Shown one piece after another: positions 1-64,000 of a stretch of 64,000 nt of DNA. The stretch's first letter is position 1, and every line of letters begins with the position of its first letter. The position numbers and the translations under genes are program-made. The stretch is taken from positions 992,001 through 1,056,000 of the forward strand of contig OZ245040.1 of assembly GCA_965224195.1 (NCBI GenBank). The letters run 5' to 3'. The notes under the pieces were generated by a model. That model did no database searches. It saw only the letters and a list, made by a program, of their open reading frames with translations, and was not told the origin of the DNA. The stretch comes from Nitrosopumilus sp. Lineage in GTDB: Archaea > Thermoproteota > Nitrososphaeria > Nitrososphaerales > Nitrosopumilaceae.

Positions 1-954
1 ATAGTTTACTCCTTTCACCTCGATAGTTTTCTCTGAACCAATCAATCCTGCTTGGAATGCTGGGCTATCTTCTACTACTGTAATCACTAAAAATCCCACT
101 GCATCTTTTAGATTTAGAACACTTGCCATGTCTGGATCAATGTCTCTACCTGCAATTCCAATCCATGGGTGTTTGTATTCTCCATTTTGAATTAGTGTTG
201 GAACAATTTTTGCAACAGTTTGTGATGGAATTGAAAATCCAACTCCTGTATTACTTCCTGTTGTAGATTGTATTGCAGTGTTAATTCCAACTATTTCTCC
301 ACGCATATTCAGTAGTGGTCCACCAGAATTTCCTGGGTTGATTGCAGCATCTGTTTGAATTACATCTGGGATTTGATAGTTTGATTCTGTTGGAAGTAAT
401 CTACCTAATTGACTAATGATTCCTGAAGTCATAGAGCCTGATAATCCAAACGGATTTCCAATCGCAGCTATTCCTTCTCCGACTTTGAGATTGGATGAAT
501 CTCCAATGGATAATGGATGTAATAAGGCTAAATCTGCATTGACTTTGATGACTGCAATGTCTGTGTATTGGTCAGTTCCAATAATTTTTGCATTATATGA
601 TCTACCGTCAAGAAATGTAACTACAACTTTGTTTGCATCTTTTACAACATGTGAATTTGTTATGATGTGCCCTTTCTTGTCAAAAACAAAACCTGAACCC
701 ACTCCTCCTGCAATTTCTTCTGATTCTCCTCTTTGAACATTGACTCTAACTACTCCTGGTTCTGATTTTTCAAAAATTTCAATTAGTGATAAACTCTTGG
801 AAACTAATGGAGTTGCATCTACAACTATGTTTGCATCGTTATTACTGATATCCGGTTTCAATGATTCTGGTGGTGAGATAAACAGTACTGCTACAATAGA
901 TAATACCATTGCTGCTCCTATTGCCCCACCTACAAACATTCCTGATTTGTCCAT
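1..954 (-). CDS. HtrA/DegP-like trypsin serine protease with PDZ domain (3' end runs off window)
   Basis: Not in the ORF track. Minus strand from ATG at 954 reads MDKSGMFVGGAIGAAMVLSIVAVLF (TM anchor), then GSGF, TNSHVV and IQTDAAINPGNSGGPLLN (catalytic Ser motif), then HPWIGI (PDZ start). Confidence 0.93.
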   Translation of the reverse strand, partial: MDKSGMFVGGAIGAAMVLSIVAVLFISPPESLKPDISNNDANIVVDATPLVSKSLSLIEIFEKSEPGVVRVNVQRGESEEIAGGVGSGFVFDKKGHIITNSHVVKDANKVVVTFLDGRSYNAKIIGTDQYTDIAVIKVNADLALLHPLSIGDSSNLKVGEGIAAIGNPFGLSGSMTSGIISQLGRLLPTESNYQIPDVIQTDAAINPGNSGGPLLNMRGEIVGINTAIQSTTGSNTGVGFSIPSQTVAKIVPTLIQNGEYKHPWIGIAGRDIDPDMASVLNLKDAVGFLVITVVEDSPAFQAGLIGSEKTIEVKGVNY

Positions 955-992
955 GAGATTTTTTATTCCTTATTTTCTATCTAAAAGGCTTG

Positions 993-2201
993 CTATACAC
1001 TGATTGAACTTTGAGAATGATCTTTCATTGAATAACTTCTACCTCTCCATGTTATAGCTGATGCTCTTTTAGCTTGTAGTAATCCACTCAAAAATCCTAA
1101 CACTACTACCAAACTTCCAAGTGGTGCAAATATTACATACGCTAGTTTTATCTTTAAACCAATTTTCACTTCTATGATTGCACCAATGTAAATCAAAATT
1201 GAGGCAATTGCAGATGCCATACAAAGTATTTTTGCAGATGTTGTCTCTACTGCTAAAGAAGTTGAAATTGCTAATATTGGAAATGGTACAAACAACAAAA
1301 ATACTATCGCAAAAAATATTCCTATTGCAATTTTTCCACTTTGAAGATACAGTGGCACCATTAGTCTTTTTAGAGCATTCCATAATGTGCCTTTGTCTCT
1401 AGCCCATATGGCATCTACTAAGTGCTCTGCACGCACCATTTTCATTTTATACCCTGCTTCCTTTACTTTTCCCCCTAAAGCCACATCTTCGATAATTTCT
1501 TGCTTGACTTCTTCATGCGTGCCAACTTCTTGGTATGTTGTTTTTTTGAGAATAAAGAAACTCCCAAAAAAATAACCTGTCTTTTTTGCTGGGTTGTTTA
1601 CATTTAGTGCAGAAAATCTAGCATGCAAAAATGTTGAAATCATTGGTAGTGTGATGTTTGTCCAAAAATCAAATGTTAGCATTTTTGGTATTGCTGATAA
1701 TGCATCCAGTCCAAATGAATTCAAGTGAGATACTGCGAGTGTTATGACGTTTTCCGCATGTTTTGTATCTGCATCTGTGAACAATAGTAGTTCCCCTGTT
1801 GCTTTACCATATCCTTCCATACATGCCCAGTTTTTCCCCATCCATCCATCTGGTTTTTTTCTTGCAGAAACTGGGATTATTTTTGGATATTTTTTTGCAT
1901 ATTCTGAAATTATTTCTCCGGTTTTATCTTCTGATGAATCATCAATTACAATGATCTCATAATTTCCATAGTCTTGTTTTACTAACGAATCTAAACATTT
2001 TCCAATAAATCTCTCTTCATTTCTAGCTGGTAAAATTATTGAAACTTTGGGATTTACTTTAGATGTGTTTTCAAATTTATCTAAATATGGAGTAAATCTA
2101 AATGAATCAAGCATTGATTTGAGAAGAAAAATCCATACCCCACAAACCCCGATTAGAATTGCAGTTAATGTATAATTGAAAATATCTAAAATTAATTCCA
2201 T
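993..2201 (-). CDS. Family 2 glycosyltransferase, membrane-bound
   Basis: SIILPARNEE, DDSSED, LFTDAD (DxD) and ED motifs; N- and C-terminal TM helices. Confidence 0.9.
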   Translation of the reverse strand: MELILDIFNYTLTAILIGVCGVWIFLLKSMLDSFRFTPYLDKFENTSKVNPKVSIILPARNEERFIGKCLDSLVKQDYGNYEIIVIDDSSEDKTGEIISEYAKKYPKIIPVSARKKPDGWMGKNWACMEGYGKATGELLLFTDADTKHAENVITLAVSHLNSFGLDALSAIPKMLTFDFWTNITLPMISTFLHARFSALNVNNPAKKTGYFFGSFFILKKTTYQEVGTHEEVKQEIIEDVALGGKVKEAGYKMKMVRAEHLVDAIWARDKGTLWNALKRLMVPLYLQSGKIAIGIFFAIVFLLFVPFPILAISTSLAVETTSAKILCMASAIASILIYIGAIIEVKIGLKIKLAYVIFAPLGSLVVVLGFLSGLLQAKRASAITWRGRSYSMKDHSQSSISV

Positions 2202-2623
2202 TAAACTTGTCTCTCGATTTCTTCTTTGATGCTTTGCATTGCTTGTTCTGTTCCGCTTTTGATGTGTTTTTTAATAATACCTGTAAACATACCCATCATA
2301 CCTGTCAGTTTGATGTCCCAATATGTTGAAAGTATTATTTTTTCGTTTTTGGTGGTTAATGATACTATTTTCTCACCATCAATTATTCCTTTGGTGAATC
2401 GTGCTTCAATTTTCTCTTTAGGGTAAATTTTTACTTGTTGTAAGCATTTTTGATCTTTAAATGCAATTGTAACTTCTCTATTGATGATGTTTCCTTCTTT
2501 TGAAATATTCTTGACTTCTTTGGTACCTTTCCAAAATTTTGGCTCATTATCTATATCTGAAACAATATCCCACACTTTCTCTATTGATGCATTAATTTCT
2601 ACTTCAACTTGGATTGTAGCCAT
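2201..2623 (-). CDS. SRPBCC / polyketide cyclase-like (START fold) protein
   Basis: N-terminal IEINASIEKVWDIVSD..P.FW signature; 140 aa. Confidence 0.8.
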   Translation of the reverse strand: MATIQVEVEINASIEKVWDIVSDIDNEPKFWKGTKEVKNISKEGNIINREVTIAFKDQKCLQQVKIYPKEKIEARFTKGIIDGEKIVSLTTKNEKIILSTYWDIKLTGMMGMFTGIIKKHIKSGTEQAMQSIKEEIERQV

Positions 2624-2680
2624 AGAATGAAATCAACTATTCCGCATTAAATATATTAGATTCCTACAATGTTTCAAATA

Positions 2681-2759
2681 GACTGTGATCGGTAACATGC
2701 CTAAAATCCGGAACATTAACTCCAGTTCCAATGGCGTTTGCCATTCTTCGGTCACAGTC
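2681..2759 (+). ncRNA. Candidate structured small RNA (unassigned)
   Basis: 11-bp closing stem GACUGUGAUCG/CGGUCACAGUC enclosing hairpins GGAAC/GUUCC and AAUGGC/GCCAUU; GC-rich relative to flanks; TATA-like TTAAATATA about 26 nt upstream. Confidence 0.5.
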
Positions 2760-2778
2760 ACTTAAAATTTGAAAAAAA

Positions 2779-2994
2779 ATGAAACCAACAAAATACATGC
2801 CAAAAATTGAAACTTTAGATGGTGCAGGTTTTTGGAAAAATGCATATGCTCATCAACGAGGGAAATTATTAAAAAAAGTCAATGTTCCTGAAGATCAAAT
2901 TGTTGAATTAGTTAACAAAAAGTACATGGAGATTCCTGCAGCATTAAGATATGAAATTGAAACAAGTGGGATTAATAAAAAAGATTTACAATGA
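2779..2994 (+). CDS. Small hypothetical protein (start may be 2797)
   Basis: 71-aa ORF with normal codon usage filling the intergenic gap. Confidence 0.7.
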   Translation: MKPTKYMPKIETLDGAGFWKNAYAHQRGKLLKKVNVPEDQIVELVNKKYMEIPAALRYEIETSGINKKDLQ

Positions 2995-3034
2995 AATCCG
3001 AAAATCATTTTAACGGGAGAAATTAGGTTTTATC

Positions 3035-3364
3035 ATGTCTACGATAACTTACGATGATTTTGCAAAGTTGGATATTCGAGTCGCAAAAATTATTGCAACT
3101 GAACCAATTGAAGGTAAATCTAAAATTATCAAAGGTAGAATTGATTTGGGAAATGATGATCAACGTGATGTAATAATTGGAGGAGCGCAATATTATCAAC
3201 CTGAAGATATAGTTGGAAAAACTGTTATTGTAATAGCAAATCTTGAACTAAAAAAAATGGCTGGAGTTAAATCAAATGCCATGTTGTTGGCAGCTGATGT
3301 AGATGACAAGCCTTTCTGGTTAACTGTAACAGAAGATGTTCCTTTAGGAAGCCCAATTAAATAA
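3035..3364 (+). CDS. tRNA-binding OB-fold protein (Trbp111/CsaA/MetRS C-terminal-like)
   Basis: ITYDDFAKLDIRVAKI ... NLxxKKMAGVxSNAMLL. Confidence 0.9.
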   Translation: MSTITYDDFAKLDIRVAKIIATEPIEGKSKIIKGRIDLGNDDQRDVIIGGAQYYQPEDIVGKTVIVIANLELKKMAGVKSNAMLLAADVDDKPFWLTVTEDVPLGSPIK

Positions 3365-3425
3365 TTTAATTTAAAAATTATTTTTCAAATTAAAATTAAT
3401 AAAAATAGATTTTTGACTTGCAAAA

Positions 3426-3986
3426 TTAATCATAAATCATTAATTCTTTTTCTTCTAGTAATGAGTGTAAATTGTTCACAGAACGATACACATCTTCTTC
3501 ATGTTTAGCTCCTGTACAGACAAGTTTTCCTGATGAGAATAACAAAATGACTGTTTTTGGATCTACCATTCTGTGAATGAGTCCTGGAAATTGTTCAGGT
3601 TCATACATACTTCGTGGTAATGTTCTTGCAGCTTGCTTCAAATGGATTTTTCCACCTAAATTGATAGATGCGACAATATTTTGAATTGTCACCACTGCAT
3701 TTTTTTTGACCTTAATTCCTCCTTTTCGAAGATTCTGCACTACTGTTTTTACTGCCTTTTTCGCCATTTCTTCAGATTTGGAACCAGTACATACCATTTT
3801 ACCTGAAGTGAAAATTAGTGTCGCTGTTTTTGGGGTTTTTAATCTGAACACTAGTCCTGGAAATTGATCCGGATGATATTCCACATCTGGAAATTTCCTA
3901 GTAATGTCATTCAAGTCCATTTTTTGCATTACGTCTGCAGAAGCTACAACATTCTCTACACTCACGATAGGTCTTGTTTGTGGCAT
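3426..3986 (-). CDS. tbp: TATA-box binding protein
   Basis: Two repeats of NVVAS...YxPxQFPGLxxR...LIFxSGKxVCTG. Confidence 0.98.
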   Translation of the reverse strand: MPQTRPIVSVENVVASADVMQKMDLNDITRKFPDVEYHPDQFPGLVFRLKTPKTATLIFTSGKMVCTGSKSEEMAKKAVKTVVQNLRKGGIKVKKNAVVTIQNIVASINLGGKIHLKQAARTLPRSMYEPEQFPGLIHRMVDPKTVILLFSSGKLVCTGAKHEEDVYRSVNNLHSLLEEKELMIYD

Positions 3987-4118
3987 ATTCGGTTTTTTGT
4001 CTTTGAACTATAATAAAAGCACTCTCCATTATTTACTTCCAAATACCCCTTTTTCAAATTATTGTGAATTCTGATCTTTGAATTTGAGAACAATGTTTTA
4101 ATTTGGTTCTAAGGGATT

Positions 4119-5249
4119 TTGATTCTAGTGAATTTTACAAATTTTGATTTTGATCAATTGTTTTCGATGAGCGATGACTCTAATCCGATAATGATGTTGG
4201 TATGGATTCTTCCGATAATTCTTTTTGTATTTTATGGGCAACAAATTCAACTATTTGTTACTTCGCGAGAAATTAAAAAAGGGATTAAAAAATTAGAAAA
4301 TTTTAGAGAACAATCTAGAACTGAATTAATTAATTATGTTAAAAATAATTTAAAAGCAAAAGATGATCCTGTAAAAAAAATTGATAAATTTTTGGATTAT
4401 TTCACTATAATGCCTGTGGATATGGATCCTAATGGAATTGTTGACAAAGTTAGACATACAGTAAGATCTAGAGATGATTATACTCGAGAACATGTGAAGT
4501 CACTTTCTCCTGAAATGTCTGATGTTGAATTGACAAAAGTCCAAACTTTGCTTGAGATTGCATCATCACTTCAATTAATTTACAAAATTGTCAATCACAT
4601 GTTCTTAACTGCTAAAAAACAAAACAACTATCCCTTGATTTTACCTCTACAAATGATTCTTCCTTTCATAATGGAGCAGGCAGAGGCAATGAGCGATGCA
4701 ATTTCTGCATTTAAAACAGGTCAACCTGTAGGGGATGGAATCGGTTCAATGGTTGTTGGGAAAATGATGCTAAATAACGAAAAAGAAACTGTTGCTTTAC
4801 AAACATCTCTTGCAAAAATAGATTTTGAAGATAGAAAATTATTTCTTTTAAAAGCTGAAGGTCCTGGTTCAACAGTAGGTAGACCTGCAGATGGTTTAGA
4901 GAAAATTATCTCTGAAAATAAAATTAATGCAATAATTATGATTGATGCTGCATTGAAAATGGAGGGTGAAGATTCTGCATCTATTGCCCAAGGTTTTGGT
5001 GCTGCTATTGGGGGAATTGGAACAGAACGATTTCAAATCGAAGCAGTGGCAACAACTAACAATATCCCAATATTTTCTATTGTAGTAAAACAATCTGTTA
5101 AAGAAGCCATCACTTTGATGACAAAAGATATTGCTGATACTGCAGAAATTGTAAGATTACAAGTAAATGAAATGATTATTGAAAATACCAAACTTGGTCA
5201 ATCAGTTGTAATAATTGGTGTTGGTAATACATCTGGAGTTCCACAATGA
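4119..5249 (+). CDS. Conserved archaeal DUF1512-type protein
   Basis: N-terminal TM; PVDMDPNG, GDGIG, IDAALKMEGE, GAAIGG and IGVGNT motifs. Confidence 0.8.
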   Translation: MILVNFTNFDFDQLFSMSDDSNPIMMLVWILPIILFVFYGQQIQLFVTSREIKKGIKKLENFREQSRTELINYVKNNLKAKDDPVKKIDKFLDYFTIMPVDMDPNGIVDKVRHTVRSRDDYTREHVKSLSPEMSDVELTKVQTLLEIASSLQLIYKIVNHMFLTAKKQNNYPLILPLQMILPFIMEQAEAMSDAISAFKTGQPVGDGIGSMVVGKMMLNNEKETVALQTSLAKIDFEDRKLFLLKAEGPGSTVGRPADGLEKIISENKINAIIMIDAALKMEGEDSASIAQGFGAAIGGIGTERFQIEAVATTNNIPIFSIVVKQSVKEAITLMTKDIADTAEIVRLQVNEMIIENTKLGQSVVIIGVGNTSGVPQ

Positions 5250-5428
5250 TTTTCTCCAAGAAAAAAATTACAACTGAATACACTGTAGAACAATGTACAA
5301 AATGTGGTACTTTGACTAAAAGAAAATTCAATAATGGCGATGTCTTGTTTGCAGAACTCTCAAAATGTACTTCTTGTGATGGACTTGCAAGGATTGAGAA
5401 AATTTTTGGTGAAACAATAGAGCAATAA
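5246..5428 (+). CDS. Small Zn-ribbon protein coupled to the DUF1512 gene
   Basis: CxxC...CxxC; ATGA overlap with upstream stop. Confidence 0.75.
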   Translation: MIFSKKKITTEYTVEQCTKCGTLTKRKFNNGDVLFAELSKCTSCDGLARIEKIFGETIEQ

Positions 5429-5434
5429 TTTAGA

Positions 5435-5548
5435 TTACTCTGTTTTGTATTTTACATTACATGCTGGACAAAACCATGTTGCAGCTTCCCCTTGCTCTCT
5501 AAACATAAATTCGCCACATTTTGGGCATGCTCTGACTTCTTCACTCAT
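5435..5548 (-). CDS. 37-aa CPxCG zinc-ribbon microprotein
   Basis: MSEEVRACPKCGEFMFREQGEAATWFCPACNVKYKTE; immediately downstream of map. Confidence 0.7.
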   Translation of the reverse strand: MSEEVRACPKCGEFMFREQGEAATWFCPACNVKYKTE

Positions 5549-5562
5549 GTTTTCATGCTTTT

Positions 5563-6459
5563 TTATTCGGCCCTGGTTGTTACGGTTACTCCGTTCTCAT
5601 TAGGAATGAATGTGTGTTCTGCTTGTGCTACTTTTTGTTCATTAACTTCGATTAACACAGGATATGCTTGAACTGCTTTTTTCTTTATTAGAAAATCTAA
5701 TAGTTCACGTGCCTCCTTTTCCTCCCATTTTTTTGTTAACCATCTTAGGGCAAATGGCAACATGTTACAATTCTCCCAAATGAAATCAAGTAGTCTGTCT
5801 GCCTCATCATTTTTTGTTTTCTTTCTTGAATTTAATGCAAAAATATTTTTTATATTTCCATTTCTAACAAATCCTCCTGCTTGCTCTGTTGTTACAAATG
5901 GCTCACATGCATAAGCTGAATTCTCTGAAAGTGAAAATCCACCAATTGACCAAATATTTGGAATTGATTTACCTGCATGTATGGTATATTGATCTAATGA
6001 ATGTCCACTAAGATTTGCAATTGGTTTGAAACCCATTTTTTTAATTGTTGTTTCAATAGTTCGCCCAATATCACTTGCTTTCACTCCCGTTTTTATCATT
6101 GACATTGCATTCCCTAATGCTTCTTCAGCTGCTTGAACTAATCCGTCAAACTGTGCATCATAACAAACAGTTACTGCTGTATCTGCAATGTATCCATCAA
6201 TTTGCGCTCCAAGATCAATTTTTACTAAATCTGTATCTTTGATTGTAATTGGATCATTTGGTTCTGCAGTATAGTGAGCTGCAATTTCATTAATACTGGC
6301 ATTTACTGGAAATGCACATTTGGCATCTCTTTTTTTAATTTCATTTTCTACTTCTTCACAAATTTCAAAGACTGTTTTACCTATCCAGTCTTTGGCTCGT
6401 ACCATCTCTCTTACTTCAGCTGCAATTTTACCTGCTTTGATGTATTGCTCTGTTTGCAC
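5563..6459 (-). CDS. map: Methionine aminopeptidase type II (probable GTG start at 6459)
   Basis: AAHYT, DLG, DTA, LSGH, CEPF and AQAEHT motifs; the longer ORF-track extension overlaps tRNA-Pro. Confidence 0.95.
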   Translation of the reverse strand: MQTEQYIKAGKIAAEVREMVRAKDWIGKTVFEICEEVENEIKKRDAKCAFPVNASINEIAAHYTAEPNDPITIKDTDLVKIDLGAQIDGYIADTAVTVCYDAQFDGLVQAAEEALGNAMSMIKTGVKASDIGRTIETTIKKMGFKPIANLSGHSLDQYTIHAGKSIPNIWSIGGFSLSENSAYACEPFVTTEQAGGFVRNGNIKNIFALNSRKKTKNDEADRLLDFIWENCNMLPFALRWLTKKWEEKEARELLDFLIKKKAVQAYPVLIEVNEQKVAQAEHTFIPNENGVTVTTRAE

Positions 6460-6531
6460 AATCTCGATCTTGAATTTGCCTTTAAAATGATTATCTGTGA
6501 AGCTTAAATTGGGCAATTTTCTGGTTTTACT

Positions 6532-6608
6532 GGGATCGTGGTCTAGCTTGGTATGATTCTGCGTTTGGGACGCAGAGGTCGCGAATTCAAATTTCGCCGA
6601 TCCCACCA
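6532..6608 (+). tRNA. tRNA-Pro (UGG), intronless, CCA encoded
   Basis: Acceptor GGGATCG/CGATCCC-A-CCA; anticodon arm CTGCG-TT TGG GA-CGCAG; T arm GCGAA-TTCAAAT-TTCGC. Confidence 0.96.
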
Positions 6609-6747
6609 TCATCTTCTTATTATCAAATCATATCTATATCCAATTGCCGAGCAATGAGGAAGAGTTAGAGAAATGACTTTGAATGAAGTAAACTAATTGA
6701 GTCTGAGCTCCGGCACGTTTTTATCAATTCTTAGGTTTTTTGTTTTA

Positions 6748-6993
6748 ATGAACTTTGAGAGGCGTGATATCGTTTTGATTGTTGGGATTTTCTTTGTTGT
6801 CCTCGGTATTACTCAATACGTTCCATTTCACTATTCTGCATTGATAGGAGTTGGATTTTATTTTGCAATCAAAATATATGTTGAAAAACGACGAAAATCT
6901 ATTAAAAATACTATTGGAGATGGAATCTGCATGGAATGTGGCTCTAAAATTGTTCAGGCAAAATGTCCCCAATGTGACTATTCTCAAGAATGA
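6748..6993 (+). CDS. Small membrane protein with C-terminal Zn ribbon
   Basis: Two TM segments then CMECG...CPQC; ATG at 6748 preferred to TTG at 6697. Confidence 0.7.
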   Translation: MNFERRDIVLIVGIFFVVLGITQYVPFHYSALIGVGFYFAIKIYVEKRRKSIKNTIGDGICMECGSKIVQAKCPQCDYSQE

Positions 6994-7131
6994 CTTCTTC
7001 GTACGCCTTATTACTGAAAAATTAAGATAATTTTTGATGGTTTTAAGATCTCTGACTTTAACAATTAGCTCAACTTTTCCTCAATCCCCTTCTAAAATGA
7101 GTCTTTTAGGCAACCAAATTAGGAATTAACA

Positions 7132-10100
7132 ATGAATCGTAACATACCACTAGTATTTTCTCTACTTCTTTTTGCAGGAATTCTTGCTCCGGCATATGCT
7201 CAAACTTCTGAAAATGTTGTAATTAATGAAGTCGACATTAATCCTCCTGGAGATGACTCTACAACTATTTCTGAATGGGTTGAACTTTACAATCCTACTG
7301 ATTTTGAAATTGATATTGGGGGATGGGAAATTGCATCCACCACTGTACTGAAAAAGACAATGACTATTCCACCTAATACTATGATTGAACCAGGACAATT
7401 TTTGACATATTCTTTTCAAAATGTTTGGTTCACTGATGCAAATGAATCAGTTGAACTCCGAGATGAAAATAATATCATAATTGACAAAACTCCTAATCTC
7501 ACTGATATACAAAATGATTTTACTTCATGGCAGAGACTCTATGATGGATATGACTTTGATAGTTCTGATGATTGGAAGTTTGTAGTTTCTACTGCAGGTT
7601 CTTCCAATGGAAAATTAATTCAAACACAAGAAATTAACGGTGTCACAGTATCTGTTTCATCAGAACAACCTTCTTACATCTTTGGTGATGTTGCGGTAAT
7701 TTCAGGTGCTGTTTCTGAAGAAGTCTTTATAATCCAACCATTTTTTCAACCTGAACAAATTATAATTTCTATTACTGGACCTAATTTCAATAAAATAGTT
7801 ACAATGTATCCTGATCTAGATCTTCAATATGAGACAACATTAAGTTTACATCAAGTTTTGGGAATAAACCAAGGATCGTATGATGTTATGGTAAGTTATG
7901 CTGGTTCAATTGATAGTACTAATTTTTCTGTTGGCACTGAAATTATAGAACAAGAAATCAAAGAAGAATCTGATCTTGGAATTTTTACTGATAAATCTCA
8001 ATATCTTCCTGGAGACCATGTTGATATTACTGGATTTGCCTCTGAAATAATACCATTTCAAGGAATGGTATTTACTATGACTGATGCTAGTGGTACATCT
8101 ATTGCAACTGGAAATCTTTTCCCAACTAATGGGGAATTTTCAACTTCTGTGTATCTTACTACTGTGAATCCTAATTATGGAACATATACCATCGAGGCTG
8201 AATATTCTGATAAACTTACATCGACTTCCTTTGAGGTAGTTGAGGATATCAAAGAAGATGTTCCAATATCTCTTTGGACTGATAAAGTAGCATATGGTTT
8301 GGATGATGAGGTCACAATAAATGGTAGATTAAATGATGTTTGGATTGGAAATTTGGATTTAGAAATTGTACAAACAAAACAATCTTCATCCACTACTAGT
8401 GATGCTGGATTTAAAATTTTAGATAGTTTAAAAATAATGGGTGATGGTTTATTTACTTATTCTTTTACAATTCCAGATAATGCCGTTAGATTAGGTGATT
8501 ACAAAATTACAGTATCTAAAGAAATTGGATCTGCCACAATCATTGCTTATGTTGTAGATGATCCAGAAAATTTTGTTCCTACCACTGACCCCTTAACTGT
8601 GGCGACTGATGCAGGTGTCTATGAATTTGCTGATACTGTTGTTGTTAGTGGTTTTGTTAAAGATCCATTTAGTAATTCAAGCTATGGTACTGGAACAGCT
8701 GTAAAAATTTCAATATCTCATGAAGATGGTAGCCCTCTAGAAATTGTTAATTTACAAGAAGCAAAAAGATTGGACGGTAGTGGTGTAATAGGATATGATT
8801 TTACAGCAATTCCTGAAACATCTGGACGATATTCTATTGAACTTGATATTACTAAAAACATCTTTACAGTTGGAAATTATGTTGTAAAGGCCCAATATTT
8901 GTCAGATGTGATGACTTCGACATTTACTGTTGTTGATTCTCTAGATTTAGATGGTGGTGCAATACTGTCTATTGATAAAGAAGTTTATGGTTTAGGTGAA
9001 ACTGTCCATCTTACAGGAATAATGCCTCGTACAGGCGATAATTCTGTTGTTATTTCAGTTACTAGACCTGATGGTACTAGAACTGATTATGGTGCAACTG
9101 TTGAGAATCAAAGATTTTCATGGTCTTGGGATGTTCCAGTATATGAAAAAATACCGTTATTGAAAGAAGATGACGGTCGTGACGTTAGGACATCTAATTA
9201 TGGTATTTACAAAATCAAATCTGCAATTGCTTCTGAAAGTATAGATATTTTCTTCAAAGTATCTGAAGATCCTAAAAATGATTCATTATCTACTACACCT
9301 CTTTTCGTAGAATCTGAAAAATCATTATACAAAGCAGGTGAAGACCTGAGAGTATCTGGTAATGTCATTTTGCGTGAACAAGGTGATGAAGGATTAGTTG
9401 TCAAAGAACGTGTACAATTGAGAATCATCGATGGCACATTCCCATTTAATTTAATCCATGAAGCAAATGTTTATTCAAATCAAGGTGGTGAATTTTCAAG
9501 TCTATTTGAATTACCTGCAACAATATTTTTAGAAGGTGAATACATTGTTCGTGCAAATTATGTAGGCACCCAAGCTGAATCCAGATTTAGTGTAGCAAAT
9601 GACTTTGTGTTTGGTATAGATGATGATTTAGCTTTATTGATTGGTACTGATAAAACAGAATATTATCTTGGTGATACAGTAACAATCTCTGGAAAACCAA
9701 ACAAATTAGTTTATTTGGAAAAATTTGAAGTTGGTGTACTTCAAAAATCTGAATCTGAAATAACTTGTGGCTCCTTTATTTGTGGAACAAATGCTGGCCC
9801 TATTACCACTATTTTTCCAGGTCCATCTGGTTCATTCATTCATGAATTTATAATTCCTGATGATGTATCTTCCATTGGTTTGTATGAAGTAAGTGTAGAT
9901 GCTGATTTTGATACCGGCTCTGTAACTTTTAATGTTCTTGAAAAATCATATACTCCAAAATTAAACACTGTAATTGAAAAACAAAATAGAATTGCAGATA
10001 AAACAATTCCAATTTTTACTGAAGAAAAAACTACTGACAGTATAACCCTTGCTCCAAGAGTTCTAAGTGGATCTTTGATTACTCCTACTAGAGGTGACGA

Positions 10101-10398
10101 ATCAAACGTTGATCTTAAAGTTTCAACTGTTACTGGAACTTGTATAATTGGCCCTGATGCTAATTGTCTAGTACGTGAATCTACACGTAAACAAGGTCAA
10201 ATTTATGATGTTGTAGAAGTTGATGGAGTTAATCTTAATGTTAGATATAGCGGTCCTGATGTACGTCTAGAAAAATTCAGTATTTTACCTGAATCCTCTA
10301 TAGCATTTTTACCTGATGCAAATTGGAATGTTGAGGTTCTCAAAGATGATCAAGTTTCGAGATTTTACTATAAAGTAACTTACAAGACCTTAGAGTAA
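7132..10398 (+). CDS. Secreted lamin-tail-domain protein with repeated Ig-like modules
   Basis: Signal peptide ending AYA; VVINEV...EWVELYNPT LTD motif; repeated TDKxxYxxGDxVxIxG modules. Confidence 0.85.
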   Translation: MNRNIPLVFSLLLFAGILAPAYAQTSENVVINEVDINPPGDDSTTISEWVELYNPTDFEIDIGGWEIASTTVLKKTMTIPPNTMIEPGQFLTYSFQNVWFTDANESVELRDENNIIIDKTPNLTDIQNDFTSWQRLYDGYDFDSSDDWKFVVSTAGSSNGKLIQTQEINGVTVSVSSEQPSYIFGDVAVISGAVSEEVFIIQPFFQPEQIIISITGPNFNKIVTMYPDLDLQYETTLSLHQVLGINQGSYDVMVSYAGSIDSTNFSVGTEIIEQEIKEESDLGIFTDKSQYLPGDHVDITGFASEIIPFQGMVFTMTDASGTSIATGNLFPTNGEFSTSVYLTTVNPNYGTYTIEAEYSDKLTSTSFEVVEDIKEDVPISLWTDKVAYGLDDEVTINGRLNDVWIGNLDLEIVQTKQSSSTTSDAGFKILDSLKIMGDGLFTYSFTIPDNAVRLGDYKITVSKEIGSATIIAYVVDDPENFVPTTDPLTVATDAGVYEFADTVVVSGFVKDPFSNSSYGTGTAVKISISHEDGSPLEIVNLQEAKRLDGSGVIGYDFTAIPETSGRYSIELDITKNIFTVGNYVVKAQYLSDVMTSTFTVVDSLDLDGGAILSIDKEVYGLGETVHLTGIMPRTGDNSVVISVTRPDGTRTDYGATVENQRFSWSWDVPVYEKIPLLKEDDGRDVRTSNYGIYKIKSAIASESIDIFFKVSEDPKNDSLSTTPLFVESEKSLYKAGEDLRVSGNVILREQGDEGLVVKERVQLRIIDGTFPFNLIHEANVYSNQGGEFSSLFELPATIFLEGEYIVRANYVGTQAESRFSVANDFVFGIDDDLALLIGTDKTEYYLGDTVTISGKPNKLVYLEKFEVGVLQKSESEITCGSFICGTNAGPITTIFPGPSGSFIHEFIIPDDVSSIGLYEVSVDADFDTGSVTFNVLEKSYTPKLNTVIEKQNRIADKTIPIFTEEKTTDSITLAPRVLSGSLITPTRGDESNVDLKVSTVTGTCIIGPDANCLVRESTRKQGQIYDVVEVDGVNLNVRYSGPDVRLEKFSILPESSIAFLPDANWNVEVLKDDQVSRFYYKVTYKTLE

Positions 10399-10432
10399 AT
10401 CCAAAATACCCTCAATCTTATTCTTTATTGAA

Positions 10433-10924
10433 ATGAAATTACAAGTATTGATGTTTTATCAAGATGATCCAAAAAAATGCACTGCTGCTAAAATGGTAAA
10501 ATTTGGTCTTGCCCAAAACATCAAAAAAATTGGTTCTAAAGGTTTGGTATTAGATCCATTTTCTGAAAAGACTTTACTTCCTAAAGATAAATCAATTATT
10601 AATACAATAATTGGTATAGATTGCTCTTGGAATCTGGCAGACCAGGCATTCTCGAAAAAGTTTTCTGGTATTAAAAGAAAATTACCTCCATTACTTGCTG
10701 GTAACCCTGTAAATTATTCAAAATTAAATAAATTAACTACGGTTGAGGCCTTAGCTGCATCTTTGTTTATTTTAGATTCCAAGGATCAGGCTTTAGAATT
10801 ACTTAACAAATTCAAATGGGGTCATACTTTTTATGAACTTAATCAAAATCTTTTGGAAGAATATTCAAAACTTGAAAATGAATTGCAAATAGATTTGATT
10901 TTAAAAGACTACGGTTTACTTTGA
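10433..10924 (+). CDS. tsr3: 16S rRNA aminocarboxypropyltransferase Tsr3
   Basis: DDPKKCTA, DCSW, LPPLLAGNPVNY, LTTVEA, FKWGHTF. Confidence 0.93.
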   Translation: MKLQVLMFYQDDPKKCTAAKMVKFGLAQNIKKIGSKGLVLDPFSEKTLLPKDKSIINTIIGIDCSWNLADQAFSKKFSGIKRKLPPLLAGNPVNYSKLNKLTTVEALAASLFILDSKDQALELLNKFKWGHTFYELNQNLLEEYSKLENELQIDLILKDYGLL

Positions 10925-13374
10925 TTTCTTTTTTTAAAAAATATTACAATTCCTACTATTGCAATTATTGATATTGCCCAAACCCAATACGATGATTCAT
11001 TTTTGGCAAATTCAATATTTTCATATGTGGTTACTGGCAATTCACTTTTGCTATTTGTAACAATGAAACTTGATTCATAAAAGTCTGGTTTTAATACTGA
11101 GTTTGAAATTGCAAATATTTTGATATTGTTTGCGCCTGTACCTAGTTTATTTGAGGTCTCTGGAGTGATTGTGATGACTGTTTTACCATCTTTTGTGTCT
11201 ATTGTATTTGAAATTATTTTCTCCCCTTGACTATTTGTTAAAAAATACAGTATTGAATCTGAATTTTTGGTTTCAATATTTAGCGTGATTTCTTCTCCTT
11301 TTTGTATTAGTTTTTCTATGTCTATTTTTTCAATTGATGGAAACTGTGTTTCTTCAAATCTTGACCATTCACCTTTTTTGAATGGATATGAATCATCATC
11401 AAATGCCATTACTTTGATTGTTCTTGATTCTGGTGAATATGATTCTAGATAAAATGGACCATTACTTATCACCGCATGTTCTTTAGCCTGAATCCAATTA
11501 ATTGAAGAATCATATCTATTTTTATAATATTCTATACTTTGATTATTTTCTTTTACTGCTTCTGGAATGTAATTAGTTTCTTTAAATTCTTGTAAATAAT
11601 TTTTGATGATGATTGCGTCATTTGGTATGATTAGTGATAACCAATTAACACTTTTACTTACTGCTCCTGATCTTGAAAATGAAACTTTTCCATCCATTAC
11701 TGCTTTCTCCATTGCAGCTGTAATTTCCCACGGTACTGGTGTTGCTATGTCTGCCCAATCTGCAATCTCTCCTTCATCATAATGCCAATAGTCTACATAC
11801 ACTTCAACGGTGTTTTCATCTATTACATTTATTCCTCTAATTGTCTGAATACTTTGTGCTGCTCTGGGGGTAAATTCAGTATCAAAAGTTTTATCATTTT
11901 CATCTACTTGGGTTCCCCACTCTATGGTGAAATATAATGCATGTAAAATATCGTTAATATCCATTTTTTGCCCATTATGCCAATTACTAAGTTTCCAATC
12001 AAATGTTACTTTACTAGTTGCCAATGCATTGGACCCTACATTTTCCCATTGCTGTGATGTTGGATTCCAAATTTTTGCTTCTTGAGGTATACTTAATTTA
12101 TCATTTGGACCTGCTGTTTCAACTTGCCAGTCTGCTCTAATTGGGATTGTTTCTCCTGTAAATGGATGTTTGAATGTGGCCGGATCTGAAATTATTCCCC
12201 AAATCTGTACACTATAACTATCAGTCATACCCATTACTGGATTCCATGCTCCTTGATAGATTTGTTTGACTCCTATTGCTAATTCTTCATGATCACTTTT
12301 AGCATTAATTGGTGTGAATCTACTTGGTACTCCTGCTCCAAAATCATTTACTATTCCATTGATTTTCTCATTTACTACATACTGATCAATTTTATTTGCT
12401 AAAAAAATTCTTACTGATTCATTAATTCCTTCTACTACTGCTTCTTGAATTAATTTTGCTCTTTGTTCTGCCGTTTCAAAATCACTTGTGTATATTTTCT
12501 GAGTAATCGTATCTAATTTTTCATTTTTATAATTCCAATACGTTGGATCATTAAATCCTGGCATGTTTGAAAACCAAGGAGAATACATATGTCCCAATCC
12601 TGTGGAATCATATTTTACAAATGCTGAACGTTGCCATGCTTCTGTGTATAGATTCCATTTCACATCTGATGGATTTGACCCATAGACTATTACAAATGCT
12701 TTATTCAAATCCCCAAAATCTTTTTTTACTGTAAATCCTATTTTTTCTAATTCAACGGCTAATATTTCTCCTATTGATTTTCTTATGGGATCATCACTTC
12801 TGATAAAAATTGTAATTTCTATTGGTTTACTGTTAATCTGCCATTTTCCTTCTTTTTTGATTGCCCCTTTCTCTGTCAATGCTTTAGACATGATTTCTTT
12901 TGCTAATGTTGGATTGTATTTGAAATTGAACATCTCTAACTGTTCAATTATTGTCAGAAATTCTGGACTTGAAGTACCATAATATGAAATACTTGGGGCT
13001 CCGTATCCTCCCATTAACTCGTTTACTATCAAATTTCTGTCTACTAAATAATTTAAAGCAAATCTGGTCTCTTTATCTGAAAAAGGATTGAATTTTTCTG
13101 ATTCGGCAGGATTTACTAGAATGCTATAAAATCTACTTGTTGCATCAAAAACTTGTAATTCTTCTTTGCCTTGATTATTTTCTAATCTATCTGCTGAGAC
13201 TGTATCATAGTATATGTCTAGATTCCCATTTCTGACTTCTTCTAATGCTGTATTTTCATCTAAATATTGAATGAATTTTACTGAATCAAAAAATGTATTT
13301 TTTTCTGCAAATGATTCATTGTGTATTATTGATGCTATTGAAAGAGCTAGTATGATAACTAGCATAATTTTCAT
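10909..13374 (-). CDS. ABC transporter peptide/nickel-type substrate-binding protein (family 5)
   Basis: Signal peptide, NPFSDKETRFALNYLVDR, SNGPFYL, C-terminal TM anchor. Confidence 0.85.
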   Translation of the reverse strand: MKIMLVIILALSIASIIHNESFAEKNTFFDSVKFIQYLDENTALEEVRNGNLDIYYDTVSADRLENNQGKEELQVFDATSRFYSILVNPAESEKFNPFSDKETRFALNYLVDRNLIVNELMGGYGAPSISYYGTSSPEFLTIIEQLEMFNFKYNPTLAKEIMSKALTEKGAIKKEGKWQINSKPIEITIFIRSDDPIRKSIGEILAVELEKIGFTVKKDFGDLNKAFVIVYGSNPSDVKWNLYTEAWQRSAFVKYDSTGLGHMYSPWFSNMPGFNDPTYWNYKNEKLDTITQKIYTSDFETAEQRAKLIQEAVVEGINESVRIFLANKIDQYVVNEKINGIVNDFGAGVPSRFTPINAKSDHEELAIGVKQIYQGAWNPVMGMTDSYSVQIWGIISDPATFKHPFTGETIPIRADWQVETAGPNDKLSIPQEAKIWNPTSQQWENVGSNALATSKVTFDWKLSNWHNGQKMDINDILHALYFTIEWGTQVDENDKTFDTEFTPRAAQSIQTIRGINVIDENTVEVYVDYWHYDEGEIADWADIATPVPWEITAAMEKAVMDGKVSFSRSGAVSKSVNWLSLIIPNDAIIIKNYLQEFKETNYIPEAVKENNQSIEYYKNRYDSSINWIQAKEHAVISNGPFYLESYSPESRTIKVMAFDDDSYPFKKGEWSRFEETQFPSIEKIDIEKLIQKGEEITLNIETKNSDSILYFLTNSQGEKIISNTIDTKDGKTVITITPETSNKLGTGANNIKIFAISNSVLKPDFYESSFIVTNSKSELPVTTYENIEFAKNESSYWVWAISIIAIVGIVIFFKKRNQSKP

Positions 13375-13455
13375 GTTGATACTTTCAAAACCATGTACTA
13401 AAACCTATATCACAATACCCTGATATTATTAGTTGCTAAAACCTATATTTCTATA

Positions 13456-14109
13456 ATGAATCAAAAACTACAATTGAAACTCCATCCTAAAATGAAAATC
13501 GGATTACAAGGAATAATCCCTGGAGGTATGTCTGTACAAGATTTTTCTGCTGTCACAAAAATAAATTCTTCTGATTCTAAAATAATTTTAGATGAATTTG
13601 TTAAAAATGATATTGGAAAAAAACAAGATAATTCATATTATTTTGAAGAGGGGGATAAATTAAAAATTGCAGTAATGTTATTGGAAAAAGGTTTTCCAAT
13701 TGATGAAATTTCTGTTGCTTTGGATTGGAGGAATTTTGAAGGGCTAACTGCTGAAATATTATCTGAAAAGAATTTTGCAGTAATAAAAAATATGATGCTA
13801 ACAAAACCTAGAATGGAAATTGATGTGGTGGGTATTAGACTTGGTGTTGCAATTTTGATTGATTGTAAACATTGGAAACGTAACAGCCCATCTGCCTTAT
13901 CCACTGTGGTAAAAAAACAAATTGCTAGGACAAAACACTATGTTGAAAAAACTCCTGGAGCGTTGGCTGTGCCTGTAATTGTAACTTTGTATCAGGATAA
14001 AATCGATTTTATTGAGAATGTACCAATAGTTCCAATTTTTCAGTTTGCTTCATTTGTTGATGAATTTTATGGAAATATTGATCAAATGAAGACTATAGGA
14101 ACAGACTAG
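13456..14109 (+). CDS. PD-(D/E)xK restriction-endonuclease-like protein
   Basis: WRNFEGL...EIDVVG...IDCKHW. Confidence 0.75.
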   Translation: MNQKLQLKLHPKMKIGLQGIIPGGMSVQDFSAVTKINSSDSKIILDEFVKNDIGKKQDNSYYFEEGDKLKIAVMLLEKGFPIDEISVALDWRNFEGLTAEILSEKNFAVIKNMMLTKPRMEIDVVGIRLGVAILIDCKHWKRNSPSALSTVVKKQIARTKHYVEKTPGALAVPVIVTLYQDKIDFIENVPIVPIFQFASFVDEFYGNIDQMKTIGTD

Positions 14110-15841
14110 ATATAAATAATATCATACATCCAATCACAAACCCTTTGGTAATTTTTAATGAATTATCTAATGCTTTGGAATAATCTTCATAAATTCCCTG
14201 ACCCATTACTTTTACGTTTGATTCATTTTCTAAAATCTCAAATTTTGCTGCTGCGGTATTATTTTCTGCACTTTTTGCAATTTCAAAAAACCATTTTGCT
14301 AGTTTATCTGCACTTGTAATTAATCCTAATTGATAGTATCCATTTCTGTTCCTTGGTTTAACTGGTGCATAATGCGTATCTGATGTACAAATTTCAAGTA
14401 GTTGATAATCTCTTTTTGCAAAAATATCTATAATTTTCTCTCTGACTCCATTTTCCATATTGTTGGAATCTGCCCATCCTAAGAAATATTTTTTCTCATT
14501 AATTTTAAGACAAATAATTCCTAACCCTCCCATTCCCAAGTCTTCTGTCCATACATCCATTTCATCCGTATTGGCATAGCCAAACTCTATTGGGAAATTC
14601 TCTTTTGTAATTAGAGTATCCAAACATGATTTAGCAGCTTTTAGCATATCTTCTCCATCTTCTTTTGAAATTTCCTCACCCATTGCATTATGGGTATCCA
14701 CAATCAGGGTTCTTGTATAATTTCTATTATTTGCATACTGGACTATTTCTGTTTTCATGTAACTAGGAAGATCTTCCATACCTTGTGGTGATAATGATAA
14801 AAACAATAGTGGATTATTTCCAAAAAGTAAACCTGTCACTCTAGCTTTGTTTATTTGAACTGTTACTGGCTCTGTACATTGTATGCCCTCTTCTTTGACT
14901 TTACTATTCTCCAAATCCTTCAAAAATTTTTCAACTTCATTTCTTGATGGAAGATTCAATGCATGATCTGAAATACTGTGCATGACCATTGCTGATGATG
15001 ATAAATTTTTGTAAATTAGGTAGGGGATATTGCTTCCTCCTACGGGGTGATATGGTCCTGGATGTATCCCTGGTAATACCATTCTGAATTCTTTTTGGCC
15101 GTTTTGTGTTGAAAATTTTATTTGTGATGTGTCTATTTTGGTTTCACTTGAGCGTTCTTCCATCAGCATTTCGGCATCTTCAAAATCATTCCCTTGTGAT
15201 GCAAGATATGCTTGGATTGTTTTATGGGTGCTCTCCATTCCTGGTCTTCCTGCTCTATCTGTTACAAATGACCATACACTTGCAATAATAATAAAAGATA
15301 TCCCGTATCCTAATCCCACTGGCTCACTAAGTATCGAAATCCATAAATCTTGTGGAACTAATACCAAAAACATTGCTAGTGGTTGAATGAGACAAATGGC
15401 CCAAGCTTTTTTTAGACTTGCACCGAGAGTTGTAGTGTAAATCCCTATTCTAAAACCTGTAAAAAGTAATAATCCAAATGTGATGAAGAATAGTTCTAAA
15501 TCTTTTGATAAAACTATGCTTGAAAGTATTCCCATCAAAAGTGTAACAGTCCATAACATATTTCCAAAAAAAGATGAATGCAATGATTTTGAATATTCTC
15601 TCTTTTTTGCAAATCGTGAATCTAATAATTGTGTTAAAGATAATACTCCTAAAACAATTGGTAATCTGTACCAGTTTTCTTCAAACCCTAAATTTCCCAA
15701 ATATCCAAAATATGTAGCAAAAACTGTAACTGATGCTACTACCATTGAAACTACTAGTGAGAAATATTTTGATGATGGATTAACTAGAGTAAGGGAAAAT
15801 CTATTGTGTATATTTGAAACATCATCTATTTCTTGTTCCAT
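14093..15841 (-). CDS. DUF2070-family membrane protein
   Basis: Multi-TM N-terminus; HPGP, DTHN, DSNN and TSDTH motifs. Confidence 0.85.
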   Translation of the reverse strand: MEQEIDDVSNIHNRFSLTLVNPSSKYFSLVVSMVVASVTVFATYFGYLGNLGFEENWYRLPIVLGVLSLTQLLDSRFAKKREYSKSLHSSFFGNMLWTVTLLMGILSSIVLSKDLELFFITFGLLLFTGFRIGIYTTTLGASLKKAWAICLIQPLAMFLVLVPQDLWISILSEPVGLGYGISFIIIASVWSFVTDRAGRPGMESTHKTIQAYLASQGNDFEDAEMLMEERSSETKIDTSQIKFSTQNGQKEFRMVLPGIHPGPYHPVGGSNIPYLIYKNLSSSAMVMHSISDHALNLPSRNEVEKFLKDLENSKVKEEGIQCTEPVTVQINKARVTGLLFGNNPLLFLSLSPQGMEDLPSYMKTEIVQYANNRNYTRTLIVDTHNAMGEEISKEDGEDMLKAAKSCLDTLITKENFPIEFGYANTDEMDVWTEDLGMGGLGIICLKINEKKYFLGWADSNNMENGVREKIIDIFAKRDYQLLEICTSDTHYAPVKPRNRNGYYQLGLITSADKLAKWFFEIAKSAENNTAAAKFEILENESNVKVMGQGIYEDYSKALDNSLKITKGFVIGCMILFISSLFL

Positions 15842-15848
15842 TGTTCCT

Positions 15849-16013
15849 TCACGGAGAGAAAAATAAATCGATTATCCATGAAACGGCGATTAAACTAATT
15901 GGGATTGATACTACAATTTTTGGATCTAATTTGAATCCCTTTGTCTCATCTTCAAAGAATCTCATGAGACCTCCACTTGATGCTGGGAGTGGTGCTGATT
16001 TCTTATCTGCCAT
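15849..16013 (-). CDS. secG: Preprotein translocase subunit Sec61beta
   Basis: MADKKSAPLPASSGGLMRFFEDETKGFKLDPKIVV followed by one TM; 54 aa; missed by the ORF track. Confidence 0.92.
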   Translation of the reverse strand: MADKKSAPLPASSGGLMRFFEDETKGFKLDPKIVVSIPISLIAVSWIIDLFFSP

Positions 16014-16048
16014 TACAATTCGTCATCACGGATTTTAACATAAAAACT

Positions 16049-16378
16049 TTATTGTTTTCCTTTCATTTTATCGATTATTTCTAACAACGTATTGATTGTT
16101 TTTAGGATGTTTTGTTGTTTTTCATGATCTTTTTCCTGTTCTAGTTCTTTTGATAGATTCTCCAATTTTTTCTCAAATGTTTTTTCTATTGATGATGACT
16201 CATTTGGTTGATTTTCACTAGGTATTTCTTTTTTTTCTGGTTGTCTACCACAGCTAATGCATAATGCTTGTCCTTCTTTCATCACTCTAACCCCTGCACA
16301 GTATGGACAAGGTTCACTAAGTAATGTGGCTCCTTGAAGAAGCATTTCCGCTGCTTTTTTTGTAAGCTTTTCTGTCAC
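16049..16378 (-). CDS. UPF0148 / autoantigen p27 Zn-ribbon protein
   Basis: AEMLLQGATLLSEPCPYC...CISCG. Confidence 0.85.
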   Translation of the reverse strand: MTEKLTKKAAEMLLQGATLLSEPCPYCAGVRVMKEGQALCISCGRQPEKKEIPSENQPNESSSIEKTFEKKLENLSKELEQEKDHEKQQNILKTINTLLEIIDKMKGKQ

Positions 16379-16482
16379 TGTTTTTCTTTAATTTTCTATC
16401 TAAAAAATCCGTTTATTTTTTATTTTTTCATAATATTCAAACAAGGCTTAATAGTGTGAATAATTGAATTTATTTCGAACGA

Positions 16483-16791
16483 ATGGCAGTAATTTGTAAT
16501 ACTTGTGGTCTTCCAGAAGATTTGTGCGCATGTGGTGAACTTGCCAAAGATAGTACTAAAATCATTATTAGATTGGAAACTAGGCGTTTTAAGAAAAAGG
16601 GTACTATGATTGAAGGATTGGATCCTAAAATAAATAATCTAGAAGTTGTGGCAAAAGATCTTAAAAATAAATATGCATGTGGAGGAACTGCAAAAGAGGG
16701 TTACATATTCTTACAAGGAGATCATAGAGATACAATCAAAGACACTTTGATTCATTTAGGATTTGCAGAAGACACAATAGAATTACATTAG
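16483..16791 (+). CDS. Translation initiation factor aIF1 (SUI1)
   Basis: CGLPEDLCAC, LKNKYACGGT, LQGDH. Confidence 0.95.
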   Translation: MAVICNTCGLPEDLCACGELAKDSTKIIIRLETRRFKKKGTMIEGLDPKINNLEVVAKDLKNKYACGGTAKEGYIFLQGDHRDTIKDTLIHLGFAEDTIELH

Positions 16792-16792
16792 A

Positions 16793-17788
16793 GTGCAATT
16801 GCAAAATTCAAATAAAATACTTCAGTTAATTGGAATTCCATTTAGCGCATCACTTTCAGTAGTTTTTGGTTTACTTTTGGTTTCATTCCCAATTGGAATT
16901 CATATAGTTTTTGAAACTGATGTTGGAGGTGATATTAATTTTGAATATCCTTTAACTCACTTGGATATTTTTGATGGCACCGATTTTTACAAATCTCCTC
17001 TTGATGTTAGTATAGGTGATGCATTTGTTGTGCTATGGATATTCTATCTTGTTCTTTTTGTAATTGCTATTCTTGGACCTCGTAATGATTTTTTAAAAAC
17101 ACTTTCACTCATTATCTCTTTTGGGAAATACAATACACGCGTAAATTATATGATTGGAATAACTAAATGGTTTTCAATTTTAATTTTAATCTCAACTCTG
17201 ATAAATTATGTTCAAAAAGAAATTGGCCTTGAAATTGTCCCCCCTCTGGCTGAAAATGATTTAATTCAATTTTTTTATGTAAGCTTGGCTCCTATTCTTG
17301 AAGAATTTGGGTTTCGTCTTATTTTAATTGGCATTCCGTTGTTTGCTCTTTATTCTACAAAACCTTTTTTGAAATATTTTGTTAAATGTTTGTGGAGTCC
17401 TGCCAATTTGGATATCTATGATGCAAAAAAAGCATTTCTTTTAGTAGTTTTTGTAGGTGTTCTTTTTGGATTTGCACACATAGCATTTGGTGATTCTTGG
17501 AGTACTGGAAAGTTTGCCCAAGCTGCCGCAAGTGGAATAATTTTAGGTTGGGTGTATCTTCGATACGGTTTTGTTGTTTCTCTTTTGATTCATTGGGCTA
17601 CTAATTACTTTGTTTTTTCATATGCCAATTTTATTTCCCAGATAAATACAATTTCTATTGAAGATGCATTTTCACATTCTTTAATGTCTACTTTAGAAAT
17701 TTTACTGCTTGTTACGGGTATTTTCTCAATTAGTATTTTGTTTGTAAATAGATTTTGTTCTAAAAAAAATACTACCTTAGAGGTCTAG
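16793..17788 (+). CDS. CPBP (CAAX/Abi) intramembrane metalloprotease
   Basis: EEFGFR, FGFAH, HWATN; multi-TM. Confidence 0.9.
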   Translation: MQLQNSNKILQLIGIPFSASLSVVFGLLLVSFPIGIHIVFETDVGGDINFEYPLTHLDIFDGTDFYKSPLDVSIGDAFVVLWIFYLVLFVIAILGPRNDFLKTLSLIISFGKYNTRVNYMIGITKWFSILILISTLINYVQKEIGLEIVPPLAENDLIQFFYVSLAPILEEFGFRLILIGIPLFALYSTKPFLKYFVKCLWSPANLDIYDAKKAFLLVVFVGVLFGFAHIAFGDSWSTGKFAQAAASGIILGWVYLRYGFVVSLLIHWATNYFVFSYANFISQINTISIEDAFSHSLMSTLEILLLVTGIFSISILFVNRFCSKKNTTLEV

Positions 17789-18697
17789 TGCTACTTTCAA
17801 TCCTTTGTATCTATTTCTAATTGTTACTTCTGTAACTCCTGCAGCTTCTGCAACATCTCTTTGAGTTTTATTTTCACCATTTGTAACACATGCTACATAA
17901 AGTGCAGCTGCTGCTAACCCCATTGGATCTTTACCTGCTGATATTTTCTGTTCTTCAGCCGTTTGTAGAATTTTTGTTGCTTTTCTTTTTGTTTTTTCTG
18001 ATAACCCTGCTTTACTTGCAATTCTTGAAATGCATTTTACAGGATCAACTACTGGCATTTTCAAATTTAATTCTCTAAGTAATAATCTATAACATCTTGC
18101 AATATCTTTACGTTTAATGTTGCTTGCTTGACCAATATCTTTTAGAGTCCTTGGTGTTTCAGTATCCCTACATGCTGCATAGAGTGCAGATGCAATTAAT
18201 GCTGATATCGAACGTCCTCTTACTAGTCCTTTTTCTAAAGCTTTTCTGTAAATATAAGCTGCTTTCTCAACAACTGAATCTCCTATTACCAGTTTATCCT
18301 TTAATCTGTCTAATTCGCTAAACGCCTGTCTGAAGTTTCTGTCAACTGGTTCATGGACTTGACTTCTACTGTCCCATGTTCTTAATCTTTCAATAGTGCT
18401 TTTCATTGCTGCAGTTAATGGTTTGCCCGTTGCATCCCTGTTTTGGGGATTGATTACTGTGGCTAGCCCCATATCGTGCATTGCAAGTGATGTTGGAACT
18501 CCAGTTCTACTTTTGTTTTCACCCTCGTTTGAAAATGACCTCCATTCAGGACCTGATTCTTCTACTTTATCTGTAATAACAAATCCACATTTACCGCAAA
18601 AATTCTCGCCTGTATTGGCGTCTGTAACTATAGATCCCTTTCCACATCTGGGGCATTTGTCTTTTGGATTAGTTGTTTTAACCATTTTCTCTCTCAA
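17777..18697 (-). CDS. tfb: Transcription initiation factor IIB
   Basis: Zn ribbon CPRC/CGKCG, GPEWRSF, two cyclin repeats, GVTEVTIRNRY. Confidence 0.97.
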   Translation of the reverse strand: MREKMVKTTNPKDKCPRCGKGSIVTDANTGENFCGKCGFVITDKVEESGPEWRSFSNEGENKSRTGVPTSLAMHDMGLATVINPQNRDATGKPLTAAMKSTIERLRTWDSRSQVHEPVDRNFRQAFSELDRLKDKLVIGDSVVEKAAYIYRKALEKGLVRGRSISALIASALYAACRDTETPRTLKDIGQASNIKRKDIARCYRLLLRELNLKMPVVDPVKCISRIASKAGLSEKTKRKATKILQTAEEQKISAGKDPMGLAAAALYVACVTNGENKTQRDVAEAAGVTEVTIRNRYKGLKVALDL

Positions 18698-18838
18698 AAC
18701 CTTTTATCATGATATTTAAGATTTACTAATTCATTGCTTATAAGTATATCTGTGGTTGGCTTTGTAACATCGTCGGTTGAGATCTTCTCCTTGTCTCATT
18801 TCGGTTGGTTTTTGCCAAAATATAGAATTTAATTTTAT

Positions 18839-19609
18839 TTAATCTTGAATCGAATCATGCTTTTCAGAATTTTGTAGTATGATGTCTAATTCCTTTACTG
18901 AGGAGATTAACCAATTAATACAATATCTCATTACTTTTGTGACTTCTTCATCTGCATACTTTTTCAGAAATGAATTAAGTAAAACACGGTAGTTAGTTTT
19001 AATGAAAACAGTAATTATGAAATCTTGGAGATAAGGTGTTTCCAGATATGTTATTGCATTGAATATTTTCCCTGATTGATCTAATTTGAGATAAATTTGA
19101 TTTTTTAAAGGGGATGAAAAAGTAGAACTAGAATTTATCATATTTCTTATTCTTGTATCCATTTCGTCAAAATCATTTTTAATTCCCTTTGCTTCTGCAT
19201 CCAAATCCATTTTTGTTTTATCTTGTCTTGAAACACGCGATTTATCTGCTAAAAATCTACACCATCCAAATCCATATTGTAAATACCAATTAAGGTTTCT
19301 CAAATACTCAAAAACATCGTGGTATTCATTCATTATTGATTTATTTCTTTTATTATTTTGAATTAGAGTGGTAATTAAACTTGAAAGTAATACGGTTGAG
19401 ATTGTAAATGTACCTATAAACAAATTAAAGTCTTTTTGTTCATTAGGGTAGTTGAAAACAATATAGTTAAGAATTATAGTAAAAATTATCAGAGAAATTA
19501 TATAGAGAAATGCTAAAAACCCATTTTTCCATAATGTGTGATTGTATTTTTTATGATAGATTAATTTTGTAATTTCACTCAGATTTCTAAAAGGCATGTT
19601 GGTTATCAA
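18839..19609 (-). CDS. Hypothetical membrane protein (island)
   Basis: 256-aa ORF, two N-terminal TM helices, very AT-rich. Confidence 0.65.
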   Translation of the reverse strand: MITNMPFRNLSEITKLIYHKKYNHTLWKNGFLAFLYIISLIIFTIILNYIVFNYPNEQKDFNLFIGTFTISTVLLSSLITTLIQNNKRNKSIMNEYHDVFEYLRNLNWYLQYGFGWCRFLADKSRVSRQDKTKMDLDAEAKGIKNDFDEMDTRIRNMINSSSTFSSPLKNQIYLKLDQSGKIFNAITYLETPYLQDFIITVFIKTNYRVLLNSFLKKYADEEVTKVMRYCINWLISSVKELDIILQNSEKHDSIQD

Positions 19610-19765
19610 ATTAATAATTATTTAAGATTACATTCAATATTTACTGAATGCAAACCAGATCCTTATCTTCCATGTTTTTTGTCTAAAATCAGAATCGTTG
19701 AGAGTTTTTTGTAATATTTGATAACATAATACCCTTCTCTTTTCAATCTCAAAATACAAGTCAAT

Positions 19766-20047
19766 TTGATGACATTTATCAAATGTCTTGATTGCGGAGA
19801 AATACTAGAAAGCACATCTTTACATGATTTTGTGAAATGTTCGTGCCCAAATCCACTGTTTTTGGATGGGGGAGATGACTATTGCGGATATGGGGGCAAA
19901 GAAAAAGATCGACTTCAGATAATTGATTCTACAACAATTCACTCGTTTATCGTAGATAATTATCCTACATATGATGGGGATATTGATGATAGGTCCATAT
20001 GTGAGGTACTGGATGAAATTCATAGAAAATTAAAAAAATATGTGTGA
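19766..20047 (+). CDS. Small Cys-rich protein resembling phage-associated CxxC..HD..CxC..DGG proteins
   Basis: CLDCGEILES..LHDFVKCSC....LDGG. Confidence 0.6.
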   Translation: MMTFIKCLDCGEILESTSLHDFVKCSCPNPLFLDGGDDYCGYGGKEKDRLQIIDSTTIHSFIVDNYPTYDGDIDDRSICEVLDEIHRKLKKYV

Positions 20048-20085
20048 ATTTATGAAGTTGCATTGATTTATCCTTGTTTAAAATT

Positions 20086-20454
20086 TTAATTATTTAATGG
20101 TGGATTAAGAATTGCTCTGACATAGTCTTCAAAAACTAACCTTTGTTGATCATCTACCATTCTTCTGTATTGAATTCTATATTTTAATGCATTTTGAGGA
20201 TAACTTGGATGGTGTTGAATTTTATTTTTTAGCGTAGAGTTACCATTACCGTTTATGTGTTGACTCATTCTTTCTGGAATGTTTCCTGATTCACCTACGT
20301 AAATTATTTCTCCTGTGTCTGGTCTGCTGAGAATGTATACTCCTGCAAACTGTTCTCTACCTGTCATTGTTTTCACTGTGATTGCAGCAGCTCCTAATAG
20401 TCGCTGCAATGCAATTTTGTGTTCTTTAATTCTACTACTATATTCTCTTTTCAA
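20086..20454 (-). CDS. Stand-alone GIY-YIG nuclease
   Basis: GVY...IYVGES.N...R..QH...E...PPLN. Confidence 0.85.
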   Translation of the reverse strand: MKREYSSRIKEHKIALQRLLGAAAITVKTMTGREQFAGVYILSRPDTGEIIYVGESGNIPERMSQHINGNGNSTLKNKIQHHPSYPQNALKYRIQYRRMVDDQQRLVFEDYVRAILNPPLNN

Positions 20455-20671
20455 AAAAACCGTATATAACTTTTCAAAGTCAGACTAGCCTCAATTTACC
20501 CCTCGACAGTTATCCGTATTAACTGTCACCAGTCAAGTCAGCAGAACCGAAAATGGTTCAGTTATAAAAAGCCCCGACACGCAACACGAATAAGATTATG
20601 GTTCAAGCTCCGCTAATGCAACAGAATCCAAAAATAGGAACTATTATTTACTGTAAAAATTAGAGTCTGAT

Positions 20672-23600
20672 GTGAACTGCCCTTATTTTTTTATCCTTGG
20701 TATAATTACATTGGCTCTAGTCGGCGGAGTCTCATCTGTGGGGGGGGGGTGGCATATGCTGACAATGCTGCTGATGCTGCCGGCGACATTCTAGTTGCAG
20801 ACTCGGGCAACCACCGCATCCAGGTGTTCAATCCTGACCATTCCTTCAAGTTTCAGTTTGGCAGCTCAGGCTCTGGTGACGGCCAGTTTAATACGCCCTG
20901 GAGCACGGCAATAGCACAAAACGGCGACATACTGGTAGTAGATCAGGGCAACCACCGCGTCCAGATATTCAACTCTGATGGCACATACAAGGCAAAGATT
21001 GGCAGCAGCACTTCTGGTGCTGCAGGCAGTAGTAGTGCCAACGGCGAGTTTGACAGCCCCCGAGGCATAACTATAACATCAGGCGGCGACATTCTAGTTG
21101 CAGACACGGGCAACAACCGCATCCAGGTGTTCAATCCTGACTATTCCTACAAGTCCAAGTTTGGCAGTCTGGGCAGCGGCAACGGCCAGCTCAACACTCC
21201 TTATGCTATAACGGTAGCAGCACCAAGCGGCGACATTCTAGTTGCAGACTCGGGCAACCACCGCATCCATATTTTTGACTCTAGCTATGCCTACAAGGCA
21301 AAGTTTGATAATAAAGTATCACAGTTTTTATCCGCACAAGGAGCCCATGCCATAGCAGTAGGGGCTAATGGCGATATCCTCGTTAATACGGGCTATGGTA
21401 GTATCGCTGTTTATGACTCTGCCACCTACGCCATAAAATCACTCCTTTCTAGTAACGCCGGCCAGGCCAGTAGCGGCATACTAGGCATAGCTGTCGCTCC
21501 AAACGGCGACATTCTCTTTACAGATACAGGAAGACATCACGTACAGGTATTCGGCTCTGACTATGTCTACAAGGCAGTTTTTGGCAGCTCAGGCTCTGGT
21601 GACGGCCAGTTTAACACCCCTTACGGCATAACAGTCGCCACTGCTGACAATACCCCGCCAAAATTTGATTCAGCAACACTAGATGAGGAAACCGGAGTTT
21701 TGGCAATAACTTTTAATGAGATAATTGCAAACGAGGGCTTGTCTACTGCCCCCTTTGATTTATCCAAACTGTTCATCAGTGAGACGGGAAGTGCCAGCGG
21801 CAGCAGCGGCGTTCAACTGAGCGGTGCCAGCATTGAAACTGTCGGCAACAGCACCTCCATAGAGATCAAGCTTACTGCACCTCAATTACAGTCAGTCATT
21901 GCATTGACTACTCCAGAACTGGACATCCTAGAAGCGGCAGTATTTGATGTTTCAGGTAATGAGATTCTCGCATCATATGACAATATCATTGCAGTAACTA
22001 ACAGTGTAGCACCAGTATCACCACCACTTGCTGCTCCAACTGGCCTTTCAGTGGCAGTATCTGGCACCACAGCTACCATCACTTGGACTGCACCTGCAAT
22101 ACCGGCCAATTCATTCTATGACATTAATTCCGTATCCTATATCGTGAATGTCACTGATACTGCTGCTGGCACCACCGTACCGTATACCGTACCTGCTGGC
22201 ACTACCGAGCATACGACGAACCTGATATTGGGCCAATTTTATGAGGTAACCGTAGAGGCAACAGCCTTGTTGTCAGATTCAACCGTTCTGTCCTCCCAAC
22301 CTACCGCAGCTGTATCCTTTGCTGTGTCTGAACCACCATCACTTGATGCGCCAACCAACCTTTCAGTGGCTGTATCTGGCACCACAGCTACTATTACTTG
22401 GACTGCACCTACAGTGGATACCAATGACTTCTATACCATTAATGATGTGAGTTATCAAGTGACTGTCGTTGATTCTGACGGTTCTGGTGCTGCATCAAGT
22501 GGTTCTATAACTGGCACCTCATATACGGCAACAGGCCTGACACCGGGTGAGTCATACAATGTATATGTAGTTGCATATGCTGTCGTTGGATCAAGCTATA
22601 CTGTGGAATCAGTTGAGGTATCTGCTTCCTTTAATATGCCAGCAGCAGCAGTAGTAGTAGTAGATAGCGGTGCAGGCACACCGCCATCACCAGATCAGAT
22701 TAAAGTACAAAATTTAGAGATAGAAAAAACAGGTAACAAAAGAGTCACTTTAACATGGAAAGCACCAGCAAATTCAGGTGATAAAGTATTAGATTATTAT
22801 AGTATCTCATACAATTGTCCTGCTACTCATGGTACAAAATATACTGAGATTCATACTGGCTTTACATCTGTGTCTATAGATAATTTGGATATAAGCGGCA
22901 TATGCAGGTTTCAAGTAACTCCAATATATCCTTCTGGTGGTGGTGTTAATAGTCTAATATTTCCTGGTGTTGATGGTGGTGTTACTGATAAAGGATTATC
23001 AGCTCCTCTAAAAGACATACCATTTACTGAAACACCAAAAGACATACGATTAACTGCTGCAATGGATGGCAGTGATGCAATCAAGGTGTCATGGCTTTCA
23101 ATATCCAGTGATATAGCTTTTTATGAACTGTCTTTGGGTGATGGTGATGACTCAAGAGGACTTGTGCCTTTAAAGGACTTTAAATATGAAGATGATAGGC
23201 CAACATCACAAATAATTAAAAACGTTGATCCTGGACGTACATATACTATTTACTTGGTTCTATACAATTATGAGGGCTCGGTACATTCTACTACTTTTAT
23301 TAAATATACAGTACCTGTTGACAGCATCCCGCCAAAATTAGAGTCAGCCGCACTGGATGAGGAAACAGGAGTCCTGACAATAACTTTTGATGAGATAATA
23401 GCAAACGAGGGCTTGTCTACTGCCCCCTTTGATTTATCCAAACTGTTCATCAGTGAGTCGGGAAGTGTTAATGGTACCGGCACGGCACTGAGCGGTGCCA
23501 GCATTGAAACTGTCGGCAACAGCACCTCCATAGAGATCAAGCTGACCGAATCCCAAAGACTGGCAGTCATTGCATTAACTGTCCCAGAACTGGACATCCT

Positions 23601-26001
23601 AGAAGCGGCAGTATTTGATGTTTCAGGCAATCAAATAGCTGCGGCACTAGACAATGCCATTGCAGTAACTAACAGTGTACAGCCGCCATCACTTGATGCG
23701 CCAACCAACCTTTTAGTCAATGTCATAAACGACACAGCCGCTGAAATTACCTGGACTGCACCTGCAATACCTGCCAATCCATTCTATGACATTAGTGACG
23801 TATCCTATCTCGTGAATGTTACTGATACTGCTGCTGGCACCACCGTACCGTATACCGTACCTGCTGGCACCACTACCACGCATACGGCAACAAACCTGAT
23901 ACCGGGCAAGTCCTATAATGCATCTGTAAAGGCAATAGTCTTGCTAGATTCAGGCGATGATTTGGAATCATCTGCCACAGCTGTATCCTTTGATATGCCG
24001 CCACCACTTGATGCGCCAACTAACATTTTAGTCAATGTCATAAACGGCACAGCCGCTGAAATCACTTGGACTGCACCTACAGTGGATGCCAATGAGTATT
24101 ATACCATTAATAATGTGAGTTATCAAGTAATTGTCCTTGATTCTATCAATGCTCCTACTGCATCAAGTGGTTCTATAACTGACACCTCATATACGGCAAC
24201 AGGCCTGACACCGGGTAAGTCATACAACGTATTTGTAGTTGCAGATGCCGCCGTTGGATTAACATATACTGTGCAATCATCTGCGGTATCTGCCCCCTTT
24301 GATATGCCTGCAGCAGATGCCCAAGCCGCAGCAGATGCCCAAGCCGCAGCAGATGCCCAAGCCGCAGCAGATGCCCAAGCCGCAGCAGATGCCCAAGCCG
24401 CGGCAGATGCCCAAGCCGCAGCAGATGCCCAAGCCGCAGCAGATGCCCAAGCCGCAGCAGATGCCCAAGCCGCAGCAGATGCCCAAGCCGCAGCAGATGC
24501 CCAAGCCGCAGCAGATGCCCAAGCCGCAGCAGATGCCCAAGCCGCAGCAGATGCCCAAGCCGCAGCAGATGCAGATGCCCAAGCCGCAGCAGATGCCCAA
24601 GCCGCGGCAGATGCTATAGATCCTGCACCAGTTGTTGTAACAGTAAATGCTGCAATGTATAACAGCACTGCAATCTTACTGACGTGGACCCAGCCGCCAT
24701 CATTAGAGGTAACTGGCTATGATTTATCATGGGTATCAGAGGATGCTAATGGTGACCCACATACTGGTGGTTACATATCACTTGACGGTGTAATAGGTGA
24801 TGTATTAGAATCCCACATATTTAATAAAGTTAATCCTGGAGAGACATACCACTTTACATTGGGTGTATTTTTCAATGTAGAAGGTCTTCCACAGCCTTTT
24901 GGCTCTTATGATGTGACATATACAGTACCAGATCCTAACGCAGATTCACTAAAAGATCACAAAAAGAAGAGGAGTACTGGCAGCTCAAATGAGCACTACA
25001 AAAAGCCAACCTTTGGACTGTCCCATCTGACAGAAAGTCTGATTGTAAATAATGGCATGTGCCTTAATGACAGCTGCGTTGACGTTGTATCATGGCACAC
25101 AAAATATCCGGAGGATAAAATATTAATAGACACCACAAACTATCTGCAGGCCAAAATGTACACTGATAAAACTTTGCGATATGTAGAGTTTTTCTTTGGA
25201 GTGCCAAGGCCTGGAGATGCATCTAATGCAGAGGTATTCGTAAAGGTAAGCCTGTCTAGAAACTATACCAGTCCAAATAACTATGATGTAACTGGCATCA
25301 GTACCATTGATGCAGAAGGTTTGCTGGATGGTACTGTAACTGCTGCAACCATACAGCCAAGCAAATGTCTTAGTGCAGATGCCGAACCAAACTGTCACAC
25401 TGTAACATTGCAGTTTGACTTCAACGAGGCGCCAATACACAGGGCATTTGCCATAGCGGCAGTTGACATGGACAGACGAGTCCATACAAATTACTTTAAT
25501 GACGGCTTTGTGGTACTTGGCGAATCACTAAATCCGGCAGACATGCACCATGTTGCAAACAGTGGCAAGTATCACTCTAATGAATATGCAAGTACGCACC
25601 AGCTGACACTGACCCAGACAGACAGGGCCAAGAACCTGTGGGCTGACCAGTGGGGATTTGCCTGGACACAAAATGACCATGGTACATGGCTCCAGCTGGA
25701 ACGAGATGAGTTTGTACGACACCAGGATGACATTAGCAGCGTAATGACCAGAACAAACTCTAACTATGACAGTATGATATCCCATGAGAAGGACCGCGCA
25801 TTGCAGCATGCAAAGGATATGTATGGCAGCATATATGACAAACCATCCTCTGATCTGGCAGAGCCTGTAACCATATGGATTGTGCCCTCACCAACAAGCA
25901 AGCTGCAAAACCCGGAGATACTTGATGCAATGAAACTGGAGGAAGCAAAGGCAATGAGCTATTTGCAGCATATGGTACGCGCAGACATGTCGCGCAAATG
26001 A
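20672..26001 (+). CDS. Giant surface protein (NHL repeats, FnIII domains, ADAQAA repeat); signal peptide out of frame at G10 tract 20740-20749
   Basis: ORF 20749-26001 has several GDILVADSGNHRIQVF NHL repeats and APTNL..ITWTAP FnIII modules; upstream GTG 20672 encodes a hydrophobic signal peptide in a different frame. Confidence 0.88.
20740..20749 (+). repeat. G10 homopolymer tract (candidate phase-variation switch)
   Basis: tctgtGGGGGGGGGGtggcatatgct; the only long G run I saw in this AT-rich window. Confidence 0.8.
24310..24613 (+). repeat. 18-bp coding tandem repeat, about 16 copies (GCAGATGCCCAAGCCGCA; ADAQAA)
   Basis: Near-perfect units; one 6-bp insertion and two GCG variants. Confidence 0.97.
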
Positions 26002-26127
26002 TATCCCGTATTTTTTGAATGTTATGTTATCTGATACTTTGGTCAAAACTAGGCCGGATTTTTAACTGATGGTAAATTCGGGTGACAGAGTGGTTCAGTT
26101 AGGGTGATGGTAAAATTATTGGCATGA

Positions 26128-26337
26128 TCATTTTTTATCATCATCTAATAATTTTTTCAAACCATAGCCTGCTATGCCTAAAAATACCCCTACAATGGCA
26201 AATCCAGATGCATGTGTTGGATTATCTGGTTTTTTGATTTTTCTGTCCAAGCATGTGTTTGGTATTGGATTTATAATATCATATTCAATTTTTGCTTTGC
26301 GTAAAACTTTTTCTGTTTCTTGATGTGCAGAATAACT
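26128..26337 (-). pseudogene. C-terminal fragment of a membrane-anchored protein, cut at the IS left end
   Basis: ORF start codon lies inside the IS terminal repeat; C-terminal TM GFAIVGVFLGIAGYGLKK. Confidence 0.6.
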
Positions 26338-27406
26338 AGATGAGTTGTGCAATTAGTCCAATTTGAGCATAATCTCAACATTTTCTAATCATAAGATCCA
26401 AAGCTAAGGCTGAATTATTTTCAATTCATGTTTAATTGCACAAAACTGGCAAAAAAACCAAAGCAATTTCTGCCAATAGCAGGACTAACTGTTCCACAGT
26501 TTGATTCCCCATACAAGGAAACAAAGAAAAATTACAAAACTGCAGAACAAAAGGGACTGTCCAAAAACAGAGAAAGGGACATTGGTGCAGGACACAAGTT
26601 TGACTTGTCCTTCAAAGGCAGAATTCTAATGTTTTTCATGTACTACAGAATGTACACAGCATATGACATGCCAGGGATGACATTTGATTTGGACAAACCA
26701 AACGTAATGAGAAACATCGGATGTTTGGAGCCTGCAGTGAAGCAGTCCATTGTAATTGCTGCCAAAAAATATGCAGACTCAAAAGAGATTAACGGCATGC
26801 AGGAACTGCAGGAATTCTTTCCGGAATTAGTTGCAATCACTGATGGCACAGAACAGCCCATCCCAAGACCAAAAAACAAAAAGAAAAGAAAGGCACGCCA
26901 TTCAGGCAAAAAGAAAAAGCATGCAGTACAAAATCAAGTCGCCATAAATCCTGATGGGATAACAATCCACAAATCTGCACATTCGCCTGGCAGCCATCAT
27001 GATTACGGAATTTACAAACCAAGGCATCCAACATTGTCTGAAGAGCTGCTGCAGTCTTATGATCCTGGATGTTTGGGGATGGAAAAGGACTTTCCAGAAC
27101 AGGCAAGTGTTTTGCCATGCAAGAAAAAGAAAGGAAAAAAATTGACTGTTGCTCAAAAGGAGTGGAACAGGATGCAGTCAAAAATTAGAATAAAAGTTGG
27201 ACGTGTCATTGCACAAGTCAGGCAATTTCGGATAAATCGCGATGTGTTTAGAAACAAATTATGCAGATATGATGTGACAAGTGAAATTGTTTGTGGGACT
27301 GTCAGTTTCAAGATTAAATGGAAAGAAGAATTCATTGCAATTCCATAAAATTAAGAATTAAATGACAGAAAAGTTAGATTTTTGTTTGTAATTACGCAAC
27401 TCATCT
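26338..27406 (+). mobile_element. IS5-family (ISL2-like) insertion sequence, about 1069 bp
   Basis: 18-bp imperfect TIRs AGATGAGTTGTGCAATTA (26338-26355) and TAATTACGCAACTCATCT (27389-27406), 16/18 match, enclosing a transposase; flanks CTA and TTA are not a matching TSD. Confidence 0.9.
26428..27348 (+). pseudogene. DDE transposase (HTH_Tnp_4 plus DDE_Tnp_4 type); frame open but catalytic Glu appears mutated
   Basis: GAGHKFDL, DGTEQPIPRP, SGKKKKH, HD; DPGCLG in place of DxGYxG; RIKVGR in place of RIxVEH. Confidence 0.85.
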
Positions 27407-27991
27407 TATAAGATGAAACATCATGATGCCATGAAAGACAAAGCTCATGACAAAATGTCTGATGCAGCAAAAGACAAAATGAAAATGAAATTATCTGACA
27501 AATCTGACCGTATCAAGGCAATGATCATGGACAAACATGACATTTCTGATGAGCGTAGAGAAGAAATCAAGATGAAATACATTGAGAAACATGGTGATCT
27601 GACTGACGAGAAAAAGTCTGAACTCAAAATGAAATTCAAAGATCATATGAAAAATATGAGAATGGAAATCTCTGATGAGCGAAAATCTTCAATTCATGAT
27701 AGACTAGCTGAGATGAAAGCCTTCAAGGCAGAACTCCGTGATAGAGCATCTGAAATGACTGACGAGGAAAAACAGGAACTTGGAGCAGAATTCATTGAAA
27801 AGGCAAAAGACATGCAATTAGCATGGATTTCCCCACGCACACAAATGACTGCCGGCATTGATGCTGGAGATGTAGAATGTAGAGAAGGATTTAGCCTGGT
27901 AATGAAAGCATCAAACGGTGTTGCAATGTGCCTTAAAGCAGATACAGCACTTAAGATGATAGATAGAGGACTAGTAGTTCCTGCTAACTAA
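27407..27991 (+). pseudogene. C-terminal part of a His/Met/Asp/Lys-rich helical thaumarchaeal protein, probably truncated by the IS
   Basis: Begins mid low-complexity region right at the IS end, with no signal peptide and no promoter space; ends in the SPRxQM...CREG..LVMK.S.G...C domain. Confidence 0.65.
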
Positions 27992-28072
27992 TTTTTTTAT
28001 TTTTTATTTATTTTGTTTTAGACTGCAAGAGTAAAAGGAATTCTTTAAAAGAAATAAATATTTTATGACGTT

Positions 28073-29031
28073 ATGACTGGAAAAAAAGATAATGTTGTTG
28101 CAATTTCTGAATTTTTAGAAGGGTATTCAAAACTAAATAATATTTTCAAGGATTATGGTCCCACTTTTGAAAAACTAATAACTTCTAAGCAAAAATGCCC
28201 CGATTATTGAATCCAAAAACTGCTGAGAGTATCAAAAAATCATATGACCGGCTATCTTCGTTTAGTGAAATAATTAATCAAAATAGAAATGTGTATAATT
28301 CTATATCTAATTCAGATTCATCCAAATTTTGGAAAACATATTCTTCATCATTGAAAGAAACTGTACAAGACTCTGGGAAAATCCAAAAAATAGATAAAAA
28401 AATTTCTGAAAAAATTGTTAAGGAATTAGATAATGCTAGTAAAAAATTTGATACTGCAGAAAAAGGATTTATAAAAGAGACTAAAATTGATGATGCTTCT
28501 GAGCGAATTCAAGATTATAATCTAGCAATGGCTGAGGTTGGATTAACATCCAAATATTTGACATCCATGGCAACTGATTTTTCAGATTTGTATGAAGATG
28601 GTGCCGGTAAATCAATATTGAAGAAAATCATAGAAAAATTATCTAAGATTTGGAATAGAAGCACTAAATCTATTTCAACAATTATAGACAGAATGAAAGA
28701 ATATGTTTTTGATTTGGGTGATGATATAAAATCACACTTAATAGAATTACAACAATCTCTTTCAGGAACCTTGAAATCCACTAAAAATAAAATAACTGAA
28801 ATTTTTGAAAAAATTTCTGAAAAATTTCATAAATTGATAGAAATATTGCTTCGTAAAATGTTTGAATTTCTTAACCGATTTTCTTCAATTGCAAAAACTC
28901 ATGGTTATGGAGTAACTAAAATTCAAGTCAAACTTCCTTCTATACGATTAAAACCTCATGGACTATTTCCTATTCCTATACCTACTATAGATCCACCTGA
29001 TATCATTGTGGATATCACTGCAACTCCCTAA
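28073..29031 (+). pseudogene. Coiled-coil hypothetical protein with probable 1-nt frameshift at A5 28191-28195
   Basis: ATG 28073 (MTGKKDNVVAISEFLEGYSKL...) joins ORF 28195-29031 if one A is added. Confidence 0.6.
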
Positions 29032-29122
29032 AACTAATTGAAGAGTAGACTATTCTTCCCGCGAAGAGTAAAAGAATAGTTATAACCGATAATCCTAAAA
29101 TTAACTTCTTTCAATTCTTGGT

Positions 29123-29314
29123 ATGGGAGGTTATGGGGATTGTGGAATCTGTAAAGAATACAAACTTCTCACAGAACACCATGCTAAAGAGTTAGGAAAA
29201 GATTCAACTGGTAATTTCCCTGTAATTATGATTTGTAATGAATGTCATGTATTTCATGAAAAGTATGTTAATTTGCTAAAAGATAGACATGGTTATGATC
29301 CTGATAAAGAGTAA
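29123..29314 (+). CDS. Mini HNH-like zinc protein
   Basis: CGIC...EHH...ICNECH...H arrangement. Confidence 0.6.
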   Translation: MGGYGDCGICKEYKLLTEHHAKELGKDSTGNFPVIMICNECHVFHEKYVNLLKDRHGYDPDKE

Positions 29315-29551
29315 AAGATAATTTTCTTGATATGTACTAAAAACCAGAATGATGAAAAAACAAAAATCTAGTCCTTCAAAATCTAATTTTCAACCATCTA
29401 CTCTAGTTGATTTAATATTTTTCGGTAAACATGATTAAAAAAATGATTTTAGACTTTTCTAATTAATTTAATTTTAAAATTTTAAATGATTGTTTTAATC
29501 TCTTAGTTGATTTCTAAAAAATATCTAGTTTGTATAGATTTTGCTTAAATA

Positions 29552-30654
29552 ATGGAAATACTCTTTGGTTTGAATATGTGTTCAAGTTATTTTCGGTTTA
29601 ATTTGATATTGGGAAATACGGTGTTATTGGTTATTTCTTTATTTTTTAATCCTATTGACGCTCAATCTTCCGAAGATATTGATCTTGTGAAAGATGTTGT
29701 CCGGAATCAAGAAATGATAAAACATCTAGAACAGCAAATTCAACAACTTCAAGATGAGGTGTCTACAAATCTATTGTATGGTTTAATTGCTGTATTCATA
29801 TCTGTGGGTATTTCGTCAATAATTTTGTATGCTATACATACCAAAGAAACTTCTAAAGAAACCTCTCAACATCATCTACAAGATCTTAAAGATTATGCAG
29901 TAAATCCCTTACTGGAACATTTTGATACATTTTCACGCACTTGGCCTCATAAAAGAATTGAAATTGGTTGTAGGGAAAACGTAGTGACAGAAGAATCTTT
30001 AGGATATAGGCATACAAGAAATGGAATATCTGATATTGGAGGTGATTTAGTAGTTCCTCTTTTAGAGGATTTATTGGATAATCACTATAAAAAAGTCAAT
30101 GATATGTGGAAAAATATTTGTGAGTTAGCATCTGATCATAACAAATTATTAGAAAAATTCCACAGTTTGATTCAATCTAAAACAAACAAACTTTTGGAAA
30201 ATGAATTTGATGAGATCAACCGTGGGGAAAGTCCCGCATCTGATTCTACTATTGGCCAAATAAATGAATCATCAAAACAAAATTATGTTTCAGTATTGGC
30301 TAAAATGTTACTTGAGGGATTATCTGCTGATGATGTTGGATTTAATGAATCTCAAGACAAACGATCTTTGTCAATTGGTAATTCAAAAATAGGTTTCAAA
30401 CAAATTGTATATACTAACAAATCTATTATTAATCAAAATAAAGACAAAGTTTTAGAAATAACAAAAAAATTAATTGATGACAAAGAATTTGAATCATCAA
30501 AACAAATTCTACAAAATTATACTGAATTTAGAAAAAACATTGATTCTATGAATTTGGCATTGCGAAAAATATCTAAAAAAACAGTATTAAAAAAACAGTA
30601 TTAAAAAAACAAAGTATTTTTAAAAAATGTGAATATCTGAAAGAAGATATTTGA
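29552..30654 (+). CDS. Hypothetical membrane protein; C-terminus shortened by a 14-bp tandem duplication (current stop 30604)
   Basis: AAAAAAACAGTATT x2 at 30575-30602; removing one copy extends the frame to TGA 30654 (...KQSIFKKCEYLKEDI). Confidence 0.65.
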
Positions 30655-30704
30655 TTTAGAATCCCTAGTCAAATTTGCACGGTCTATAATTCTAATTTAT
30701 GAGG

Positions 30705-30762
30705 TTAACATGATTCTAAACTCATCTCGCCATCTTTGCTTGTATTAATTGGAATCTTGATT
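30705..30762. repeat. Degenerate direct repeat, copy A (partner at 31622-31678)
   Basis: TTAACATGATTCTAAACTCATCTCGCCATCTT...GGAATCTTGATT. Confidence 0.7.
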
Positions 30763-30872
30763 GTTGAATTAAGGTTCAATTTGAAACCTAAAATTCTAAA
30801 AATGGGTACAAATTACACCCATTTTTGATACATGGGTTCCTAAATTTTTAAAATTATTTTTTTTATCAATTC

Positions 30873-31582
30873 CTAAATAACATAGTTTGTTCGATCGATC
30901 CGGGCTATCGAATTTACAGTGACATCGTTATGTGCTAATATCAAATCTAAAACATCTACAATTTTGTCAAGGAAAAATATGATGTCTTCCCAATGCACAT
31001 GTTCTACGGATGTATTGTGTGTGAAATTAAATGTATGTCCCTCTATAGTTCTACTCTCATTTTGATTTTGATATCCTACAAAAAGACCTCCGTTATGAAG
31101 AGAATTTCTGACAATGGATGGGAGAATTAGTTTATCTATGTTTTCCTGCGTGTCTAATCTTAATCCTTTCAAAACATCATTGCACACATTAAAGTAGCCA
31201 TTACCTGACGGTGTAATCCCCAAGCGGTTCTAATCTCTTTTAAGAAAACTTCAAAATCAAATAAAAAAGTAGTAAGAATTTGACGTTTGGTAAATATTAT
31301 GGCATTTTTTCGAAGTCTTTCTATTGCATCATTTGAATTATTAGGAAATATCTCTTGAATTGGTTTTGCTTTTTGAACAAACCAAATATCTCGTAGTGCT
31401 TTTGTTTGATAAAGAAAAAAAGCTAATAATTGTTGCATATTAAAACTAGCAAATAATCTAGCATCTCTGTCTGGATAACTTTCACGTTGATGTAGTACTT
31501 CTATACGATTTCCAATTCTGTCAAATTCTTTTAGAGACCATTCTTCTGACTGTGACTCACTTCCTGAATATGTTAATGTCAA
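30873..31582 (-). pseudogene. Frameshifted hypothetical protein with an RNxxHN (HEPN-like) motif
   Basis: ORFs 31169-31582 and 30873-31223 join if one T is added near 31222; contains IVRNSLHNGG. Confidence 0.6.
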
Positions 31583-31621
31583 TAAATTTTATTATTCTAA
31601 TGTTTTAAGAGTATTTTTATT

Positions 31622-31678
31622 TTAACAAGATTCTAAACTATCTCCCCATCTTCATTCGGTTTTATTAGAATTTTGATT
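31622..31678. repeat. Degenerate direct repeat, copy B
   Basis: TTAACAAGATTCTAAACT-ATCTCCCCATCTT...AGAATTTTGATT; about 80% identical to copy A by manual alignment. Confidence 0.7.
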
Positions 31679-31739
31679 TTATTCCCAAAATTGGAACGTT
31701 TGCTGTTGGTTTATATCAAAAATATTACTATCATATTAT

Positions 31740-31880
31740 ATGAGTAAACGTGTAACAATCATGATTGATGAGGATCTTGACAAAAAATTAAGATTTCGTC
31801 AAGCAAAAATGATACAGAAAAATCAAACTTCGTTTAGCTATTCTAAAACACTGAATGAAGCATTGCGAAAAACTCTATAA
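31740..31880 (+). CDS. 46-aa ribbon-helix-helix-like protein
   Basis: MSKRVTIMIDEDLDKKLRFRQAKMIQKNQTSFSYSKTLNEALRKTL; paralog at 35083. Confidence 0.8.
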   Translation: MSKRVTIMIDEDLDKKLRFRQAKMIQKNQTSFSYSKTLNEALRKTL

Positions 31881-31927
31881 TTTTGTACCTAAAATGATGA
31901 TTTTTTTTATGTTTTGAGAGATTTTTT

Positions 31928-32566
31928 TTATTTTAAATCTATGACTTTTTTGATTTTTTCTGATATCTCTGGCTTTTCATTTTGTTCTAGTAAAAATTTG
32001 AGATCCTCCATATTATCCACATCCCACATTATTCTTTTCACAAATACCATTGCAACATTGAGTGTATGCTCTTTTGCGGTGTTCATATGGATTTTGTAAC
32101 TGTCTTCATCATAATGGGTTTCCATCAAATCTATTGGCATTCTTGCCAATGCATTGGTCCCATCAAATCTTCTCGAAGGAACAATAATTGCAAAATTTGG
32201 GTGCATCTTATAGTTTAACATGAAATCAATATCTTGAGTTTTGATAAATGGGATATCTTGAGGAAACACAATTGATGCATCAAAATTGTTTTCTAAAAGA
32301 TATTTGTCCGCCAATGCTACTGCACTGTTTACGCTCTCTTCTTTTTCATCAATTATGGTGGTTGTGTTGAATTTTTTTCCAATTTCAATTGCTTTTGGTT
32401 CTTTAGTTACCATTACTGTTTTTTCAATTTGTGGTGAAATTGACAAAGTGTATAAAATTTCCTCTAACATTATTTTGCATAATTCTTCTACTTGTTGTTG
32501 AGATAAATCTAGACGTGTTTTAGCATTTAAGAAAGTCTTTACAGGAATAATTGCAGCTATTTTCAA
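31928..32566 (-). CDS. cofC: 2-phospho-L-lactate/PEP guanylyltransferase (F420 biosynthesis)
   Basis: IIPVK...AKTRL, DIP, DGTNAL, DVD..EDL; adjacent to cofD. Confidence 0.92.
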   Translation of the reverse strand: MKIAAIIPVKTFLNAKTRLDLSQQQVEELCKIMLEEILYTLSISPQIEKTVMVTKEPKAIEIGKKFNTTTIIDEKEESVNSAVALADKYLLENNFDASIVFPQDIPFIKTQDIDFMLNYKMHPNFAIIVPSRRFDGTNALARMPIDLMETHYDEDSYKIHMNTAKEHTLNVAMVFVKRIMWDVDNMEDLKFLLEQNEKPEISEKIKKVIDLK

Positions 32567-32567
32567 A

Positions 32568-33488
32568 TTACACGTGTACTTGTTTCAAAATGAAATTTGC
32601 TAATGCGTCTTCAGCAATTTTATTTTTCATAGTAATTTTTGTTTCAAAAACTTTCATATCTAAACTCTGAATTTTCTTTACCAAAGTTTTATCCTTTGGG
32701 TCCACGATGATATTTGCACATACGTCTGAATACATTTTTGCTAATCCATAAGCATTTGATTCGATTCCTGCAGCCTGCATGTATTTTGCTGCAGGCCCAC
32801 TAATTGCATTATCTCCAATCAATGGGCTGACTGCAACTACCTTCTTTTTTATTTTTGATAATTCTTTTCTAATCCCTTTGATTTGAAGCATAGGTCCAAT
32901 TGATGTTAGTGGATTCCCTGGTGCTAAAATTACCATATCTGCATCATGAATTGCATTTATTGCTTCAGGATTTGGACGAGCTTTATCTGCTCCGATATAT
33001 TGAATCCCTTCAATTGGATCTTTACCTCTATGTTTGACATGATATTCTTGTAAATGTAATTCTCCTTTATCTGTGGTAATCCTTGTTTCAATACTGTTAT
33101 CAGTAACTGGTATGATGTTTGCACTAACTGCAAATTTCTCACACATCCATTTTGTAATGTCACTTAGATTCTTTCCATTTTTCAACATGTTAGTTCTGAT
33201 TAAATGAGTGGCTGCATCTCTATCTCCTACTCTAAACCATGTTTCTTCCCCAAAAACTTCCATTTGACGTAAAAAGTTGAATGTATCTTTTTTCATCCCC
33301 CACCCTCTCTCTTGATCAAGTAAATCTGCTAATCCATACACTATAGTGTCAATATCTGGACAAACGTATAGTCCGTATAGCCAATAATTATCTCCAACAT
33401 TACTAATTACATTAACTTTGGATTCTTGGGCAACTAGACCTCTAACTAGCTTGACTGAACCTGTTCCACCTGCTAAGACTGTTATCAT
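32568..33488 (-). CDS. cofD: 2-phospho-L-lactate transferase
   Basis: LAGGTG, NVGD, CPDIDT, GDRD.ATH, NP.TSIGP, GPA. Confidence 0.95.
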   Translation of the reverse strand: MITVLAGGTGSVKLVRGLVAQESKVNVISNVGDNYWLYGLYVCPDIDTIVYGLADLLDQERGWGMKKDTFNFLRQMEVFGEETWFRVGDRDAATHLIRTNMLKNGKNLSDITKWMCEKFAVSANIIPVTDNSIETRITTDKGELHLQEYHVKHRGKDPIEGIQYIGADKARPNPEAINAIHDADMVILAPGNPLTSIGPMLQIKGIRKELSKIKKKVVAVSPLIGDNAISGPAAKYMQAAGIESNAYGLAKMYSDVCANIIVDPKDKTLVKKIQSLDMKVFETKITMKNKIAEDALANFILKQVHV

Positions 33489-33603
33489 ATCATATTCCTC
33501 TAAAACCGTATTTGCAGAGTTTGTTACTCAATATTACTTTTTCAAAAATTACCGATCTAGATATTTTGGATAAGTTTATTAGCGTAATTTCAGGGATTCA
33601 CTC

Positions 33604-34968
33604 GTGTCTAGGGCTGTAATATTGTCTGTTTTGCTAGCAACTCTTATTGTTGTTGGTACTAGTACTCCAGTTTGGGCAGCCCAATTAGATGCAAGAATTA
33701 ATCCTAACACTGAAACTTCTCCATTCAAAATAACATATCTAAAAACTGTCTTCATTGAATATCCAAAAGGCGGAAATCTTTTTGATGAATTACAAGGAAA
33801 AGAATGGACTGTAGGTGGAACTGCTGATTTTTCAAATCCTGGAGTTCAAGCCCTTATGGCTGAATTAAATCGTAATATTGCTAATGATGGTAGCCAAGTA
33901 CAAATTGATGACTTGAATGTAACTTATGACTATCATCTTAAATTTAGAAACATCAATACTTCAATTGATTACCGTGTACTTTTAGAGGGAACTTTGAGTA
34001 ATTATGTAATCACTGATGATGGTCAAAGATCTTTAGTTGATTTGGGTTGGAGAGCATTGTCTACAGATAAAGAAATTGTAATTGATGGCATTGAAATTAA
34101 TATTCCAATTAATATTTTAAGAGATAATGAACCAGAAGTATACACGTACTTTGCTGGAACTGAAGCAGAAGAAGTTTTAGGCAAACATCTTATCAATGCT
34201 GATTTTATTTTAGAACAACCATTAACTAACTGGCATTTTCTATTTGATCCAACTGGAATTAATGTGGATGCCGGAACTTTTGGACTAGATGATGAAATCT
34301 CTGGATTCGTTATATCTTCATGGACCATGGGTGAAAGTAGTATCAGAGAAGGTAGACAAGTTGAAAAAGTCTTTGAAGCAGAAATAATGGCTGATCAATT
34401 ATATATTGTTAGAAGTGTTCAATCATCTGATCAAGCAAACTTGTCCACTATAGGATTTGGTGCTTTAGATAGTTTAGATGGTGTTGAAATTGTAGGTGTA
34501 ACGCCAACTCCCCCGGAAGATTATATGACTACATCCACTGGTAATTTCCCTGTAATGATAATTTATGGTATGGCTGCAATAGCTGCTATTGCCGGTATTG
34601 GATTTTTCTTTATTAGTAGCAGATCTCTCAAAAATGAGTCAACCGAACAATCAGGAATTGATCCTAGTAGATTACAAGGTTATGAGACCAGTGCCTCTTC
34701 TGGTGGTTATCAAACCAATAGAGGTGAGGCTCAACTAAAAGATGATAGTGATTATCAACAAACACGAAGTCATTATGATGAACCTTCACAACAAAGTCCG
34801 CCACCACAAGCAACCCCTTCTTCTCAGGATGAAGCAGCATGTGGATGTGCAGCATCTGCTGAAATGGGTTCAGAATGTGATTGTGCAATGCAAGGTGCTT
34901 GTCTTTGTGATGGAACATGTAGATGTGGCGCAGATATCTGTAAAGAACAAGTTAAATCAATGAGTTAA
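33604..34968 (+). CDS. Single-pass membrane protein with C-terminal Cys-rich (metallothionein-like) tail
   Basis: Signal peptide, TM near aa 317-340, tail CGC...CDC...CLC..CRC...C. Confidence 0.8.
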   Translation: MSRAVILSVLLATLIVVGTSTPVWAAQLDARINPNTETSPFKITYLKTVFIEYPKGGNLFDELQGKEWTVGGTADFSNPGVQALMAELNRNIANDGSQVQIDDLNVTYDYHLKFRNINTSIDYRVLLEGTLSNYVITDDGQRSLVDLGWRALSTDKEIVIDGIEINIPINILRDNEPEVYTYFAGTEAEEVLGKHLINADFILEQPLTNWHFLFDPTGINVDAGTFGLDDEISGFVISSWTMGESSIREGRQVEKVFEAEIMADQLYIVRSVQSSDQANLSTIGFGALDSLDGVEIVGVTPTPPEDYMTTSTGNFPVMIIYGMAAIAAIAGIGFFFISSRSLKNESTEQSGIDPSRLQGYETSASSGGYQTNRGEAQLKDDSDYQQTRSHYDEPSQQSPPPQATPSSQDEAACGCAASAEMGSECDCAMQGACLCDGTCRCGADICKEQVKSMS

Positions 34969-35082
34969 TCTTAGTCTCAATTCTTAATGTTTCCAGAAAT
35001 GGGATTATTCACGGTGTTTAATGTTTTTGTTAAAAAATTGTTTTCTCATTATTTAAAATAGTAGACATTTCATTAATTTGGT

Positions 35083-35226
35083 ATGTCTGAGAGACTTACC
35101 ATTATGCTCAATAGTGATATTGCAAAGAAACTTCGATCTTTACAGGCAAAGAAAATTAAAGAATCCTCATCCACTGTGAGTTTTTCTAGAATTGTAAATG
35201 AAGTATTAGAAAAAGGCTTAAAATAA
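35083..35226 (+). CDS. 47-aa ribbon-helix-helix-like protein
   Basis: MSERLTIMLNSDIAKKLRSLQAKKIKESSSTVSFSRIVNEVLEKGLK. Confidence 0.8.
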   Translation: MSERLTIMLNSDIAKKLRSLQAKKIKESSSTVSFSRIVNEVLEKGLK

Positions 35227-35384
35227 TTTTAGTTTTTTTCTTTTTTATGGATTGTCCTTATGTGTCTGTCTAAGTGTCCTTCTCCTGCAAGATGTTTTTT
35301 ACAATGTGGACACAATTCTTTTCACCATTTTCGATATTCATACTTTTTATGAATTTCATATATTAATTACACTAAAATTAAAAA

Positions 35385-35667
35385 ATGTGTGCTGGGAGTA
35401 ACCCTCCTTCTGTTTTCACGATATTTCGCTTTGCAGCCTACCTGAACTTAGTACAGGAACTATTAGTTCTGTTTGGCTTTGCTCCATGTGGGTCGTCTTT
35501 TTCATTCCTTTTATGGAAACCTCAGGTTTTGCCATCATAGTGCGCCATATTGGATTATTTTCTGCTCCGTTGCCAACCATCTCTGATTATCTATCTCCAG
35601 ATCACATTTCCTGTATGGAGGGAGGAGTTTCCTCTGCCGTAGCAGCGTGTCGTGCTCCAGCTCACAT
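35385..35667 (-). ncRNA. rnpB: RNase P RNA
   Basis: Minus strand: GAGGAAACUCC (CR-I/P4) near the 5' end, AAACAGAAGGAGGGUUA (CR-V) near the 3' end, terminal P1 GUGAGCUGGAG/CUCCCAGCACAC. Confidence 0.93.
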
Positions 35668-35698
35668 GAATAATGTATTTTGTTATGGGATTTGAGTA

Positions 35699-36328
35699 TT
35701 ACTTTTCAGGTTTTGTGCCTATGATGAACAATGTACCGTGTTCTCTTTTCCATTTCTTTTTGTTTTTCAAATCTTTGATATTTTTTGTTTTTACATTAAA
35801 GCCTATATTTGTGAAAAATTCTTTCCACTCTTTTTTTGAATGTAAATGCATCTGGATTTTCATTATTCCTGCCCATCTTGCAGTTGCCTTGTTGTCTGTA
35901 TAAAAATCGGTGCCACAGAAAAATTGTCCTCCGGGCTTTAATGATTTGTATATTTTCTCAAGTGCAATTTCTATAGAATTTGCATAGTAAAGTGATTCCA
36001 TTGAAAAAATGAAATTAAATTTTCCTCTATATTTCATTGATTCTATATCTGTGTGGATAAATCCTTCTTTTTTACTTTCTATCTTTTTTTTAGCCTGGAT
36101 GATCATTTTTTTACTTTTATCGATACCGATGGATTTTTTACAACTCTCTACTTTTGCAATTTTTCTTACTACCCACCCATTCCCACAACCTACATCTAAA
36201 AATGTAAATGGTTTATCAAATGATATTGATTCTAAAAATTTTAAAACATTTTTTCCATGTTCTTCTTCCATAAGTTCTGCTCTTCCATTTTGAGCCCATT
36301 TGTCAAATGTTTTCCTAACTTCATCCAT
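35699..36328 (-). CDS. Class I SAM-dependent methyltransferase
   Basis: FLDVGCGNG, LKPGG. Confidence 0.9.
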   Translation of the reverse strand: MDEVRKTFDKWAQNGRAELMEEEHGKNVLKFLESISFDKPFTFLDVGCGNGWVVRKIAKVESCKKSIGIDKSKKMIIQAKKKIESKKEGFIHTDIESMKYRGKFNFIFSMESLYYANSIEIALEKIYKSLKPGGQFFCGTDFYTDNKATARWAGIMKIQMHLHSKKEWKEFFTNIGFNVKTKNIKDLKNKKKWKREHGTLFIIGTKPEK

Positions 36329-36438
36329 ACTCTTTGACTATTTTGTTTCAATTATAATCTTCTTCTCACTGAGCTATACGATGAACAATTTCTTCGTATT
36401 TCTTATATTTAATTTTTAATTATTTATTTTGAATATAA

Positions 36439-36654
36439 TTGCCTGATGAATCATGTCGAAATTGTGGTGGAAGGTTGCATGAGAATACAAAATGTTCTCA
36501 ATGCTTCAAATCTAACAGTATGATCTGTAATGAATGTTCGACAATTACTCTAGTGCAATTTCATTCATTTTGTATGTCTTACCAGACCGACCAAACCAAC
36601 TCTGTGCTCCAAATTAAGTCTGGCAACCATTCAATGACGGTTGTCATGGCTTAA
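36439..36654 (+). CDS. Small multi-CxxC zinc-binding protein
   Basis: CRNCG, CSQC, CNEC, HSFC. Confidence 0.7.
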   Translation: MPDESCRNCGGRLHENTKCSQCFKSNSMICNECSTITLVQFHSFCMSYQTDQTNSVLQIKSGNHSMTVVMA

Positions 36655-36731
36655 TTTATCAAAATCATTCAAAATATTTCATATCATAGCTGCTCAAGTT
36701 TTAAGTAGGATGTGCCTCGATTTGTATTCTT

Positions 36732-39689
36732 ATGAGTCGAATACCAGTCGTTTTGAGCCTATTTGTTATACTTTTGATGCCTGTATATGCATCAGCTCAA
36801 ACTCCTGACCGAATTACAATGCTTGAAAATTTTGGTGGTTACGAGAGTGGTGAGCCTTTGTTTGTCTATGGACAAATTGCAAATCTTTTAGATGATTCTT
36901 TTTTGATCATGCAAATCATTAATCCTCAAGGAGATTTGTGTCAAATTCAACAATTAATGCCATTGTCAAATGGCGCTTTCATCACTGATGTTATTCCTTT
37001 GAAGGGTAGAATTTGCGGTATTTCTGGAGAATATGAAATAAAGTTATTCTATGGTGATTATTCAAAATCCACCACATTCACTGTTTCATCTGATTCTTTT
37101 TCAGAACCTGATAAAGAACAAATGATTTTGTCTGCACAAAACTTGATATTCTCTCACAGTGATGTAGTTGGAAAATTGTTTGACATCTCTCCTCCTATCT
37201 CTAATTCTACTTCAAATGATTTATCTCAACTAGAATCTGATTTTGTAGGTTTATGGAATGAATTCTTTGTAGATGATTTAATAATTGAAATTGATCCTTT
37301 GATTAGACCCGCCGTATCTTCATCATTAGATTCAGTCCAAAAATTATTAGATGATGATGAAGTTTCTTTTGAAATAGCAAAATCAATAGATGAAACCATT
37401 TTTGGATCTATTTTTTATTATGAAATTGGAGATAAAACTAAAGCAATTGATTTGTTAACTGATGCATTCGTAGATGTAAAAAATGTAAATCCTGAAAAAG
37501 TTACAAATCAAAGAGCCCCAACTTTTGATGAATTAGAAGAGACCCTTTTGAATTTGATGAAAAAGTCTGATACAGTAATGAGCAAATCTGTAAAAACTGA
37601 GGTTGGATTTATTTTTGCAAGAGGGACTGCTCCTGTATTTTCAGATGAAATTGGTGAACTGATCGATGTACTTTCAAAATCTCGATATCTTGATGTAGTT
37701 TCTAGAAAACAAAGTGATCTTTATCGTCTAGTCCAAAGTGATTGGGAATCCTTGAAGCCCTCTCTAATGGCAAAAGATTCTATCGATGAATTAATTTCAT
37801 CATCAATACGGGTTACAGAATTACATCAGGCAGCCATTCTTTTACGAGCATTAGACAATGTTGATGGATTCATTTCTTCTGATTCTGAAGAAAACAGCGA
37901 TCTCACAAATCTAATTCAACCTAATTGGAATGCATTAGAGCGTGATTTGGCATTAGCCAGCTCAGTAGAAGATATTCTAGAATCTGAATCAAAAATCAAT
38001 CAAATGGTCCAAGTCATAGATATCTCATCCAGAATTAGTAAGAGCGTTGAGATTTCTCAATCTGCTGGTGTGGCATCCCCGCTAGTTGATAATTGGAAAT
38101 TACTTTTAGAAAGAGCTGATGATGCCGATTCTATCGATGATATTTTAGAAATTGTTTCTGAGTTTGATCAATCAATGACTGAATTAAGAGAGAAGAGAAA
38201 TCCTTTGACAGTTTTAGAATTTCAATATAAATCTATGAAAGAAAAGGCTGAACTTCAAGCTGATTATGAAAATCTATTTTTAATTGATAATGCATTAAGG
38301 ATTTTGAACACTGCTAAACAAATGGAATCTGGAAATCCCTCAATCACTAGAATTGATAGAATCGAAGTGCTATTGAGTTGGATTAGTGATATGTCTTCAA
38401 AAATTCAAAGTGATTTAGATTCTTACAGTAAGGATGCTTACAAAATACGTGCAAGTGATATTTTACAACGTGCAAAATCTCTTGAAAATTTAGTTGAATT
38501 GAGTTTAACTAAAAATCGATTCCTTCCAAATTATATTGAATTTACTGAAACATTTAATGAACAAATTGACAATGTTCGAGATCTTGTAATTAAAAATGAT
38601 CTTGATCAAGCTGATAAATTAGTTCGTGATTTATTTGATGAATGGAGTTTAGTGTCACAAGCATATACTGATGATCCTTTAGGTTCAGATATTGGTTATA
38701 CAGCAGATGAAATCAAACGAATTGAATTCCGTAAAAAATTAGATACTTTCTCATACATGGTTTCTACTTTTTACAATACCGGATTTTCTGAACATGTTGA
38801 TAAATATAATGTCCTGATGGCTGACGCTGATCACATGATCAAATTGGCAAATTTTGTTGATGCTGAATCAAAGATTTTAGAAATTGGTGACTATCTTAGT
38901 GAATATTTGGCTCTACACAATGACAGTATTATCTACGATATTTCATTTGATGCTGAAAAAGACATTTGGGTGATTAATGGTGCTACTGAAAAATCTGTTT
39001 TTGACAGACGTGAAAACCTCTATGTTACTGTGTATAATATGGATGGAACTACACACAGCAGTCTAGAATTCACTGATACAAAACAAGGTAATTTCTTCAC
39101 TCAATGGATTGCTCCTGCTGATCCTGGACTATATGTTGTAATGTTACAATACAAAGATTCCAAAGCATCCCAAATCGTTCATGTTGAGGATAACTTTGAT
39201 TATGAATACAATGCTGCTGATTTGAGTATGGTTGATTTGGCACGTGAATTTAAAGAATTAGAATCATTTGCTGAAAAATTCGGTGGTGAGAATTATTCTG
39301 AAAACCCTCGATTTGCATCAGTAATTAATGAAATTGAATTTGCGTTCAAAGATAAAGATGCAGAAGATGTGGATAACAATCTAAAAGAATTGAAAACTAT
39401 CATTGAACGATATCTTCCAGTTAGATCTCGTGTTGCTGTGGTTGAAGCCATTTATGATGATGATAAATTGATTGTTTCTGGCGCTGTTCAAAAAACTCTT
39501 GCATTTAGAGAAGATTTGTTTGTAGATGTTTATGATCAAAGAGGTAACTTGGTTGAAGAAATTGCATTAAAGGATAATTCATCTGGGTTATTTACAGAAG
39601 TTGTTTTACGAGAATTTGATTCTGGTGTATATGTAACTCAGTTACAATATCATGATGTAATAGTGACTGACTTTTTTAATGTGAAATAA
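36732..39689 (+). CDS. Large secreted protein (Ig-like plus helical domains)
   Basis: Signal peptide (VYASA); acidic 985-aa ORF. Confidence 0.8.
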   Translation: MSRIPVVLSLFVILLMPVYASAQTPDRITMLENFGGYESGEPLFVYGQIANLLDDSFLIMQIINPQGDLCQIQQLMPLSNGAFITDVIPLKGRICGISGEYEIKLFYGDYSKSTTFTVSSDSFSEPDKEQMILSAQNLIFSHSDVVGKLFDISPPISNSTSNDLSQLESDFVGLWNEFFVDDLIIEIDPLIRPAVSSSLDSVQKLLDDDEVSFEIAKSIDETIFGSIFYYEIGDKTKAIDLLTDAFVDVKNVNPEKVTNQRAPTFDELEETLLNLMKKSDTVMSKSVKTEVGFIFARGTAPVFSDEIGELIDVLSKSRYLDVVSRKQSDLYRLVQSDWESLKPSLMAKDSIDELISSSIRVTELHQAAILLRALDNVDGFISSDSEENSDLTNLIQPNWNALERDLALASSVEDILESESKINQMVQVIDISSRISKSVEISQSAGVASPLVDNWKLLLERADDADSIDDILEIVSEFDQSMTELREKRNPLTVLEFQYKSMKEKAELQADYENLFLIDNALRILNTAKQMESGNPSITRIDRIEVLLSWISDMSSKIQSDLDSYSKDAYKIRASDILQRAKSLENLVELSLTKNRFLPNYIEFTETFNEQIDNVRDLVIKNDLDQADKLVRDLFDEWSLVSQAYTDDPLGSDIGYTADEIKRIEFRKKLDTFSYMVSTFYNTGFSEHVDKYNVLMADADHMIKLANFVDAESKILEIGDYLSEYLALHNDSIIYDISFDAEKDIWVINGATEKSVFDRRENLYVTVYNMDGTTHSSLEFTDTKQGNFFTQWIAPADPGLYVVMLQYKDSKASQIVHVEDNFDYEYNAADLSMVDLAREFKELESFAEKFGGENYSENPRFASVINEIEFAFKDKDAEDVDNNLKELKTIIERYLPVRSRVAVVEAIYDDDKLIVSGAVQKTLAFREDLFVDVYDQRGNLVEEIALKDNSSGLFTEVVLREFDSGVYVTQLQYHDVIVTDFFNVK

Positions 39690-40904
39690 TTATTTTTTAC
39701 CCTTTACTAAATTGAAGAGTTGTCTGACTGCTAGCTTTGGATGATGCGTTGCTAGTTTGATCATGTTTGATAAACCAAAATCTGCTTTGATAAAGTCAAT
39801 GAATTCCTCTGGTCTTAATTCTTTGATGATGTCTAGTTCTTTATCCCATTCTTCATCTGTTAGGCCAATCCACCTGTCTTGAACTTTACCTGCAGAATTA
39901 ATTTTTGACTCTATTTCTTTTCTCCAGTTTTCTTCATAAGGATAGAGTGATTTTTTGTCTGTGTTTCCTGATTTTATTGCATCTGAAGCTACTTTTCCTG
40001 CTATCCTTCCAAACTTTATCGCATATCTTATGCCTTCTAATACTAACGGGTTTGCTTGACCTGCTGAATCTCCCACTAGAATCAAATTATTGAAAACTGT
40101 TTTTCTAGACAATCCATCATTTGGAATTAACCCGTAATGAAATTCAATTTCAGTCAAATTCCCTAGTTTTTTTATTGGCCCTAACTTTTTCTCTATGATT
40201 TCTTTGAGTCTTTGAGTTGGGTCTACATTTGATTCTGGTTTCCCAACACCTACTCCAATTCTAACCGTGTTGTTCCCTAATGGAAATATCCATGCGTATC
40301 CTGTAGGGGAGTATTCTTGTCCTACCATCAACCACCATGTTTCAGAATCTACATTTTCTACTTTCATTTCGTATTCAGCTCCTGCACCAAATCTTTCCCA
40401 TTGAGGTGCAAATCCCATTGCTTTACAAACTGTTGATTGAAATCCACTTGCATCAATTACTACTTTAGCATGAAATGTTGTTTCTCCATTTGGTCCAACA
40501 CCGCTTACTCCTACAATGTCACCTTTTTCATTTTTAATTACATTTTTGATATTTGTTTTCACAAAAATATCTGCACCAATATTTTCTGCTTCGTTTGCTA
40601 ACCATCGATATGTTTTTCTTACATCTAATACTGCAGCTCTTGGAACCGTATCGCTAATTGTGACTTCGTTATTAGGAGAACAAAATGAAAAATTCTTGAT
40701 TGGATTAAAACAATCATCTGGAATTCCAAATTCCTTAATATTTTGAATCCATGTTACCCCACTGGTTCTTACAGTTTCTGCAATGGTGTTTTCTTTTTCA
40801 AGCAAGGCTACATTGATTCCCTTCTTTGCAGCAGTAAATGCGGCTGATGACCCTGCAGGCCCTCCTCCTACAATAACTAAATCATAATGATGTTCTTCTG
40901 GCAA
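39690..40904 (-). CDS. Geranylgeranyl reductase-family FAD oxidoreductase
   Basis: GGGPAG, IDASG, GYAWIFP, VGDSAG..NP...EGI. Confidence 0.9.
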   Translation of the reverse strand: MPEEHHYDLVIVGGGPAGSSAAFTAAKKGINVALLEKENTIAETVRTSGVTWIQNIKEFGIPDDCFNPIKNFSFCSPNNEVTISDTVPRAAVLDVRKTYRWLANEAENIGADIFVKTNIKNVIKNEKGDIVGVSGVGPNGETTFHAKVVIDASGFQSTVCKAMGFAPQWERFGAGAEYEMKVENVDSETWWLMVGQEYSPTGYAWIFPLGNNTVRIGVGVGKPESNVDPTQRLKEIIEKKLGPIKKLGNLTEIEFHYGLIPNDGLSRKTVFNNLILVGDSAGQANPLVLEGIRYAIKFGRIAGKVASDAIKSGNTDKKSLYPYEENWRKEIESKINSAGKVQDRWIGLTDEEWDKELDIIKELRPEEFIDFIKADFGLSNMIKLATHHPKLAVRQLFNLVKGKK

Positions 40905-40954
40905 TTACTTTGAATGATAAATACCTAGGATATAATTTTGAGGAATGATGTTTG

Positions 40955-41165
40955 TTATTTTTTTAATACTGGAGTACCTGTTGTATCATTTTCTCTTTCT
41001 GAATCAAAAGTTTCCATGTGTGCTGGATCTCTATGCATGAAACTGTGTGTTTCTCCCTCTGTTTTTCTACAGAATTTTGAGTGAACTGTCTCTTCAATTT
41101 TTAATGTAGTTTCATTTTCGTGAAATATCCGTTTACCACAGTCTGGACATGTAAATTCAGGCATA
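40955..41165 (-). CDS. Small Zn-finger-like protein
   Basis: MPEFTCPDCGK...H..FC. Confidence 0.65.
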
Positions 41166-41263
41166 AATCCCGTCAGTATCAAATCTATTTAGATGTTTCA
41201 TACTTTTGGCGAATAATTCCTTCTCAACCCAAACTTTAGATGTTTATTCATTTGTTGTAAAAC

Positions 41264-41380
41264 ATGGATGAATCTGAACTTGGATCTTTTTTCATGTGGT
41301 CTGTTATTACAGGAATTATTATGCTAGTTACTGGATTCAGCTATAGAGTATATTCTAAAAAGAACAAAATCTCTACTTGA
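41264..41380 (+). CDS. 38-aa single-TM microprotein
   Basis: MDESELGSFFMWSVITGIIMLVTGFSYRVYSKKNKIST. Confidence 0.55.
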   Translation: MDESELGSFFMWSVITGIIMLVTGFSYRVYSKKNKIST

Positions 41381-41399
41381 GATTATTTAAAATCTAATG

Positions 41400-42161
41400 T
41401 TATCCTTCTGAAGCTGTTTTGCCGCCATCTACATTCAAAATAGTTCCTGTAACCCAGTTTGCCTCATCAGATGCTAAATAAAGAACTGCATTTGCAACAT
41501 CTACTGGTTCTCCAACTCTTGCAAGAGGTAATCTTTCTTCTAACACTTTTCTTGCTTGAGGATCATCAAGATATGGTTTTATCATTCCTGAATTAATAAT
41601 TCCTGGATTTACACAATTACATCTTATGTTTCGTCTTGCATATTCTACTGCAATTGATTTTGTAAACATGGATATTGCAGCTTTGGTAGATGAATAAACT
41701 GCCAAGTGAACTCTTGGTATTGCTCTTTCACTTGAAATTGAGCCTACATTTACTATTGCTCCATTTTTAACATCTGACATCTTTGATAGGACTGCTTTTG
41801 TCATATGAAATACTCCTAACAAGTTTACATCAATTAGTTTTTTAATTTCAGAATCCTGCATTTCGTGAAAATGTATTGGGTCATTAATTGCTCCTGCATT
41901 ATTTACCAAAATGTCTATCTCACCATAGGTGTCCATAATCTGATTTACTGCTTGTAATACTTGGGATTCATCAGTTAAATCACATGAAATTGAGGCTGTT
42001 GATTCTTCATTACCTATCTCTTTTCTAGTTGCCTCTAATTGTTCCAAATTCCTTGCGACTAGGATTACTTTGGCTCCTTCTTCTGCAAATCTCTTGGCAA
42101 TACCTTTCCCAATATCACTTGATGCCCCTGTAACGATTACAATTTTTTCATTTAATCGCAT
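41400..42161 (-). CDS. Short-chain dehydrogenase/reductase
   Basis: [22 protein letters not shown]. Confidence 0.93.
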
Positions 42162-42226
42162 AATATTGCATTGTTATCATAACTTATAGAATTTTTGTTG
42201 AATTCTATTCGTGATTTTATTTGTTT

Positions 42227-43099
42227 TTATTCATTAATTTTTTTTAGATATTCTATAATTCCAGTATAATCAATGTCGCCAAATCCTTCCTTGATGGCAT
42301 TTTCATAAACCTCTTCTGCCTTATTGATCATAGGGAGTTCTACTCCAAGTGATTTTGCAGCATTTGTCATGGTGGTGATGTCTTTTTTAAGATTTGAAAG
42401 TGTGAATGTTGTATCATATTTGCCCTCTATCATTTTGTATGCCTTTTTTTCACTCATTCCTGTTTTGAAATAAGTAGAGTTTAAAATTTCTAGAAATATT
42501 TTAGGGTCGACTCCTGATTTTTTTACAAGTGTTATTCCTTCAGATAATGCCAATGCTAACATTGTGATTTGAAGATTCATGGCTAATTTTATCGAATTAG
42601 CAACTCCACTTTCTCCCAAAAAAAACACCTTGTTTGCTATGGTGTCAAACACTTCTTTACAATTTTCAAAATTCTCTTTATTTCCTGATGCCATTAAAAC
42701 TAAATCCCCTGTTATTGCCACATTTGGTCCTCCCATTACTGGAATGTCTAGTTTTGTTATTCCCGAATCGATAAATTGTTTTGAAATATTTTTTGATTCT
42801 GATGGATCAACTGTACTCATATCTGCAACAATTAGGTTTTCATGTTTTCCGTTCACAATTCCATTATTGTCAAATGAAATCTGTTTTACTGCATCTGCAT
42901 CTTTTACTATTATGATTACCAATTCTGAATTTTTTGCCACTTCTTTTGGGGATTCTACAATTGTTGCACCTTTTTCTTTTAATTCCTCTGATTTTTCTTT
43001 TGTTCTATTGTATGCTGTTACTTCATAACCTGAATCAACTAAATGCAATGCCACTGCATTACCTAACATCCCCAATCCTATGATGCCTATTTTTTTCAT
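42227..43099 (-). CDS. NAD(P)-dependent beta-hydroxyacid dehydrogenase (3-HIBADH family)
   Basis: IGLGMLG, DMST, DIPVMGG, KLAMN. Confidence 0.9.
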   Translation of the reverse strand: MKKIGIIGLGMLGNAVALHLVDSGYEVTAYNRTKEKSEELKEKGATIVESPKEVAKNSELVIIIVKDADAVKQISFDNNGIVNGKHENLIVADMSTVDPSESKNISKQFIDSGITKLDIPVMGGPNVAITGDLVLMASGNKENFENCKEVFDTIANKVFFLGESGVANSIKLAMNLQITMLALALSEGITLVKKSGVDPKIFLEILNSTYFKTGMSEKKAYKMIEGKYDTTFTLSNLKKDITTMTNAAKSLGVELPMINKAEEVYENAIKEGFGDIDYTGIIEYLKKINE

Positions 43100-43123
43100 T
43101 TGTATTCTCCTGATATGATTCCA

Positions 43124-43510
43124 CTAATGTCTCTCTTCATTTTGAATCTCCCAGTGTTTATTTCCAAATCTTGATGCCACAAATTCTAATTGACCTATTG
43201 TTTTGTCTCCTTTTTTGACTTTAGCAAAATCAAATTTCTTCATTTTAATTATTTTCTCTCTTGGTTTGTATCCTCCTTCGATAACTTTCACTTTGAATCT
43301 TTTACTTGCTTTAATGATCATCTTTCTTGCATTCTGAACATTTCCCATCCATGAGAACATTTCAAAGTCTCCAAAATTTTCTGTAGTCACATTATAGCCG
43401 TATAATCTTGCTTCTAGTTTGATGGATTGTGATTTGGCCTGATCATTTAACCACGTGACGACTTCTTCACCGTGTCCTTTTTCTACACCAAATGTTTCTG
43501 AATCTGCCAT
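43124..43510 (-). CDS. Hypothetical protein
   Basis: 128-aa ORF co-oriented with the dehydrogenase genes. Confidence 0.75.
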   Translation of the reverse strand: MADSETFGVEKGHGEEVVTWLNDQAKSQSIKLEARLYGYNVTTENFGDFEMFSWMGNVQNARKMIIKASKRFKVKVIEGGYKPREKIIKMKKFDFAKVKKGDKTIGQLEFVASRFGNKHWEIQNEERH

Positions 43511-43593
43511 ATTATTACACTCATAATATTAAACCATAATAATCATTTCCAAACCCTTGTTAAACTAAAATATCGATTCAATTATGATATTTT

Positions 43594-43965
43594 ATGCTCA
43601 CAATTGACTGCAAAGATGTAGATTCTGTTAAGAATGATTTGCTTGTGTATGTGGCAGATCAAGTGATTGCAATTCCTACTTTAAAAAAACATCAGTTCAC
43701 GTTGTCCTCTTTTGATGATAATGAAATTATTGATACAACTGCAGTAATTTCTGCAATAAAGGAATTTTTAGATTCTATAGATGAGGGAAAGAATTTTGCT
43801 GTAATTTCAAATCATGATGTGATAAATATTACATCTATCTCTGGAAAAGTAATTGAAAATACTGCGCCTCAGTCTAAACATGAAATGTTTTCATGTACAC
43901 ATTGTGGTTATGTGACACAATATCAAGTTGAATTAAATGTTCATATGAAAATCCATTACATCTAA
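43594..43965 (+). CDS. C2H2 zinc-finger protein
   Basis: FSCTHCGY...LNVHMKIH. Confidence 0.8.
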   Translation: MLTIDCKDVDSVKNDLLVYVADQVIAIPTLKKHQFTLSSFDDNEIIDTTAVISAIKEFLDSIDEGKNFAVISNHDVINITSISGKVIENTAPQSKHEMFSCTHCGYVTQYQVELNVHMKIHYI

Positions 43966-44031
43966 TTATTTCTTATTTTTTCTAGTATCCAACTTTTTTT
44001 AATAACTGGCATTTCTGTAGCCATTGAAAAA

Positions 44032-44253
44032 TTAGTGTGAAAACCTATTTTGATATTCTAAAATGTAATTATTTGCAACTTTGGGGGTGTTGAAATTTGT
44101 CCTAATTCCGTCCATGTCAATTGAATTTCCAAGAACATCATAAATTACAATTTTGTATTGATTATGTTTTACAAAACATCTTGTAGAATACCACAGAATT
44201 CCAAGTGTTATGATAAAAAATCCTGTAATGATTTTATCAATTATTTTTATCAT
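44032..44253 (-). CDS. Small membrane-anchored hypothetical protein, possibly frameshift-truncated
   Basis: N-terminal TM; a plausible continuation FSMATEMPVIKKSW lies in another frame. Confidence 0.5.
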   Translation of the reverse strand: MIKIIDKIITGFFIITLGILWYSTRCFVKHNQYKIVIYDVLGNSIDMDGIRTNFNTPKVANNYILEYQNRFSH

Positions 44254-44297
44254 ATGTTGATTTTCAACAGGATCTTTATAAGCACTAATTACTCAAA

Positions 44298-44501
44298 ATG
44301 TTTGTGAAAAAACCTTTGAAGAATAATGTGTCCAAGATTTATTGTGAAAAATGTGATCTAGTTTTAGAATCTCGTGAAAAATTTGATAAACACCTTGAAA
44401 GTCATTCTTCTGGAATTGTATGTGAGGTGTGTCCAATTGATACTGCTATTGCAAAATTTGTGAATTTATTCAAAAGAAAGTCTTCACATAATTTGGAATA
44501 A
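44298..44501 (+). CDS. Small C2H2 zinc-finger protein
   Basis: CEKC...HLESH, CEVCP. Confidence 0.75.
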   Translation: MFVKKPLKNNVSKIYCEKCDLVLESREKFDKHLESHSSGIVCEVCPIDTAIAKFVNLFKRKSSHNLE

Positions 44502-44533
44502 GTTTTTTTAACCAATAATCTATGTTTTGAAAT

Positions 44534-45196
44534 ATGAATAAAATAGGCGTAATTATAGGTGTCATCGTTATTGCAATTATTGCTGGTGTTGTTGCATCAT
44601 TATCTGCATCTTCTTCTGAAACTGTTAATTTGGATATGGGTAGAACACATGGAACAATTTCTACTGCAATGGGTTCTCCAATATTGGGTGACCCTTCAGC
44701 TCCAATTACTATTGTAGAATTTGGTGATTACCAATGTCATCAATGTTACAATTGGTTTCACAATACAAAACCTGCAATAGTTGAAGATTATATTGAAACT
44801 GGAAAAGCAAATCTGGTGTTTGTTGATTTGGCATTTTTAGGACGTGATTCTCCAATAGCAGCTCAGGCATCTTATTGTGCAGAAGACCAAGAAATGTATT
44901 GGGAATATCATGACATTCTTTACAATTTCCAAGATTCTAAAATTGATGGAGGTTGGGCAAACTCTGAAAGACTAAAAGCATTTGCATCTAGCTTGGAACT
45001 TGGTATGGATTTGTTTAACAGTTGTCTTGATTCTGGAAAATATTCTAAACGTGTACAATACAATACTCAACAAGCAAGAGATCATGGTGTAAGGGGAACT
45101 CCTGGATTCTTTATTGTTGGACCTGATGGACAAGAGCAACTTAGTGGTGCACAACCATTCACTGTGTTCAAACAAGTATTGGACAAAATGGCTTAG
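44534..45196 (+). CDS. DsbA-like thioredoxin-fold protein
   Basis: EFGDYQCHQC, GVRGTPGF, GAQP. Confidence 0.92.
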   Translation: MNKIGVIIGVIVIAIIAGVVASLSASSSETVNLDMGRTHGTISTAMGSPILGDPSAPITIVEFGDYQCHQCYNWFHNTKPAIVEDYIETGKANLVFVDLAFLGRDSPIAAQASYCAEDQEMYWEYHDILYNFQDSKIDGGWANSERLKAFASSLELGMDLFNSCLDSGKYSKRVQYNTQQARDHGVRGTPGFFIVGPDGQEQLSGAQPFTVFKQVLDKMA

Positions 45197-45682
45197 ATGA
45201 CATCTGCAATCAATCTAGTATTTTTAAATTCAAAATATCTTATCTTATCTATTGTAATTTTTTCAACCATGTTGGTTGGACTGTTAATTCTATCTGAGTA
45301 TATTTTCTTAGAGCCCTATGTTGTTAGTCATATTCCCTCTGGAACTGAATTTGGATTTGTTCTTATTGTTACGATATCTGCTTTATCTGCGCTGGTATTA
45401 CCCATGAACATATTTCGTATCAATATACTAAAAAAATCAAAACAAAAAATGGGTGGAGGTGTTTTTGGTTCAATTATTGGGGCTGCAGCCGGTGCATGTA
45501 GCTGTGGTCCAATAGGGTTTGCTGTGATCTCAACGTTTGGCTCCGTAGGGGCTACGGCAACTGCATTTCTAACCAATTATGAAATTCCAATCCGAATAAT
45601 TGCAATTGGGATACTGGCAATCACTTATTTTACAACGGTAAGATCTTTGAAAATTGAATGTAAATTTGATCCAAATTCGTAA
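45197..45682 (+). CDS. Membrane protein with CxC motif (possible DsbA partner)
   Basis: Four TM helices, GACSCGP; abuts the DsbA-like gene. Confidence 0.7.
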   Translation: MTSAINLVFLNSKYLILSIVIFSTMLVGLLILSEYIFLEPYVVSHIPSGTEFGFVLIVTISALSALVLPMNIFRINILKKSKQKMGGGVFGSIIGAAAGACSCGPIGFAVISTFGSVGATATAFLTNYEIPIRIIAIGILAITYFTTVRSLKIECKFDPNS

Positions 45683-45912
45683 TGTATTAGAAATTACCAA
45701 TTAGGCAAACTTTTGTAACCTTGGAATGTATCTTGCAGTCAATTCAAGTATTCCTATGACAATAATGTATATCCCAATTAGGCCTAGTAGGAGAGATCCA
45801 GAAGCCGATGAAATAGAAGATGCTGAAGACTAGCATCAACTCCAAATTTCTACATTGATTTGATAAATTTACAAAGTCGAGATATTTATTTACCTTTTTA
45901 GGGTTTAACATA

Positions 45913-46830
45913 ATGCAGAATTGGAATTTAATTTTTGGAATTTTCATAATTTCTAGTCCAATTTTATTTGCAATGATTGCATTTCCAGACTCTATATCTT
46001 TAAGCTGGAATGAAGGGCGAGGTGGTTATTTCTTTGCATTGATCTTTGTTGTTGCTGAATCAATTGGATTAAAGATAGTAATTTCAAAGAAAAAATTACT
46101 TGCTGTGATTCCTCTAGCTTTAGCAACTATTGTTTATCTTGTTTCATTAGAATATGGTTTAAGAGATTACATTATAGAATCTGCAGAACACTTTGATGTA
46201 CAATTAATCTATTCTTGGACTTGGATGTGGGACTTTGTCGTGATGGCGATCTTCATCGTTGTCGCATTGAGTATATTCTTTGGAAAGCGTTGGATTAGAA
46301 TTGCTCCTGCTGGTCCAATATTTCTTACAGGCACTGCAATAATTCTTTCACTTGATGCCTTTTTCCCATATGATACACTTGGTCCATTACAATATGTTGT
46401 TCCATACTTTGTACAAGCAAACGTTTGGATGATCACTGCACTTGATCTTGGAACCGCAGTTGCTAAAGATAATGTAATGTTTTTGCGTGGTGATCATGGC
46501 TCAATGGCACTTCAAGTATTTTGGCCATCAGCTGGTGTTCATAGTATCATAATTTTTTCATTAGTAATTGGAGCATTCATGTTAAAACTAAACATACTGA
46601 GAACTCGCAAAATAATCTACTTTGTTTTAGGAATAATTGGAACAATCATTGTTAATCTGATTCGAATCTTTTCATTATCTTGGTATGCTCTTAAAGTCAC
46701 GACTGATCCTGTTGCTTGGGAGAAATATCACGAAATAGCAGGTGAGATAATGTTCTTGCCGTGGCTGTTTGCGTTTGTTTTGGTAGTAATTCTCATTGAA
46801 TCAAGACGTCTTAAAAAATCTGAAAAATAA
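45913..46830 (+). CDS. artG: Thaumarchaeosortase (archaeosortase G)
   Basis: Multi-TM; WPSAGVHS (Ser at the usual Cys position), NLIRI, YHE. Confidence 0.88.
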   Translation: MQNWNLIFGIFIISSPILFAMIAFPDSISLSWNEGRGGYFFALIFVVAESIGLKIVISKKKLLAVIPLALATIVYLVSLEYGLRDYIIESAEHFDVQLIYSWTWMWDFVVMAIFIVVALSIFFGKRWIRIAPAGPIFLTGTAIILSLDAFFPYDTLGPLQYVVPYFVQANVWMITALDLGTAVAKDNVMFLRGDHGSMALQVFWPSAGVHSIIIFSLVIGAFMLKLNILRTRKIIYFVLGIIGTIIVNLIRIFSLSWYALKVTTDPVAWEKYHEIAGEIMFLPWLFAFVLVVILIESRRLKKSEK

Positions 46831-46838
46831 TACTATTT

Positions 46839-47933
46839 CTAAAAATAAGAAGTAATGTCACTTTGCCCTTGAATTTCTGAAAGTTCTGAGATTTTAACCC
46901 CTAGTCTTCTAATGGTGATGCTCTGATTTTCTAGTGCTTCTTTTAATAATTGGTCTGATATTTTTTCTAATTCTTCAATACTTGCAGTGGGACTTCTCAG
47001 CATTCTTGATTTTGATTTGTTTGATAAATCTGATTGTACAAAATGTATTCCAACTGATTTGAACATTTGATTATTTTTTTTAACTACTTCGTGTACCTCT
47101 TTACAAAGTTCTTTGATATTTTCAGATAAGAATTGATAATCTTTGGAATCTTGTTTTAATGTTGTAATTTTACTATATTGTATTCGTGCTTCACGTTTTT
47201 TTACTGGCTCATTATCTATTCCTCTAACTGCATTGTAGATATATGCCCCAGTCTTTCTTCCAAATTCTTTATTTAATGTAAAAATATCTATTTTTTTTAA
47301 ATCTTGAATTGTTTCTAAACTCATTTCTAAAAATCGTTCTTCAGTTTTTTTACCAATACCTGGTATGGATCTAATTTTCAATTGATCTAAAAATGTTTCA
47401 ACTTTTTCTGGAGATACTGTGGTTAAACCATCTGGTTTTTGAAAGTCTGATGCTATTTTTGAAATTAATTTATTTGGAGAAATCCCTATTGAACAACTGA
47501 GTTTTATTTTATCTCTAATGGAATTTTTTATTTGTTGTGCCAGGTGATTTGCTTTCTCAAAACTTCTTTCAACTCTCTCTGTGACATCTAGATAGGCTTC
47601 ATCTCTACCTACATATTCAAAAATATCTGCGCTTTCTTTCATTATTTCCATTGCTTTTTCTGAAACTTCAGTATAGAAATCAAAGTCCACCGGTATGAAC
47701 ACTGCATCATTTCTTTCTTCAAGTCTTTTTTTTGCAAATGCAATTGGAATTCCTGATTTAACTCCATACTTCCTAGCTGTGTAATTTGCTGTAGCAATTG
47801 CACCACTATCTCCACCTCTATCTGAATAAACACAAACACACACTGGCTTTGATTTTAGTTCTGGAGATCTGGTTTCTTCACATTGGGCATAAAAATAATC
47901 AAAATCTATGTGGAAAACTATTCTTGTTTCCAA
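46839..47933 (-). CDS. dinB: Y-family DNA polymerase IV (Dpo4/DinB)
   Basis: HIDFDYFYAQ, TANY.AR, DEAYLD, SKIASD..KPDG, IPGIG. Confidence 0.95.
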   Translation of the reverse strand: METRIVFHIDFDYFYAQCEETRSPELKSKPVCVCVYSDRGGDSGAIATANYTARKYGVKSGIPIAFAKKRLEERNDAVFIPVDFDFYTEVSEKAMEIMKESADIFEYVGRDEAYLDVTERVERSFEKANHLAQQIKNSIRDKIKLSCSIGISPNKLISKIASDFQKPDGLTTVSPEKVETFLDQLKIRSIPGIGKKTEERFLEMSLETIQDLKKIDIFTLNKEFGRKTGAYIYNAVRGIDNEPVKKREARIQYSKITTLKQDSKDYQFLSENIKELCKEVHEVVKKNNQMFKSVGIHFVQSDLSNKSKSRMLRSPTASIEELEKISDQLLKEALENQSITIRRLGVKISELSEIQGQSDITSYF

Positions 47934-48006
47934 TAATTTGATAAAGCGTTTTGATTATTACTATATTGTGTATTCATCTAAATATTGATGAAAGAATAGT
48001 ATTATC

Positions 48007-48255
48007 ATGGAATATCCCGTCTCAGTAGATGAAAATGGTGTCAAGTTTAAACCTGAAAAAATGGAAAAGGAAAAACTCTATCATTGTATCTTCAAAAACA
48101 AGGCAATGTTGGTATTCAAGGATTCTCAAGATGTCATGAATTGCTATGAAATTGAAGAACCTGATTTAGTTGAACAAATTAGCAAATGTGATAGTGATGA
48201 CGATCTTGAAAAATTATTTGAGGACTATTTACAAGGAAAACACCTGAAAAATTAA
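48007..48255 (+). CDS. Hypothetical protein
   Basis: 82-aa ORF with normal codon usage. Confidence 0.7.
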
Positions 48256-48296
48256 ATAAAAGCGAGAGAGAAATTCGGTATAACAGGAATTTAAAA

Positions 48297-49112
48297 TTGA
48301 GCAGTAATAAAAAATCAAAAGACGCAGAAGACATCTTATCAGAATTTGGTTCTAGGGTTAAATCAGAACCTGAACCGACATCAGAACCTGAACCGACACC
48401 AGAACCTGAACCGACACCAGAACCTGAACCGACACCAGAACCTGAACCGACACCAGAACCTGAACCGACACCAGAACCTGAACCGACACCAGAACCTGAA
48501 CCGACACCAGAACCTGAACCGACACCAGAACCTGAACCGACACCAGAACCTGAACCGACACCAGAACCTGAACCGACACCAGAACCTGAACCGACACCAG
48601 AACCTGAACCGACACCAGAACCTGAACCGACACCAGAACCTGAACCGACACCAGAACCTGAACCGACACCAGAACCTGAACCGACACCAGAACCTGAACC
48701 GACACCAGAACCTGAACCAACACCAGAACCTGAACCAACACCAGAACCTGAACCAACACCAGAACCTGAACCAACACCAGAACCTGAACCAACACCAGAA
48801 CAAAGTTCAAGCAAAACTACAGATTCTCCTAAAGTTCACGAAGAACGTGATGTAATTTTTGTTGGTACAAAACCAATTATGACTTATGTTTCTGCAACAC
48901 TAACTCAACTTTCAACTAGATCCGTTGTTACTATCAAAGCAAGAGGTAAACGAATTACACAAGCTGTTGATGTTTCACAAATGATTGTAAAGCGAATGGA
49001 TTCAGTTGGATATGTAATTAGTGATGTTAGGATTTCATCTGATTCTTTAACTTCTCAAGATGGAAAACAACGTAATGTTTCCACAATGGAAATTGATATT
49101 TCAAAAAACTAG
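48297..49112 (+). CDS. Alba-domain chromatin/RNA-binding protein with a long (PEPEPT)n N-terminal extension
   Basis: C-terminal [12 protein letters not shown]...[14 protein letters not shown]...RNVSTMEI Alba signature. Confidence 0.9.
48363..48800 (+). repeat. 18-bp coding tandem repeat, about 24 copies (CCAGAACCTGAACCGACA)
   Basis: First two units start TCA, last five carry CCAACA; otherwise perfect. Confidence 0.98.
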
Positions 49113-49332
49113 AATAAAAAATTTAACAATAATTCTATTTGTTGTGTTATTTGTAATATTAGTAATTGGATTTATGGATGATTCTTGTAGTGTAGATAAT
49201 TTTATAATTACAAATGAAATTTCATCTTATGAAAAATCTTTAGATCCAGAACAATGTGAAAATATCCTTGATCAAATTTATTTTTATAATGATATGTGTG
49301 CATCACAAATAGAAATTTTAGATTGTGGTTAA
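49093..49332 (+). CDS. Small membrane-anchored hypothetical protein
   Basis: One TM, Cys residues, ends ILDCG; start position uncertain. Confidence 0.6.
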
Positions 49333-49949
49333 GCTAAAATATCTAGTAAAAATGTAATTCCAAAATAAACTAGTAATGAACTCAATCCAAGCATTATGAC
49401 TTTGTAGTTTCTATTTGATAATATTCGTGAGCTTTTGGATGCAAGAAATGAAATTCCCCCTAACCACACGTAATCCATCCATATGTGTAGGAAAAATACA
49501 ATTAGTATGCCCGAAAATGCCCAAATTAACATTGCATCTGAAATTAGTTTGAATCCAATAGTTAACCACCAAATAATAAAAAATGGATTCAATGCACTAA
49601 GAGCAATTCCTGTAACTAATGGGCCATGTTTTGGAATTGATGTAATGTTTTTGTTATTTTGTAATACATTTTTGATTTGAATAAATGCAAAAACAAAAAG
49701 CGTAATTGCTCCAACAATGGAAATTATTGTTCTAAATTCTGGAAATGATTCTAAAGAAAAAACTCCTATTCCTAACAAAATGACTAAAGGAAACTCTACA
49801 ATTGTATGGCCTACTGCCATTTTGATACCCGACTTTGTTCCTTCTCGTAATCCATATGATATATTTGCAGCAAATAGTGGTCCTGGTGCCATGACTCCTG
49901 ATGCTGAAATTATAATTACAATAATTGCAAATTCAAAAATCTGAGTCAT
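49329..49949 (-). CDS. LysE-family translocator
   Basis: SGVMAPGP, GH..VE, NPFFIIWW. Confidence 0.9.
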   Translation of the reverse strand: MTQIFEFAIIVIIISASGVMAPGPLFAANISYGLREGTKSGIKMAVGHTIVEFPLVILLGIGVFSLESFPEFRTIISIVGAITLFVFAFIQIKNVLQNNKNITSIPKHGPLVTGIALSALNPFFIIWWLTIGFKLISDAMLIWAFSGILIVFFLHIWMDYVWLGGISFLASKSSRILSNRNYKVIMLGLSSLLVYFGITFLLDILA

Positions 49950-49994
49950 TCCTTTTTCAATTATTCATTTCTGAAATAAATTTGATGATATTTT

Positions 49995-50708
49995 TTATCT
50001 ATACATGAAATCTTTGAGATGTTTTGACTCTTCTTGTGCTTCCTTGATTACCATTTCTGCTTTTTCTGCCTCTTTTTGCAGTGATGGAATGTCACAAGAT
50101 GCACCTGGAATTAATTTTGACATTGCCATGCATAGATTTGCACTTGATTTGAAATCTGGTCCTTCCCCTTTTGTATGGAAAATTATTACAATGACATCTT
50201 GATTTGACATACTTCCTTCGTTTAATAACATCCCTGGAATACCTGGGATAGTTCCGTGATCTAAAACTTTGAGACCTGCTTCCTTTATTTTGTTAATTGC
50301 AGAATCTGTACTTCCAATACCAATCATCTCCTCATCACCATTTGGTGACTTTATTGCAACGCTGCTGACAATTAATTTTATTTTGTGTTTTTTTGCCCAT
50401 GATAACATTGTTTTTGCAGTTATTCTATGCAGTGATTGATCTAAAGTTAGATATGATAAAAATATCCCTACTTTCAATTCTTCATTTACAAAAATTCTTG
50501 TTGGAAAATTTGGTTTTCCATTTTTAACTACACTAATTGGAGGAAATGCTTCTGAATCAATTACTCCTCCCAGTTCAAATTGTGATGTGTGAATCATTGA
50601 TTCAGTTGCAATGGCGCTGGTAAATCCTACTGAAGGAAATCCGTCTATTAGATAACCTTCTTCTAAATTTAATTTTTTAATCTCTCTAATTCTAATTTTA
50701 GGAACCAA
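49995..50708 (-). CDS. PAC2-family proteasome assembly chaperone-like protein
   Basis: LIDGFPSVG, FPP, GIPGMLL, PD; ends MYR. Confidence 0.85.
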   Translation of the reverse strand: MVPKIRIREIKKLNLEEGYLIDGFPSVGFTSAIATESMIHTSQFELGGVIDSEAFPPISVVKNGKPNFPTRIFVNEELKVGIFLSYLTLDQSLHRITAKTMLSWAKKHKIKLIVSSVAIKSPNGDEEMIGIGSTDSAINKIKEAGLKVLDHGTIPGIPGMLLNEGSMSNQDVIVIIFHTKGEGPDFKSSANLCMAMSKLIPGASCDIPSLQKEAEKAEMVIKEAQEESKHLKDFMYR

Positions 50709-50750
50709 TGAATATTTTATGTATTGATCAAATAATAGCTTTTATCTAAT

Positions 50751-51692
50751 TTATTTTTTCAATTTTAAAAGTAATGCGGCATAAATGAATGGTAAAATTG
50801 TTGTTACTTCTGCATGAAGTGTTGATTGTTTTGCTATCTGTGTAACTTTTCCCCATGAAATTGCTTCTCGTACAAGTGCACCGCTTAGACTTCCATCAAA
50901 TTCTTGTGCCGTAGTGATGTAAAATGCATAGTCTAACCCTTCCCTGTATTGATTCCACCATAATGTGTGGTGTTTTGAAATTCCACCTCCAATCATGAAT
51001 GCTCCTGATTTTTCTGCTTTGAAAATTAATCCTGATAACAAATTTGCGTCTCCTACTATGTTTAATTTAAAATCAGCATGTTTCTGCGTAAATAACCAAA
51101 TTTGACTTCCGACTGCTCCATCCATAATTCCTGGAACTACTACGTCAATGTCATTTTTGTAGGCCCAGTATAGAAAAGAGTCCTCGCCAAGATGCTTTCC
51201 AATCATTTTACAAATTTCAGCTGTACTCATCTCTTTGTTTCCTTTTTGGTATTCTTCTTCTAAGAAACTTTGAATCTTTTCTTCAATTAGTGGTCCGTAA
51301 CTATCCATTGGTACTAGGACATTTCCTAATCTGTGAATGTTTTGATTTGCCAGTTCCATATCATCCATTGTGAAGGAACCTTCTTTGTAATGTGAAAAGT
51401 GTCTAGCAATATCATGATCTAATGCACCACATGTTGTAATTGCCACATCAAACCATTTGTTTTTTATCATATCTTTTATGATTCCTCTTAATCCTGTAGA
51501 TACGACCGCACCGACAAATGAAACAAACCTTAGACATTGTTTATCTGAAATCATCTCTGTTAAAATCTCCAATCCGCCTGATAGGTTTACTGACTCAAAT
51601 CCTCCTGATTGAGACAGCTCTTCAAAAATTTTTTCTATTGACATGTTTGAATCAATTTGAATATCTTTTACTGGACGGCCCGGATTTATCAT
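50751..51692 (-). CDS. dys: Deoxyhypusine synthase
   Basis: GLR, TCGALDHD, GGGISKHH, DGSLSGA..EAISWGK. Confidence 0.96.
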   Translation of the reverse strand: MINPGRPVKDIQIDSNMSIEKIFEELSQSGGFESVNLSGGLEILTEMISDKQCLRFVSFVGAVVSTGLRGIIKDMIKNKWFDVAITTCGALDHDIARHFSHYKEGSFTMDDMELANQNIHRLGNVLVPMDSYGPLIEEKIQSFLEEEYQKGNKEMSTAEICKMIGKHLGEDSFLYWAYKNDIDVVVPGIMDGAVGSQIWLFTQKHADFKLNIVGDANLLSGLIFKAEKSGAFMIGGGISKHHTLWWNQYREGLDYAFYITTAQEFDGSLSGALVREAISWGKVTQIAKQSTLHAEVTTILPFIYAALLLKLKK

Positions 51693-51797
51693 GATTATAC
51701 TGTATGTCTGTACTGAATATAAAATTCTGCCTTTGATGTATGGTTTTTTTCAATTGACTAGGGAAACTTTAAACCTCCCCCAAATAATGAATTTTAA

Positions 51798-52892
51798 ATG
51801 ACTGATAGAATTAAAGTTGGTTTAGTTGGTATTGGTAATTGTTTTTCAGGTTTAATTCAAGGAATTGAATATTATAGAAAAAACCCTTCTCAAGAAGTAA
51901 CGGGTATTATTCATGATAAACTAGCCGGATATGGGATTCATGACATTGACTTTGTTTGTGGATTTGATGTTGGTGAAAATAAAGTTGGTAAACTATTGCA
52001 TGAGGCAATTTATGAATATCCGAACATGGTTGATTGGATTGCAAAAGACGATTTACCAAAAAATGACGCTTTAGTTTATGAAAGTCCTGTTTTAGATGGA
52101 GTAGGTGTTTGGGTTGAAAATAGAATCAAGCCTATTGTTAGCACAAAAACAACTGAACAAATCGCTGAAGAGGTAAAAAAAGTTATCAAAGAAAAGGGAG
52201 TTGAAATCATTGTATCTTATTTGCCAGTTGGTTCTGATATGGTAACTGAATTCTGGGCTCAAATTTGTTTAGATACCAAGACTGCATTTGTAAATTGTAT
52301 TCCATCTTTTATTGCATCAGATGAGAAATGGGCTAAAAAGTTTGAAGATGCAAATGTTCCTTGTATTGGAGATGACATTAAAGGACAAGTTGGTGCTACT
52401 ATTGTACATCGAACTTTGGCTAAACTTTGTAGTGATAGGGGAACAAAAATTGAAAAAACATATCAAATCAATGTTGGAGGTAATACTGATTTCTTAAACA
52501 TGAAAGAACAAGACCGATTGGCATCTAAGAGAATTTCTAAGACTGAAAGTGTTCAGAGTCAACTAAAGGAAAGATTAGATGATGATCAAATCTATGTTGG
52601 TCCTTCAGACTTTATTCCGTTCTTAGGTAATACTAAACTAATGTTTATGAGAATTGAAGGTAGACAATGGGCAAATATTCCATATAATATGGAAGTACGT
52701 TTAGAAGTTGATGATAAAGCAAATTCTGCTGGTATTGTAATTGATGCAATCCGATTAGCAAGAATTGCTCTTGATAGGGGTGTTGGTGGTCCAATCAAAC
52801 CTGCCAGTGCATACTTGATGAAGCATCCTATAGAGCAAACCTCTGATGTTTTAGCAAAAGCTGCATGTGAAAAATTTGTTACAGGTGACTAG
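51798..52892 (+). CDS. ino1: myo-Inositol-1-phosphate synthase
   Basis: GIGNC, YLPVGS, GDDIKGQ, NVGGNTDF, DKANSAG. Confidence 0.95.
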   Translation: MTDRIKVGLVGIGNCFSGLIQGIEYYRKNPSQEVTGIIHDKLAGYGIHDIDFVCGFDVGENKVGKLLHEAIYEYPNMVDWIAKDDLPKNDALVYESPVLDGVGVWVENRIKPIVSTKTTEQIAEEVKKVIKEKGVEIIVSYLPVGSDMVTEFWAQICLDTKTAFVNCIPSFIASDEKWAKKFEDANVPCIGDDIKGQVGATIVHRTLAKLCSDRGTKIEKTYQINVGGNTDFLNMKEQDRLASKRISKTESVQSQLKERLDDDQIYVGPSDFIPFLGNTKLMFMRIEGRQWANIPYNMEVRLEVDDKANSAGIVIDAIRLARIALDRGVGGPIKPASAYLMKHPIEQTSDVLAKAACEKFVTGD

Positions 52893-52920
52893 TCACTGAA
52901 AATTATTAGAATCTGAAAAT

Positions 52921-53000
52921 CTTATCTTTCTATTCTTTTCATACTTGCTCAAATCAAACTCTTATCTTTCTATTCTTTTCATACTTGCTCAAATCAAACT
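52921..53000. repeat. Perfect 40-bp tandem duplication in the 3' end of the nitrilase-family gene
   Basis: CTTATCTTTCTATTCTTTTCATACTTGCTCAAATCAAACT x2. Confidence 0.95.
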
Positions 53001-53670
53001 CTTTACTGATTACACATTCTCCATTTAATTTCATAACCTTAGTTGTGATTACTTTGTTATTTTCATTCAGATCTACGATGAGACTGTTTCCACCACATCG
53101 TCTGTTCTCAACATTAGCTGCTAAGATTGGGATTCTATTTTCTAATGCTCTAACTTGAACATACATTTGCCAAGGCTCAATTCCTCTCCTAACTATTCTA
53201 CTAGGAGAAAACAAAACTTGGGTTCCTTTTTTTACCAAAGTATTTGCTACTTTTGGAAATACCATATCATAGCAAATCACCACCCCGAATTTACAGGCAG
53301 TATTGAATATTTTAGTCTCATTTCCTGATTTTACATTGTCTCTTTCGTAATCAAAAGGGTGGATTTTCTCTTGCCTGTCTATGAATTCACCCTTTGGACC
53401 AATTACAGGCGATGTAATGGATGTTTTTTTCTTTGAAATATCATAAAATGCTCCTGGAATTATAGTCATGTTGAATTCTTTTGCTATTTTTTTAAATTCT
53501 AAAAACTCTAAATCAAAATCATTGATCTCATTATTTTTTAGCCATTGTTCTGGCAGGCATACAATGTCTGTGTTTCTTCTTCCTAATTTTTTAAGAATTT
53601 TTACTACGTGAGAAATTCCTTTTTGATTAGTATTTTGTGATACAGTTTGAATTAACCCTAACTTGACCAT
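52954..53670 (-). CDS. Carbon-nitrogen hydrolase (nitrilase superfamily); C-terminus altered by duplication
   Basis: LPE, EKIH and ICYD triad motifs; RALEN. Confidence 0.88.
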   Translation of the reverse strand: MVKLGLIQTVSQNTNQKGISHVVKILKKLGRRNTDIVCLPEQWLKNNEINDFDLEFLEFKKIAKEFNMTIIPGAFYDISKKKTSITSPVIGPKGEFIDRQEKIHPFDYERDNVKSGNETKIFNTACKFGVVICYDMVFPKVANTLVKKGTQVLFSPSRIVRRGIEPWQMYVQVRALENRIPILAANVENRRCGGNSLIVDLNENNKVITTKVMKLNGECVISKEFDLSKYEKNRKIRV

Positions 53671-53844
53671 GATTTTAGAATTATTTCTTAGTAATTATAG
53701 TAGGCGTAATTATGCGATCACTAATTAAAAATTATTATTTTATTTTCTACCGCTACGAAAAATATCATAACACAACAAGAAAAATTAATCAATTCTGTCA
53801 ACTAAACTTGTTAATCATCGATTATCCAACGTAATGAGAAATAA

Positions 53845-56800
53845 TTGTCATTGGTTCATGTTAAAAAAATTGAGATCTTTGGTTTTAAATCATTTGGATT
53901 TAAGAATACTACTGTACAGTTTGAACCAGGGCTAATTTCAATTTCTGGTCCAAACGGTTCTGGTAAAAGTAACATCTTAGATGCAATTCTTTTTGCAATG
54001 GGTGAAAATAAGCCCAAAGTTTTGAGAGTAGATAAACTACGATCTCTAATCCATGATGTTGAAGGTGCAAGACATGGAGCAAAAATGGCCAGATCAAGTG
54101 TTCACTTTGATAACTCTGATAGAAAAATTCCTGTAGATTCTGATGCTGTTGAAATTACAAGAGAAATGGATGCCAATGGCGAAAACACATACTATCTAAA
54201 TAAAAAGAAAACAAATCGAAGTAATATTCTTGATTTACTTGATATGGCAAATGCTGGTTTGGGTCAACTTAATGCTATACAACAAGGAACTGTAACTAGA
54301 ATATCTGAATTCACTTCAGAAGAAAAAAGAAAAACAATTGAAGATTTAATTGGACTATCCTATTTTGATGATAAAAAAGTGGAATCCGTAAAACAATTAG
54401 ATGAGGCAGATAGACGATTGGAAATTGCTCTTGCCAAAATGGGCGAAATTAAAAAGAGAATTGATGAATTAGAAGAAGAAAGAAATCAAAAATTACGCCA
54501 TGATATTTTAGAACGTGAGTTAAATCGCTATAACGCAATAGATGCGGCTAATAAAATGAAAGTTGTTACTAGTGTAAAGATCTCAAAAGAGACCACTTTG
54601 CACACTTTAACAACAGAAGTAGGAAAATTTGATGAAGAAAGAACTATTCTGAGAACAGATATTGAATCGCTTGAAACTGAAAAATCAAAATTAATGGGAG
54701 AAGCTAATAGTTACAATCAAACAAAATCTGCATTAGATACTGAAATTGCAGCTGCTATGGAACAATATGAAATTCACAATAGTGCAATATCTGCATCTCA
54801 AAAAAGAATTGAAAGAATCATTACACGAATTCCTGAATTAAAAATGGAATTAGAATCCATTGATGGTGCTAGAAATAATATTAACACTCAAATTCAAAAA
54901 ATAAAAGAATCAATACAAGAAACCAATGAAAAGAAAAACAGCATTGGAAAAGAACTAGAACTAGTAGATTCTCAAAGACAAAAAGTTTTGGCAGAACAAT
55001 CTGAAGCTGCTACTAAAAAATCTGAAATCGACGAAAAAATTAAAACACTTACTGTACAACTAAATGATACAAAATTAAAATTCTCAAAAATTCAACATGA
55101 AAAAGAACAATCTAAAAAAATTATCGAAGTCAATTCTACTAAACTATCTGAAACAGAATATGCAATTGAAGAATTAAGTATGGCAAAGTCTCAATTAGAA
55201 TCTTTAATAAAAAACAATGATGCTTCAATTGCTGAATTAAAATCTAGAATTAAAAAATTCCAAACAAAAAAATCTAATCTTATCACTGATATGGATGAAT
55301 GGGCACAAATAATTGAAAAATCTGATCAGCAAGCAACACGTTATGAATCAAAAATTAAAACTATAAAAGGGTTCATGCATGAGGATTACACTGTTGCAAA
55401 ATTAAAAGAAGATGCAGAAAGTCTTGGAATTGTAGGGTTAGTATACGAAATGATTTCATGGGATAAAAAATATGATCGTTCTGTTTTAGCGGTAAGTTCT
55501 GATTGGATTAAAGCAATTGTTGTTAATGACTTTGCCACATTACTTGGTATTGCTGAAGTTGCCAAAACCAAAAAACTTCCAAAACTCAAAATTATTCCAC
55601 TTGATGCCATTCCAAAATTCAAACTAACTATTCCAAAGGGACCTGGGGTATTGGGGGTCTTGTCTGACAATGTACGATGTGATCCTGCTTATTCTGCGCT
55701 CAAAACCTTCCTATTTGGAAACGTTGTGCTTACTGAGACTAGAGAATCTGCATACAATCTGTCTCAATCTGGTTACAAGGCAGTAACTATTGCTGGTGAG
55801 TTCTTTGAAGCCAAAGGTGGTACTGTCATAATTGATAATAATTCTAAAATTTCAAAACTCACAAAATTAATTTCTCTGAGCAGTGACATTGATGGTTTAT
55901 TCCAATCCATTAGTTTAGTCAAAAAGGTAATGTTGAATAAAAAACAAGAAATTAAAAAATTAGATAATGCTATTCAATTAAACACTGATAGACTTTCATT
56001 ATCTGAACAATCTTTGTCTTCTGCAACTGAAAATTATTCTAATTTGAAATCTAGAATTTTATCTACCCTTAACATGAAAGAACAATTGGGAAAGAGAATT
56101 TCTGATTTAACTATTAGAAATAACACAATTCAATCAGAAATTAGTACTAATGAATCTCACATTGACTCACTTAATGATAGAATTTCTATTGTTGAACAAA
56201 ACTATGCAAGTGGAGAGCAATCTAGAATTGCAAGTGAATTACAAAGAATTAATCTTAAAAAAACAGAGATTGAAAAATTACATACTACAATTATGAATGA
56301 GTATAGAGATAAAGAATCACAATTTGCCACTATGGAAACTCAAGATAATAGAGAAAAATCTCAATCTAATCGTCTTCATGAAGAAGAGGATTCTTTGAAA
56401 TTAGAACAACAAGAATTAGAAACTAAAATCATGGAACTTGAAATTCAAAAGGAATCCAAAAATGAAATACTTGTACAACTAAGAGAAAAAGAACAAGAAC
56501 TAATTTCTACATCCGGTTCATCCATTGGATGTATTAAAGAATTTGATGATAAACTCAAAGTATTATCTGAAAAAGATAAAGAATTGACTAAACAAATCAA
56601 TACAATTGAACGTCAAACTGATTCTCTTAATCGTGATCTTCGAGATTTAGTTGAAAAAGAGACTAAACTACAACAAGTTCTATCTGCATTTGGATTTGAT
56701 AAAGACATGGAAACATTTGATGTTGAACCAGTTGTACATGGATTGACTACTGAATTGTCTTCGCTAAATGCATTAAATGCCAAAGCTCCTGAAACTTATC

Positions 56801-57375
56801 TTGAAGTATCTTATGGATATCGTTCCATGTCTACAAGAAAGAATTCTCTTGAATCTGAAAGAAATTCTATTGTCAAATTCATTGAAGATATTGAAAAAGA
56901 TAAACGACAAACATTCTTGGATGCATTTGATACAGTCGATAAAGAAATCCGTTTAATTTTCAATAAAATGACTAATGGTAATGCATGGTTAGAATTACAA
57001 AATGAAGATGATATATTCAACTCTGGTATTTCATACTTGATTCAATTCCCAAATAAACCAAAAAGAGAATCTACCTCAATTAGTGGTGGTGAGAAAACAT
57101 TAGCTGCAATTGTATTTGTTCTAGCATTACAAAAATTAAAACCATCTACATTCTATCTCTTTGATGAAGTTGATGCTCACCTTGATGCACCAAACTCAGA
57201 ACGATTAGCAAAAATTTTAGAAGAACGTTCCAAGGAAAGTCAATTCATTATGGTATCTCTAAAAGACTCTGTAATTCAGAAAGCAAAATTGATCTATGGT
57301 GTATTCCCAAAGAATGGTGTCTCACATGTTATCACTTACAAAGATAAACGAATTCCTTCAATGAAAACTTCCTAG
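53845..57375 (+). CDS. smc: Chromosome segregation protein SMC
   Basis: GFKSF, GPNGSGKSN, coiled coils, hinge, SGGEK, FDEVDAHLD. Confidence 0.97.
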   Translation: MSLVHVKKIEIFGFKSFGFKNTTVQFEPGLISISGPNGSGKSNILDAILFAMGENKPKVLRVDKLRSLIHDVEGARHGAKMARSSVHFDNSDRKIPVDSDAVEITREMDANGENTYYLNKKKTNRSNILDLLDMANAGLGQLNAIQQGTVTRISEFTSEEKRKTIEDLIGLSYFDDKKVESVKQLDEADRRLEIALAKMGEIKKRIDELEEERNQKLRHDILERELNRYNAIDAANKMKVVTSVKISKETTLHTLTTEVGKFDEERTILRTDIESLETEKSKLMGEANSYNQTKSALDTEIAAAMEQYEIHNSAISASQKRIERIITRIPELKMELESIDGARNNINTQIQKIKESIQETNEKKNSIGKELELVDSQRQKVLAEQSEAATKKSEIDEKIKTLTVQLNDTKLKFSKIQHEKEQSKKIIEVNSTKLSETEYAIEELSMAKSQLESLIKNNDASIAELKSRIKKFQTKKSNLITDMDEWAQIIEKSDQQATRYESKIKTIKGFMHEDYTVAKLKEDAESLGIVGLVYEMISWDKKYDRSVLAVSSDWIKAIVVNDFATLLGIAEVAKTKKLPKLKIIPLDAIPKFKLTIPKGPGVLGVLSDNVRCDPAYSALKTFLFGNVVLTETRESAYNLSQSGYKAVTIAGEFFEAKGGTVIIDNNSKISKLTKLISLSSDIDGLFQSISLVKKVMLNKKQEIKKLDNAIQLNTDRLSLSEQSLSSATENYSNLKSRILSTLNMKEQLGKRISDLTIRNNTIQSEISTNESHIDSLNDRISIVEQNYASGEQSRIASELQRINLKKTEIEKLHTTIMNEYRDKESQFATMETQDNREKSQSNRLHEEEDSLKLEQQELETKIMELEIQKESKNEILVQLREKEQELISTSGSSIGCIKEFDDKLKVLSEKDKELTKQINTIERQTDSLNRDLRDLVEKETKLQQVLSAFGFDKDMETFDVEPVVHGLTTELSSLNALNAKAPETYLEVSYGYRSMSTRKNSLESERNSIVKFIEDIEKDKRQTFLDAFDTVDKEIRLIFNKMTNGNAWLELQNEDDIFNSGISYLIQFPNKPKRESTSISGGEKTLAAIVFVLALQKLKPSTFYLFDEVDAHLDAPNSERLAKILEERSKESQFIMVSLKDSVIQKAKLIYGVFPKNGVSHVITYKDKRIPSMKTS

Positions 57376-58337
57376 TCTAGTTTCACAAAACATGCTGAGT
57401 AGTGCTCTGCATTATTTTCTTCTAATGTCGGCTCTTCTATACATTTTTCAACGGCATATGGGCATCTTGCTCGAAATCTACATCCCTGATACACATCAAT
57501 ATCTAATGGGTCATTAATTCTAATTTTTCTCTCTTTGTGTAGATTGTCGGGATTAGGCTCTGAAATGGCATCAATTAATGCTTGAGTATATGGGTGTCTG
57601 GGATTTACCAACACTTGATTGATTGGTCCAATTTCAACAATTTTTCCCATATACAGAATACCTATTCTTTGACCAAAATATCTGGCAGTAGCCAAGTCAT
57701 GCGTAATATAGACAAATGAAATATTGTATTTTTTTTGTAATTCATGCATCAATTCTAACATTTCAGCCCTAATTGACACATCTAACATGGAAACTGGTTC
57801 ATCTGCCAATATCACTTTGGGTTTTAGTGCTAAAGCTCTTGCAAGTACCACTCTTTGTCTTTGTCCACCAGATAACATGTGAGGATATCTTTTTACAATT
57901 TCTTCAGCAGGTTCTAATTTTACTTCATGTAATACTTCGATTACTCTTTTTGTTCTGTCTTCTTTATTTCCAATTTTATGGATTTCAAGTGGTTCAGATA
58001 CAATGTCCCCAATCTTCATTCTAGGGTTGATGGAATCATATGGATCTTGATGTATCATTTGACAATTCATTCTAATTTTTGCTAAATTTTCTTTATTTTC
58101 ATCAATCTCTTGGTCTTCAAAAAATATTTTTCCAGAATCTGGTTGTATTGATTTAAGAATTAATTTAGCAATGGTTGATTTTCCAGAGCCTGATTCCCCA
58201 GCTAAAACAAAAACTTCCCCTTTTTTTAATGAAAATGATATGTCGTCAGTTGCTCTTACAGTTGTTGATTTTGTTCCAAACATTCCTTTTTTTGTGAAAT
58301 ATTTTTTCAAATGTTCTACTCTTAGAATTTCATTCAA
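57372..58337 (-). CDS. Oligopeptide/dipeptide ABC transporter ATPase
   Basis: GESGSGKS, LSGGQRQR, DEP, HPYT, GCRF..RC. Confidence 0.95.
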   Translation of the reverse strand: MNEILRVEHLKKYFTKKGMFGTKSTTVRATDDISFSLKKGEVFVLAGESGSGKSTIAKLILKSIQPDSGKIFFEDQEIDENKENLAKIRMNCQMIHQDPYDSINPRMKIGDIVSEPLEIHKIGNKEDRTKRVIEVLHEVKLEPAEEIVKRYPHMLSGGQRQRVVLARALALKPKVILADEPVSMLDVSIRAEMLELMHELQKKYNISFVYITHDLATARYFGQRIGILYMGKIVEIGPINQVLVNPRHPYTQALIDAISEPNPDNLHKERKIRINDPLDIDVYQGCRFRARCPYAVEKCIEEPTLEENNAEHYSACFVKLD

Positions 58338-58432
58338 TAGTTATTGTTGAATAAAGAAGTATATCAAGAAATATCTTTTATGCGTAAAATTTGGGATAAA
58401 GCATTTATGTTAAACAAAGACCGGTTTAATAC

Positions 58433-59455
58433 TTGAATGAAACAATCCAAAAAAATCGTGATTACAAAAAATATGTCATAGATTCAAAACTTCAATATTT
58501 CAAACCTCATGCTAGTAAAATAGAGAAAACATTTGCTGAAGAAATATCTTCAAGCTTGAATAGGAATTCTAAATTTATCACACCTAAATTTTTTTATGAT
58601 AAAAAAGGCTCTGATTTGTTTGAAAAAATCTGTACCCTTCCTGAATATTATCCTACACGAACTGAAATTTCCATTTTGAAGAATTTACAGACTGAATTAC
58701 CTTCATTTATTGATGATTCCTTTAGATTAGTTGAACTTGGTAGTGGTTCATCAGTGAAAACACGACTAGTACTTGATATTTTTACCAAAATGCAACAAAC
58801 TACAGAATATTTCCCAATTGACATCTCTGAAATTTTAACTGAAAGTTCAGAACAACTATTACAAGATTATGACAATCTTCGAATCACCGGAATTATTGAT
58901 ACATACGAAGGTGGTTTAGAATTTTTAAAAAATTATGATGATAAAAATAATCTTATTCTATTTTTAGGTTCTAGCTTTGGAAATTTTTCTCCTGCTGATG
59001 GCAAAATCTTTTTGGAAAAAATAAATTCTACAATGAAATCTGGCGATTTATTTTTAATTGGTTTGGATTTGGTAAAAGATTCACAAATTTTAGAATCTGC
59101 ATATGATGATACACAAGGTGTTACTGCAGAATTTAATCTCAATGTTCTGTCTAGAATAAATGATGAGCTTGATGCTGATTTTAATTTAAATAATTTTTCA
59201 CATTATTCTACTTACAATAAAGAGGATCAGAGAATTGAAATGTATTTGAAATCTTTAGTAAATCAGTCTGTTATAATTTCAAAATCTAATCTTTCATTAA
59301 ATTTAGAAAAAGATGAATTAATCCATACTGAATATTCTCATAAATATACTCTGGATCAAATTAAAACTCTTCTTGAAAGTACTGGATTCAAAATTAATCA
59401 TACTTGGTTAGATGAGAATACACATTTTTCATTAACCCTAGTCTCAAAAAACTAA
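58433..59455 (+). CDS. egtD: L-histidine N-alpha-methyltransferase
   Basis: PKFFYD..GS.LFE.I..LPEYY, ELGSG, GSSFGN, AYDD..GVT..FN, HTEYSHKY. Confidence 0.93.
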   Translation: MNETIQKNRDYKKYVIDSKLQYFKPHASKIEKTFAEEISSSLNRNSKFITPKFFYDKKGSDLFEKICTLPEYYPTRTEISILKNLQTELPSFIDDSFRLVELGSGSSVKTRLVLDIFTKMQQTTEYFPIDISEILTESSEQLLQDYDNLRITGIIDTYEGGLEFLKNYDDKNNLILFLGSSFGNFSPADGKIFLEKINSTMKSGDLFLIGLDLVKDSQILESAYDDTQGVTAEFNLNVLSRINDELDADFNLNNFSHYSTYNKEDQRIEMYLKSLVNQSVIISKSNLSLNLEKDELIHTEYSHKYTLDQIKTLLESTGFKINHTWLDENTHFSLTLVSKN

Positions 59456-60762
59456 ATATTTTCAGCACATCTGAAACCTGAGAACAACCATCTTTCATCT
59501 AGTCTGAAGAAATTTCTGTAACTTCCTCTAATTGACATCTTTGGTGTTCCAAAAGAACCTCCTCTCAAAACTTTTTGATTTGTAAACCATTTGTCATTAT
59601 ATTCGTCAAATCCTGACTTGAATCCTGGATATCCTGTATACTCTGATGATGTCCATTCCCAAACATCTCCAATCATTTGTTGACATCCTGAATTGCTTGC
59701 TCCATTTGGATATGCTCCTACTTCCAAACAGCCCCAATGATATGATTCAAGTAAATTACATTTATCATCAGTTGGTTTTTCATTTCCCCATGGGAATGTT
59801 GTTTTCTCTTGCTTGTCCTCATTCCAACAAGCGGCTTTTTCCCATTCAGCTTCAGTTGGGAGTCTTTTACCTGCCCACTTACAATATGCGTCTGCTTCAT
59901 AGAAACTTACATGACATACTGGTTCGTTTAGATTGATTTTTCTAATTCCTAAAAAGTCTCTTATGTACCATTCATCCTCAATTTTTTCCCAATACATTGG
60001 AGATTTCCATTTGTTTTCTTTGACTTTTTCCCATCCGTCTGATAACCAATATCGGTATGTCTCATATCCGCCGCTTTCCATAAATTCTAGATATTGTTTG
60101 TTTGTTACAGGAAATTTATCTATTTTGTAATCATTAAGATGGACCTTGTGTTCCGGTAATTCAATATCGTAACAAAATTCTTCTCCATTGTTTCCCATGG
60201 TGTATAATCCTCCTTTGATGTGGATTGATCTTCTTTCAATGTTTATCTGTTTTGTAATTCCATTTTTCTTTACAGGTCTGTATTGTTCTGCAAGTAAATG
60301 TTGTAAATCATACACTAAAAGTTCTTGATGTTGACATTCATGATGAAACCCTGTTATGATTAGTTTGATGGCATCTTCACTTAGTGTTTGAGTTTGAATA
60401 AATTTCTCAACTCTTTGATTTATTGTATTGAAATATTGAAAAATTTGATCAGTTGTTGGCCTTGAAACAACTCCCCTCAAACCTTTGTCATGAGGTACTC
60501 CAAATTGCTGATAATAGGAATTTAGATATTCTGAAAATTCTTTAGAGTAAAATTCATAATTTTTATCAATTTTGCTCATTATTGTTTCATAAATCCAACT
60601 TACATGTCCTAGATGCCACTTTGGTGGGCTCATGAAAAATGCAGTTTGAACTACAAAATCATCTTTTTCTAGAGTTTTTACTAATTCTAGTGTTCTACTA
60701 CGTGTCTCTTTAAACTGCTCTAGTAATGAAATTCCTGACTGCAACTCTGGATTGGAGGTCAA
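59452..60762 (-). CDS. egtB: Ergothioneine sulfoxide synthase (DinB plus FGE-sulfatase domains)
   Basis: SPPKWHLGH, HECQHQEL, RLPTEAEWE, GDVWEWT, YRNF, FSGFR. Confidence 0.93.
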   Translation of the reverse strand: MTSNPELQSGISLLEQFKETRSRTLELVKTLEKDDFVVQTAFFMSPPKWHLGHVSWIYETIMSKIDKNYEFYSKEFSEYLNSYYQQFGVPHDKGLRGVVSRPTTDQIFQYFNTINQRVEKFIQTQTLSEDAIKLIITGFHHECQHQELLVYDLQHLLAEQYRPVKKNGITKQINIERRSIHIKGGLYTMGNNGEEFCYDIELPEHKVHLNDYKIDKFPVTNKQYLEFMESGGYETYRYWLSDGWEKVKENKWKSPMYWEKIEDEWYIRDFLGIRKINLNEPVCHVSFYEADAYCKWAGKRLPTEAEWEKAACWNEDKQEKTTFPWGNEKPTDDKCNLLESYHWGCLEVGAYPNGASNSGCQQMIGDVWEWTSSEYTGYPGFKSGFDEYNDKWFTNQKVLRGGSFGTPKMSIRGSYRNFFRLDERWLFSGFRCAENI

Positions 60763-60970
60763 TATTGGAAAATTATGTTTTTTCTATTTTTATGTTTGTA
60801 GGTACTTTTACTGTGGGATATTCTCCCATCGGGTTTTGTCAGATCAGTTCAACACCCTGCCCTTTTGTTATTATACCATCCAAAATATTGCCCAAAAAAG
60901 GTTCAAGCCTTTACGGAATTGCACTCATGAGTAGAACACTTTATGAATGTCTGATTTGGAGAAAAAGAAA

Positions 60971-61654
60971 ATGAAAACTAGGCTTTTGATAATTTTACTT
61001 GTATTTGAAATGATGGCAATTGTAGGATTTATGCTTTCTGCATCTACGACGAAGATGTTGTTGGTTATCGCGGATGGTTAATTGATGGCAATTGTAGGAT
61101 TTTCTATGCTTTCTGCATCAGGACTGTCTTGTGGTATTCCTCTTTTTACAGAATCCTATGAAAGACATGACTTGCTATTACATGGAAAACTTGTTGAAAA
61201 AAACATTCCAGATTTCCTGTCCAACAAACACACTACTCTAATCTTTGATACAATCAAAGTGTACAAAGGAGAGTTTAGTAGCTCATTTACGATAAAAGCT
61301 GATCTTTCTTGGGATGATTACTATAGAGAGAGCGAAGAGTACATCTTGTTTGCAGATAAAGATGGAGATAACTATCTCAGAGAACTGTGTGTACCTGATT
61401 ATTTGGCATCTCCATCTATAGTTAAATTTCTTGATGATAATTCTTTTAAAACTTCAGAGGCTTATTTCTTGTATCTTCTGCTTCCAGAAGATGAATTAGA
61501 AGATGTTCACACTAGAATGAGTCTTTATACTGATTTGAACCGTGCTGAGAGACATAATGGTACTCCTTATCTGATTTATGCTAGCATTCTTGTCTTGATT
61601 GGAACAGGGATTTACTTTTTAGTGTATTTTCTAAAAAAGAGAATTAGAAAATGA
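60971..61654 (+). pseudogene. Secreted, C-terminally anchored protein (MKTRLLII...; possible TIMP/NTR-like domain) interrupted by a duplication plus insertion
   Basis: ATG 60971 reaches TAA at 61079-61081 within the insert; the same frame resumes at 61082 with LSCGIP...CVP and a C-terminal TM ending KKRIRK. Confidence 0.7.
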
Positions 61655-61896
61655 AAACATCTACTAAATTATCTTATCTGGGATTGATAGTGGCAACTAT
61701 CATGTTTTTTTATGGAATACTAGGAATAATTTCGGGGTTAGCGCCATTAATTATTGTGGGAATACCTTATGGGTTGGATGATATACAATTTATCGGAATT
61801 GCGATTCAGAATCTATTATCTGGCATAGTTCTTGTAATTCCTGGAATTGTACTGTATTGGAAATCTAAACTAATTAAGGAATTTTTAAGAAAATGA
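61651..61896 (+). CDS. Small two-TM protein
   Basis: Starts MKT, ends RK; ATGA-coupled at both ends. Confidence 0.7.
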   Translation: MKTSTKLSYLGLIVATIMFFYGILGIISGLAPLIIVGIPYGLDDIQFIGIAIQNLLSGIVLVIPGIVLYWKSKLIKEFLRK

Positions 61897-61965
61897 AAAC
61901 TAGACATTCTCATTAGGGGTTTTATCTAATTGGTTCGAGTCTCTGAATTTTATTCAGTAATAATT

Positions 61966-63420
61966 CTAGTATCCTCTTGCAAAGACTGGAACTGAAACAC
62001 TTTGTTCCTGACAATAGATGCATTTTTGGTTTGTATTTTCACTTCCAAATGGTATAACTCTGATTTCTGCTCCTGTTTCTTCTTTAATTTTTTCTTCACA
62101 TTCTAATTTTCCGCACCAAGGTGAATTGAAGAAACCACCTTTCTCAATTTTTGATTTAAAATTAGAATAATCAGAAATTTCTAGAGTGTTGTTTTCAGCT
62201 TCTTCTTTGGCTTTTTTTAGCATCTCTGCTTGGATTTCATCTAATATTGTGAGTATTTCCTCAGTTTCTGTAAAACTTAAACTAATTTTTTCAAGATTGT
62301 ATCTTTTTGCAACTATTATGCTATTTTTTTCAATGTCTTTGGGGCCTATCTCTATTCTTAATGGAACTCCCTTCATCTCCCAATCATTAAATTTGTAACC
62401 TGGGGATAATCCCTCTCTTTCATCTACATGTACTCTGATGTCTTTTGATTCTAATTCATTTTTGATTTCTTCTACTTTTGGAAGAACTGTTTCTTTCCCA
62501 TCATCATTTCTATAAATGGGAACGATTACTACTTGCATTGGAGCTACCTTTGGTGGTAAAACTAATCCCTTATCATCTCCATGTGCCATGATCATGGCTC
62601 CGATTAATCTCCAAGAGACTCCCCATGATGTTTGCCAAGCAAAATGCTCTACATTATCTTTGTCTGCAAATTTAACTTCAAATGGTTTTGAAAAGTTTTG
62701 ACCTAGGAAGTGGGAAGTTCCCATCTGTAATGCTTTTCCATCTGGCATGATTGATTCCATCGTAGTGGTATATACTGCTCCAACAAATTTTTCTTTTTCA
62801 CTTTTTTTGCCTGTTGTAACTGGAATTGCTAGTTCTTCTTCAACTGTATTTTTGTAAATATCTAAAATCTTCATTACTTCTTTTTCTGCTTCTTCTTGAG
62901 TGCTGTGGACTGTATGTCCTTCTTGCCATAAAAATTCTGAAGTTCTAAGGAATGGTTTTGTTGCTTTAATTTCTGCTCTCAAGGCAGTGTTCCAAAAGTT
63001 AATTTTTAATGGTAAATCTCTCCAGCTTTGAATCCATTTTGAATACAAAGTATATGCTAATGTCTCAGATGTTGGTCTTAATGCCAATCTATCTCCAATT
63101 TCATTAGTTCCTGAATGAGTTACCCAAAACACTTCTGGGTTGAATCCTGCAAAATGTTTTTGTTCTTTACCTAACAGTGATTCTGGAATTAGTATTGGTA
63201 AAAATCCATTTCTAATACCATTTCTTGAAAATTTCTTGTCAAATGTGCTTCTTAGGGATTCCCAAATTGAATATCCGTCTGGTCTGAGGACGATTAATCC
63301 TTTAACTGGGGCGTAATCTGCAAGTTTTGCCTTTAGAACTACTTGTGTGTACCATTCACTAAAATCATCATTCTTTGAAACTGTAATTCCTACGTCTTCT
63401 TTACCCAAACTAGAATTCAT
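61966..63420 (-). CDS. proS: Proline--tRNA ligase (archaeal/eukaryotic type)
   Basis: LRPTSE, FLRTSEFLWQEGH, TSWGVSWR, C-terminal FARGY. Confidence 0.97.
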   Translation of the reverse strand: MNSSLGKEDVGITVSKNDDFSEWYTQVVLKAKLADYAPVKGLIVLRPDGYSIWESLRSTFDKKFSRNGIRNGFLPILIPESLLGKEQKHFAGFNPEVFWVTHSGTNEIGDRLALRPTSETLAYTLYSKWIQSWRDLPLKINFWNTALRAEIKATKPFLRTSEFLWQEGHTVHSTQEEAEKEVMKILDIYKNTVEEELAIPVTTGKKSEKEKFVGAVYTTTMESIMPDGKALQMGTSHFLGQNFSKPFEVKFADKDNVEHFAWQTSWGVSWRLIGAMIMAHGDDKGLVLPPKVAPMQVVIVPIYRNDDGKETVLPKVEEIKNELESKDIRVHVDEREGLSPGYKFNDWEMKGVPLRIEIGPKDIEKNSIIVAKRYNLEKISLSFTETEEILTILDEIQAEMLKKAKEEAENNTLEISDYSNFKSKIEKGGFFNSPWCGKLECEEKIKEETGAEIRVIPFGSENTNQKCIYCQEQSVSVPVFARGY

Positions 63421-63571
63421 TGAATTAATTTAACTAATGAGCCTTTCGTGATGATTTTTATTTTAAAAACATCAGGATTCCAATCTGATCATCAAAATTT
63501 GCCAAAACTTGGTTGGAACCACAGCACTTTGATCACGGCAATTATAAATGACAGTCCTGTTTTGTGCTGTT

Positions 63572-64000
63572 ATGTTTGGAAAGGATATTTCCAATGTCTC
63601 ATATGATGATATTAAATCTCTTTTGGACAGCAAAATCCCTGAGAGTGATATTTTGGACTACAAGAGTAAAATGATGGATGATCAAAAACTAGTCAAACAT
63701 GTATGTGCATTTGCCAATACTCGTGGAGGGGATATTGTTTTTGGAATAAAAGAATCTGGCCATGGCGGACATCCCATAGAAATCAATGGACTGGATGCCT
63801 TTAATTTCAACAAGGAAAGACTGGAACAAATTATTCTGTCTAACATTGTGCCAAGATTGGATGTAAAGATAAAATCAATACCTATACCTGATTCTCAAAA
63901 AGTTGTTCTAGTTATTCAGGTGCCCCCTAGCTATCTAAAGCCACATCAAAGTAATTACTCTAAAAAAATTCTACAAGCGCTTTCAATTCGAGTCCGCTGA
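63572..64000 (+). pseudogene. Schlafen/AlbA_2-domain protein, frameshifted at A7 63962-63968
   Basis: ES..LDYK, AFANTRGG.I.FGI.E, KPH; removing one A restores SKKFYKRFQFES (YxR motif). Confidence 0.75.

Follow-up and report, generated by a model that had tools for sequence, protein, structure and literature searches.

The locus examined here raises the question of whether a run of ten G residues can act as a genetic switch in an archaeon. The run lies between a short frame that encodes a putative signal peptide and a 1750-codon frame that encodes the rest of a very large protein, and the two are out of register. The first-pass annotation of the window (the whole 64,000-nt stretch of DNA that was analysed) had placed a signal-peptide frame starting at GTG 20672, crossing G10 and stopping about 14 codons later, and had read it as a contingency locus in the OFF state. 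We give a probability of roughly two in three to the reading that the run is a slipped-strand contingency switch within the signal-peptide part of a gene for a 1750-aa secreted protein, with the gene OFF in this assembly. An archaeal AmoA match of 386 bits identifies the organism as an ammonia-oxidising archaeon, in agreement with the thaumarchaeal host proposed earlier. The features of the locus are as follows.

20647..20661, plus strand: conserved promoter-proximal block TTTACTGTAAAAATT, 10 nt 5' of the GTG start, AT-rich and TATA-like
20672..20794, plus strand: short frame with GTG start, putative signal-peptide n- and h-region NCPYFFILGIITLALVGGVSSV, the run read as glycine codons, then 14 out-of-frame codons closed by TAG
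20740..20749, plus strand: G10 homopolymer, the proposed slippage switch, with a t on either side; in-frame lengths are 8, 11 and 14
20749..26001, plus strand: 1750-codon frame for the mature protein, beginning at the VAYA/D cleavage motif, with NHL repeats and five fibronectin-III domains
20086..20454, minus strand: upstream neighbour, a small GIY-YIG domain protein (Pfam GIY-YIG, 1.1e-06), context only
26428..27348, plus strand: downstream neighbour, a DDE_Tnp_4 transposase (Pfam DDE_Tnp_4, 2e-20), context only

Coordinates and frames agree with the proposed anatomy. The frame that opens at GTG 20672 comprises 40 codons, VNCPYFFILGIITLALVGGVSSVGGG followed by WHMLTMLLMLPATF, and ends with TAG at 20792-20794, while the 20749-26001 frame reads ..GGGVAYADNAAD.. 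across the G run. By coordinate arithmetic, the gain of one G or the loss of two fuses the signal-peptide frame with the 1750-codon frame, so that G11 or G8 does restore the sequence VAYA/DNAAD joined to the giant frame. The ATG at 20670 has TGA as its very next codon, which leaves GTG 20672 as the usable start. Read by eye, the peptide has a hydrophobic core, FFILGIITLALVGGV, followed by V-A-Y-A/D, and its n-region lacks a basic residue. The block TTTACTGTAAAAATT may serve as part of the promoter.

Pfam recognises both domain types that had been assigned to the 1750-aa product, NHL (2.5e-40, 135 bits against a cut-off of 20) and fn3 (4.9e-48, 161.7 bits against a cut-off of 25), each in five stretches. 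No C-terminal hydrophobic anchor was seen in the 1750-codon frame. The GC content of the giant frame is 0.39-0.52, compared with about 0.30 in the flanks, and an internal repeat lies at 24403-24572. The transposase next door suggests that the giant gene occupies a mobile or variable region. GGG is the least-used glycine codon, 8.1% of the 23126 glycine codons in the genome's frames of at least 300 aa, and the run is therefore a feature of the DNA rather than of the glycines it encodes.

A paralogue that lacks the run reveals that the two frames belong to one gene. The exact 15-mer TTTACTGTAAAAATT has four copies in the genome, each just 5' of a homologous signal-peptide start: at the target, at the paralogue (G000:C1:799800), at 1362468 and at 1399962 on the minus strand. 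At G000:C1:799825 the promoter block and signal peptide are identical to those of the target, no run is present, and the peptide continues in frame as ...VSSVAYADNADAAGDILVADSGNHRIQVF into a 4180-aa protein. Aligned with it, the target's run appears as an 11-nt insertion bounded on both sides by GTGG. Because the paralogue reads straight through, the two frames of the target are one split gene. An ATG stands at the position homologous to the target's GTG in a paralogous 5' module. Elsewhere the promoter and signal-peptide module carries G10 ten residues past the cleavage site (1399814), and two other copies have no run. To judge from these sequences, runs were probably gained independently within one module, which counts in favour of a switch. 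The dN/dS ratio between target and paralogue is 0.69-0.86; it does not demonstrate purifying selection on the target and counts against a switch. A protein search with the first 400 aa of the paralogue returned only generic NHL propellers with identity of at most 46%.

The window contains 1 G/C run of at least 10 nt, as had been claimed for long G tracts in the 64 kb, and each of 100 dinucleotide-preserving shuffles contained 0. Across the 2.07-Mb genome (G000) the numbers of G/C runs are 403 of 5 nt, 48 of 6 nt, 17 of 7 nt, 4 of 8 nt, 0 of 9 nt and 14 of 10-14 nt. The distribution of run lengths is bimodal. From base composition (G = C = 0.168) about 0.06 runs of at least 10 nt are expected in the whole genome, versus the 14 observed. 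Without exception these 14 are poly-G when read along the sense strand of the neighbouring gene, and they lie at or just 5' of its 5' end. Five are located in the 5' coding part and one interrupts a gene for a Type IIG restriction-methylase; the other eight precede the start codon by 9 to about 110 nt. Sense poly-G of at least 10 nt was found within -150..+450 nt of the 5' end in 13/702 open frames of at least 300 aa, versus 0 for antisense, and near the 5' end of 9/13 frames of at least 1500 aa.

13/14 genes with a run, the target included, encode secreted-type proteins, mostly giant. FG-GAP, fn3, NHL or SGL-propeller repeats are present in 10 of the 13 surface-type products by Pfam. An attempt to join the run-bearing FG-GAP frame to a 1731-aa frame at the opposite contig end gave no single frame. 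Contig C2 of the assembly is unrelated. The remaining gene of the 14 is the following.

G000:C1:1500241-1503359: Type IIG restriction-methylase of the MmeI/Eco57I kind, split at G11

Its 5' half matches MmeI_Mtase/N6_Mtase and its 3' half Eco57I (117.7 bits) and N6_Mtase in Pfam. Both halves are colinear, end to end, with an intact run-free homologue of at least 1028 aa in genome G101. The companion locus is thus predicted, from its methylase domains, to encode a single-chain Type IIG enzyme with an N6-adenine methylase domain.

Runs fall within coding sequence at six loci of this genome, namely five of the 14 long runs and a G8 at 113407. Five of these six intragenic runs of at least 8 nt are out of frame. 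The target has G10 and needs 8 or 11; 113407 has G8 and needs 9; 170249 has G13 and needs 12; 1399814 (G10) and 1501840 (G11) need 9 or 12. Only 1673851 (G11) is in frame. The off-frame loci therefore call for length shifts in both directions. A proportion of 5/6 would also fit decay or homopolymer miscalls and counts against a switch. No MutS_V domain was found in G000, which is 99.85% complete.

The same design occurs in relatives, where frame states are mixed. G10+ runs are present in 13/24 other genomes of the genus and were found in 2/16 genomes from other families of the order. Their absence from the remaining 11 genus genomes counts against a switch. One genus genome (G052) has ten paralogues with (G)11-12 right before VAYA/, of which seven are in frame and three out. 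Two of these, L105 with an in-frame G11 and L107 with an out-of-frame G12, share 99.8% identity across the 600 nt upstream and 97.7% across the 600 nt downstream. In G017, seven of nine family members are in frame and two are out, and L058 (G12) and L060 (G11) are 97.8% and 96.3% identical in their flanks. Tract length thus differs among near-identical copies in relatives. Other runs in G017 lie beside genes for two DNA methylases, for a GmrSD restriction enzyme and for a sulfotransferase. Seven runs examined in G018 had no clear association, which counts against a switch. Several runs in G015 lie about 30-260 nt from the start of their contigs.

The genome collections compared hold one genome per species, and a DNA search with 20560-21000 found no orthologue of the target locus in 120 other genus genomes; its matches were only short upstream or NHL-repeat stretches. 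The search for the run-bearing upstream region of the FG-GAP family gave matches in G000 alone, in 5 copies. 0/20 run loci in G052 are orthologous to a run locus in G000. When the target flanks and the FG-GAP family flank were used as patterns, metagenome and genome collections gave 0 matches.

Tract length was compared over 4 kb in four (X1-X4) of ten sequencing runs, all consisting of pre-assembled contigs, in which assembly drops minority variants. An X1 contig with a depth of 245.8 spans 20738-20772 with no listed indel, which places G10 at the target. The proposed OFF state stands to the extent that this one contig repeats it, but X1 may be the source of the assembly itself, and its G10 would then not be independent. 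An X3 contig, which comes from another organism and is more similar to the paralogue, has G7 at the target site, off-frame and in the same register as G10, and this counts against a switch. The lengths seen at this site are therefore no run (paralogue), G7 (X3) and G10. X2 appeared to offer an in-frame allele (11 + 3 nt absent, with changes at 20664, 20667 and 20701), but this sequence is the 799.8-kb paralogue of the same genome and was discounted as a sign of variation. X2 and X4 had no listed contig across the target's own run.

Could the run be miscalled, its true length being the in-frame G11 and the OFF state an error of assembly or polishing? Long G runs are difficult on several sequencing platforms, 5/6 intragenic runs are out of frame, and X1 depth falls from 372.3 in the unique flank to 245.8 over the run. 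The tract could still be a contingency tract in that case. However, the X1 contig crosses the run without an indel relative to the window, the genome is 99.85% complete, and the off-frame loci would require corrections of differing sign. Homopolymers in this assembly are not error-ridden, since of 517 A/T runs of at least 8 nt, 263 lie within intact long frames (lengths 8-11) and at most 10 at possible frame splits. We consider a miscall unlikely. A fixed pseudogene, in which a copy duplicated from the 4180-aa paralogue was inactivated by the 11-nt insertion, is decaying and no longer switches or matters, would account for the intact run-free paralogue, the dN/dS of 0.69-0.86, the transposase and GIY-YIG gene at the flanks, and the off-frame G7 of X3. 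Yet the 1750-codon frame is otherwise free of stops and shifts, and the lesion is a run like those ahead of nearly all the giant genes here, always on the sense strand at the 5' end. Relatives, moreover, retain a run at the same signal-peptide position with most copies in frame, and we felt that simple decay was decidedly unlikely.

Two further explanations leave the frame break with a different meaning. Under one, the runs mainly have another sense-strand role, for example in the layout of promoters or leaders, in keeping chromatin away or in effects linked to replication, and the frame of the target is disrupted only incidentally. The eight of 14 runs that lie 5' of the start codon, outside coding sequence, fit such a role, as do the 14/14 sense orientation and the direction of all 14 genes away from the best Cdc6/Orc1 match near 195 kb; the cumulative GC skew of G000 gave no origin or terminus signal. 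Against it, the run sits inside coding sequence with its length setting the frame at the six loci of this genome and in the G017 and G052 families, no match to a known RNA family was found, and upstream homopolymers are themselves classical sites of phase variation in bacteria. It is very unlikely that such a role is the main one. The other explanation is programmed recoding, in which the ribosome shifts to the -1 frame, or RNA polymerase slips on the G run, and the full protein is made from G10 at a defined rate. A G run lets tRNA-Gly re-pair in the -1 frame, and G10 here and G7 in X3 share a register. A programmed -1 frameshift is recognised by a downstream stimulatory structure and by conservation of the shift in homologues, and this locus has neither: the 101 nt 3' of the run fold no better than shuffles (z = +0.85, 155/200 shuffles at least as good), Rfam gave no match, the paralogue is unshifted, other off-frame loci require shifts of opposite sign, and family members in relatives are mostly plainly in frame. 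We regard recoding as most improbable.

A slipped-strand contingency switch remains the preferred reading. An over-long tract, a position at which one unit more or less would switch the gene, a genome-wide group of similar tracts that favours surface and restriction-modification genes, and near-identical copies that differ in tract length are among the marks of a contingency locus; the first three were found here and the fourth in relatives. The original inference gains support from the run-free paralogue, the bimodal runs, the 14/14 sense 5' placement, the split Type IIG gene and the mixed states in relatives. In the proposed mechanism translation would begin at GTG 20672. With 8, 11 or 14 G residues the product would be MNCPYFF...VSSV-(G)n-VAYA/DNAAD..., which would be exported by the Sec system, and signal peptidase would cut off the leader along with the variable glycines. 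As the glycines are lost with the leader, in-frame length variants would give an identical mature protein. With 10 G residues the frame would end after 40 codons, the big frame would have no export signal, and the gene would be OFF. Replication slippage in a cell with no MutS may produce one-base length changes that are frequent and reversible. The 14 sense-strand runs, as a set covering almost all giant surface-type proteins, would make up a repertoire for bet-hedging, whose most plausible purpose is defence against viruses or attachment.

On balance we lean towards a broader proposal, that this ammonia-oxidising archaeal lineage runs a full 'phasome'. About 14 to 25 sense poly-G tracts in each genome would randomly switch nearly every giant surface protein, together with restriction-modification and other defence or surface-modifying enzymes, from signal peptides or from TATA/TFB-type promoter and leader regions.

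Our literature searches turned up no description of phase variation by poly-G tracts in archaea, whether ammonia-oxidising or not. In the portions of text available, repeat-driven phase variation is described for C. jejuni (PMC8437040, PMC13317227), two papers give pooled homopolymer statistics only, for a few archaeal genomes (PMC2831843, PMC3315296), and a preprint cites, for archaea, an article on simple repeats that appeared in FEBS Letters in 1987 (10.1101/2025.10.21.683753). If the broader proposal is right, it would give Archaea their first worked-out system of simple-repeat phase variation, and in a globally important free-living chemolithoautotroph. The strategy of repeat slippage would then be present in Archaea and in free-living nitrifiers, with viruses or attachment as the selective force. 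Clonal cultures would be mixtures of surface types, and giant genes annotated as frameshifted or lacking a signal peptide would be explained. Short-read assemblies that break at runs may be explained as well (compare the runs near contig starts in G015).

Phase variation by repeat slippage is textbook knowledge in host-adapted bacteria and is usually attributed to immune evasion. If the phasome proposal holds, the likely driver would be bet-hedging in the face of viruses and not of host immunity. One of the closest parallels is Campylobacter jejuni, whose 'phasome' of poly-G contingency genes includes the phase-variable Type IIG restriction-modification gene cj0031. Both genomes are AT-rich, and in both the G/C runs of about 8-14 nt form a class apart. 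The runs lie in 5' coding sequence or just upstream, mostly at surface-structure and restriction-modification genes, and ON and OFF states are mixed in one genome. Campylobacter lacks MutS-type mismatch repair, and no MutS was found here. C. jejuni, however, is a host-adapted bacterium, whereas this organism is an archaeal free-living ammonia oxidiser. Giant repeat proteins, instead of glycan-modifying enzymes, make up most of the targets here, the promoter affected by promoter-side runs would be of the TATA/TFB type, and the sense strand carries the G residues in all 14 cases, in a system known so far from its sequence.

In the Neisseria opa genes a CTCTT repeat lies within the part that encodes the signal peptide. 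There too the repeat is in a cleaved leader, the mature protein is the same for every in-frame variant and is missing from those out of frame, and members of a multigene family are in different phases, as in the G052 and G017 families. The repeat here is a homopolymer rather than a pentanucleotide, and the product is a 1750-aa archaeal protein, whereas that of opa is located in the bacterial outer membrane and has a mass of about 30 kDa. Neisseria meningitidis porA and opc have homopolymers in the promoter spacer. The eight upstream runs resemble these, in that the length of a run near the promoter could set the level of expression. Archaea have nothing that corresponds directly to the -35/-10 spacing of bacteria, however, and the run of the target is intragenic.

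The giant NHL/fibronectin-III gene carries a run of ten G residues in the part encoding its putative signal peptide. The first-pass annotation had claimed that this run puts the signal peptide out of frame with the giant protein. Direct reading reproduced that anatomy exactly, from the G10 coordinates to the run lengths (G11 or G8) that join both frames, and sequence inspection placed the features as follows.

20672 to 20792-20794 (+): short frame from GTG to TAG, VNCPYFFILGIITLALVGGVSSVGGG followed by the out-of-frame tail WHMLTMLLMLPATF
20740-20749 (+): G10 run
20749-26001 (+): 1750-codon frame, reading GGGVAYADNAAD... across the run

The two frames are joined by the gain of one G or the loss of two. 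In the long frame, Pfam recognises NHL repeats at 2.5e-40 and five fn3 domains at 4.9e-48, in agreement with the earlier NHL/FnIII assignment. As had also been noted, the window has no other G/C run of at least 10 nt, and 0/100 shuffles produced any. GGG is the rarest glycine codon in the genome holding the window, G000 (8.1% of 23126), and the run is thus regarded as a property of the DNA that answers no protein requirement.

Other features were seen in and around the gene. An internal repeat lies at 24403-24572. Over 21640-22700, contigs show many skips and go-backs and their summed depth is very high, suggesting a repeat family common to the paralogues. A TFIIB/TFB transcription factor gene (17777-18697, -; TFIIB 2.1e-44) lies 2 kb upstream. 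About 60 nt upstream of the promoter block (20566-20626) recur at 85-91% identity in the related genomes G017 (5) and G009 (5) and at 1545959 on the contig C1 of G000, and may be a small dispersed intergenic element.

The paralogues show that the two frames are one gene. At C1:799825 the same upstream block and signal peptide are found with the run absent, and the paralogue's frame continues unbroken through ...VGGVSSVAYADNADAAGDILVADSGNHRIQVF into a protein of 4180 aa. Compared with this paralogue, the target contains an extra 11 nt, inserted with GTGG on either side. The 15-mer TTTACTGTAAAAATT, 10 nt upstream of the target start, has four copies in G000, each preceding a homologous signal peptide. 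A search of paralogous genes for similar tracts, proposed in the first-pass annotation, found one other copy of this module with its own G10 and two without a run. The run-bearing copy has ATG in place of the target's GTG, and its G10 lies ten residues past the cleavage site, likewise out of frame. Because the run is at a different site in one copy and missing from two others, runs must have been gained independently within one gene family.

G000 (2.07 Mb, 2 contigs, 33.6% GC) was examined for all G/C runs. There are 403 runs of 5 nt, 48 of 6, 17 of 7, 4 of 8, none of 9 and 14 of 10-14 nt; base composition predicts about 0.06 runs of at least 10 nt. All 14 long runs are poly-G on the sense strand of the adjacent gene.

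Placement of the 14 long runs (C1 positions)
170249, target, 1399814, 1673851: intragenic, 5' part of the coding frame
1501840: intragenic, mid-gene
1619091: 9 nt upstream of the first in-frame start codon
529829, 1056970: 12 nt upstream of the first in-frame start codon
1718514: 36 nt upstream of the first in-frame start codon
3336, 666773, 1423668, 1611514, 1732857: about 110 nt upstream of the first in-frame start codon; five-copy FG-GAP family

Among open frames of at least 300 aa, 13/702 have sense poly-G near the 5' end and 0/702 have it antisense. The proportion is 9/13 for frames of at least 1500 aa. The four run-less frames of this size include two antisense shadows within run-bearing genes; the third abuts a contig end beside a run-bearing frame at the contig start, but is in a different frame, and the fourth is the target's paralogue. 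The run-bearing genes encode FG-GAP, fn3, NHL and SGL-propeller repeats, and three products are without a clear Pfam match.

The G11 at C1:1056970-1056980, 970 nt past the window's right end, precedes the GTG of an 857-aa fn3/SGL-propeller protein, whose 1718-aa paralogue has the same G11 at 529829-529839 in surroundings 93% identical. In the FG-GAP family (e.g. 1423588-1423840, -) low-complexity DNA, (GA)n or (GT/GC)n, follows the run. The run is crossed in 4/5 copies by an ATG-started hydrophobic mini-frame, MIKYVCFLVN..., with ATA for ATG in the fifth. With G12 the mini-frame stops at a TAG 2 nt ahead of the main ATG, and it could be a run-dependent leader frame. The strand of the run-bearing genes changes along C1: - at 3 and 170 kb, + at 530-1057 kb and - at 1400-1733 kb. 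The best Cdc6/Orc1 match is at 195 kb, and all of these genes are oriented away from it; a weaker one is at 1112 kb. In G017 the strand pattern by position is similar. GC skew along G000 gave no signal.

The fourteenth run-bearing gene encodes a Type IIG restriction-methylase (C1:1500241-1503359, -). Its G11 falls between methylase motif I (DPACGSGAFL) and the NIYGVD motif and splits the gene into frames of 518 and 552 aa, with MmeI_Mtase/N6_Mtase upstream of the run and Eco57I/N6_Mtase downstream (Pfam). Genome G101 has an intact homologue (at least 1028 aa), against which the two halves line up end to end. No G/C run of at least 6 nt was found in this homologue or in six other homologous loci.

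Of 24 further genomes in the genus, 13 have runs of at least G10, and about seven near-complete ones have many; in other families of the order such runs were found in 2/16 genomes. The other 11/24 congeners have none. In three relatives, 44 runs were scored for frames of at least 990 aa running off the 3 kb examined; such frames follow 8/24 runs in G017, 9/13 in G009 and 0/7 in G018. Genes next to other runs in G017 encode two N6_N4 DNA methylases, a GmrSD restriction enzyme, a sulfotransferase and an integrase; in G009, two runs lie inside transposase genes. Genome G052 has 21 runs of at least 9 nt. In a symmetric test of 20 of its runs, the G-sense side had a frame that begins close to the run and extends beyond the flank in 12 cases, and the C-sense side in 1.

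Ten G052 paralogues share the design of the target's N-terminus: hydrophobic leader, (G)11-12, 0-6 GGT/TGG units, VAYA| and the mature protein. Three-frame translations, read by eye, place 7 in frame and 3 out. Between two of these loci, the in-frame L105 (G11) and the out-of-frame L107 (G12), the 600 nt upstream contain 1 mismatch and the 600 nt downstream show 97.7% identity. A G017 family of six has G11-G14 (4 in frame, 2 out), with flanks 97.8% and 96.3% identical between L058 (G12, out) and L060 (G11, in); a family of three is G11 and in frame throughout (3/3). An orthologue of the target site was not found in the other genomes searched.

Further simple repeats occur in these relatives. 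L058, L060 and L061 have long trinucleotide repeats about 150-240 nt upstream of the runs, read V, S or * by frame, so that these giant-gene loci hold two kinds of simple repeat. At L068, L075 and L076 of G009, poly-G runs (G10-G13) come in pairs, the two members being separated by 68-143 nt and preceding the same giant fn3/Ig-like gene. In G015 (160 contigs) several poly-G runs lie about 30-260 nt from a contig start (C55, C83, C112 and others); short-read assemblies may tend to break at such runs.

Intragenic runs of at least 8 nt in G000 are in frame once (1673851, G11) and out of frame five times.

Out-of-frame intragenic runs in G000
Target: G10, needs 8 or 11
113407: G8, needs 9
170249: G13, needs 12
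1399814: G10, needs 9 or 12
1501840: G11, needs 9 or 12

A single programmed frameshift is argued against by the corrections required, which differ in sign between loci, and at the target by the RNA on the 3' side of the run, whose fold is unremarkable (z = +0.85), and by the lack of an Rfam match. Alternatively, the G10 could be an assembly error. Of 517 A/T runs of at least 8 nt, 263 lie within intact long frames and at most 10 at possible frame splits, so the assembly is not generally poor at homopolymers. Four public sequencing runs, all as pre-assembled contigs, were aligned to the target region. A contig of run X1 (depth 245.8; unique flank 372.3) spans 20738-20772 with no indel listed and hence has G10, although X1 may be the assembly's own source. 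A contig of X2 with 11 + 3 nt left out was considered as a target allele and rejected, as it is the paralogue. A paralogue-like contig of run X3, which derives from a different organism and study, carries G7 at the target site and is likewise out of frame. The site is thus seen with no run, G7 and G10.

The best-supported reading, as the first-pass annotation had proposed, is that the target G10 is a slipped-strand contingency switch in a cleaved leader peptide, now OFF. Every in-frame run length would yield an identical mature exported protein, and all others would yield none. Also best supported from the sequences is membership of the target in a genome-wide repertoire that would gate a restriction enzyme as well. 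The switch reading implies that the run mutates at a high and reversible rate and that the giant protein is exported; viruses or attachment would be the probable selective agent. Its weak points are the predominance of OFF states (5/6 intragenic runs), the lack of an orthologous site, the run-less congeners and a relaxed dN/dS between target and paralogue (0.69-0.86).

An archaeal AmoA (386 bits) marks the organism as an ammonia-oxidising archaeon. A Pfam profile search of the genome (99.85% complete) found no MutS_V domain and two NucS_C matches (57 and 32 bits). In Campylobacter and Helicobacter, a lack of MutS-type repair is accompanied by unstable homopolymers. A literature search found no description of such poly-G phase variation in archaea. 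The closest parallels are bacterial. Campylobacter jejuni has a poly-G phasome that includes a phase-variable Type IIG enzyme, and the G000 design would work in the same way. The Neisseria opa genes are a multigene family with a repeat within the signal peptide, like the family described here. G000 differs from both systems in domain of life and lifestyle, in its giant repeat-protein targets, in the strictly sense-strand placement of its runs and in its upstream runs, which would need to work through a promoter or leader of archaeal type.

Follow-up and report, generated by a model that had tools for sequence, protein, structure and literature searches.

Within a single prokaryotic genome, insertion sequence (IS) copies tend to be nearly identical or else to decay with the host's ordinary AT-biased spectrum. 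In Neurospora and other fungi, repeat-induced point mutation (RIP) changes C to T, mainly at CpA, by means of a cytosine-methyltransferase-like enzyme during the sexual cycle. In yeast, gene conversion and break-repair synthesis are mutagenic, with a higher mutation rate in the DNA copied during repair and with template switching; we know of no demonstration of such repair-synthesis mutagenesis in archaea or for IS families. Loss of mismatch repair (MMR) has been characterized in bacteria: a preprint on mutL and mutS strains of E. coli reports A:T>G:C changes at 5′NAC3′ as dominant (bioRxiv 10.1101/346874), and a report on nucS-null mycobacteria describes transitions only, together with more homeologous recombination (PMC5290159).

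Here we describe a 23-copy IS family of a Nitrosopumilus genome that is a clean, internally replicated record of another process, one of transitions only, directed toward GC and apparently confined to repeats. The family resembles RIP in that point mutation appears to be confined to duplicated DNA, only transitions occur and transposons are inactivated without being deleted, but differs from it in being mainly A:T>G:C (54 vs 13 changes), in following no dinucleotide rule, in that no candidate enzyme was found and in its archaeal host. As for the restriction of RIP to duplicated DNA, the ratio of transitions to transversions (ts/tv) reaches 22 in these repeats versus 0.8-2.2 in single-copy DNA compared between species. 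A full-text literature search found no description of this pattern, nor did passages of two surveys that cover the mobile elements of archaea and thaumarchaea (PMC13343696, PMC6563490).

A dead transposase gene with an open frame

The window, by which we mean the whole stretch of 64,000 nucleotides that was analysed, carries one of the 23 full-length copies in the genome. Its features are as follows, in window positions.

26335..26337, no strand: left flank ACT; the right flank, 27407-27409, is TAT
26338..27406, + strand: complete insertion sequence of 1069 bp, copy c01 of the 23-copy family
26338..26355, + strand: left terminal inverted repeat, 18 bp, pairing with 27389-27406 with two mismatches, both T/C
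26428..27348, + strand: transposase frame, 306 aa, open, with an HTH_Tnp_4-like stretch and a DDE_Tnp_4 domain
26842..26844, + strand: first catalytic Asp codon (D139), kept; D139 is nearly invariant in 64 homologues
27061..27063, + strand: second catalytic Asp codon (D212), kept; the adjoining L213 is changed to P and Y215 to C
27199..27201, + strand: codon 258, GGA (Gly); Glu in 64 of 64 external homologues
27389..27406, − strand: right terminal inverted repeat, 18 bp

The window transposase matched the Pfam DDE_Tnp_4 profile with 73.4 bits (gathering cut-off 24.8), and the element is an IS5-family (Pfam DDE_Tnp_4) insertion sequence. In its domains, its short inverted ends, the 3-bp target duplications of some copies and its high copy number it resembles the IS5 family with DDE_Tnp_4 or PIF-Harbinger-like transposases, but the window copy departs from this norm in having lost the catalytic Glu together with 31 further conserved residues and in scoring below the NCBIfam transpos_IS5_4 equivalog cut-off (61.1 bits vs 140). 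An earlier, sequence-only reading of this DNA had placed the element, the frame and the inverted ends correctly, including the two T/C mismatches, and the ends are kept across all 23 copies. Because its flanks are ACT and TAT, the window copy is without a target-site duplication; copy c09 has the reciprocal flanks (TAT...ACT), and 3-bp duplications are intact in 6 of the 23 copies (c04, c06, c14, c19, c20 and c23).

With Gly at codon 258 where the homologues have Glu, the catalytic Glu was lost by A>G (E258G), an allele carried by 9 of the 23 copies. The D-D-E triad of the window copy is therefore not intact, D139 and D212 being kept and E258 being Gly, and this IS5-family (DDE_Tnp_4) copy is predicted from its residues to be catalytically dead with its frame still open. 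It has the highest GC of the family (38.0%; range 34.4-38.0%) and is the most mutated of the 23 copies. Compared with their majority consensus, it carries 27 A:T>G:C and 3 G:C>A:T changes, with no transversions and no indels. That 27 of 30 changes are A:T>G:C is far beyond chance under the single-copy spectrum of the lineage, in which A:T>G:C transitions make up 39% and transversions 36% over all sites.

The same direction was seen at the protein level. In comparison with 64 external homologues of 57-76% identity, the closest relative in the database outside this genome being at 76%, the window copy has non-family residues at 32 sites through a G/C allele and at none through an A/T allele. Among these are E258G, H259R, L213P, Y215C, H157R, Y231C, D64G, R98G, Y99C, N293S, S16P, L28P, L82P, L175P and S198P. 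The sequence-only reading had proposed, from family motifs, that typical residues were replaced by way of A→G or T→C, and both the 23-copy consensus and the external homologues bear this out; the 64 homologues have Glu at 258 without exception. Some of its examples need correcting. Y158H and T166A are real changes but are fixed in 23 of 23 copies and not private to the window copy, and the proposed NY>NC change sits in 18 other copies, Y36 being kept here. Pfam scores fall from 85.1, 43.9 and 31.4 bits in the AT-type copy c20 to 73.4, 16.9 and 19.4 bits in the window copy. Since A:T>G:C changes cannot create stop codons, as the reading had correctly argued, dead copies keep an open frame; every stop in the family arose from a G:C>A:T transition or a transversion.

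Family divergence is nearly transitions alone and mainly toward GC

Across the alignment of all copies, 121 of 1069 columns are variable, 58 of them A/G and 43 C/T (101 pure transition), with 7 containing a transversion and none being A/T. Pairwise differences over all 276 pairs amount to 8741 transitions vs 395 transversions. The ts/tv is ~17 by columns and 22 by pairs. Polarisation at the DNA level, with five outgroup lineages, assigned a direction at 73 of 110 biallelic sites (37 unpolarised) and yielded 54 A:T>G:C changes, 13 G:C>A:T changes and 6 transversions. Polarisation at the protein level gave the same answer: for 60 non-synonymous transition polymorphisms, the homologue residue corresponds to the A/T allele in 43 cases and to the G/C allele in 5, with 12 ambiguous. 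A:T>G:C is dominant by two independent polarisations. Aligning the copies and tabulating their substitutions had been proposed as a check on the sequence-only reading, and the resulting spectrum is neither balanced nor dominated by GC→AT.

G:C>A:T transitions are raised as well relative to transversions (13 vs 6). Among changes with derived counts of 6-22, 37 are A:T>G:C vs 3 G:C>A:T. Among singletons the spectrum is ordinary (3 A:T>G:C, 6 G:C>A:T and 4 transversions), suggesting that the process may not be active now. The W>S transversions, few in number at 4 (2 A>C and 2 T>G), are all singletons. Purifying selection as the force shaping the family spectrum was rejected, since the synonymous share of 0.33 (66 non-synonymous vs 32 synonymous changes) equals the random expectation. 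We show that divergence in this family is neutral, consists of nearly transitions alone, is mainly A:T>G:C and affects the strands equally.

Strand, context and position

On the coding strand, 33 of 433 A changed to G and 21 of 275 T changed to C. Editing of the transposase mRNA was rejected, because the per-site frequency of T>C on this strand matches that of A>G. The family also differs from a diversity-generating retroelement, which would change adenine to any base in one target repeat, in that A>G (33) far outnumbers A>C (2) and A>T (0), T>C is equally frequent on the same strand, and all 23 copies are involved. The A:T>G:C changes depend on the 3′ base (C 15/90, G 12/95, T 16/210, A 11/293; p = 2 × 10−4), so that NAC is favoured over NAA, with NAG equally favoured. 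Single-copy DNA has the same 3′-base ranking for A>G on both branches analysed below. A methylation motif or base-calling artefact was rejected on the grounds that 103 polymorphic purine sites have no common motif. Strand-coordinated clusters were not found (23 runs vs 26.7 expected).

Fixed mutational hotspots were likewise rejected as the source of the shared alleles: the polymorphic positions of this family, in the window's genome (G000), and of a family in the relative G017 coincide no more often than chance predicts (10 shared vs 7.8 expected, p = 0.43). Derived-allele count showed no significant relation to chromosome position (Spearman 0.27-0.35, p 0.1-0.2), and GC skew gave no origin or terminus signal.

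Repair and deaminase genes

In a Pfam profile search of five genomes, MutS_V, Endonuclease_5 and A_deaminase had no match in any. The sole NucS_C match is a 383-aa protein with only the C-terminal half of NucS (57 bits vs a cut-off of 216), located in a type I restriction-modification locus. A search for nucS had been suggested alongside the sequence-only reading, and its outcome is that there is no canonical NucS/EndoMS, this partial match aside. The protein is present in G000, G017 and G009, with a weak match in G007, and was not found in G242, G069, G015, G021, G002 or G176; it was dropped as a lead, with too few genomes and no mechanism. One CDA-fold deaminase, dCMP-deaminase-like, is common to all five genomes checked. 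Searches with Pfam dCMP_cyt_deam_1 and A_deaminase, and a scan for the zinc motif in 5,091 open frames, found no extra deaminase genes; the adenine deaminase gene that the sequence-only reading looked to was not found.

Other repeats and other genomes

In other duplicated DNA, too, transitions prevail among dispersed differences (18:2, 15:2, 24:3 and 34:6). Duplicates with low ts/tv were rejected as a baseline, since transversion-rich pairs differ in clusters at diverged edges; one 4.7-kb duplication, for example, shows no difference over 4.2 kb and 66 within its last 500 bp. Other IS families of the same genome have a ts/tv of 3-5 by columns, and those with 10 and 13 copies are affected to a lesser degree. 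A sister-family copy at G000 495452-496376 has 57 A:T>G:C changes vs 7 and a GC content of 40.2%, with AT-rich siblings, and a broken IS1595 copy at 782920 gave ratios of 15:1 and 16:3. Together with the 23-copy family, these make three IS families that contain GC-shifted dead copies. The relative G009 has this pattern in another IS family, and in G017 it is weaker. It is absent from the homologous IS of the congener G242 (395:146, ts/tv ~2.7, 28 pairs among 8 copies of 97-99% identity), and IS pairs in G176 gave 17:9, 10:6 and 19:6.

An accessory system, carried by some genomes of the genus (G000, G009, weakly G017, not G242), might mutate repeats mainly by A:T>G:C as a prokaryotic counterpart of RIP. 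We regard this as unlikely; in a weaker version of the claim, the neutral mutation bias of these AT-rich archaea may be GC-ward. Targeted editing proper, in which a host or element enzyme deaminates adenine and some cytosine in repeats as a silencing device, an archaeal analogue of RIP in some genomes, would explain the directional A:T>G:C bursts in single copies and the restriction to repeated DNA. It would fit the distribution over G000, G009 and weakly G017, and not G242 or G176, as expected of an accessory system, and the flat derived-allele spectrum with its few rare A:T>G:C alleles resembles past bursts. However, no candidate enzyme was found, the dCMP-deaminase-like gene being in 5 of 5 genomes and A_deaminase in none; the sites have no strong motif and an ordinary genomic context; G:C>A:T changes are raised too; the strands are hit equally and interspersed; and the 10- and 13-copy families of the same genome are less affected. 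On this evidence we judge targeted editing quite unlikely. The sequence-only reading had entertained mutagenesis restricted to repeats, and that restriction is supported (ts/tv ~17 by columns and 22 by pairs, with transition-rich differences in other duplicates), whereas its adenine-specific, RIP-like deaminase is not supported, the changes being strand-symmetric and in ordinary context.

Single-copy DNA of the lineage

Three genomes were compared over 66,784 aligned sites, from which substitutions were assigned to the window's branch and to that of a sister species. The window branch has a ts/tv of 1.78 overall; for the 5,719 fourfold sites alone it is 0.83, and for the 4,595 non-coding sites 2.17. 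On the sister branch it is 1.47 overall and 1.09 for non-coding sites. Fourfold sites, with a GC content of 19%, have more transversions than transitions. A<->T transversions make up 19% of the window branch's substitutions vs none of the 121 variable IS columns, and non-coding single-copy DNA has 56 A:T>G:C per 25 A<->T, compared with 54 per 0 A<->T columns in the IS. We show that transitions relative to transversions are ~tenfold higher in the IS family than in single-copy DNA of the lineage, which points to a mutation process acting on repeated DNA. A recent genome-wide mutator on the window branch was rejected, since the window and sister branches have 194 and 192 fourfold A:T>G:C transitions and do not differ in their A>G context rates. 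Comparison with fourfold sites was another of the proposed checks, and the absence of the bias there supports restriction to repeats. Reads from four runs gave 5 SNPs in 20 kb of single-copy DNA (4 transitions and 1 transversion), too few for a baseline.

These data bear on the suggestion that the spectrum is transition-dominated and GC-ward throughout the lineage, which has no MutS, NucS or EndoV, and is visible only in neutral young DNA: selection would hold genes and intergenic DNA AT-rich, and dead IS copies and young duplicates would reveal the bias. The repair-gene content, the agreement of IS context preferences with those of single-copy A>G and the GC-shifted dead copies in three IS families are consistent with it, as are the higher ts/tv of the window branch (1.78 vs 1.47; non-coding 2.17 vs 1.09) and, in numbers too small to count, the 4 transitions among 5 strain-level SNPs. 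The window branch is slightly transition-richer than the sister, and base-composition selection could hide part of such a spectrum. Yet fourfold A:T>G:C changes are no more numerous than on the sister branch (194 vs 192), with transversions exceeding transitions, and the IS columns lack the A<->T changes that accompany A:T>G:C in non-coding DNA (54 with 0 vs 56 with 25). By our own estimate, selection hiding a tenfold excess would also predict a fourfold GC far below 19%. In addition, IS singletons are not transition-only, IS copies in G242 have a ts/tv of ~2.7, and copies c01 and c20 differ in derived changes (26 vs 5, p = 2 × 10−4; silent changes 8 vs 3, not significant). A lineage-wide spectrum is thus possible but doubtful, and the form of it put forward in the sequence-only reading, a spectrum reversed across the lineage, is not supported, single-copy ts/tv on the window branch being 0.8-2.2 and the spectrum of the sister species no different.

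Exchange of alleles among copies

All four gametes are present at 60% of 3403 site pairs (Rm = 51), and incompatibility between neighbouring sites is 0.514 vs 0.586 ± 0.015 after permutation, with 0 of 2000 permutations as low. Block mosaics are seen among copies, copies c11 and c12 differ at only 4 sites, all within 60 bp, and reciprocal flanks occur in some copies. These patterns indicate that the copies have probably exchanged alleles, through recombination or through gene conversion in short patches, although the fine mosaic could come partly from short-read polishing of repeats.

Given this signal, we considered GC-biased gene conversion specific to transitions, in which G/T and A/C heteroduplex mismatches are resolved to G:C, so that A:T>G:C alleles spread and G:C>A:T alleles stay rare. 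As such conversion would have it, in a recombining set W>S alleles stand at higher derived frequency than S>W, A:T>G:C alleles are at intermediate or high frequency (37 vs 3 at counts 6-22; 3 vs 6 among singletons) and the high-frequency G/C alleles are truly derived. Conversion alone can account neither for how few transversions there are nor for how many new A:T>G:C alleles: in theory, biased transmission would at most ~double segregating favoured sites, and the excess over transversions is eightfold or more. Nor can it lift G:C>A:T transitions above transversions or produce the ~57 A:T>G:C changes of the 495 kb sister-family copy, whose siblings are AT-rich. We therefore consider it very unlikely as the cause.

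The data also fit two parental haplotypes plus recombinants, as would result if a GC-shifted subfamily had evolved elsewhere, re-entered by transfer and recombined, and assembly polishing is most difficult in repeats, where a mosaic might arise by artefact. Neither route accounts for alleles that are transition-only. The pattern is repeated in two further independent assemblies, the sites lack a motif typical of systematic base-calling errors, and no relative closer than 76% identity is in the database outside this genome, making artefact or admixture highly improbable.

Uncorrected synthesis on repeated DNA as a tentative explanation

We tentatively favor, over an adenine-targeting defence, uncorrected DNA synthesis linked to recombination or transposition, a reading of the sequence patterns that we hold to be plausible though somewhat short of probable. 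IS copies, unlike the rest of the chromosome, would pass through extra rounds of DNA synthesis, arising from break repair templated on other copies and possibly from transposition as well. Wobble mispairs (G:T and A:C) from that synthesis would stay uncorrected because these genomes lack MutS, endonuclease V and a canonical NucS/EndoMS. The outcome would be a replication-error spectrum without the time-dependent damage behind transversions, that is, transitions with A:T>G:C dominant and favored before C or G, and GC-biased handling of heteroduplex G/T mismatches may add to the direction. As in yeast repair-synthesis mutagenesis, raised mutation would be limited to DNA copied by recombination, with template switching between repeats, but the yeast signature includes frameshifts and template switches and is not one of pure transitions. 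The family is also like MMR-deficient cells in its near-pure transitions, in the dominance of A:T>G:C and its preference before C, and in more recombination of diverged repeats; in those cells the signature is genome-wide, whereas here it is in repeats, with single-copy ts/tv at 0.8-2.2.

That difference counts against uncorrected synthesis, since a genome without MMR should bear the signature everywhere and single-copy DNA does not. The strand-coordinated clusters predicted for resected single strands were not found (23 runs vs 26.7). The homologous IS of G242 has an ordinary ts/tv, which calls for a factor specific to some genomes; other IS families of the window's genome reach only 3-5, and singletons are ordinary.

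Implications

If recombination-linked synthesis without mismatch repair is the source of these changes, the family illustrates the evolution of repeats in organisms of this sort, and it would explain why dead transposase genes can stay open and be mis-annotated as intact. A dedicated system, if that is responsible, would represent a new type of genome defence, one that kills transposases yet leaves their frames open. Should the neutral bias be GC-ward, this would bear on the GC-richness of some symbiotic relatives. With affected and unaffected genomes in one genus, the question is testable by comparative genomics and the sequencing of close strains.

The insertion sequence and its copies

The IS5-family insertion sequence (IS) and its transposase are placed as follows.

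Window 26338-27406, + strand: insertion sequence of 1069 bp, with 18-bp terminal inverted repeats carrying two mismatches, both T/C
Window 26428-27348, + strand: open transposase frame of 306 aa, the sole open frame given for the element

The transposase matches Pfam DDE_Tnp_4 at 73.4 bits (cut-off 24.8) and, weakly, HTH_Tnp_4 and DDE_Tnp_1, and its NCBIfam IS5_4 score of 61.1 falls under the cut-off of 140. The window's own genome (G000, in which the window spans C1:992001-1056000; 2.07 Mb, GC 33.6%) carries 23 full-length copies, c01 (the window copy) to c23, which are 95.2-100% identical to the window copy, along with one truncated 724-bp copy, small fragments and a sister family at 68-74% identity. 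GC ranges from 34.4 to 38.0% among the 23 copies and is highest, 38.0%, in the window copy. A full-length open frame is kept in 12 copies, six of which retain E258. Eleven copies differ by 1 bp in a short A run at element ~103-106 (window ~26440-26443), which shifts the start from ATG (306 aa) to TTG (303 aa) and leaves the frame unbroken. The identical copies c22 and c23 lie inverted around ~1.76 kb (G000:C1:151859-155755, outside the window), an arrangement reminiscent of a composite transposon or of very recent duplication.

Copies differ by transitions toward G:C

An alignment of the 23 full-length copies (1069 columns) contained 121 polymorphic columns: 58 A/G, 43 C/T, 6 two-state transversion, 1 three-state and 13 with gaps; none was A/T. 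Summed against the majority consensus, the copies showed 534 transitions and 13 transversions. The sequence-only reading had proposed that the transposase changed almost exclusively by A:T>G:C transitions, and the window copy bears this out, with 27 A:T>G:C against 3 G:C>A:T transitions, no transversions and no indels relative to the consensus. It had also argued that such changes make no stop codons and leave the frame open; every stop codon in the family indeed arose by a G:C>A:T transition or a transversion.

Direction was assigned with DNA outgroups, namely the consensus of a related family in the relative G017, copies in the relatives G007 and G015, and the sister family. At 73 of 110 biallelic sites this gave 54 A:T>G:C, 13 G:C>A:T and 6 transversions, leaving 37 unpolarised. 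The sister family is closer to the AT-rich copies. We also polarised the protein with 64 external homologues (57-76% identity). Among 60 non-synonymous transition polymorphisms the family residue was encoded by the A/T allele at 43, by the G/C allele at 5 and ambiguously at 12, and the window copy has a non-family residue through a G/C allele at 32 sites and through an A/T allele at none. The two independent polarisations agree on direction. G/C alleles found in 20-22 of the 23 copies are derived as well. E258, H259, L213, Y215, H157, Y231 and N293, among others, show little or no variation across the homologues, and the window copy has different residues at these positions, so the ancestral residues proposed from sequence alone match these proteins. 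Of the proposed changes, Y158H and T166A are shared by all 23 copies, and Y36C occurs in 18 other copies and is absent from the window copy. Of the 54 derived alleles, c20 carries 11, compared with 35 in the window copy and 35 in c04; Pfam scores are 85.1/43.9/31.4 bits for c20 and drop to 73.4/16.9/19.4 for the window copy.

The divergence is neutral: 66 polymorphisms are non-synonymous and 32 synonymous, spread evenly across codon positions, giving a synonymous share of 0.33, just as expected at random. Strands are affected alike (A>G at 33/433 A, T>C at 21/275 T), and purine and pyrimidine changes are interspersed along the copies. Context dependence of A:T>G:C is mild, by 3′ base C 15/90, G 12/95, T 16/210 and A 11/293 (p = 2e-4), with a preference for 5′ T (p = 0.004); single-copy DNA shows the same ranking more weakly, on both the window's branch and that of its sister. 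A search for a common motif around the polymorphic sites found none.

The bias is concentrated in repeats

One explanation is a mutation spectrum shared by the whole lineage. Single-copy data are at odds with it. The closest relative found, G069, is 88% identical over a 13.6-kb core stretch, with 909 transitions and 628 transversions. In a three-genome comparison (G000 and G069 as sisters, G017 as outgroup; 66,784 sites), the transition:transversion ratio on the window's branch was 1.78 overall and 0.83 at the 5,719 fourfold sites, making this branch somewhat transition-richer than the sister branch (1.47 and 0.63). Had a recent burst of the IS's magnitude (3.5-5% of A/T sites) struck the whole genome, we estimate that ~160-230 fourfold A:T>G:C transitions would have been added to the window's branch; this excess is absent (194 vs 192 on the sister branch), and by our estimate the data are compatible with a genome-wide component of at most ~1%. 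Aligned non-coding DNA (4,595 sites) yielded 56 A:T>G:C, 33 G:C>A:T and 41 transversions (25 A<->T) on the window's branch. Scaled to transversions, the IS thus exceeds single-copy non-coding DNA ~7-fold in A:T>G:C and 2- to 3-fold in G:C>A:T.

Within G000, transitions to transversions among IS copies were 8741:395 by pairs and 104:6 by columns; all other repeats at 90-100% identity gave 2.0-4.3 by pairs, and other IS families 3-5 by columns. In transversion-rich duplicate pairs the differences are bunched at diverged edges, and where duplicates differ at scattered sites, transitions predominate (18:2, 15:2 in a DNA methylase gene, 24:3 and 34:6). GC/AT asymmetry recurs in several duplicate pairs, including a broken IS1595 copy against its intact siblings (15:1 and 16:3). 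One sister-family copy (G000:C1:495452-496376, outside the window) has 40.2% GC vs 31-33% in its siblings, with 57 A:T>G:C vs 7 G:C>A:T on its branch.

Other duplications and compositional features were recorded. An inverted duplication with a leucyl-tRNA synthetase gene (G000:C1:551152-555842 and 653061-657750, outside the window) is identical for ~4.2 kb and then has 66 differences across the final 500 bp. A 1750-aa frame at window 20749-26001 combines NHL/SGL-like and fibronectin-like repeats with a long tract of six-residue Ala/Gln/Asp units, and its GC is 39-49% vs 33.6% for the genome; window 24921-26105, covering its 3′ part, is repeated elsewhere in G000 with transition-rich differences (24:3). 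A local GC peak of 41.7% with strong A-over-T skew (0.376) lies at window 48001-49000.

Copies exchange sequence

All four gametes occurred in 60% of 3403 informative-site pairs, even less than 25 bp apart, and at least 51 recombination events are required. Incompatibility of neighbouring sites was 0.514 vs 0.586 ± 0.015 under permutation (no value this low in 2000 permutations). Several copies are clearly built of alternating AT-type and GC-type blocks, and c11 and c12 differ at four sites, all inside 60 bp; part of the fine mosaic could stem from short-read polishing of repeats. The families of G000 and G017 have 10 polymorphic positions in common vs 7.8 expected; because positions do not coincide, shared alleles are better explained by descent and conversion than by recurrent hits. 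The 3-bp target duplication survives in only 6 of 23 copies, and two pairs have reciprocal flanks.

Window copy, ACT...TAT (window 26335-26337 and 27407-27409); c09, TAT...ACT (G000:C1:1262721-1263788)
c02, ATT...AAT; c13, AAT...ATT

These flanks suggest crossovers too, that is, rearrangement via recombination between copies.

Biased gene conversion among the copies fits the frequency spectrum, in which derived alleles present in 6-22 copies comprise 37 A:T>G:C vs 3 G:C>A:T and singletons comprise 3 A:T>G:C, 6 G:C>A:T and 4 transversions. On theoretical grounds, however, conversion would be unable to supply the number of new alleles or to raise transitions above transversions. The ordinary spectrum of the singletons also counts against a lineage-wide mutation bias.

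The pattern is found in some genomes

In the related family of G017 (10 copies), 80 pure transition columns were found vs 10 two-state transversion columns, polarised as 26 A:T>G:C, 15 G:C>A:T and 5 transversions. The relative G009 carries a different IS (DDE_Tnp_1; 143 matches), most with an open 165-aa frame and Pfam scores falling from 84 to 42 bits. Among the 20 matches compared (for example G009:C1:1819112-1820249), close pairs gave 17:0, 20:1, 37:1, 41:1 and 39:1 transitions to transversions, the GC shift was directional (for example 30 vs 7), and degraded copies reached 47% GC, with GC and Pfam score negatively correlated (Spearman -0.58, p = 0.007). In the congener G242, eight copies of the IS homologous to that of the window, at 97-99% identity, gave 395:146 (~2.7) over 28 pairs and no GC asymmetry, again at odds with a lineage-wide spectrum; pairs in G176 gave 17:9, 10:6 and 19:6. 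Since G000 and G009, and to a lesser degree G017, are affected and G242 and G176 are not, the pattern belongs to some genomes, neither to a transposon family nor to the whole genus.

MutS_V, Endonuclease_5 and A_deaminase had no match in the five genomes searched, and the only CDA-fold deaminase, dCMP-deaminase-like, is common to all five. The sole NucS_C match in G000 is a 383-aa protein that aligns with NucS over its C-terminal nuclease half alone, at 57 bits vs a cut-off of 216, and is encoded in the following locus.

G000:C1:507000-518500, outside the window: type I restriction-modification locus with an EVE-domain gene, hsdR, two opposed hsdS, a tyrosine recombinase, hsdM and the 383-aa NucS_C protein

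NucS_C matches are present in G000, G017 and G009, the three genomes that have transition-only repeats, weak in G007 and not found in G242, G069, G015, G021, G002 and G176; these genomes are too few for an association. A pure adenine deaminase does not match these observations: G:C>A:T is raised too, the strands are symmetric, the context is that of the ordinary genome and no candidate gene was found.

A possible origin in uncorrected synthesis

Full-text searching, and passages from surveys of mobile elements in archaea and thaumarchaea, gave no account of prokaryotic insertion sequences decaying by transitions alone or in a RIP-like manner. Mismatch-repair-defective E. coli is reported to show A:T>G:C at 5′NAC3′ (bioRxiv 10.1101/346874), and nucS-null mycobacteria to show only transitions and increased homeologous recombination (PMC5290159). 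The IS spectrum is that reported for uncorrected replication errors. Based on this likeness, we tentatively favour a mechanism in which the copies would undergo additional DNA synthesis during recombination or transposition among themselves and the errors made would stay uncorrected; some genome-specific factor would be needed as well.

Follow-up and report, generated by a model that had tools for sequence, protein, structure and literature searches.

A 13-nt sequence shared by gene boundaries in a row of accessory envelope-protein genes of Nitrosopumilus sp. and in related loci

In the stretch of a Nitrosopumilus sp. contig analyzed here (64,000 nt; hereafter designated as the window), the gene boundaries in a small row of accessory envelope-protein genes share the 13-nt sequence AGAAAATGAAAAC, which recurs at the boundaries of comparable rows in other species. 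With about even confidence, we regard this sequence as an array-specific start and coupling module, which spread by inheritance and was rearranged through ordinary recombination, either unequal or at short homologies. Both the role of the module in translation and the mode of recombination are what we infer from sequence comparison. The original prediction had assigned the sequence to an integron-like mechanism. In its most developed form, the motif (13-17 nt, AGAAAATGAAAAC[TAGA]) would be the crossover core of a dedicated single-gene-cassette system with a recombinase encoded elsewhere, which we consider quite unlikely. Such a core would be at once a recombination site, a stop codon in up to three frames, a start codon and a coupling signal. 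A captured ORF would be expressed at once within the row, and the stub closing a row would represent the unoccupied end of the site. As an alternative to a distant recombinase, exchange would proceed by very short homology.

The row between egtB and proS

The row lies on the forward strand between two housekeeping genes of the reverse strand, namely egtB on the left (59452-60762) and proS on the right (61966-63420). Both flanks were identified by Pfam (FGE-sulfatase and DinB_2 for egtB, the homologues of which are named EgtB by their sources; tRNA-synt_2b, HGTP_anticodon and ProRS-C_1 for proS), confirming the location originally proposed. Beyond egtB, Pfam identified egtD on the forward strand (58433-59455). 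The insert between the two housekeeping genes amounts to only ~1 kb, and its GC content (0.31-0.36) is not different from that of the flanks (0.337 for the entire window). It is a small, apparently partly decayed, one-direction row of accessory envelope-protein genes.

From left to right, the insert begins with what remains of a gene-1-family gene, a relic of its 3' end (60906-60970), which reads ..SLYGIALMSRTLYECLIWRKRK and then TGA. Junction 1 (60966-60978) is an exact match to the 13-nt sequence, with GGAG 10 nt upstream of the ATG. The first 36 codons of gene 1 (MKTRLLIILLVFEMMAIVGFMLSAS..; 60971-61081) match the N-terminus of full-length homologues (MKTRLLII..) and end at an in-frame TAA. 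The remainder of the gene is a 190-aa ORF (61082-61654), which comprises a predicted NTR/TIMP-like domain and a C-terminal transmembrane helix and ends with KKRIRK. At junction 2 (61646-61658, exact match), gene 1 overlaps by 4 nt (ATGA) with gene 2 (61651-61896), for which the ORF and a homologue search indicated a hydrophobic (membrane) protein of 81 aa that belongs to no known family. Junction 3 (61888-61900, exact match) leads into a stub of seven codons, MKTRHSH-stop (61893-61916), recognized by its reading frame and by a start matching that of the stub in one of the related loci (L004; see below). With the signal peptide and the C-terminal helix of gene 1 and the hydrophobic gene 2, the cargo indeed consists of membrane or secreted proteins, as had been predicted.

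The first unit is not an intact gene: the single frame at 60971-61654 is interrupted by TAA at 61079-61081. Around this stop codon, the signal-peptide segment is imperfectly duplicated (61008-61119); a repeat search paired 61008-61030 with 61080-61102 and 61030-61044 with 61105-61119, the copies being ~72-75 nt apart. No clean tandem array was reported by TRF in this segment. The duplicated signal-peptide segment with its stop codon marks recent local rearrangement at the locus. In addition, relative to its closest homologues (alignment to P0002), gene 1 is missing ~16 residues ahead of the helix. Altogether, gene 1 looks damaged in two places, and the whole row appears to be partly decayed.

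The decayed remnant noted ahead of junction 1 turned out to be a true relic, namely the 3' end of a gene-1-family gene. In blastn, the window sequence at 60941-60992 was aligned with two of the related loci, L001 (10924-10975) and L003 (8593-8644), with 78.8% identity over 52 nt, and the matched site in both is where a long-form member of the gene-1 family adjoins the gene that follows it. In tblastn, the frame ending with ..LIWRKRK was aligned over 22 aa with the C-terminus of P0011 (E 0.066 in a 1.3-kb target). On the basis of these two alignments, junction 1 combines a family 3' end with a start of the MKT[RK]LLI type, which is also found on the gene following the family member in L001 and L003.

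Apart from itself, the 190-aa ORF retrieved 62 relatives from the protein collection, none of them with a Pfam domain, and the four relatives named by their sources are all of Nitrosopumilus or Nitrosopumilaceae. Full-length relatives are 204-243 aa long, and a separate branch of 327-341 aa bears an insert. The relatives have in common the order of a hydrophobic leader, the Cys of ALSCG, a conserved domain, a hydrophobic C-terminal helix and a basic tail, the Cys directly after the leader being invariant in 53 sequences. The AlphaFold2 model of gene 1, built from the 53-sequence alignment (mean pLDDT 83.1, pTM 0.70), gave 23 matches with E <= 1e-3 in a Foldseek search against PDB, including the NTR domain of PCOLCE1 (1uap, E 8.4e-5), TIMP-1, TIMP-2 and the C-terminal domain of complement C3. 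By sequence, no relation to Pfam TIMP or NTR emerged at E <= 1 for any of the 53 aligned members, and the window protein matched no Pfam entry. Judging from the model, gene 1 is predicted to possess an NTR/TIMP-like fold and to define an unannotated archaeal family with this fold.

Among 52 relatives of gene 1, 26 start with MKT and 39 end with RK. In the tree of 57 family members, the long forms grouped together with a support of 100/100 and contained no MKT start; 14 changes to or from MKT were needed among the short forms, at least seven of which cannot be avoided given the well-supported branches. The tree places P0012 (MKTKLLII) and P0015 (MKYFVILL) as sisters with different starts, implying exchange of the 5' part between close relatives. 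No second copy of the family was detected in the window by tblastn with all family members; a recurrent weak match at 51026-50919 was spurious, lying within the deoxyhypusine synthase gene. As for gene 2, six relatives besides itself were found, of which one starts with MKT and four end with RK, and the search for an informative look-alike returned no match of 0.9 or above.

The 13-nt sequence in the window and in related loci

The three exact copies of the motif reported by the original prediction, at 60966, 61646 and 61888, are all on the forward strand with spacings of 680 and 242 bp. The expected number in the window is 0.02, and three copies were reached in none of 100 dinucleotide-preserving shuffles. 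Also as predicted, the motif is nowhere else in the window; one mismatch still gave zero additional sites, and two mismatches gave 18 sites against 10.4 expected. A near-motif at 27474 was set aside, being inside an ORF and hence no start. The reading frames at all three junctions agree with R-K-TGA before and ATG-AAA-AC after. On the length of the shared sequence, 13 nt are common to the three junctions as described, but junctions 1 and 3 share 17 nt.

Could such copies have arisen by chance, given an AT-rich genome and the coding constraints on membrane proteins ending with RK and signal peptides starting with MK? The GC content of the window (0.337), the frequencies of RK ends (39/52) and MKT starts (26/52) in the gene-1 relatives, and the partly ordinary coding nature of junctions 1 and 2 all point in this direction. 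Nevertheless, shuffling never produced three copies in the window or four sites with up to one mismatch in L001 (0/100 each), and the non-coding halves of the junctions match as well (5 nt before the ATG of junction 1 and 4-8 nt after the stop of junction 3). Moreover, L001 retains the motif even where the upstream frame does not read RK-TGA. The six other starts with a 4-nt overlap in the 143 kb examined (four ATGA and two TTGA) all lack it, so that AT content combined with ATGA coupling is no explanation either. We thus regard chance as extremely improbable and excluded for practical purposes.

A profile search of genome contigs with the alignment of the gene-1 family yielded four loci (L001-L004), all belonging to the long-form branch (50-57% identity). 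The family occupies four different neighbourhoods, and egtB, proS and gene 2 are absent within 10 kb in all four loci. Exact copies of the motif were found in L001 (13489, 15026 and 16139), L003 (8618) and L004 (10952), and none was found in L002, the GC content of which is 0.55. The enrichment that had been anticipated is clear in L001, where four sites with up to one mismatch (three of them exact) stand against 0.23 expected and none of 100 shuffles reached four. The corresponding figures are two sites against 0.19 in L003 (reached in 3/200 shuffles) and one site against 0.28 in L004 (reached in 25/100 shuffles). Clustering in arrays was also observed, as the exact copies in L001, L003 and L004 are all at the starts of same-strand genes behind a family member. 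Across the four arrays, all 12 gene boundaries match at least 11 of the 13 motif positions, eight of them exactly, and these 12 are reduced by orthology to about eight or nine distinct junctions. The genes at the heads of the arrays start without the motif, and the long-form family members in this position begin with MKY, MKC or MRY. The family member in the window lies behind a junction and carries the motif, unlike the long-form members at array heads.

The cargo of the rows comprises a BNR-like 845-aa protein, proteins of 515/376, 57, 311 and 108 aa, and a 204-aa membrane protein. All-against-all blastp of the row genes gave no cross-matches, and the motif therefore joins unrelated genes in other species as well as in the window. 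Paralogy of the cargo was rejected as a general explanation, since hhalign of the gene-1 family against the 515-aa protein of L001 gave a probability of only 15.8%; the same comparison against window 27413-27988 gave 0.05%. As the cargo genes are mutually unrelated, duplication of whole genes cannot have spread the module. The same core bounding unrelated genes in four genomes, and a gene-1 family placed in four different neighbourhoods, are what a dedicated cassette system would produce. The drift of the motif in homologues (MKT in one of six relatives of gene 2 and 26 of 52 relatives of gene 1) argues against it. In the literature, the motif string was found only in two unrelated papers.

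A stub at the array end, described in the original prediction for the window, is seen in two of the four arrays: the window and L004 have it, but L001 and L003 do not. The 17 nt AGAAAATGAAAACTAGA of junction 3 and the stub are identical in the stub ending the L004 array, which reads MKTRF and then stops. The counterpart in L002 is diverged and GC-shifted, with 39 codons. The near-identical stubs closing the window and L004 arrays in unrelated chromosomal contexts are again in favor of a dedicated cassette system.

Register, start context and proposed translational coupling

The related loci allow the position of the motif to be compared with the frame of the upstream gene. L001 presents three registers. 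In the first, the upstream gene overlaps as R-K-TGA (10949 and 16139); in the second, at 13489, an upstream TAG is followed by the 3-nt spacer AAA and the ATG; and in the third, at 15026, the upstream ORF passes through the motif as ..IENEN and reaches TAG 11 nt into the next gene. At the related junction at L001 15207, the upstream TGA is 7 nt before. In addition, the 18-mer GGTGATTAGAAAATGAAA is common to two L001 junctions in different upstream frames. The three registers imply conservation at the nucleotide level, anchored on the downstream ATG. Thus, the idea that the site itself supplies the stop codon and the basic tail suits the junctions in the window, but not the TAG, spaced TGA and read-through registers of L001. 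In sequence terms, the motif belongs to the start of the downstream gene and not to an RK-stop coding end.

Stop-start spacing ranges from -11 to +7 nt at the 12 array junctions, all three junctions in the window being 4-nt overlaps. GGAG or GGTG occurs ~8-10 nt upstream of the ATG at six of the 12 junctions (in the window, at junction 1 only), and we assume that these strings pair with the 3' end of the 16S rRNA. Outside the rows, ~13 operon-internal starts in the 143 kb have GGAGGTGAT-type strings that differ in spacer and second codon, and the motif is absent from all of them. No MKT start was found among ~50 other long ORFs in the window. Coupling by termination-reinitiation has been demonstrated in an archaeon (PMC6728339), and PMC12548453 gives the 4-nt overlap as the commonest gene spacing in prokaryotes, Nitrosopumilus maritimus included. 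The rows resemble translationally coupled gene pairs in their single direction, their 4-nt overlaps or spacings of a few nt, a candidate SD-like string that is often inside the upstream gene, and the unstructured start region. On the other hand, one 13-17-nt sequence is present here at every boundary of particular rows in several species, and other coupled pairs of the same genomes do not have it.

We propose that the start module consists of the spacer AGAAA followed by ATG-AAA-ACN and lies within the translation-initiation region of the downstream gene. Where row genes abut or overlap, the module would hold or touch the upstream stop codon, and translation would be coupled by termination-reinitiation. 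It would be specific to the rows behind NTR/TIMP-like family genes in Nitrosopumilaceae. Copies of the module may have been carried before unrelated genes and reshuffled at boundaries through ordinary duplication and recombination of the unequal or short-homology type. Being repeated in the same orientation at each boundary, they would provide places for the precise gain, loss or replacement of whole genes with no dedicated recombinase.

Alternatively, the copies may be independent of each other, having been selected as an optimal start context for re-initiation with no part in rearrangements. This seems unlikely to us, although it accounts for several observations: conservation coincides precisely with the start region and in most junction pairs reaches no further, the junction regions are unstructured, and the motif stays in position at the ATG through all three upstream registers. 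Against it, coupled or closely spaced genes elsewhere in these genomes have different contexts, and we know of no translational reason why position 2 should be G or the third residue Thr. The extended similarity of the junctions containing ..ACTAGRCTTTTGATAA.. and the 17 nt common to junctions 1 and 3 argue for common descent instead. A role in translation leaves unexplained the kept G at position 2, the ACN codon and the coupled genes that have no module. Together with the presence of the module before unrelated genes, the unexplained G and ACN leave room for both convergent selection and a dedicated cassette mechanism.

Probable common descent, rearrangement and comparison with known systems

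The sequence ..ACTAGRCTTTTGATAA.. is common to junction 1, L001 10954, L003 8623 and L001 16467. Because of this subset, the 52-nt homology at the relic and the 17 nt shared between junctions 1 and 3, the junction copies appear to have a common origin. A block of 3.7 kb with 88.9% identity is common to L001 and L003, and its right end is the last base of the motif at 13489-13501. In the 33 nt past the ATG region, nucleotide identity between the two loci drops to ~48%, with 39% identity between the proteins. The homology of L004 to L001 and L003 stops 2-4 nt after the motif. Both synteny breaks among the fetched loci are within 0-10 nt of the 3' end of the motif, as the original prediction had expected. 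Homology ending at or just behind the motif would also be the signature of a crossover core. Nevertheless, between overlapping genes, breakpoints that spare both genes are hardly possible anywhere but at the boundaries. In addition, similarity extends past the core in some pairs (52 nt) and is missing in others, which looks like descent followed by decay and weighs against cassettes cut at a fixed core. The combination of descent and local rearrangement of junction flanks makes a dedicated recombinase unnecessary.

We did not recover the components of an integron-like mechanism: no integrase and no hairpin common to the junctions were found. The original prediction saw no recombinase; the 57 window ORFs scanned (9 + 48, the set including 48 of the 50 ORFs of at least 90 aa ending before 58400) do contain one mobile-element gene, which codes for a DDE transposase (DDE_Tnp_4; 26428-27345) and is 33 kb away, but no integrase or other recombinase family. 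Likewise, no tyrosine or serine recombinase was found among 44 of the 59 ORFs scanned in the related loci. L001 was found to contain a casposon-like block comprising Cas1, a PolB-like protein (by motif reading), a C5 methylase and Vsr. The lack of such a recombinase among the scanned ORFs counts against a dedicated system, the Cas1 of L001 being part of the casposon-like block. In 120-nt DNA folds of both strands, z was +1.07/+0.63 for junction 1 and +0.31/+0.11 for junction 3, and only junction 2 had a local 9-bp stem (z -1.9 and -2.5). Neither the folds nor a repeat search disclosed an attC-like palindrome, hairpin or inverted repeat common to the junctions, which is a further point against a dedicated system. 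A sub-threshold match to Rfam U8 (23.6 bits against a gathering score of 41) was taken as chance, and the phage collection gave neither a protein nor a DNA match.

According to PMC9668308, integrons are defined by IntI, attI and attC, and integron cassette arrays have been reported in Archaea; neither 'Nitrososphaer' nor 'Thaumarchaeota' appears in the text of that paper. The rows are similar to integrons in that unrelated, tightly packed single genes on the same strand are bounded by a repeat and their content varies between genomes. They differ in that there is no IntI nearby and no attC-like hairpin, and in that the repeat is of 13-17 nt and overlaps the start codon.

In Mycoplasma, the vsp, vsa and vlp loci encode variable surface proteins whose genes have in common a conserved 5' module comprising leader and signal peptide. 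Clustered divergent proteins behind a shared start, with recombination in or near the shared 5' part, are features common to these loci and the rows described here. In contrast to the Mycoplasma loci, the shared part is much shorter here, only direct repeats are present so that switching by inversion is impossible, the locus has no recombinase gene, and the proteins are not of one family.

According to PMC3990693, marine Thaumarchaeota have hypervariable genomic islands enriched in envelope and defence genes. The secreted or membrane accessory genes studied here are similarly patchy with differing neighbourhoods, and the patchy distribution of the gene-1 family fits the known hypervariable envelope and defence regions. 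The insert in the window is only ~1 kb, in contrast to those islands, and the passages of PMC3990693 consulted here mention no common junction motif.

The ammonia-oxidising archaea are among the most abundant marine microbes, and the turnover of their accessory envelope genes, the portion of the genome exposed to viruses and grazers, is poorly understood. The predicted TIMP/NTR-like fold of gene 1 hints at protease inhibition at the cell surface. A sequence that marks gene boundaries in several species offers a handle to map such rows, to time gains and losses, and to test exchange at the boundary. If coupled translation is its only role, the module would be a neat but ordinary piece of operon architecture. 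If it is also a crossover point, the rows would represent a gene-capture device working without the hairpin sites of integrons, which, if true, would be the first of its kind in the phylum.

Stops and repeats at the junctions

At the window junctions between egtB and proS and at one junction (15024-15040) in L001, a locus from another genome, the extended form TAGAAAATGAAAACTAG was noted, which has a stop codon in every one of the three reading frames about the ATG. In L001, these stops are used differently by different upstream genes. Imperfect inverted repeats of 13 nt (60945-60957 and 61897-61909; 85% complementary) enclose the entire stretch of the window that runs from junction 1 through junction 3; with repeats this short in AT-rich DNA, the arrangement is probably due to chance.

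The L001 array and mobile-type neighbors

A casposon-like block (L001 1624-9748) was found immediately upstream of the L001 array, the row of same-strand genes with the motif at their boundaries. The block comprises Cas1 (3355-4581, minus strand), a C5 cytosine methylase, Vsr, and a 944-aa protein (6495-9326) with a YxDTDS motif that was read as PolB-like. The right edge of this block coincides with the point (9787) at which the homology between L001 and L003, a second such locus, sets in. The 845-aa BNR-like gene of L003 (8623-11160) corresponds to three ORFs of 385, 91, and 349 aa in L001 (10954-13490), and this split represents either an assembly error or a pseudogene.

In the window, the gene next after a DDE_Tnp_4 transposase gene (26428-27345) occupies 27413-27991, and its product and the L001 array protein encoded at 13494-15041 have a C-terminal Cys-containing domain in common (24% over 187 aa). 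Just past proS, an incomplete gene (63548-64000) encodes a protein with an AlbA_2/Schlafen domain, which is frequent in mobile or defence contexts.

Gene 1 and its family

Gene 1, the unit behind junction 1, bears an imperfect duplication of its signal-peptide segment (61008-61119), which encloses an in-frame TAA (61079-61081). Judging from the sequence, the window copy is probably a pseudogene, or else an internal start is used for its expression.

The gene-1 family (window 61082-61654; alignment A1) is unannotated and had no detection in Pfam, and the few source names on its members are all Nitrosopumilus or Nitrosopumilaceae. In the Cenarchaeum locus L002, the family member adjoins a giant repetitive surface-type protein, namely a 2629-aa ORF (1413-9302, minus strand) with many near-identical internal repeats of ~113 aa each.

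The Cys directly behind the leader is invariant in alignment A1, and the predicted fold of the family matches NTR/TIMP modules. The gene-1 protein may be a protease inhibitor anchored at the surface.

Follow-up and report, generated by a model that had tools for sequence, protein, structure and literature searches.

The stretch of DNA analysed here, referred to as the window, comprises 64,000 nucleotides of the 2.07-Mb genome of a marine, ammonia-oxidising Nitrosopumilus archaeon (G000), and near its end a gene for a secreted protein is interrupted by a short unit made of two direct repeats and the segment between them, in which the 72 inserted bases are built exactly like a single CRISPR repeat–spacer unit. 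The features of the locus, in window coordinates, are as follows.

60971–61081, plus strand: severed 5′ part of the gene, 36 aa, reading MKTRLLIILLVFEMMAIVGFMLSAS and then 11 residues read from the insert, followed by a stop
61011–61044: target duplication, copy 1 (34 bp), TGATGGCAATTGTAGGATTT joined to ATGCTTTCTGCATC, lacking the TCT present in copy 2 and in the empty-site allele
61045–61082: spacer-like insert, 38 bp (39 bp if the C at 61044 is included)
61083–61119: target duplication, copy 2 (37 bp), with the extra TCT after GGATTT
61082–61654, plus strand: remainder of the gene, 190 aa from the TTG at 61082

The copies at 61011–61044 and 61083–61119 are direct repeats that differ solely in the TCT, and their start-to-start distance is 72. 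The boundaries carry a margin of about one base each; when the C at 61044 is given to the insert, the duplication becomes 36 bp and the insert 39 bp. Copy 2 encodes MAIVGFSMLSAS, which matches the homologues, and its TCT encodes Ser; this copy, with the TCT, is the ancestral version and of the ancestral length. The 38-bp insert occurs once in the window (0 matches in 100 shuffles), shares words of at most 14 nt with the remainder of the genome, and contains no terminal inverted repeats. Its G+C content is 42% (letters counted), compared with 33.6% for the genome and 40–42% for the native spacers. The reading frame that opens at ATG 60971 passes through copy 1 into the insert and ends there at TAA 61079–61081, and the TTG at 61082 continues the same frame. 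A first-pass annotation of this DNA had described a repeat–insert–repeat structure around a unique 38-bp segment that supplies the stop breaking the gene; apart from the play of about one base at the boundaries, that description is right to the base, as regards both the uniqueness of the segment and the position of the stop within it.

The remainder ORF (61082–61654) belongs to a protein conserved in Nitrosopumilus, roughly 215 aa long, that carries a signal peptide and is anchored in the membrane at its C-terminus; the ORF has lost the MKTR... start of the signal peptide. It has 62 relatives at E ≤0.001, the window's own protein excluded. The 15 relatives examined are 207–220 aa long, the few named ones being Nitrosopumilus or Nitrosopumilaceae records, and Pfam assigned no family to the downstream ORF or to two of its relatives. 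Most homologues examined start with MKTRLLII..GMMxIxGFSxxxASGLSCGIPLFTESYERHD, and the duplicated segment is single in each of them, whereas MMAIVGF(S)MLSAS is present in both window ORFs; thus a 72-bp in-frame piece lies within the signal-peptide codons. Removal of the unit in silico at this site converts ORFs of 50 and 190 aa into one of 211 aa. At the other end of the gene, the C-terminus encoded by 61540–61654 is unlike that of every homologue examined and about 25 aa shorter, and it still terminates in a hydrophobic stretch and basic residues. Upstream of the gene, a 47-bp stretch at 60823–60869 has a second copy at C1:1811925 (minus strand, 3 substitutions); its depth in the public sequencing runs X19 and X20 is 3–5 times that of the surroundings, contigs break there, and it has no Rfam or tRNA match. 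Rfam and tRNA scans for RNA genes near the insertion site were empty.

Four public runs that hold the locus (X19, X20, X22 and X23) were compared over window positions 60300–61900; runs X1–X18 contain small shares of the stretch only and were left outside the comparison. Contigs of X19, X20 and X22 join 61010 directly to 61083, omitting exactly 72 bp, and therefore represent the empty site. Their depths are 125 (X19), 379 (X20) and 15 (X22), and they come from two studies, X19 and X20 from one and X22 from the other. In the flanks of these contigs, 0 other letters occur over 60831–61010 and 61083–61900 (for X22, 61083–61424). The unit is polymorphic among near-identical strains. X23 provides no contig spanning the site. 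An insertion-bearing contig is found in none of the four public runs compared, although contigs can drop rare variants, so the inserted form is known from the genome assembly alone. Since the longest exact run common to copy 1 and copy 2 is 20 bp, the joint is not a collapsed repeat, provided that the contigs were built from 31-letter words; this is the word size of the runs' index, and its use in contig building is assumed. Recombination between the two copies could also bring the intact gene back, which means that the empty site may be either ancestral or revertant.

Regarding the enzymes available for such an insertion, a search with PF01867 (Cas1) gives three matches in the genome, each in a type I cas operon adjoining an array.

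First locus: 90 repeats of 36 nt; spacers 34–42 nt, mode 36–37; Cas4-Cas1 fusion, Cas2, Cas3 and a GSU0054-family protein
Second locus: 68 repeats of 30 nt; spacer mode 36–37; cas6/7/5/3 and cas4-cas1-cas2
Third locus: 132 repeats of 37 nt; spacers 32–48 nt, mode 35–36; cas7/5/3, cas6b, cas1 and cas4

Cas2 is found at two loci, those with the 36-nt and 30-nt repeats, and the gene set of the 36-nt locus is what we take to be subtype I-G, formerly I-U. In size, the unit (duplication 37 or 36 bp, insert 38 or 39 bp) agrees with the first and third systems, and the insert length lies within the native spacer range of 34–42 nt. The first-pass annotation had pointed to the presence of cas1 and cas2 and to the native repeat and spacer lengths as matters to be checked; the lineage has both genes, and repeats of 36 and 37 nt with spacers of 34–42 nt agree with the unit. 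An orphan, degenerate pair of native 36-nt repeats with a period of 74 also lies at C1:1626225–1626330, remote from the cas genes.

Similar units were searched for throughout the chromosome by two scans. The seed-based one, for isolated direct repeats outside arrays, gave 51 pairs at periods 50–100, with 40 of them at periods 66–82; removal of three tandem coding repeats and the one orphan native-like repeat pair left 36 units. Core units, defined by a duplication of 35–39 bp, an insert of 34–38 bp and a period of 70–74, number 29, and their periods are 70 (1 unit), 71 (4), 72 (7), 73 (11) and 74 (6). The seedless scan, covering periods 36–160, gave 50 isolated pairs, 28 of which have periods of 71–74 (4–10 at each), as against 0–2 at every other period in that range; this peak implies that the units are more than chance. 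This second scan missed the 61011–61119 unit, on account of its indel, and one other unit. Accordingly, the chromosome carries about 30 isolated units of this size, as a genome-wide scan proposed in the first-pass annotation was to look for.

The 29 core inserts are mutually different and distinct from the 287 array spacers, and their mean G+C content is 0.41, like that of the native spacers. The duplications measure 36 bp in 8 units, 37 bp in 9, 38 bp in 7 and 39 bp in 3, a distribution resembling that of 36-bp and 37-bp duplications mixed together. The two copies are identical in 21 of the 29 core units (rows counted); together with the strain polymorphism of the unit described above, this indicates recent and ongoing events. 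When units were removed in silico, longer ORFs were restored at eight sites, including this one, and another seven units are inserted in frame without closing the ORF; the unit at C1:3949 gave no valid result. The units cluster, with five in C1:882675–923061, three in 1541050–1549643, four in 1692970–1745573 and, if the contig is circular, four made up of those in 2047816–2053230 plus the one at 3949. Many lie in regions of short ORFs. One-base differences between copies are often situated 10–12 nt from a repeat end (units 1549643, 1718775, 1973078, 2052402 and 1619794), a position that may reflect gap repair or may be chance.

The comparison was made among three genomes, namely G000, G126 (another species of the genus, whose 1.87-Mb contig C1 was scanned whole) and G010. 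The single array on the G126 contig has 163 repeats of 36 nt and adjoins a Cas4-Cas1 fusion; the other Cas1 there is an 83-aa fragment only, at 1123019. The same period scan in G126 placed 24 of 55 isolated pairs at periods 71–74. Core units number 23, with identical copies in 18 of them, and their duplications have a mode of 36 bp (11 units), followed by 37 bp (6) and 38 bp (3), which is about the distribution to be expected from a 36-bp ruler with chance matches at the ends. As G126 has only a 36-nt array on this contig and nevertheless has units, a 36-nt Cas4-Cas1-type system is sufficient for their formation. G010 gave no Cas1 match, and in the 800 kb of its 1.36 Mb that were scanned, 0 of 9 isolated pairs had periods of 71–75. 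One G010 pair, at C1:607126, has a 37-bp duplication, a 33-bp insert and a period of 70, and may be a relic or chance. When the G000 core units with 400-bp flanks were compared with G126 and the 800 kb of G010, seven had a single target copy (23–38 bp) in G126 and/or G010 and an eighth had contiguous flanks there, so that the insertions are, as far as these alignments tell, the derived state.

G126 contains in addition a second class of pairs on C1, at 431953, 1251065, 1265409, 1483340, 1573079 and 1573477, with duplications of 27–32 bp, inserts of 34–39 bp and periods of 64–67. A 30-nt array on this contig was looked for as their match, and the candidate cluster proved to be a 60-bp coding tandem repeat. 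Since the second class and the Cas1 fragment occur on G126 C1 with no 30-nt array, the corresponding system may have been lost. The G126 units at C1:37490 and 243305 have the same insert and near-identical repeats and were apparently copied with a larger duplicated segment.

With respect to the origin of the inserts, 5 of the 29 core inserts in G000 reproduce remote places on their own chromosome, with identities of 36/37, 35/35, 35/36, 34/36 and 36/37 from the first to the last insert base. In G126, 6 of the 23 core inserts are likewise copied from its own chromosome. By comparison, none of the 287 array spacers of G000 has a full-length self match, the best being an 18-nt word (5/29 versus 0/287, Fisher P = 5e-6). 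The occurrence of self inserts at stray sites and none in arrays is expected if a self spacer is lethal in a working array and harmless at a stray site.

For the 38-mer at the locus, viral_contigs, genome_contigs and metagenome_contigs yielded 0 exact matches, blastn against phages and plasmids gave chance-level matches only (E ≥0.1), and the insert extended by 14 nt of flank at either end matched none of 150 other genomes of the genus. Three other non-self inserts had 0 exact matches in viral_contigs. A 1822-bp contig of run X20 (depth 52), with unrelated flanks, matches 61044–61082 at 35 of 39 positions, that is, with 4 differences, and may be where the insert came from or be related to its source. 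TTG adjoins this match on the minus strand, and the orientation of the unit is ambiguous. Beside 11 self-derived protospacers (5 from G000 and 6 from G126), no common PAM is seen. Thus, of the source search and PAM inspection suggested in the first-pass annotation, the former has produced the 35/39 match in place of an exact source and the latter no consistent motif.

Site choice was considered in the same way. Likeness of a unit boundary to the 3′ end of the native repeat (ATTGAAGC) at 6 or more of 8 positions was a test fixed beforehand; it is found in 6 of 29 G000 units, as against 4.2% of random sites, a modest enrichment that was not reproduced in G126 (1 of 23 units), and likeness to the 5′ end of the native repeat shows no enrichment. 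Gibbs sampling yields TTGCAGC-AG at one boundary (the hyphen marking it) in a subset of units only. The 61011–61119 unit matches the consensus drawn from the G000 units at 5 of 8 positions in both orientations, which leaves its orientation ambiguous.

We consider it very probable that the Cas1-Cas2 spacer integrase of this archaeon inserted about 38 bp off-target into the secreted-protein gene. In normal acquisition, the CRISPR repeat is duplicated by a staggered attack followed by gap filling. Here, the integrase, for which the Cas4-Cas1 fusion with Cas2 of the 36-nt locus or the Cas1 of the 37-nt locus are the candidates, would have captured about 38 bp of foreign DNA and inserted it not at the leader end of an array but at an ordinary chromosomal site, within signal-peptide codons. 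Two staggered attacks, set 36–37 bp apart by the ruler of the enzyme, would have been followed by gap filling that duplicated the target on both sides. The outcome would be the 72-bp in-frame insertion, whose TAA splits the gene, and one copy would have lost 3 bp, either during repair or later. Catalysis of this insertion by Cas1-Cas2 is what we infer, and the ectopic spacer acquisition put forward in the first-pass annotation gains support from the cas genes, the sizes, the approximately 30 siblings and the lack of a local source for the insert. The empty site, the sibling inserts copied from the host chromosome, the single-copy target sites in other species, the contrast among the three genomes and the possible source in run X20 speak for it as well.

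Several points stand against this reading. The copies are not identical, the 3-bp indel being of a kind that imprecise repair might produce; the collections searched gave no exact source for the insert, and the 11 inserts of known source have no consistent PAM beside them; the boundary likeness to the native repeat is modest in G000 and was not reproduced in G126; the orientation of the unit is ambiguous; the inserted form is known from the assembly alone; and the comparison covers three genomes, with 800 kb of G010 as the negative control, in which one pair has a period of 70. A tandem duplication with filler DNA between its copies could in principle arise without any Cas protein, by replication slippage, template switching or break repair, and besides the indel this would agree with the templating of 5 of the 29 sibling inserts from elsewhere in the chromosome. 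The insert at this locus, however, has no template nearby or in the genome, and its derivation from adjacent or paralogous sequence, a possibility that the first-pass annotation had raised, is contradicted by its uniqueness in both. Moreover, repair gives no reason for some 30 occurrences of a 36–37-bp duplication with a 34–38-bp filler and a sharp peak at 71–74, nor would repair units be expected to be absent from the Cas1-less relative G010; an origin of this kind is very unlikely. Direct repeats flank integrated elements too, of which Thaumarchaeota carry many according to PMC6563490, and the copies might be the attL and attR of a mobile element that was almost wholly deleted later. This history needs about 30 independent deletions, each leaving 34–38 bp, and is at odds with inserts that are 35–37-bp copies of ordinary chromosomal places and with the mutual unrelatedness of all inserts, so it has only a minute probability.

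An assembly or sequencing artefact in the genome record would agree with the runs, four of which lack a contig with the insertion while three of these show the uninterrupted site at high depth. Nevertheless, contigs drop rare variants, and the independently assembled genome of another species, G126, has the same class of units. We know of no artefact that makes 36–37-bp duplications around unique 35–38-bp pieces, and an artefact here is judged to be just as improbable as a deleted element. Insertion of the piece by a casposase or a stand-alone Cas1, an alternative that the first-pass annotation had mentioned as casposase-like, gains some plausibility from the occurrence of casposons in this genus (PMC8464041) and from the relative G032, which has three Cas1 matches in open frames of 409–416 aa that might, at a guess, be casposases. 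In G000, though, the three Cas1 genes are the only ones and all lie inside cas operons beside arrays, the insert has no terminal inverted repeats, and the duplications given in PMC8464041 are 13 bp for the enzyme of this genus and about 14 bp for family 2, not 36–37 bp. The casposase alternative is therefore not supported and is the least probable of all.

Off-target integration by Cas1-Cas2 leaves the question of whether the product functions as an array. The native 36-nt repeat forms a 7-bp hairpin (-8.2 kcal/mol, z -2.8), and a native-like hairpin is absent from the repeat of the unit on both strands (z -0.2 and -0.5); by eye, the unit repeat has no sequence likeness to the native one. No unit in G000 or G126 has a second spacer. 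Chains of three copies at periods 71–75 were not found in G000 outside coding tandem repeats, and for the two three-copy chains in G126 the judgement drew only on the first 40 letters and the equality of the periods. In view of the missing hairpin and second spacers, we read the units as dead ends of adaptation rather than young arrays; the 61011–61119 unit would likewise be an off-target integration that led nowhere instead of a functioning array, and would be without immune function. The nascent one-spacer array of the first-pass annotation is consequently borne out in structure, while the missing native-like hairpin and the lack of a second spacer in any unit of two genomes speak against its being nascent.

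Off-target integration by Cas1-Cas2, called "neo-CRISPR", is reported for E. coli (Nivala, Shipman and Church 2018, Nat Microbiol 3:310), in work on type I-E with overproduced adaptation proteins. A preprint citing it describes the evidence from natural genomes as circumstantial and from two other species only. The present units are alike in having a spacer-sized insert outside an array, a target duplication of native-repeat length and copies unrelated to the native repeat; unlike the E. coli events, they are natural and archaeal, occur in a host with Cas4-Cas1 (36-nt) and 37-nt type I systems, amount to about 30 per genome, and none has grown. They share with leader-end acquisition by type I Cas4-Cas1 systems the same enzymes, a 36-nt duplication and inserts of 35–39 bp. 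In contrast to that process, the units occupy targets other than CRISPR repeats, have no leader and show no PAM pattern, and self inserts survive at the stray units (5/29) as they do not in arrays (0/287).

Ectopic spacer acquisition within arrays is described for Streptococcus thermophilus and S. mutans in PMC7999890 and PMC8265633. In those accounts, as here, a spacer enters a place other than the leader-proximal repeat; the streptococcal target, however, is a true CRISPR repeat in an array, whereas here it is ordinary chromosomal DNA. As for casposons, the family 1 casposase of Ca. Nitrosopumilus koreensis AR1 is reported in PMC8464041 to generate a 13-bp duplication and to involve terminal inverted repeats and a specific target site. 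A Cas1-family integrase, a ruler and a target-site duplication are common to both, whereas the units lack the 13-bp duplication, the terminal inverted repeats and the specific site described there. The literature searched, subscription papers and supplements being outside the search, mentioned neither such units in Nitrosopumilus nor any natural set spanning a whole genome.

The genome thus offers, in a natural archaeon, a clean case with an empty site and about 30 siblings, and a second species does likewise. The presence of about 30 stray units in one genome suggests that the CRISPR spacer integrase often misses the array in nature. We lean towards the broader view that, in marine Nitrosopumilus with a Cas4-Cas1-type module, the integrase naturally and routinely writes spacers chromosome-wide, leaving dozens of recent units per genome. 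If this is true, CRISPR adaptation would be a notable internal mutagen that splits genes, damage that recombination between the copies could undo, and the units would quantify a hidden cost of adaptation, the insertion mutations that it causes in the organism's own genes. The finding would also bear on the origin of new arrays, considering that in G000 and G126 none of the units has grown. As stray units would not serve as immune memory, they would also preserve a record of integrase uptake before selection, in which self DNA would make up about a fifth to a quarter of the uptake (5/29 and 6/23), as opposed to none in the real arrays. The units would therefore provide a natural, unselected sample of spacer uptake for the question of how well CRISPR adaptation distinguishes self from non-self.
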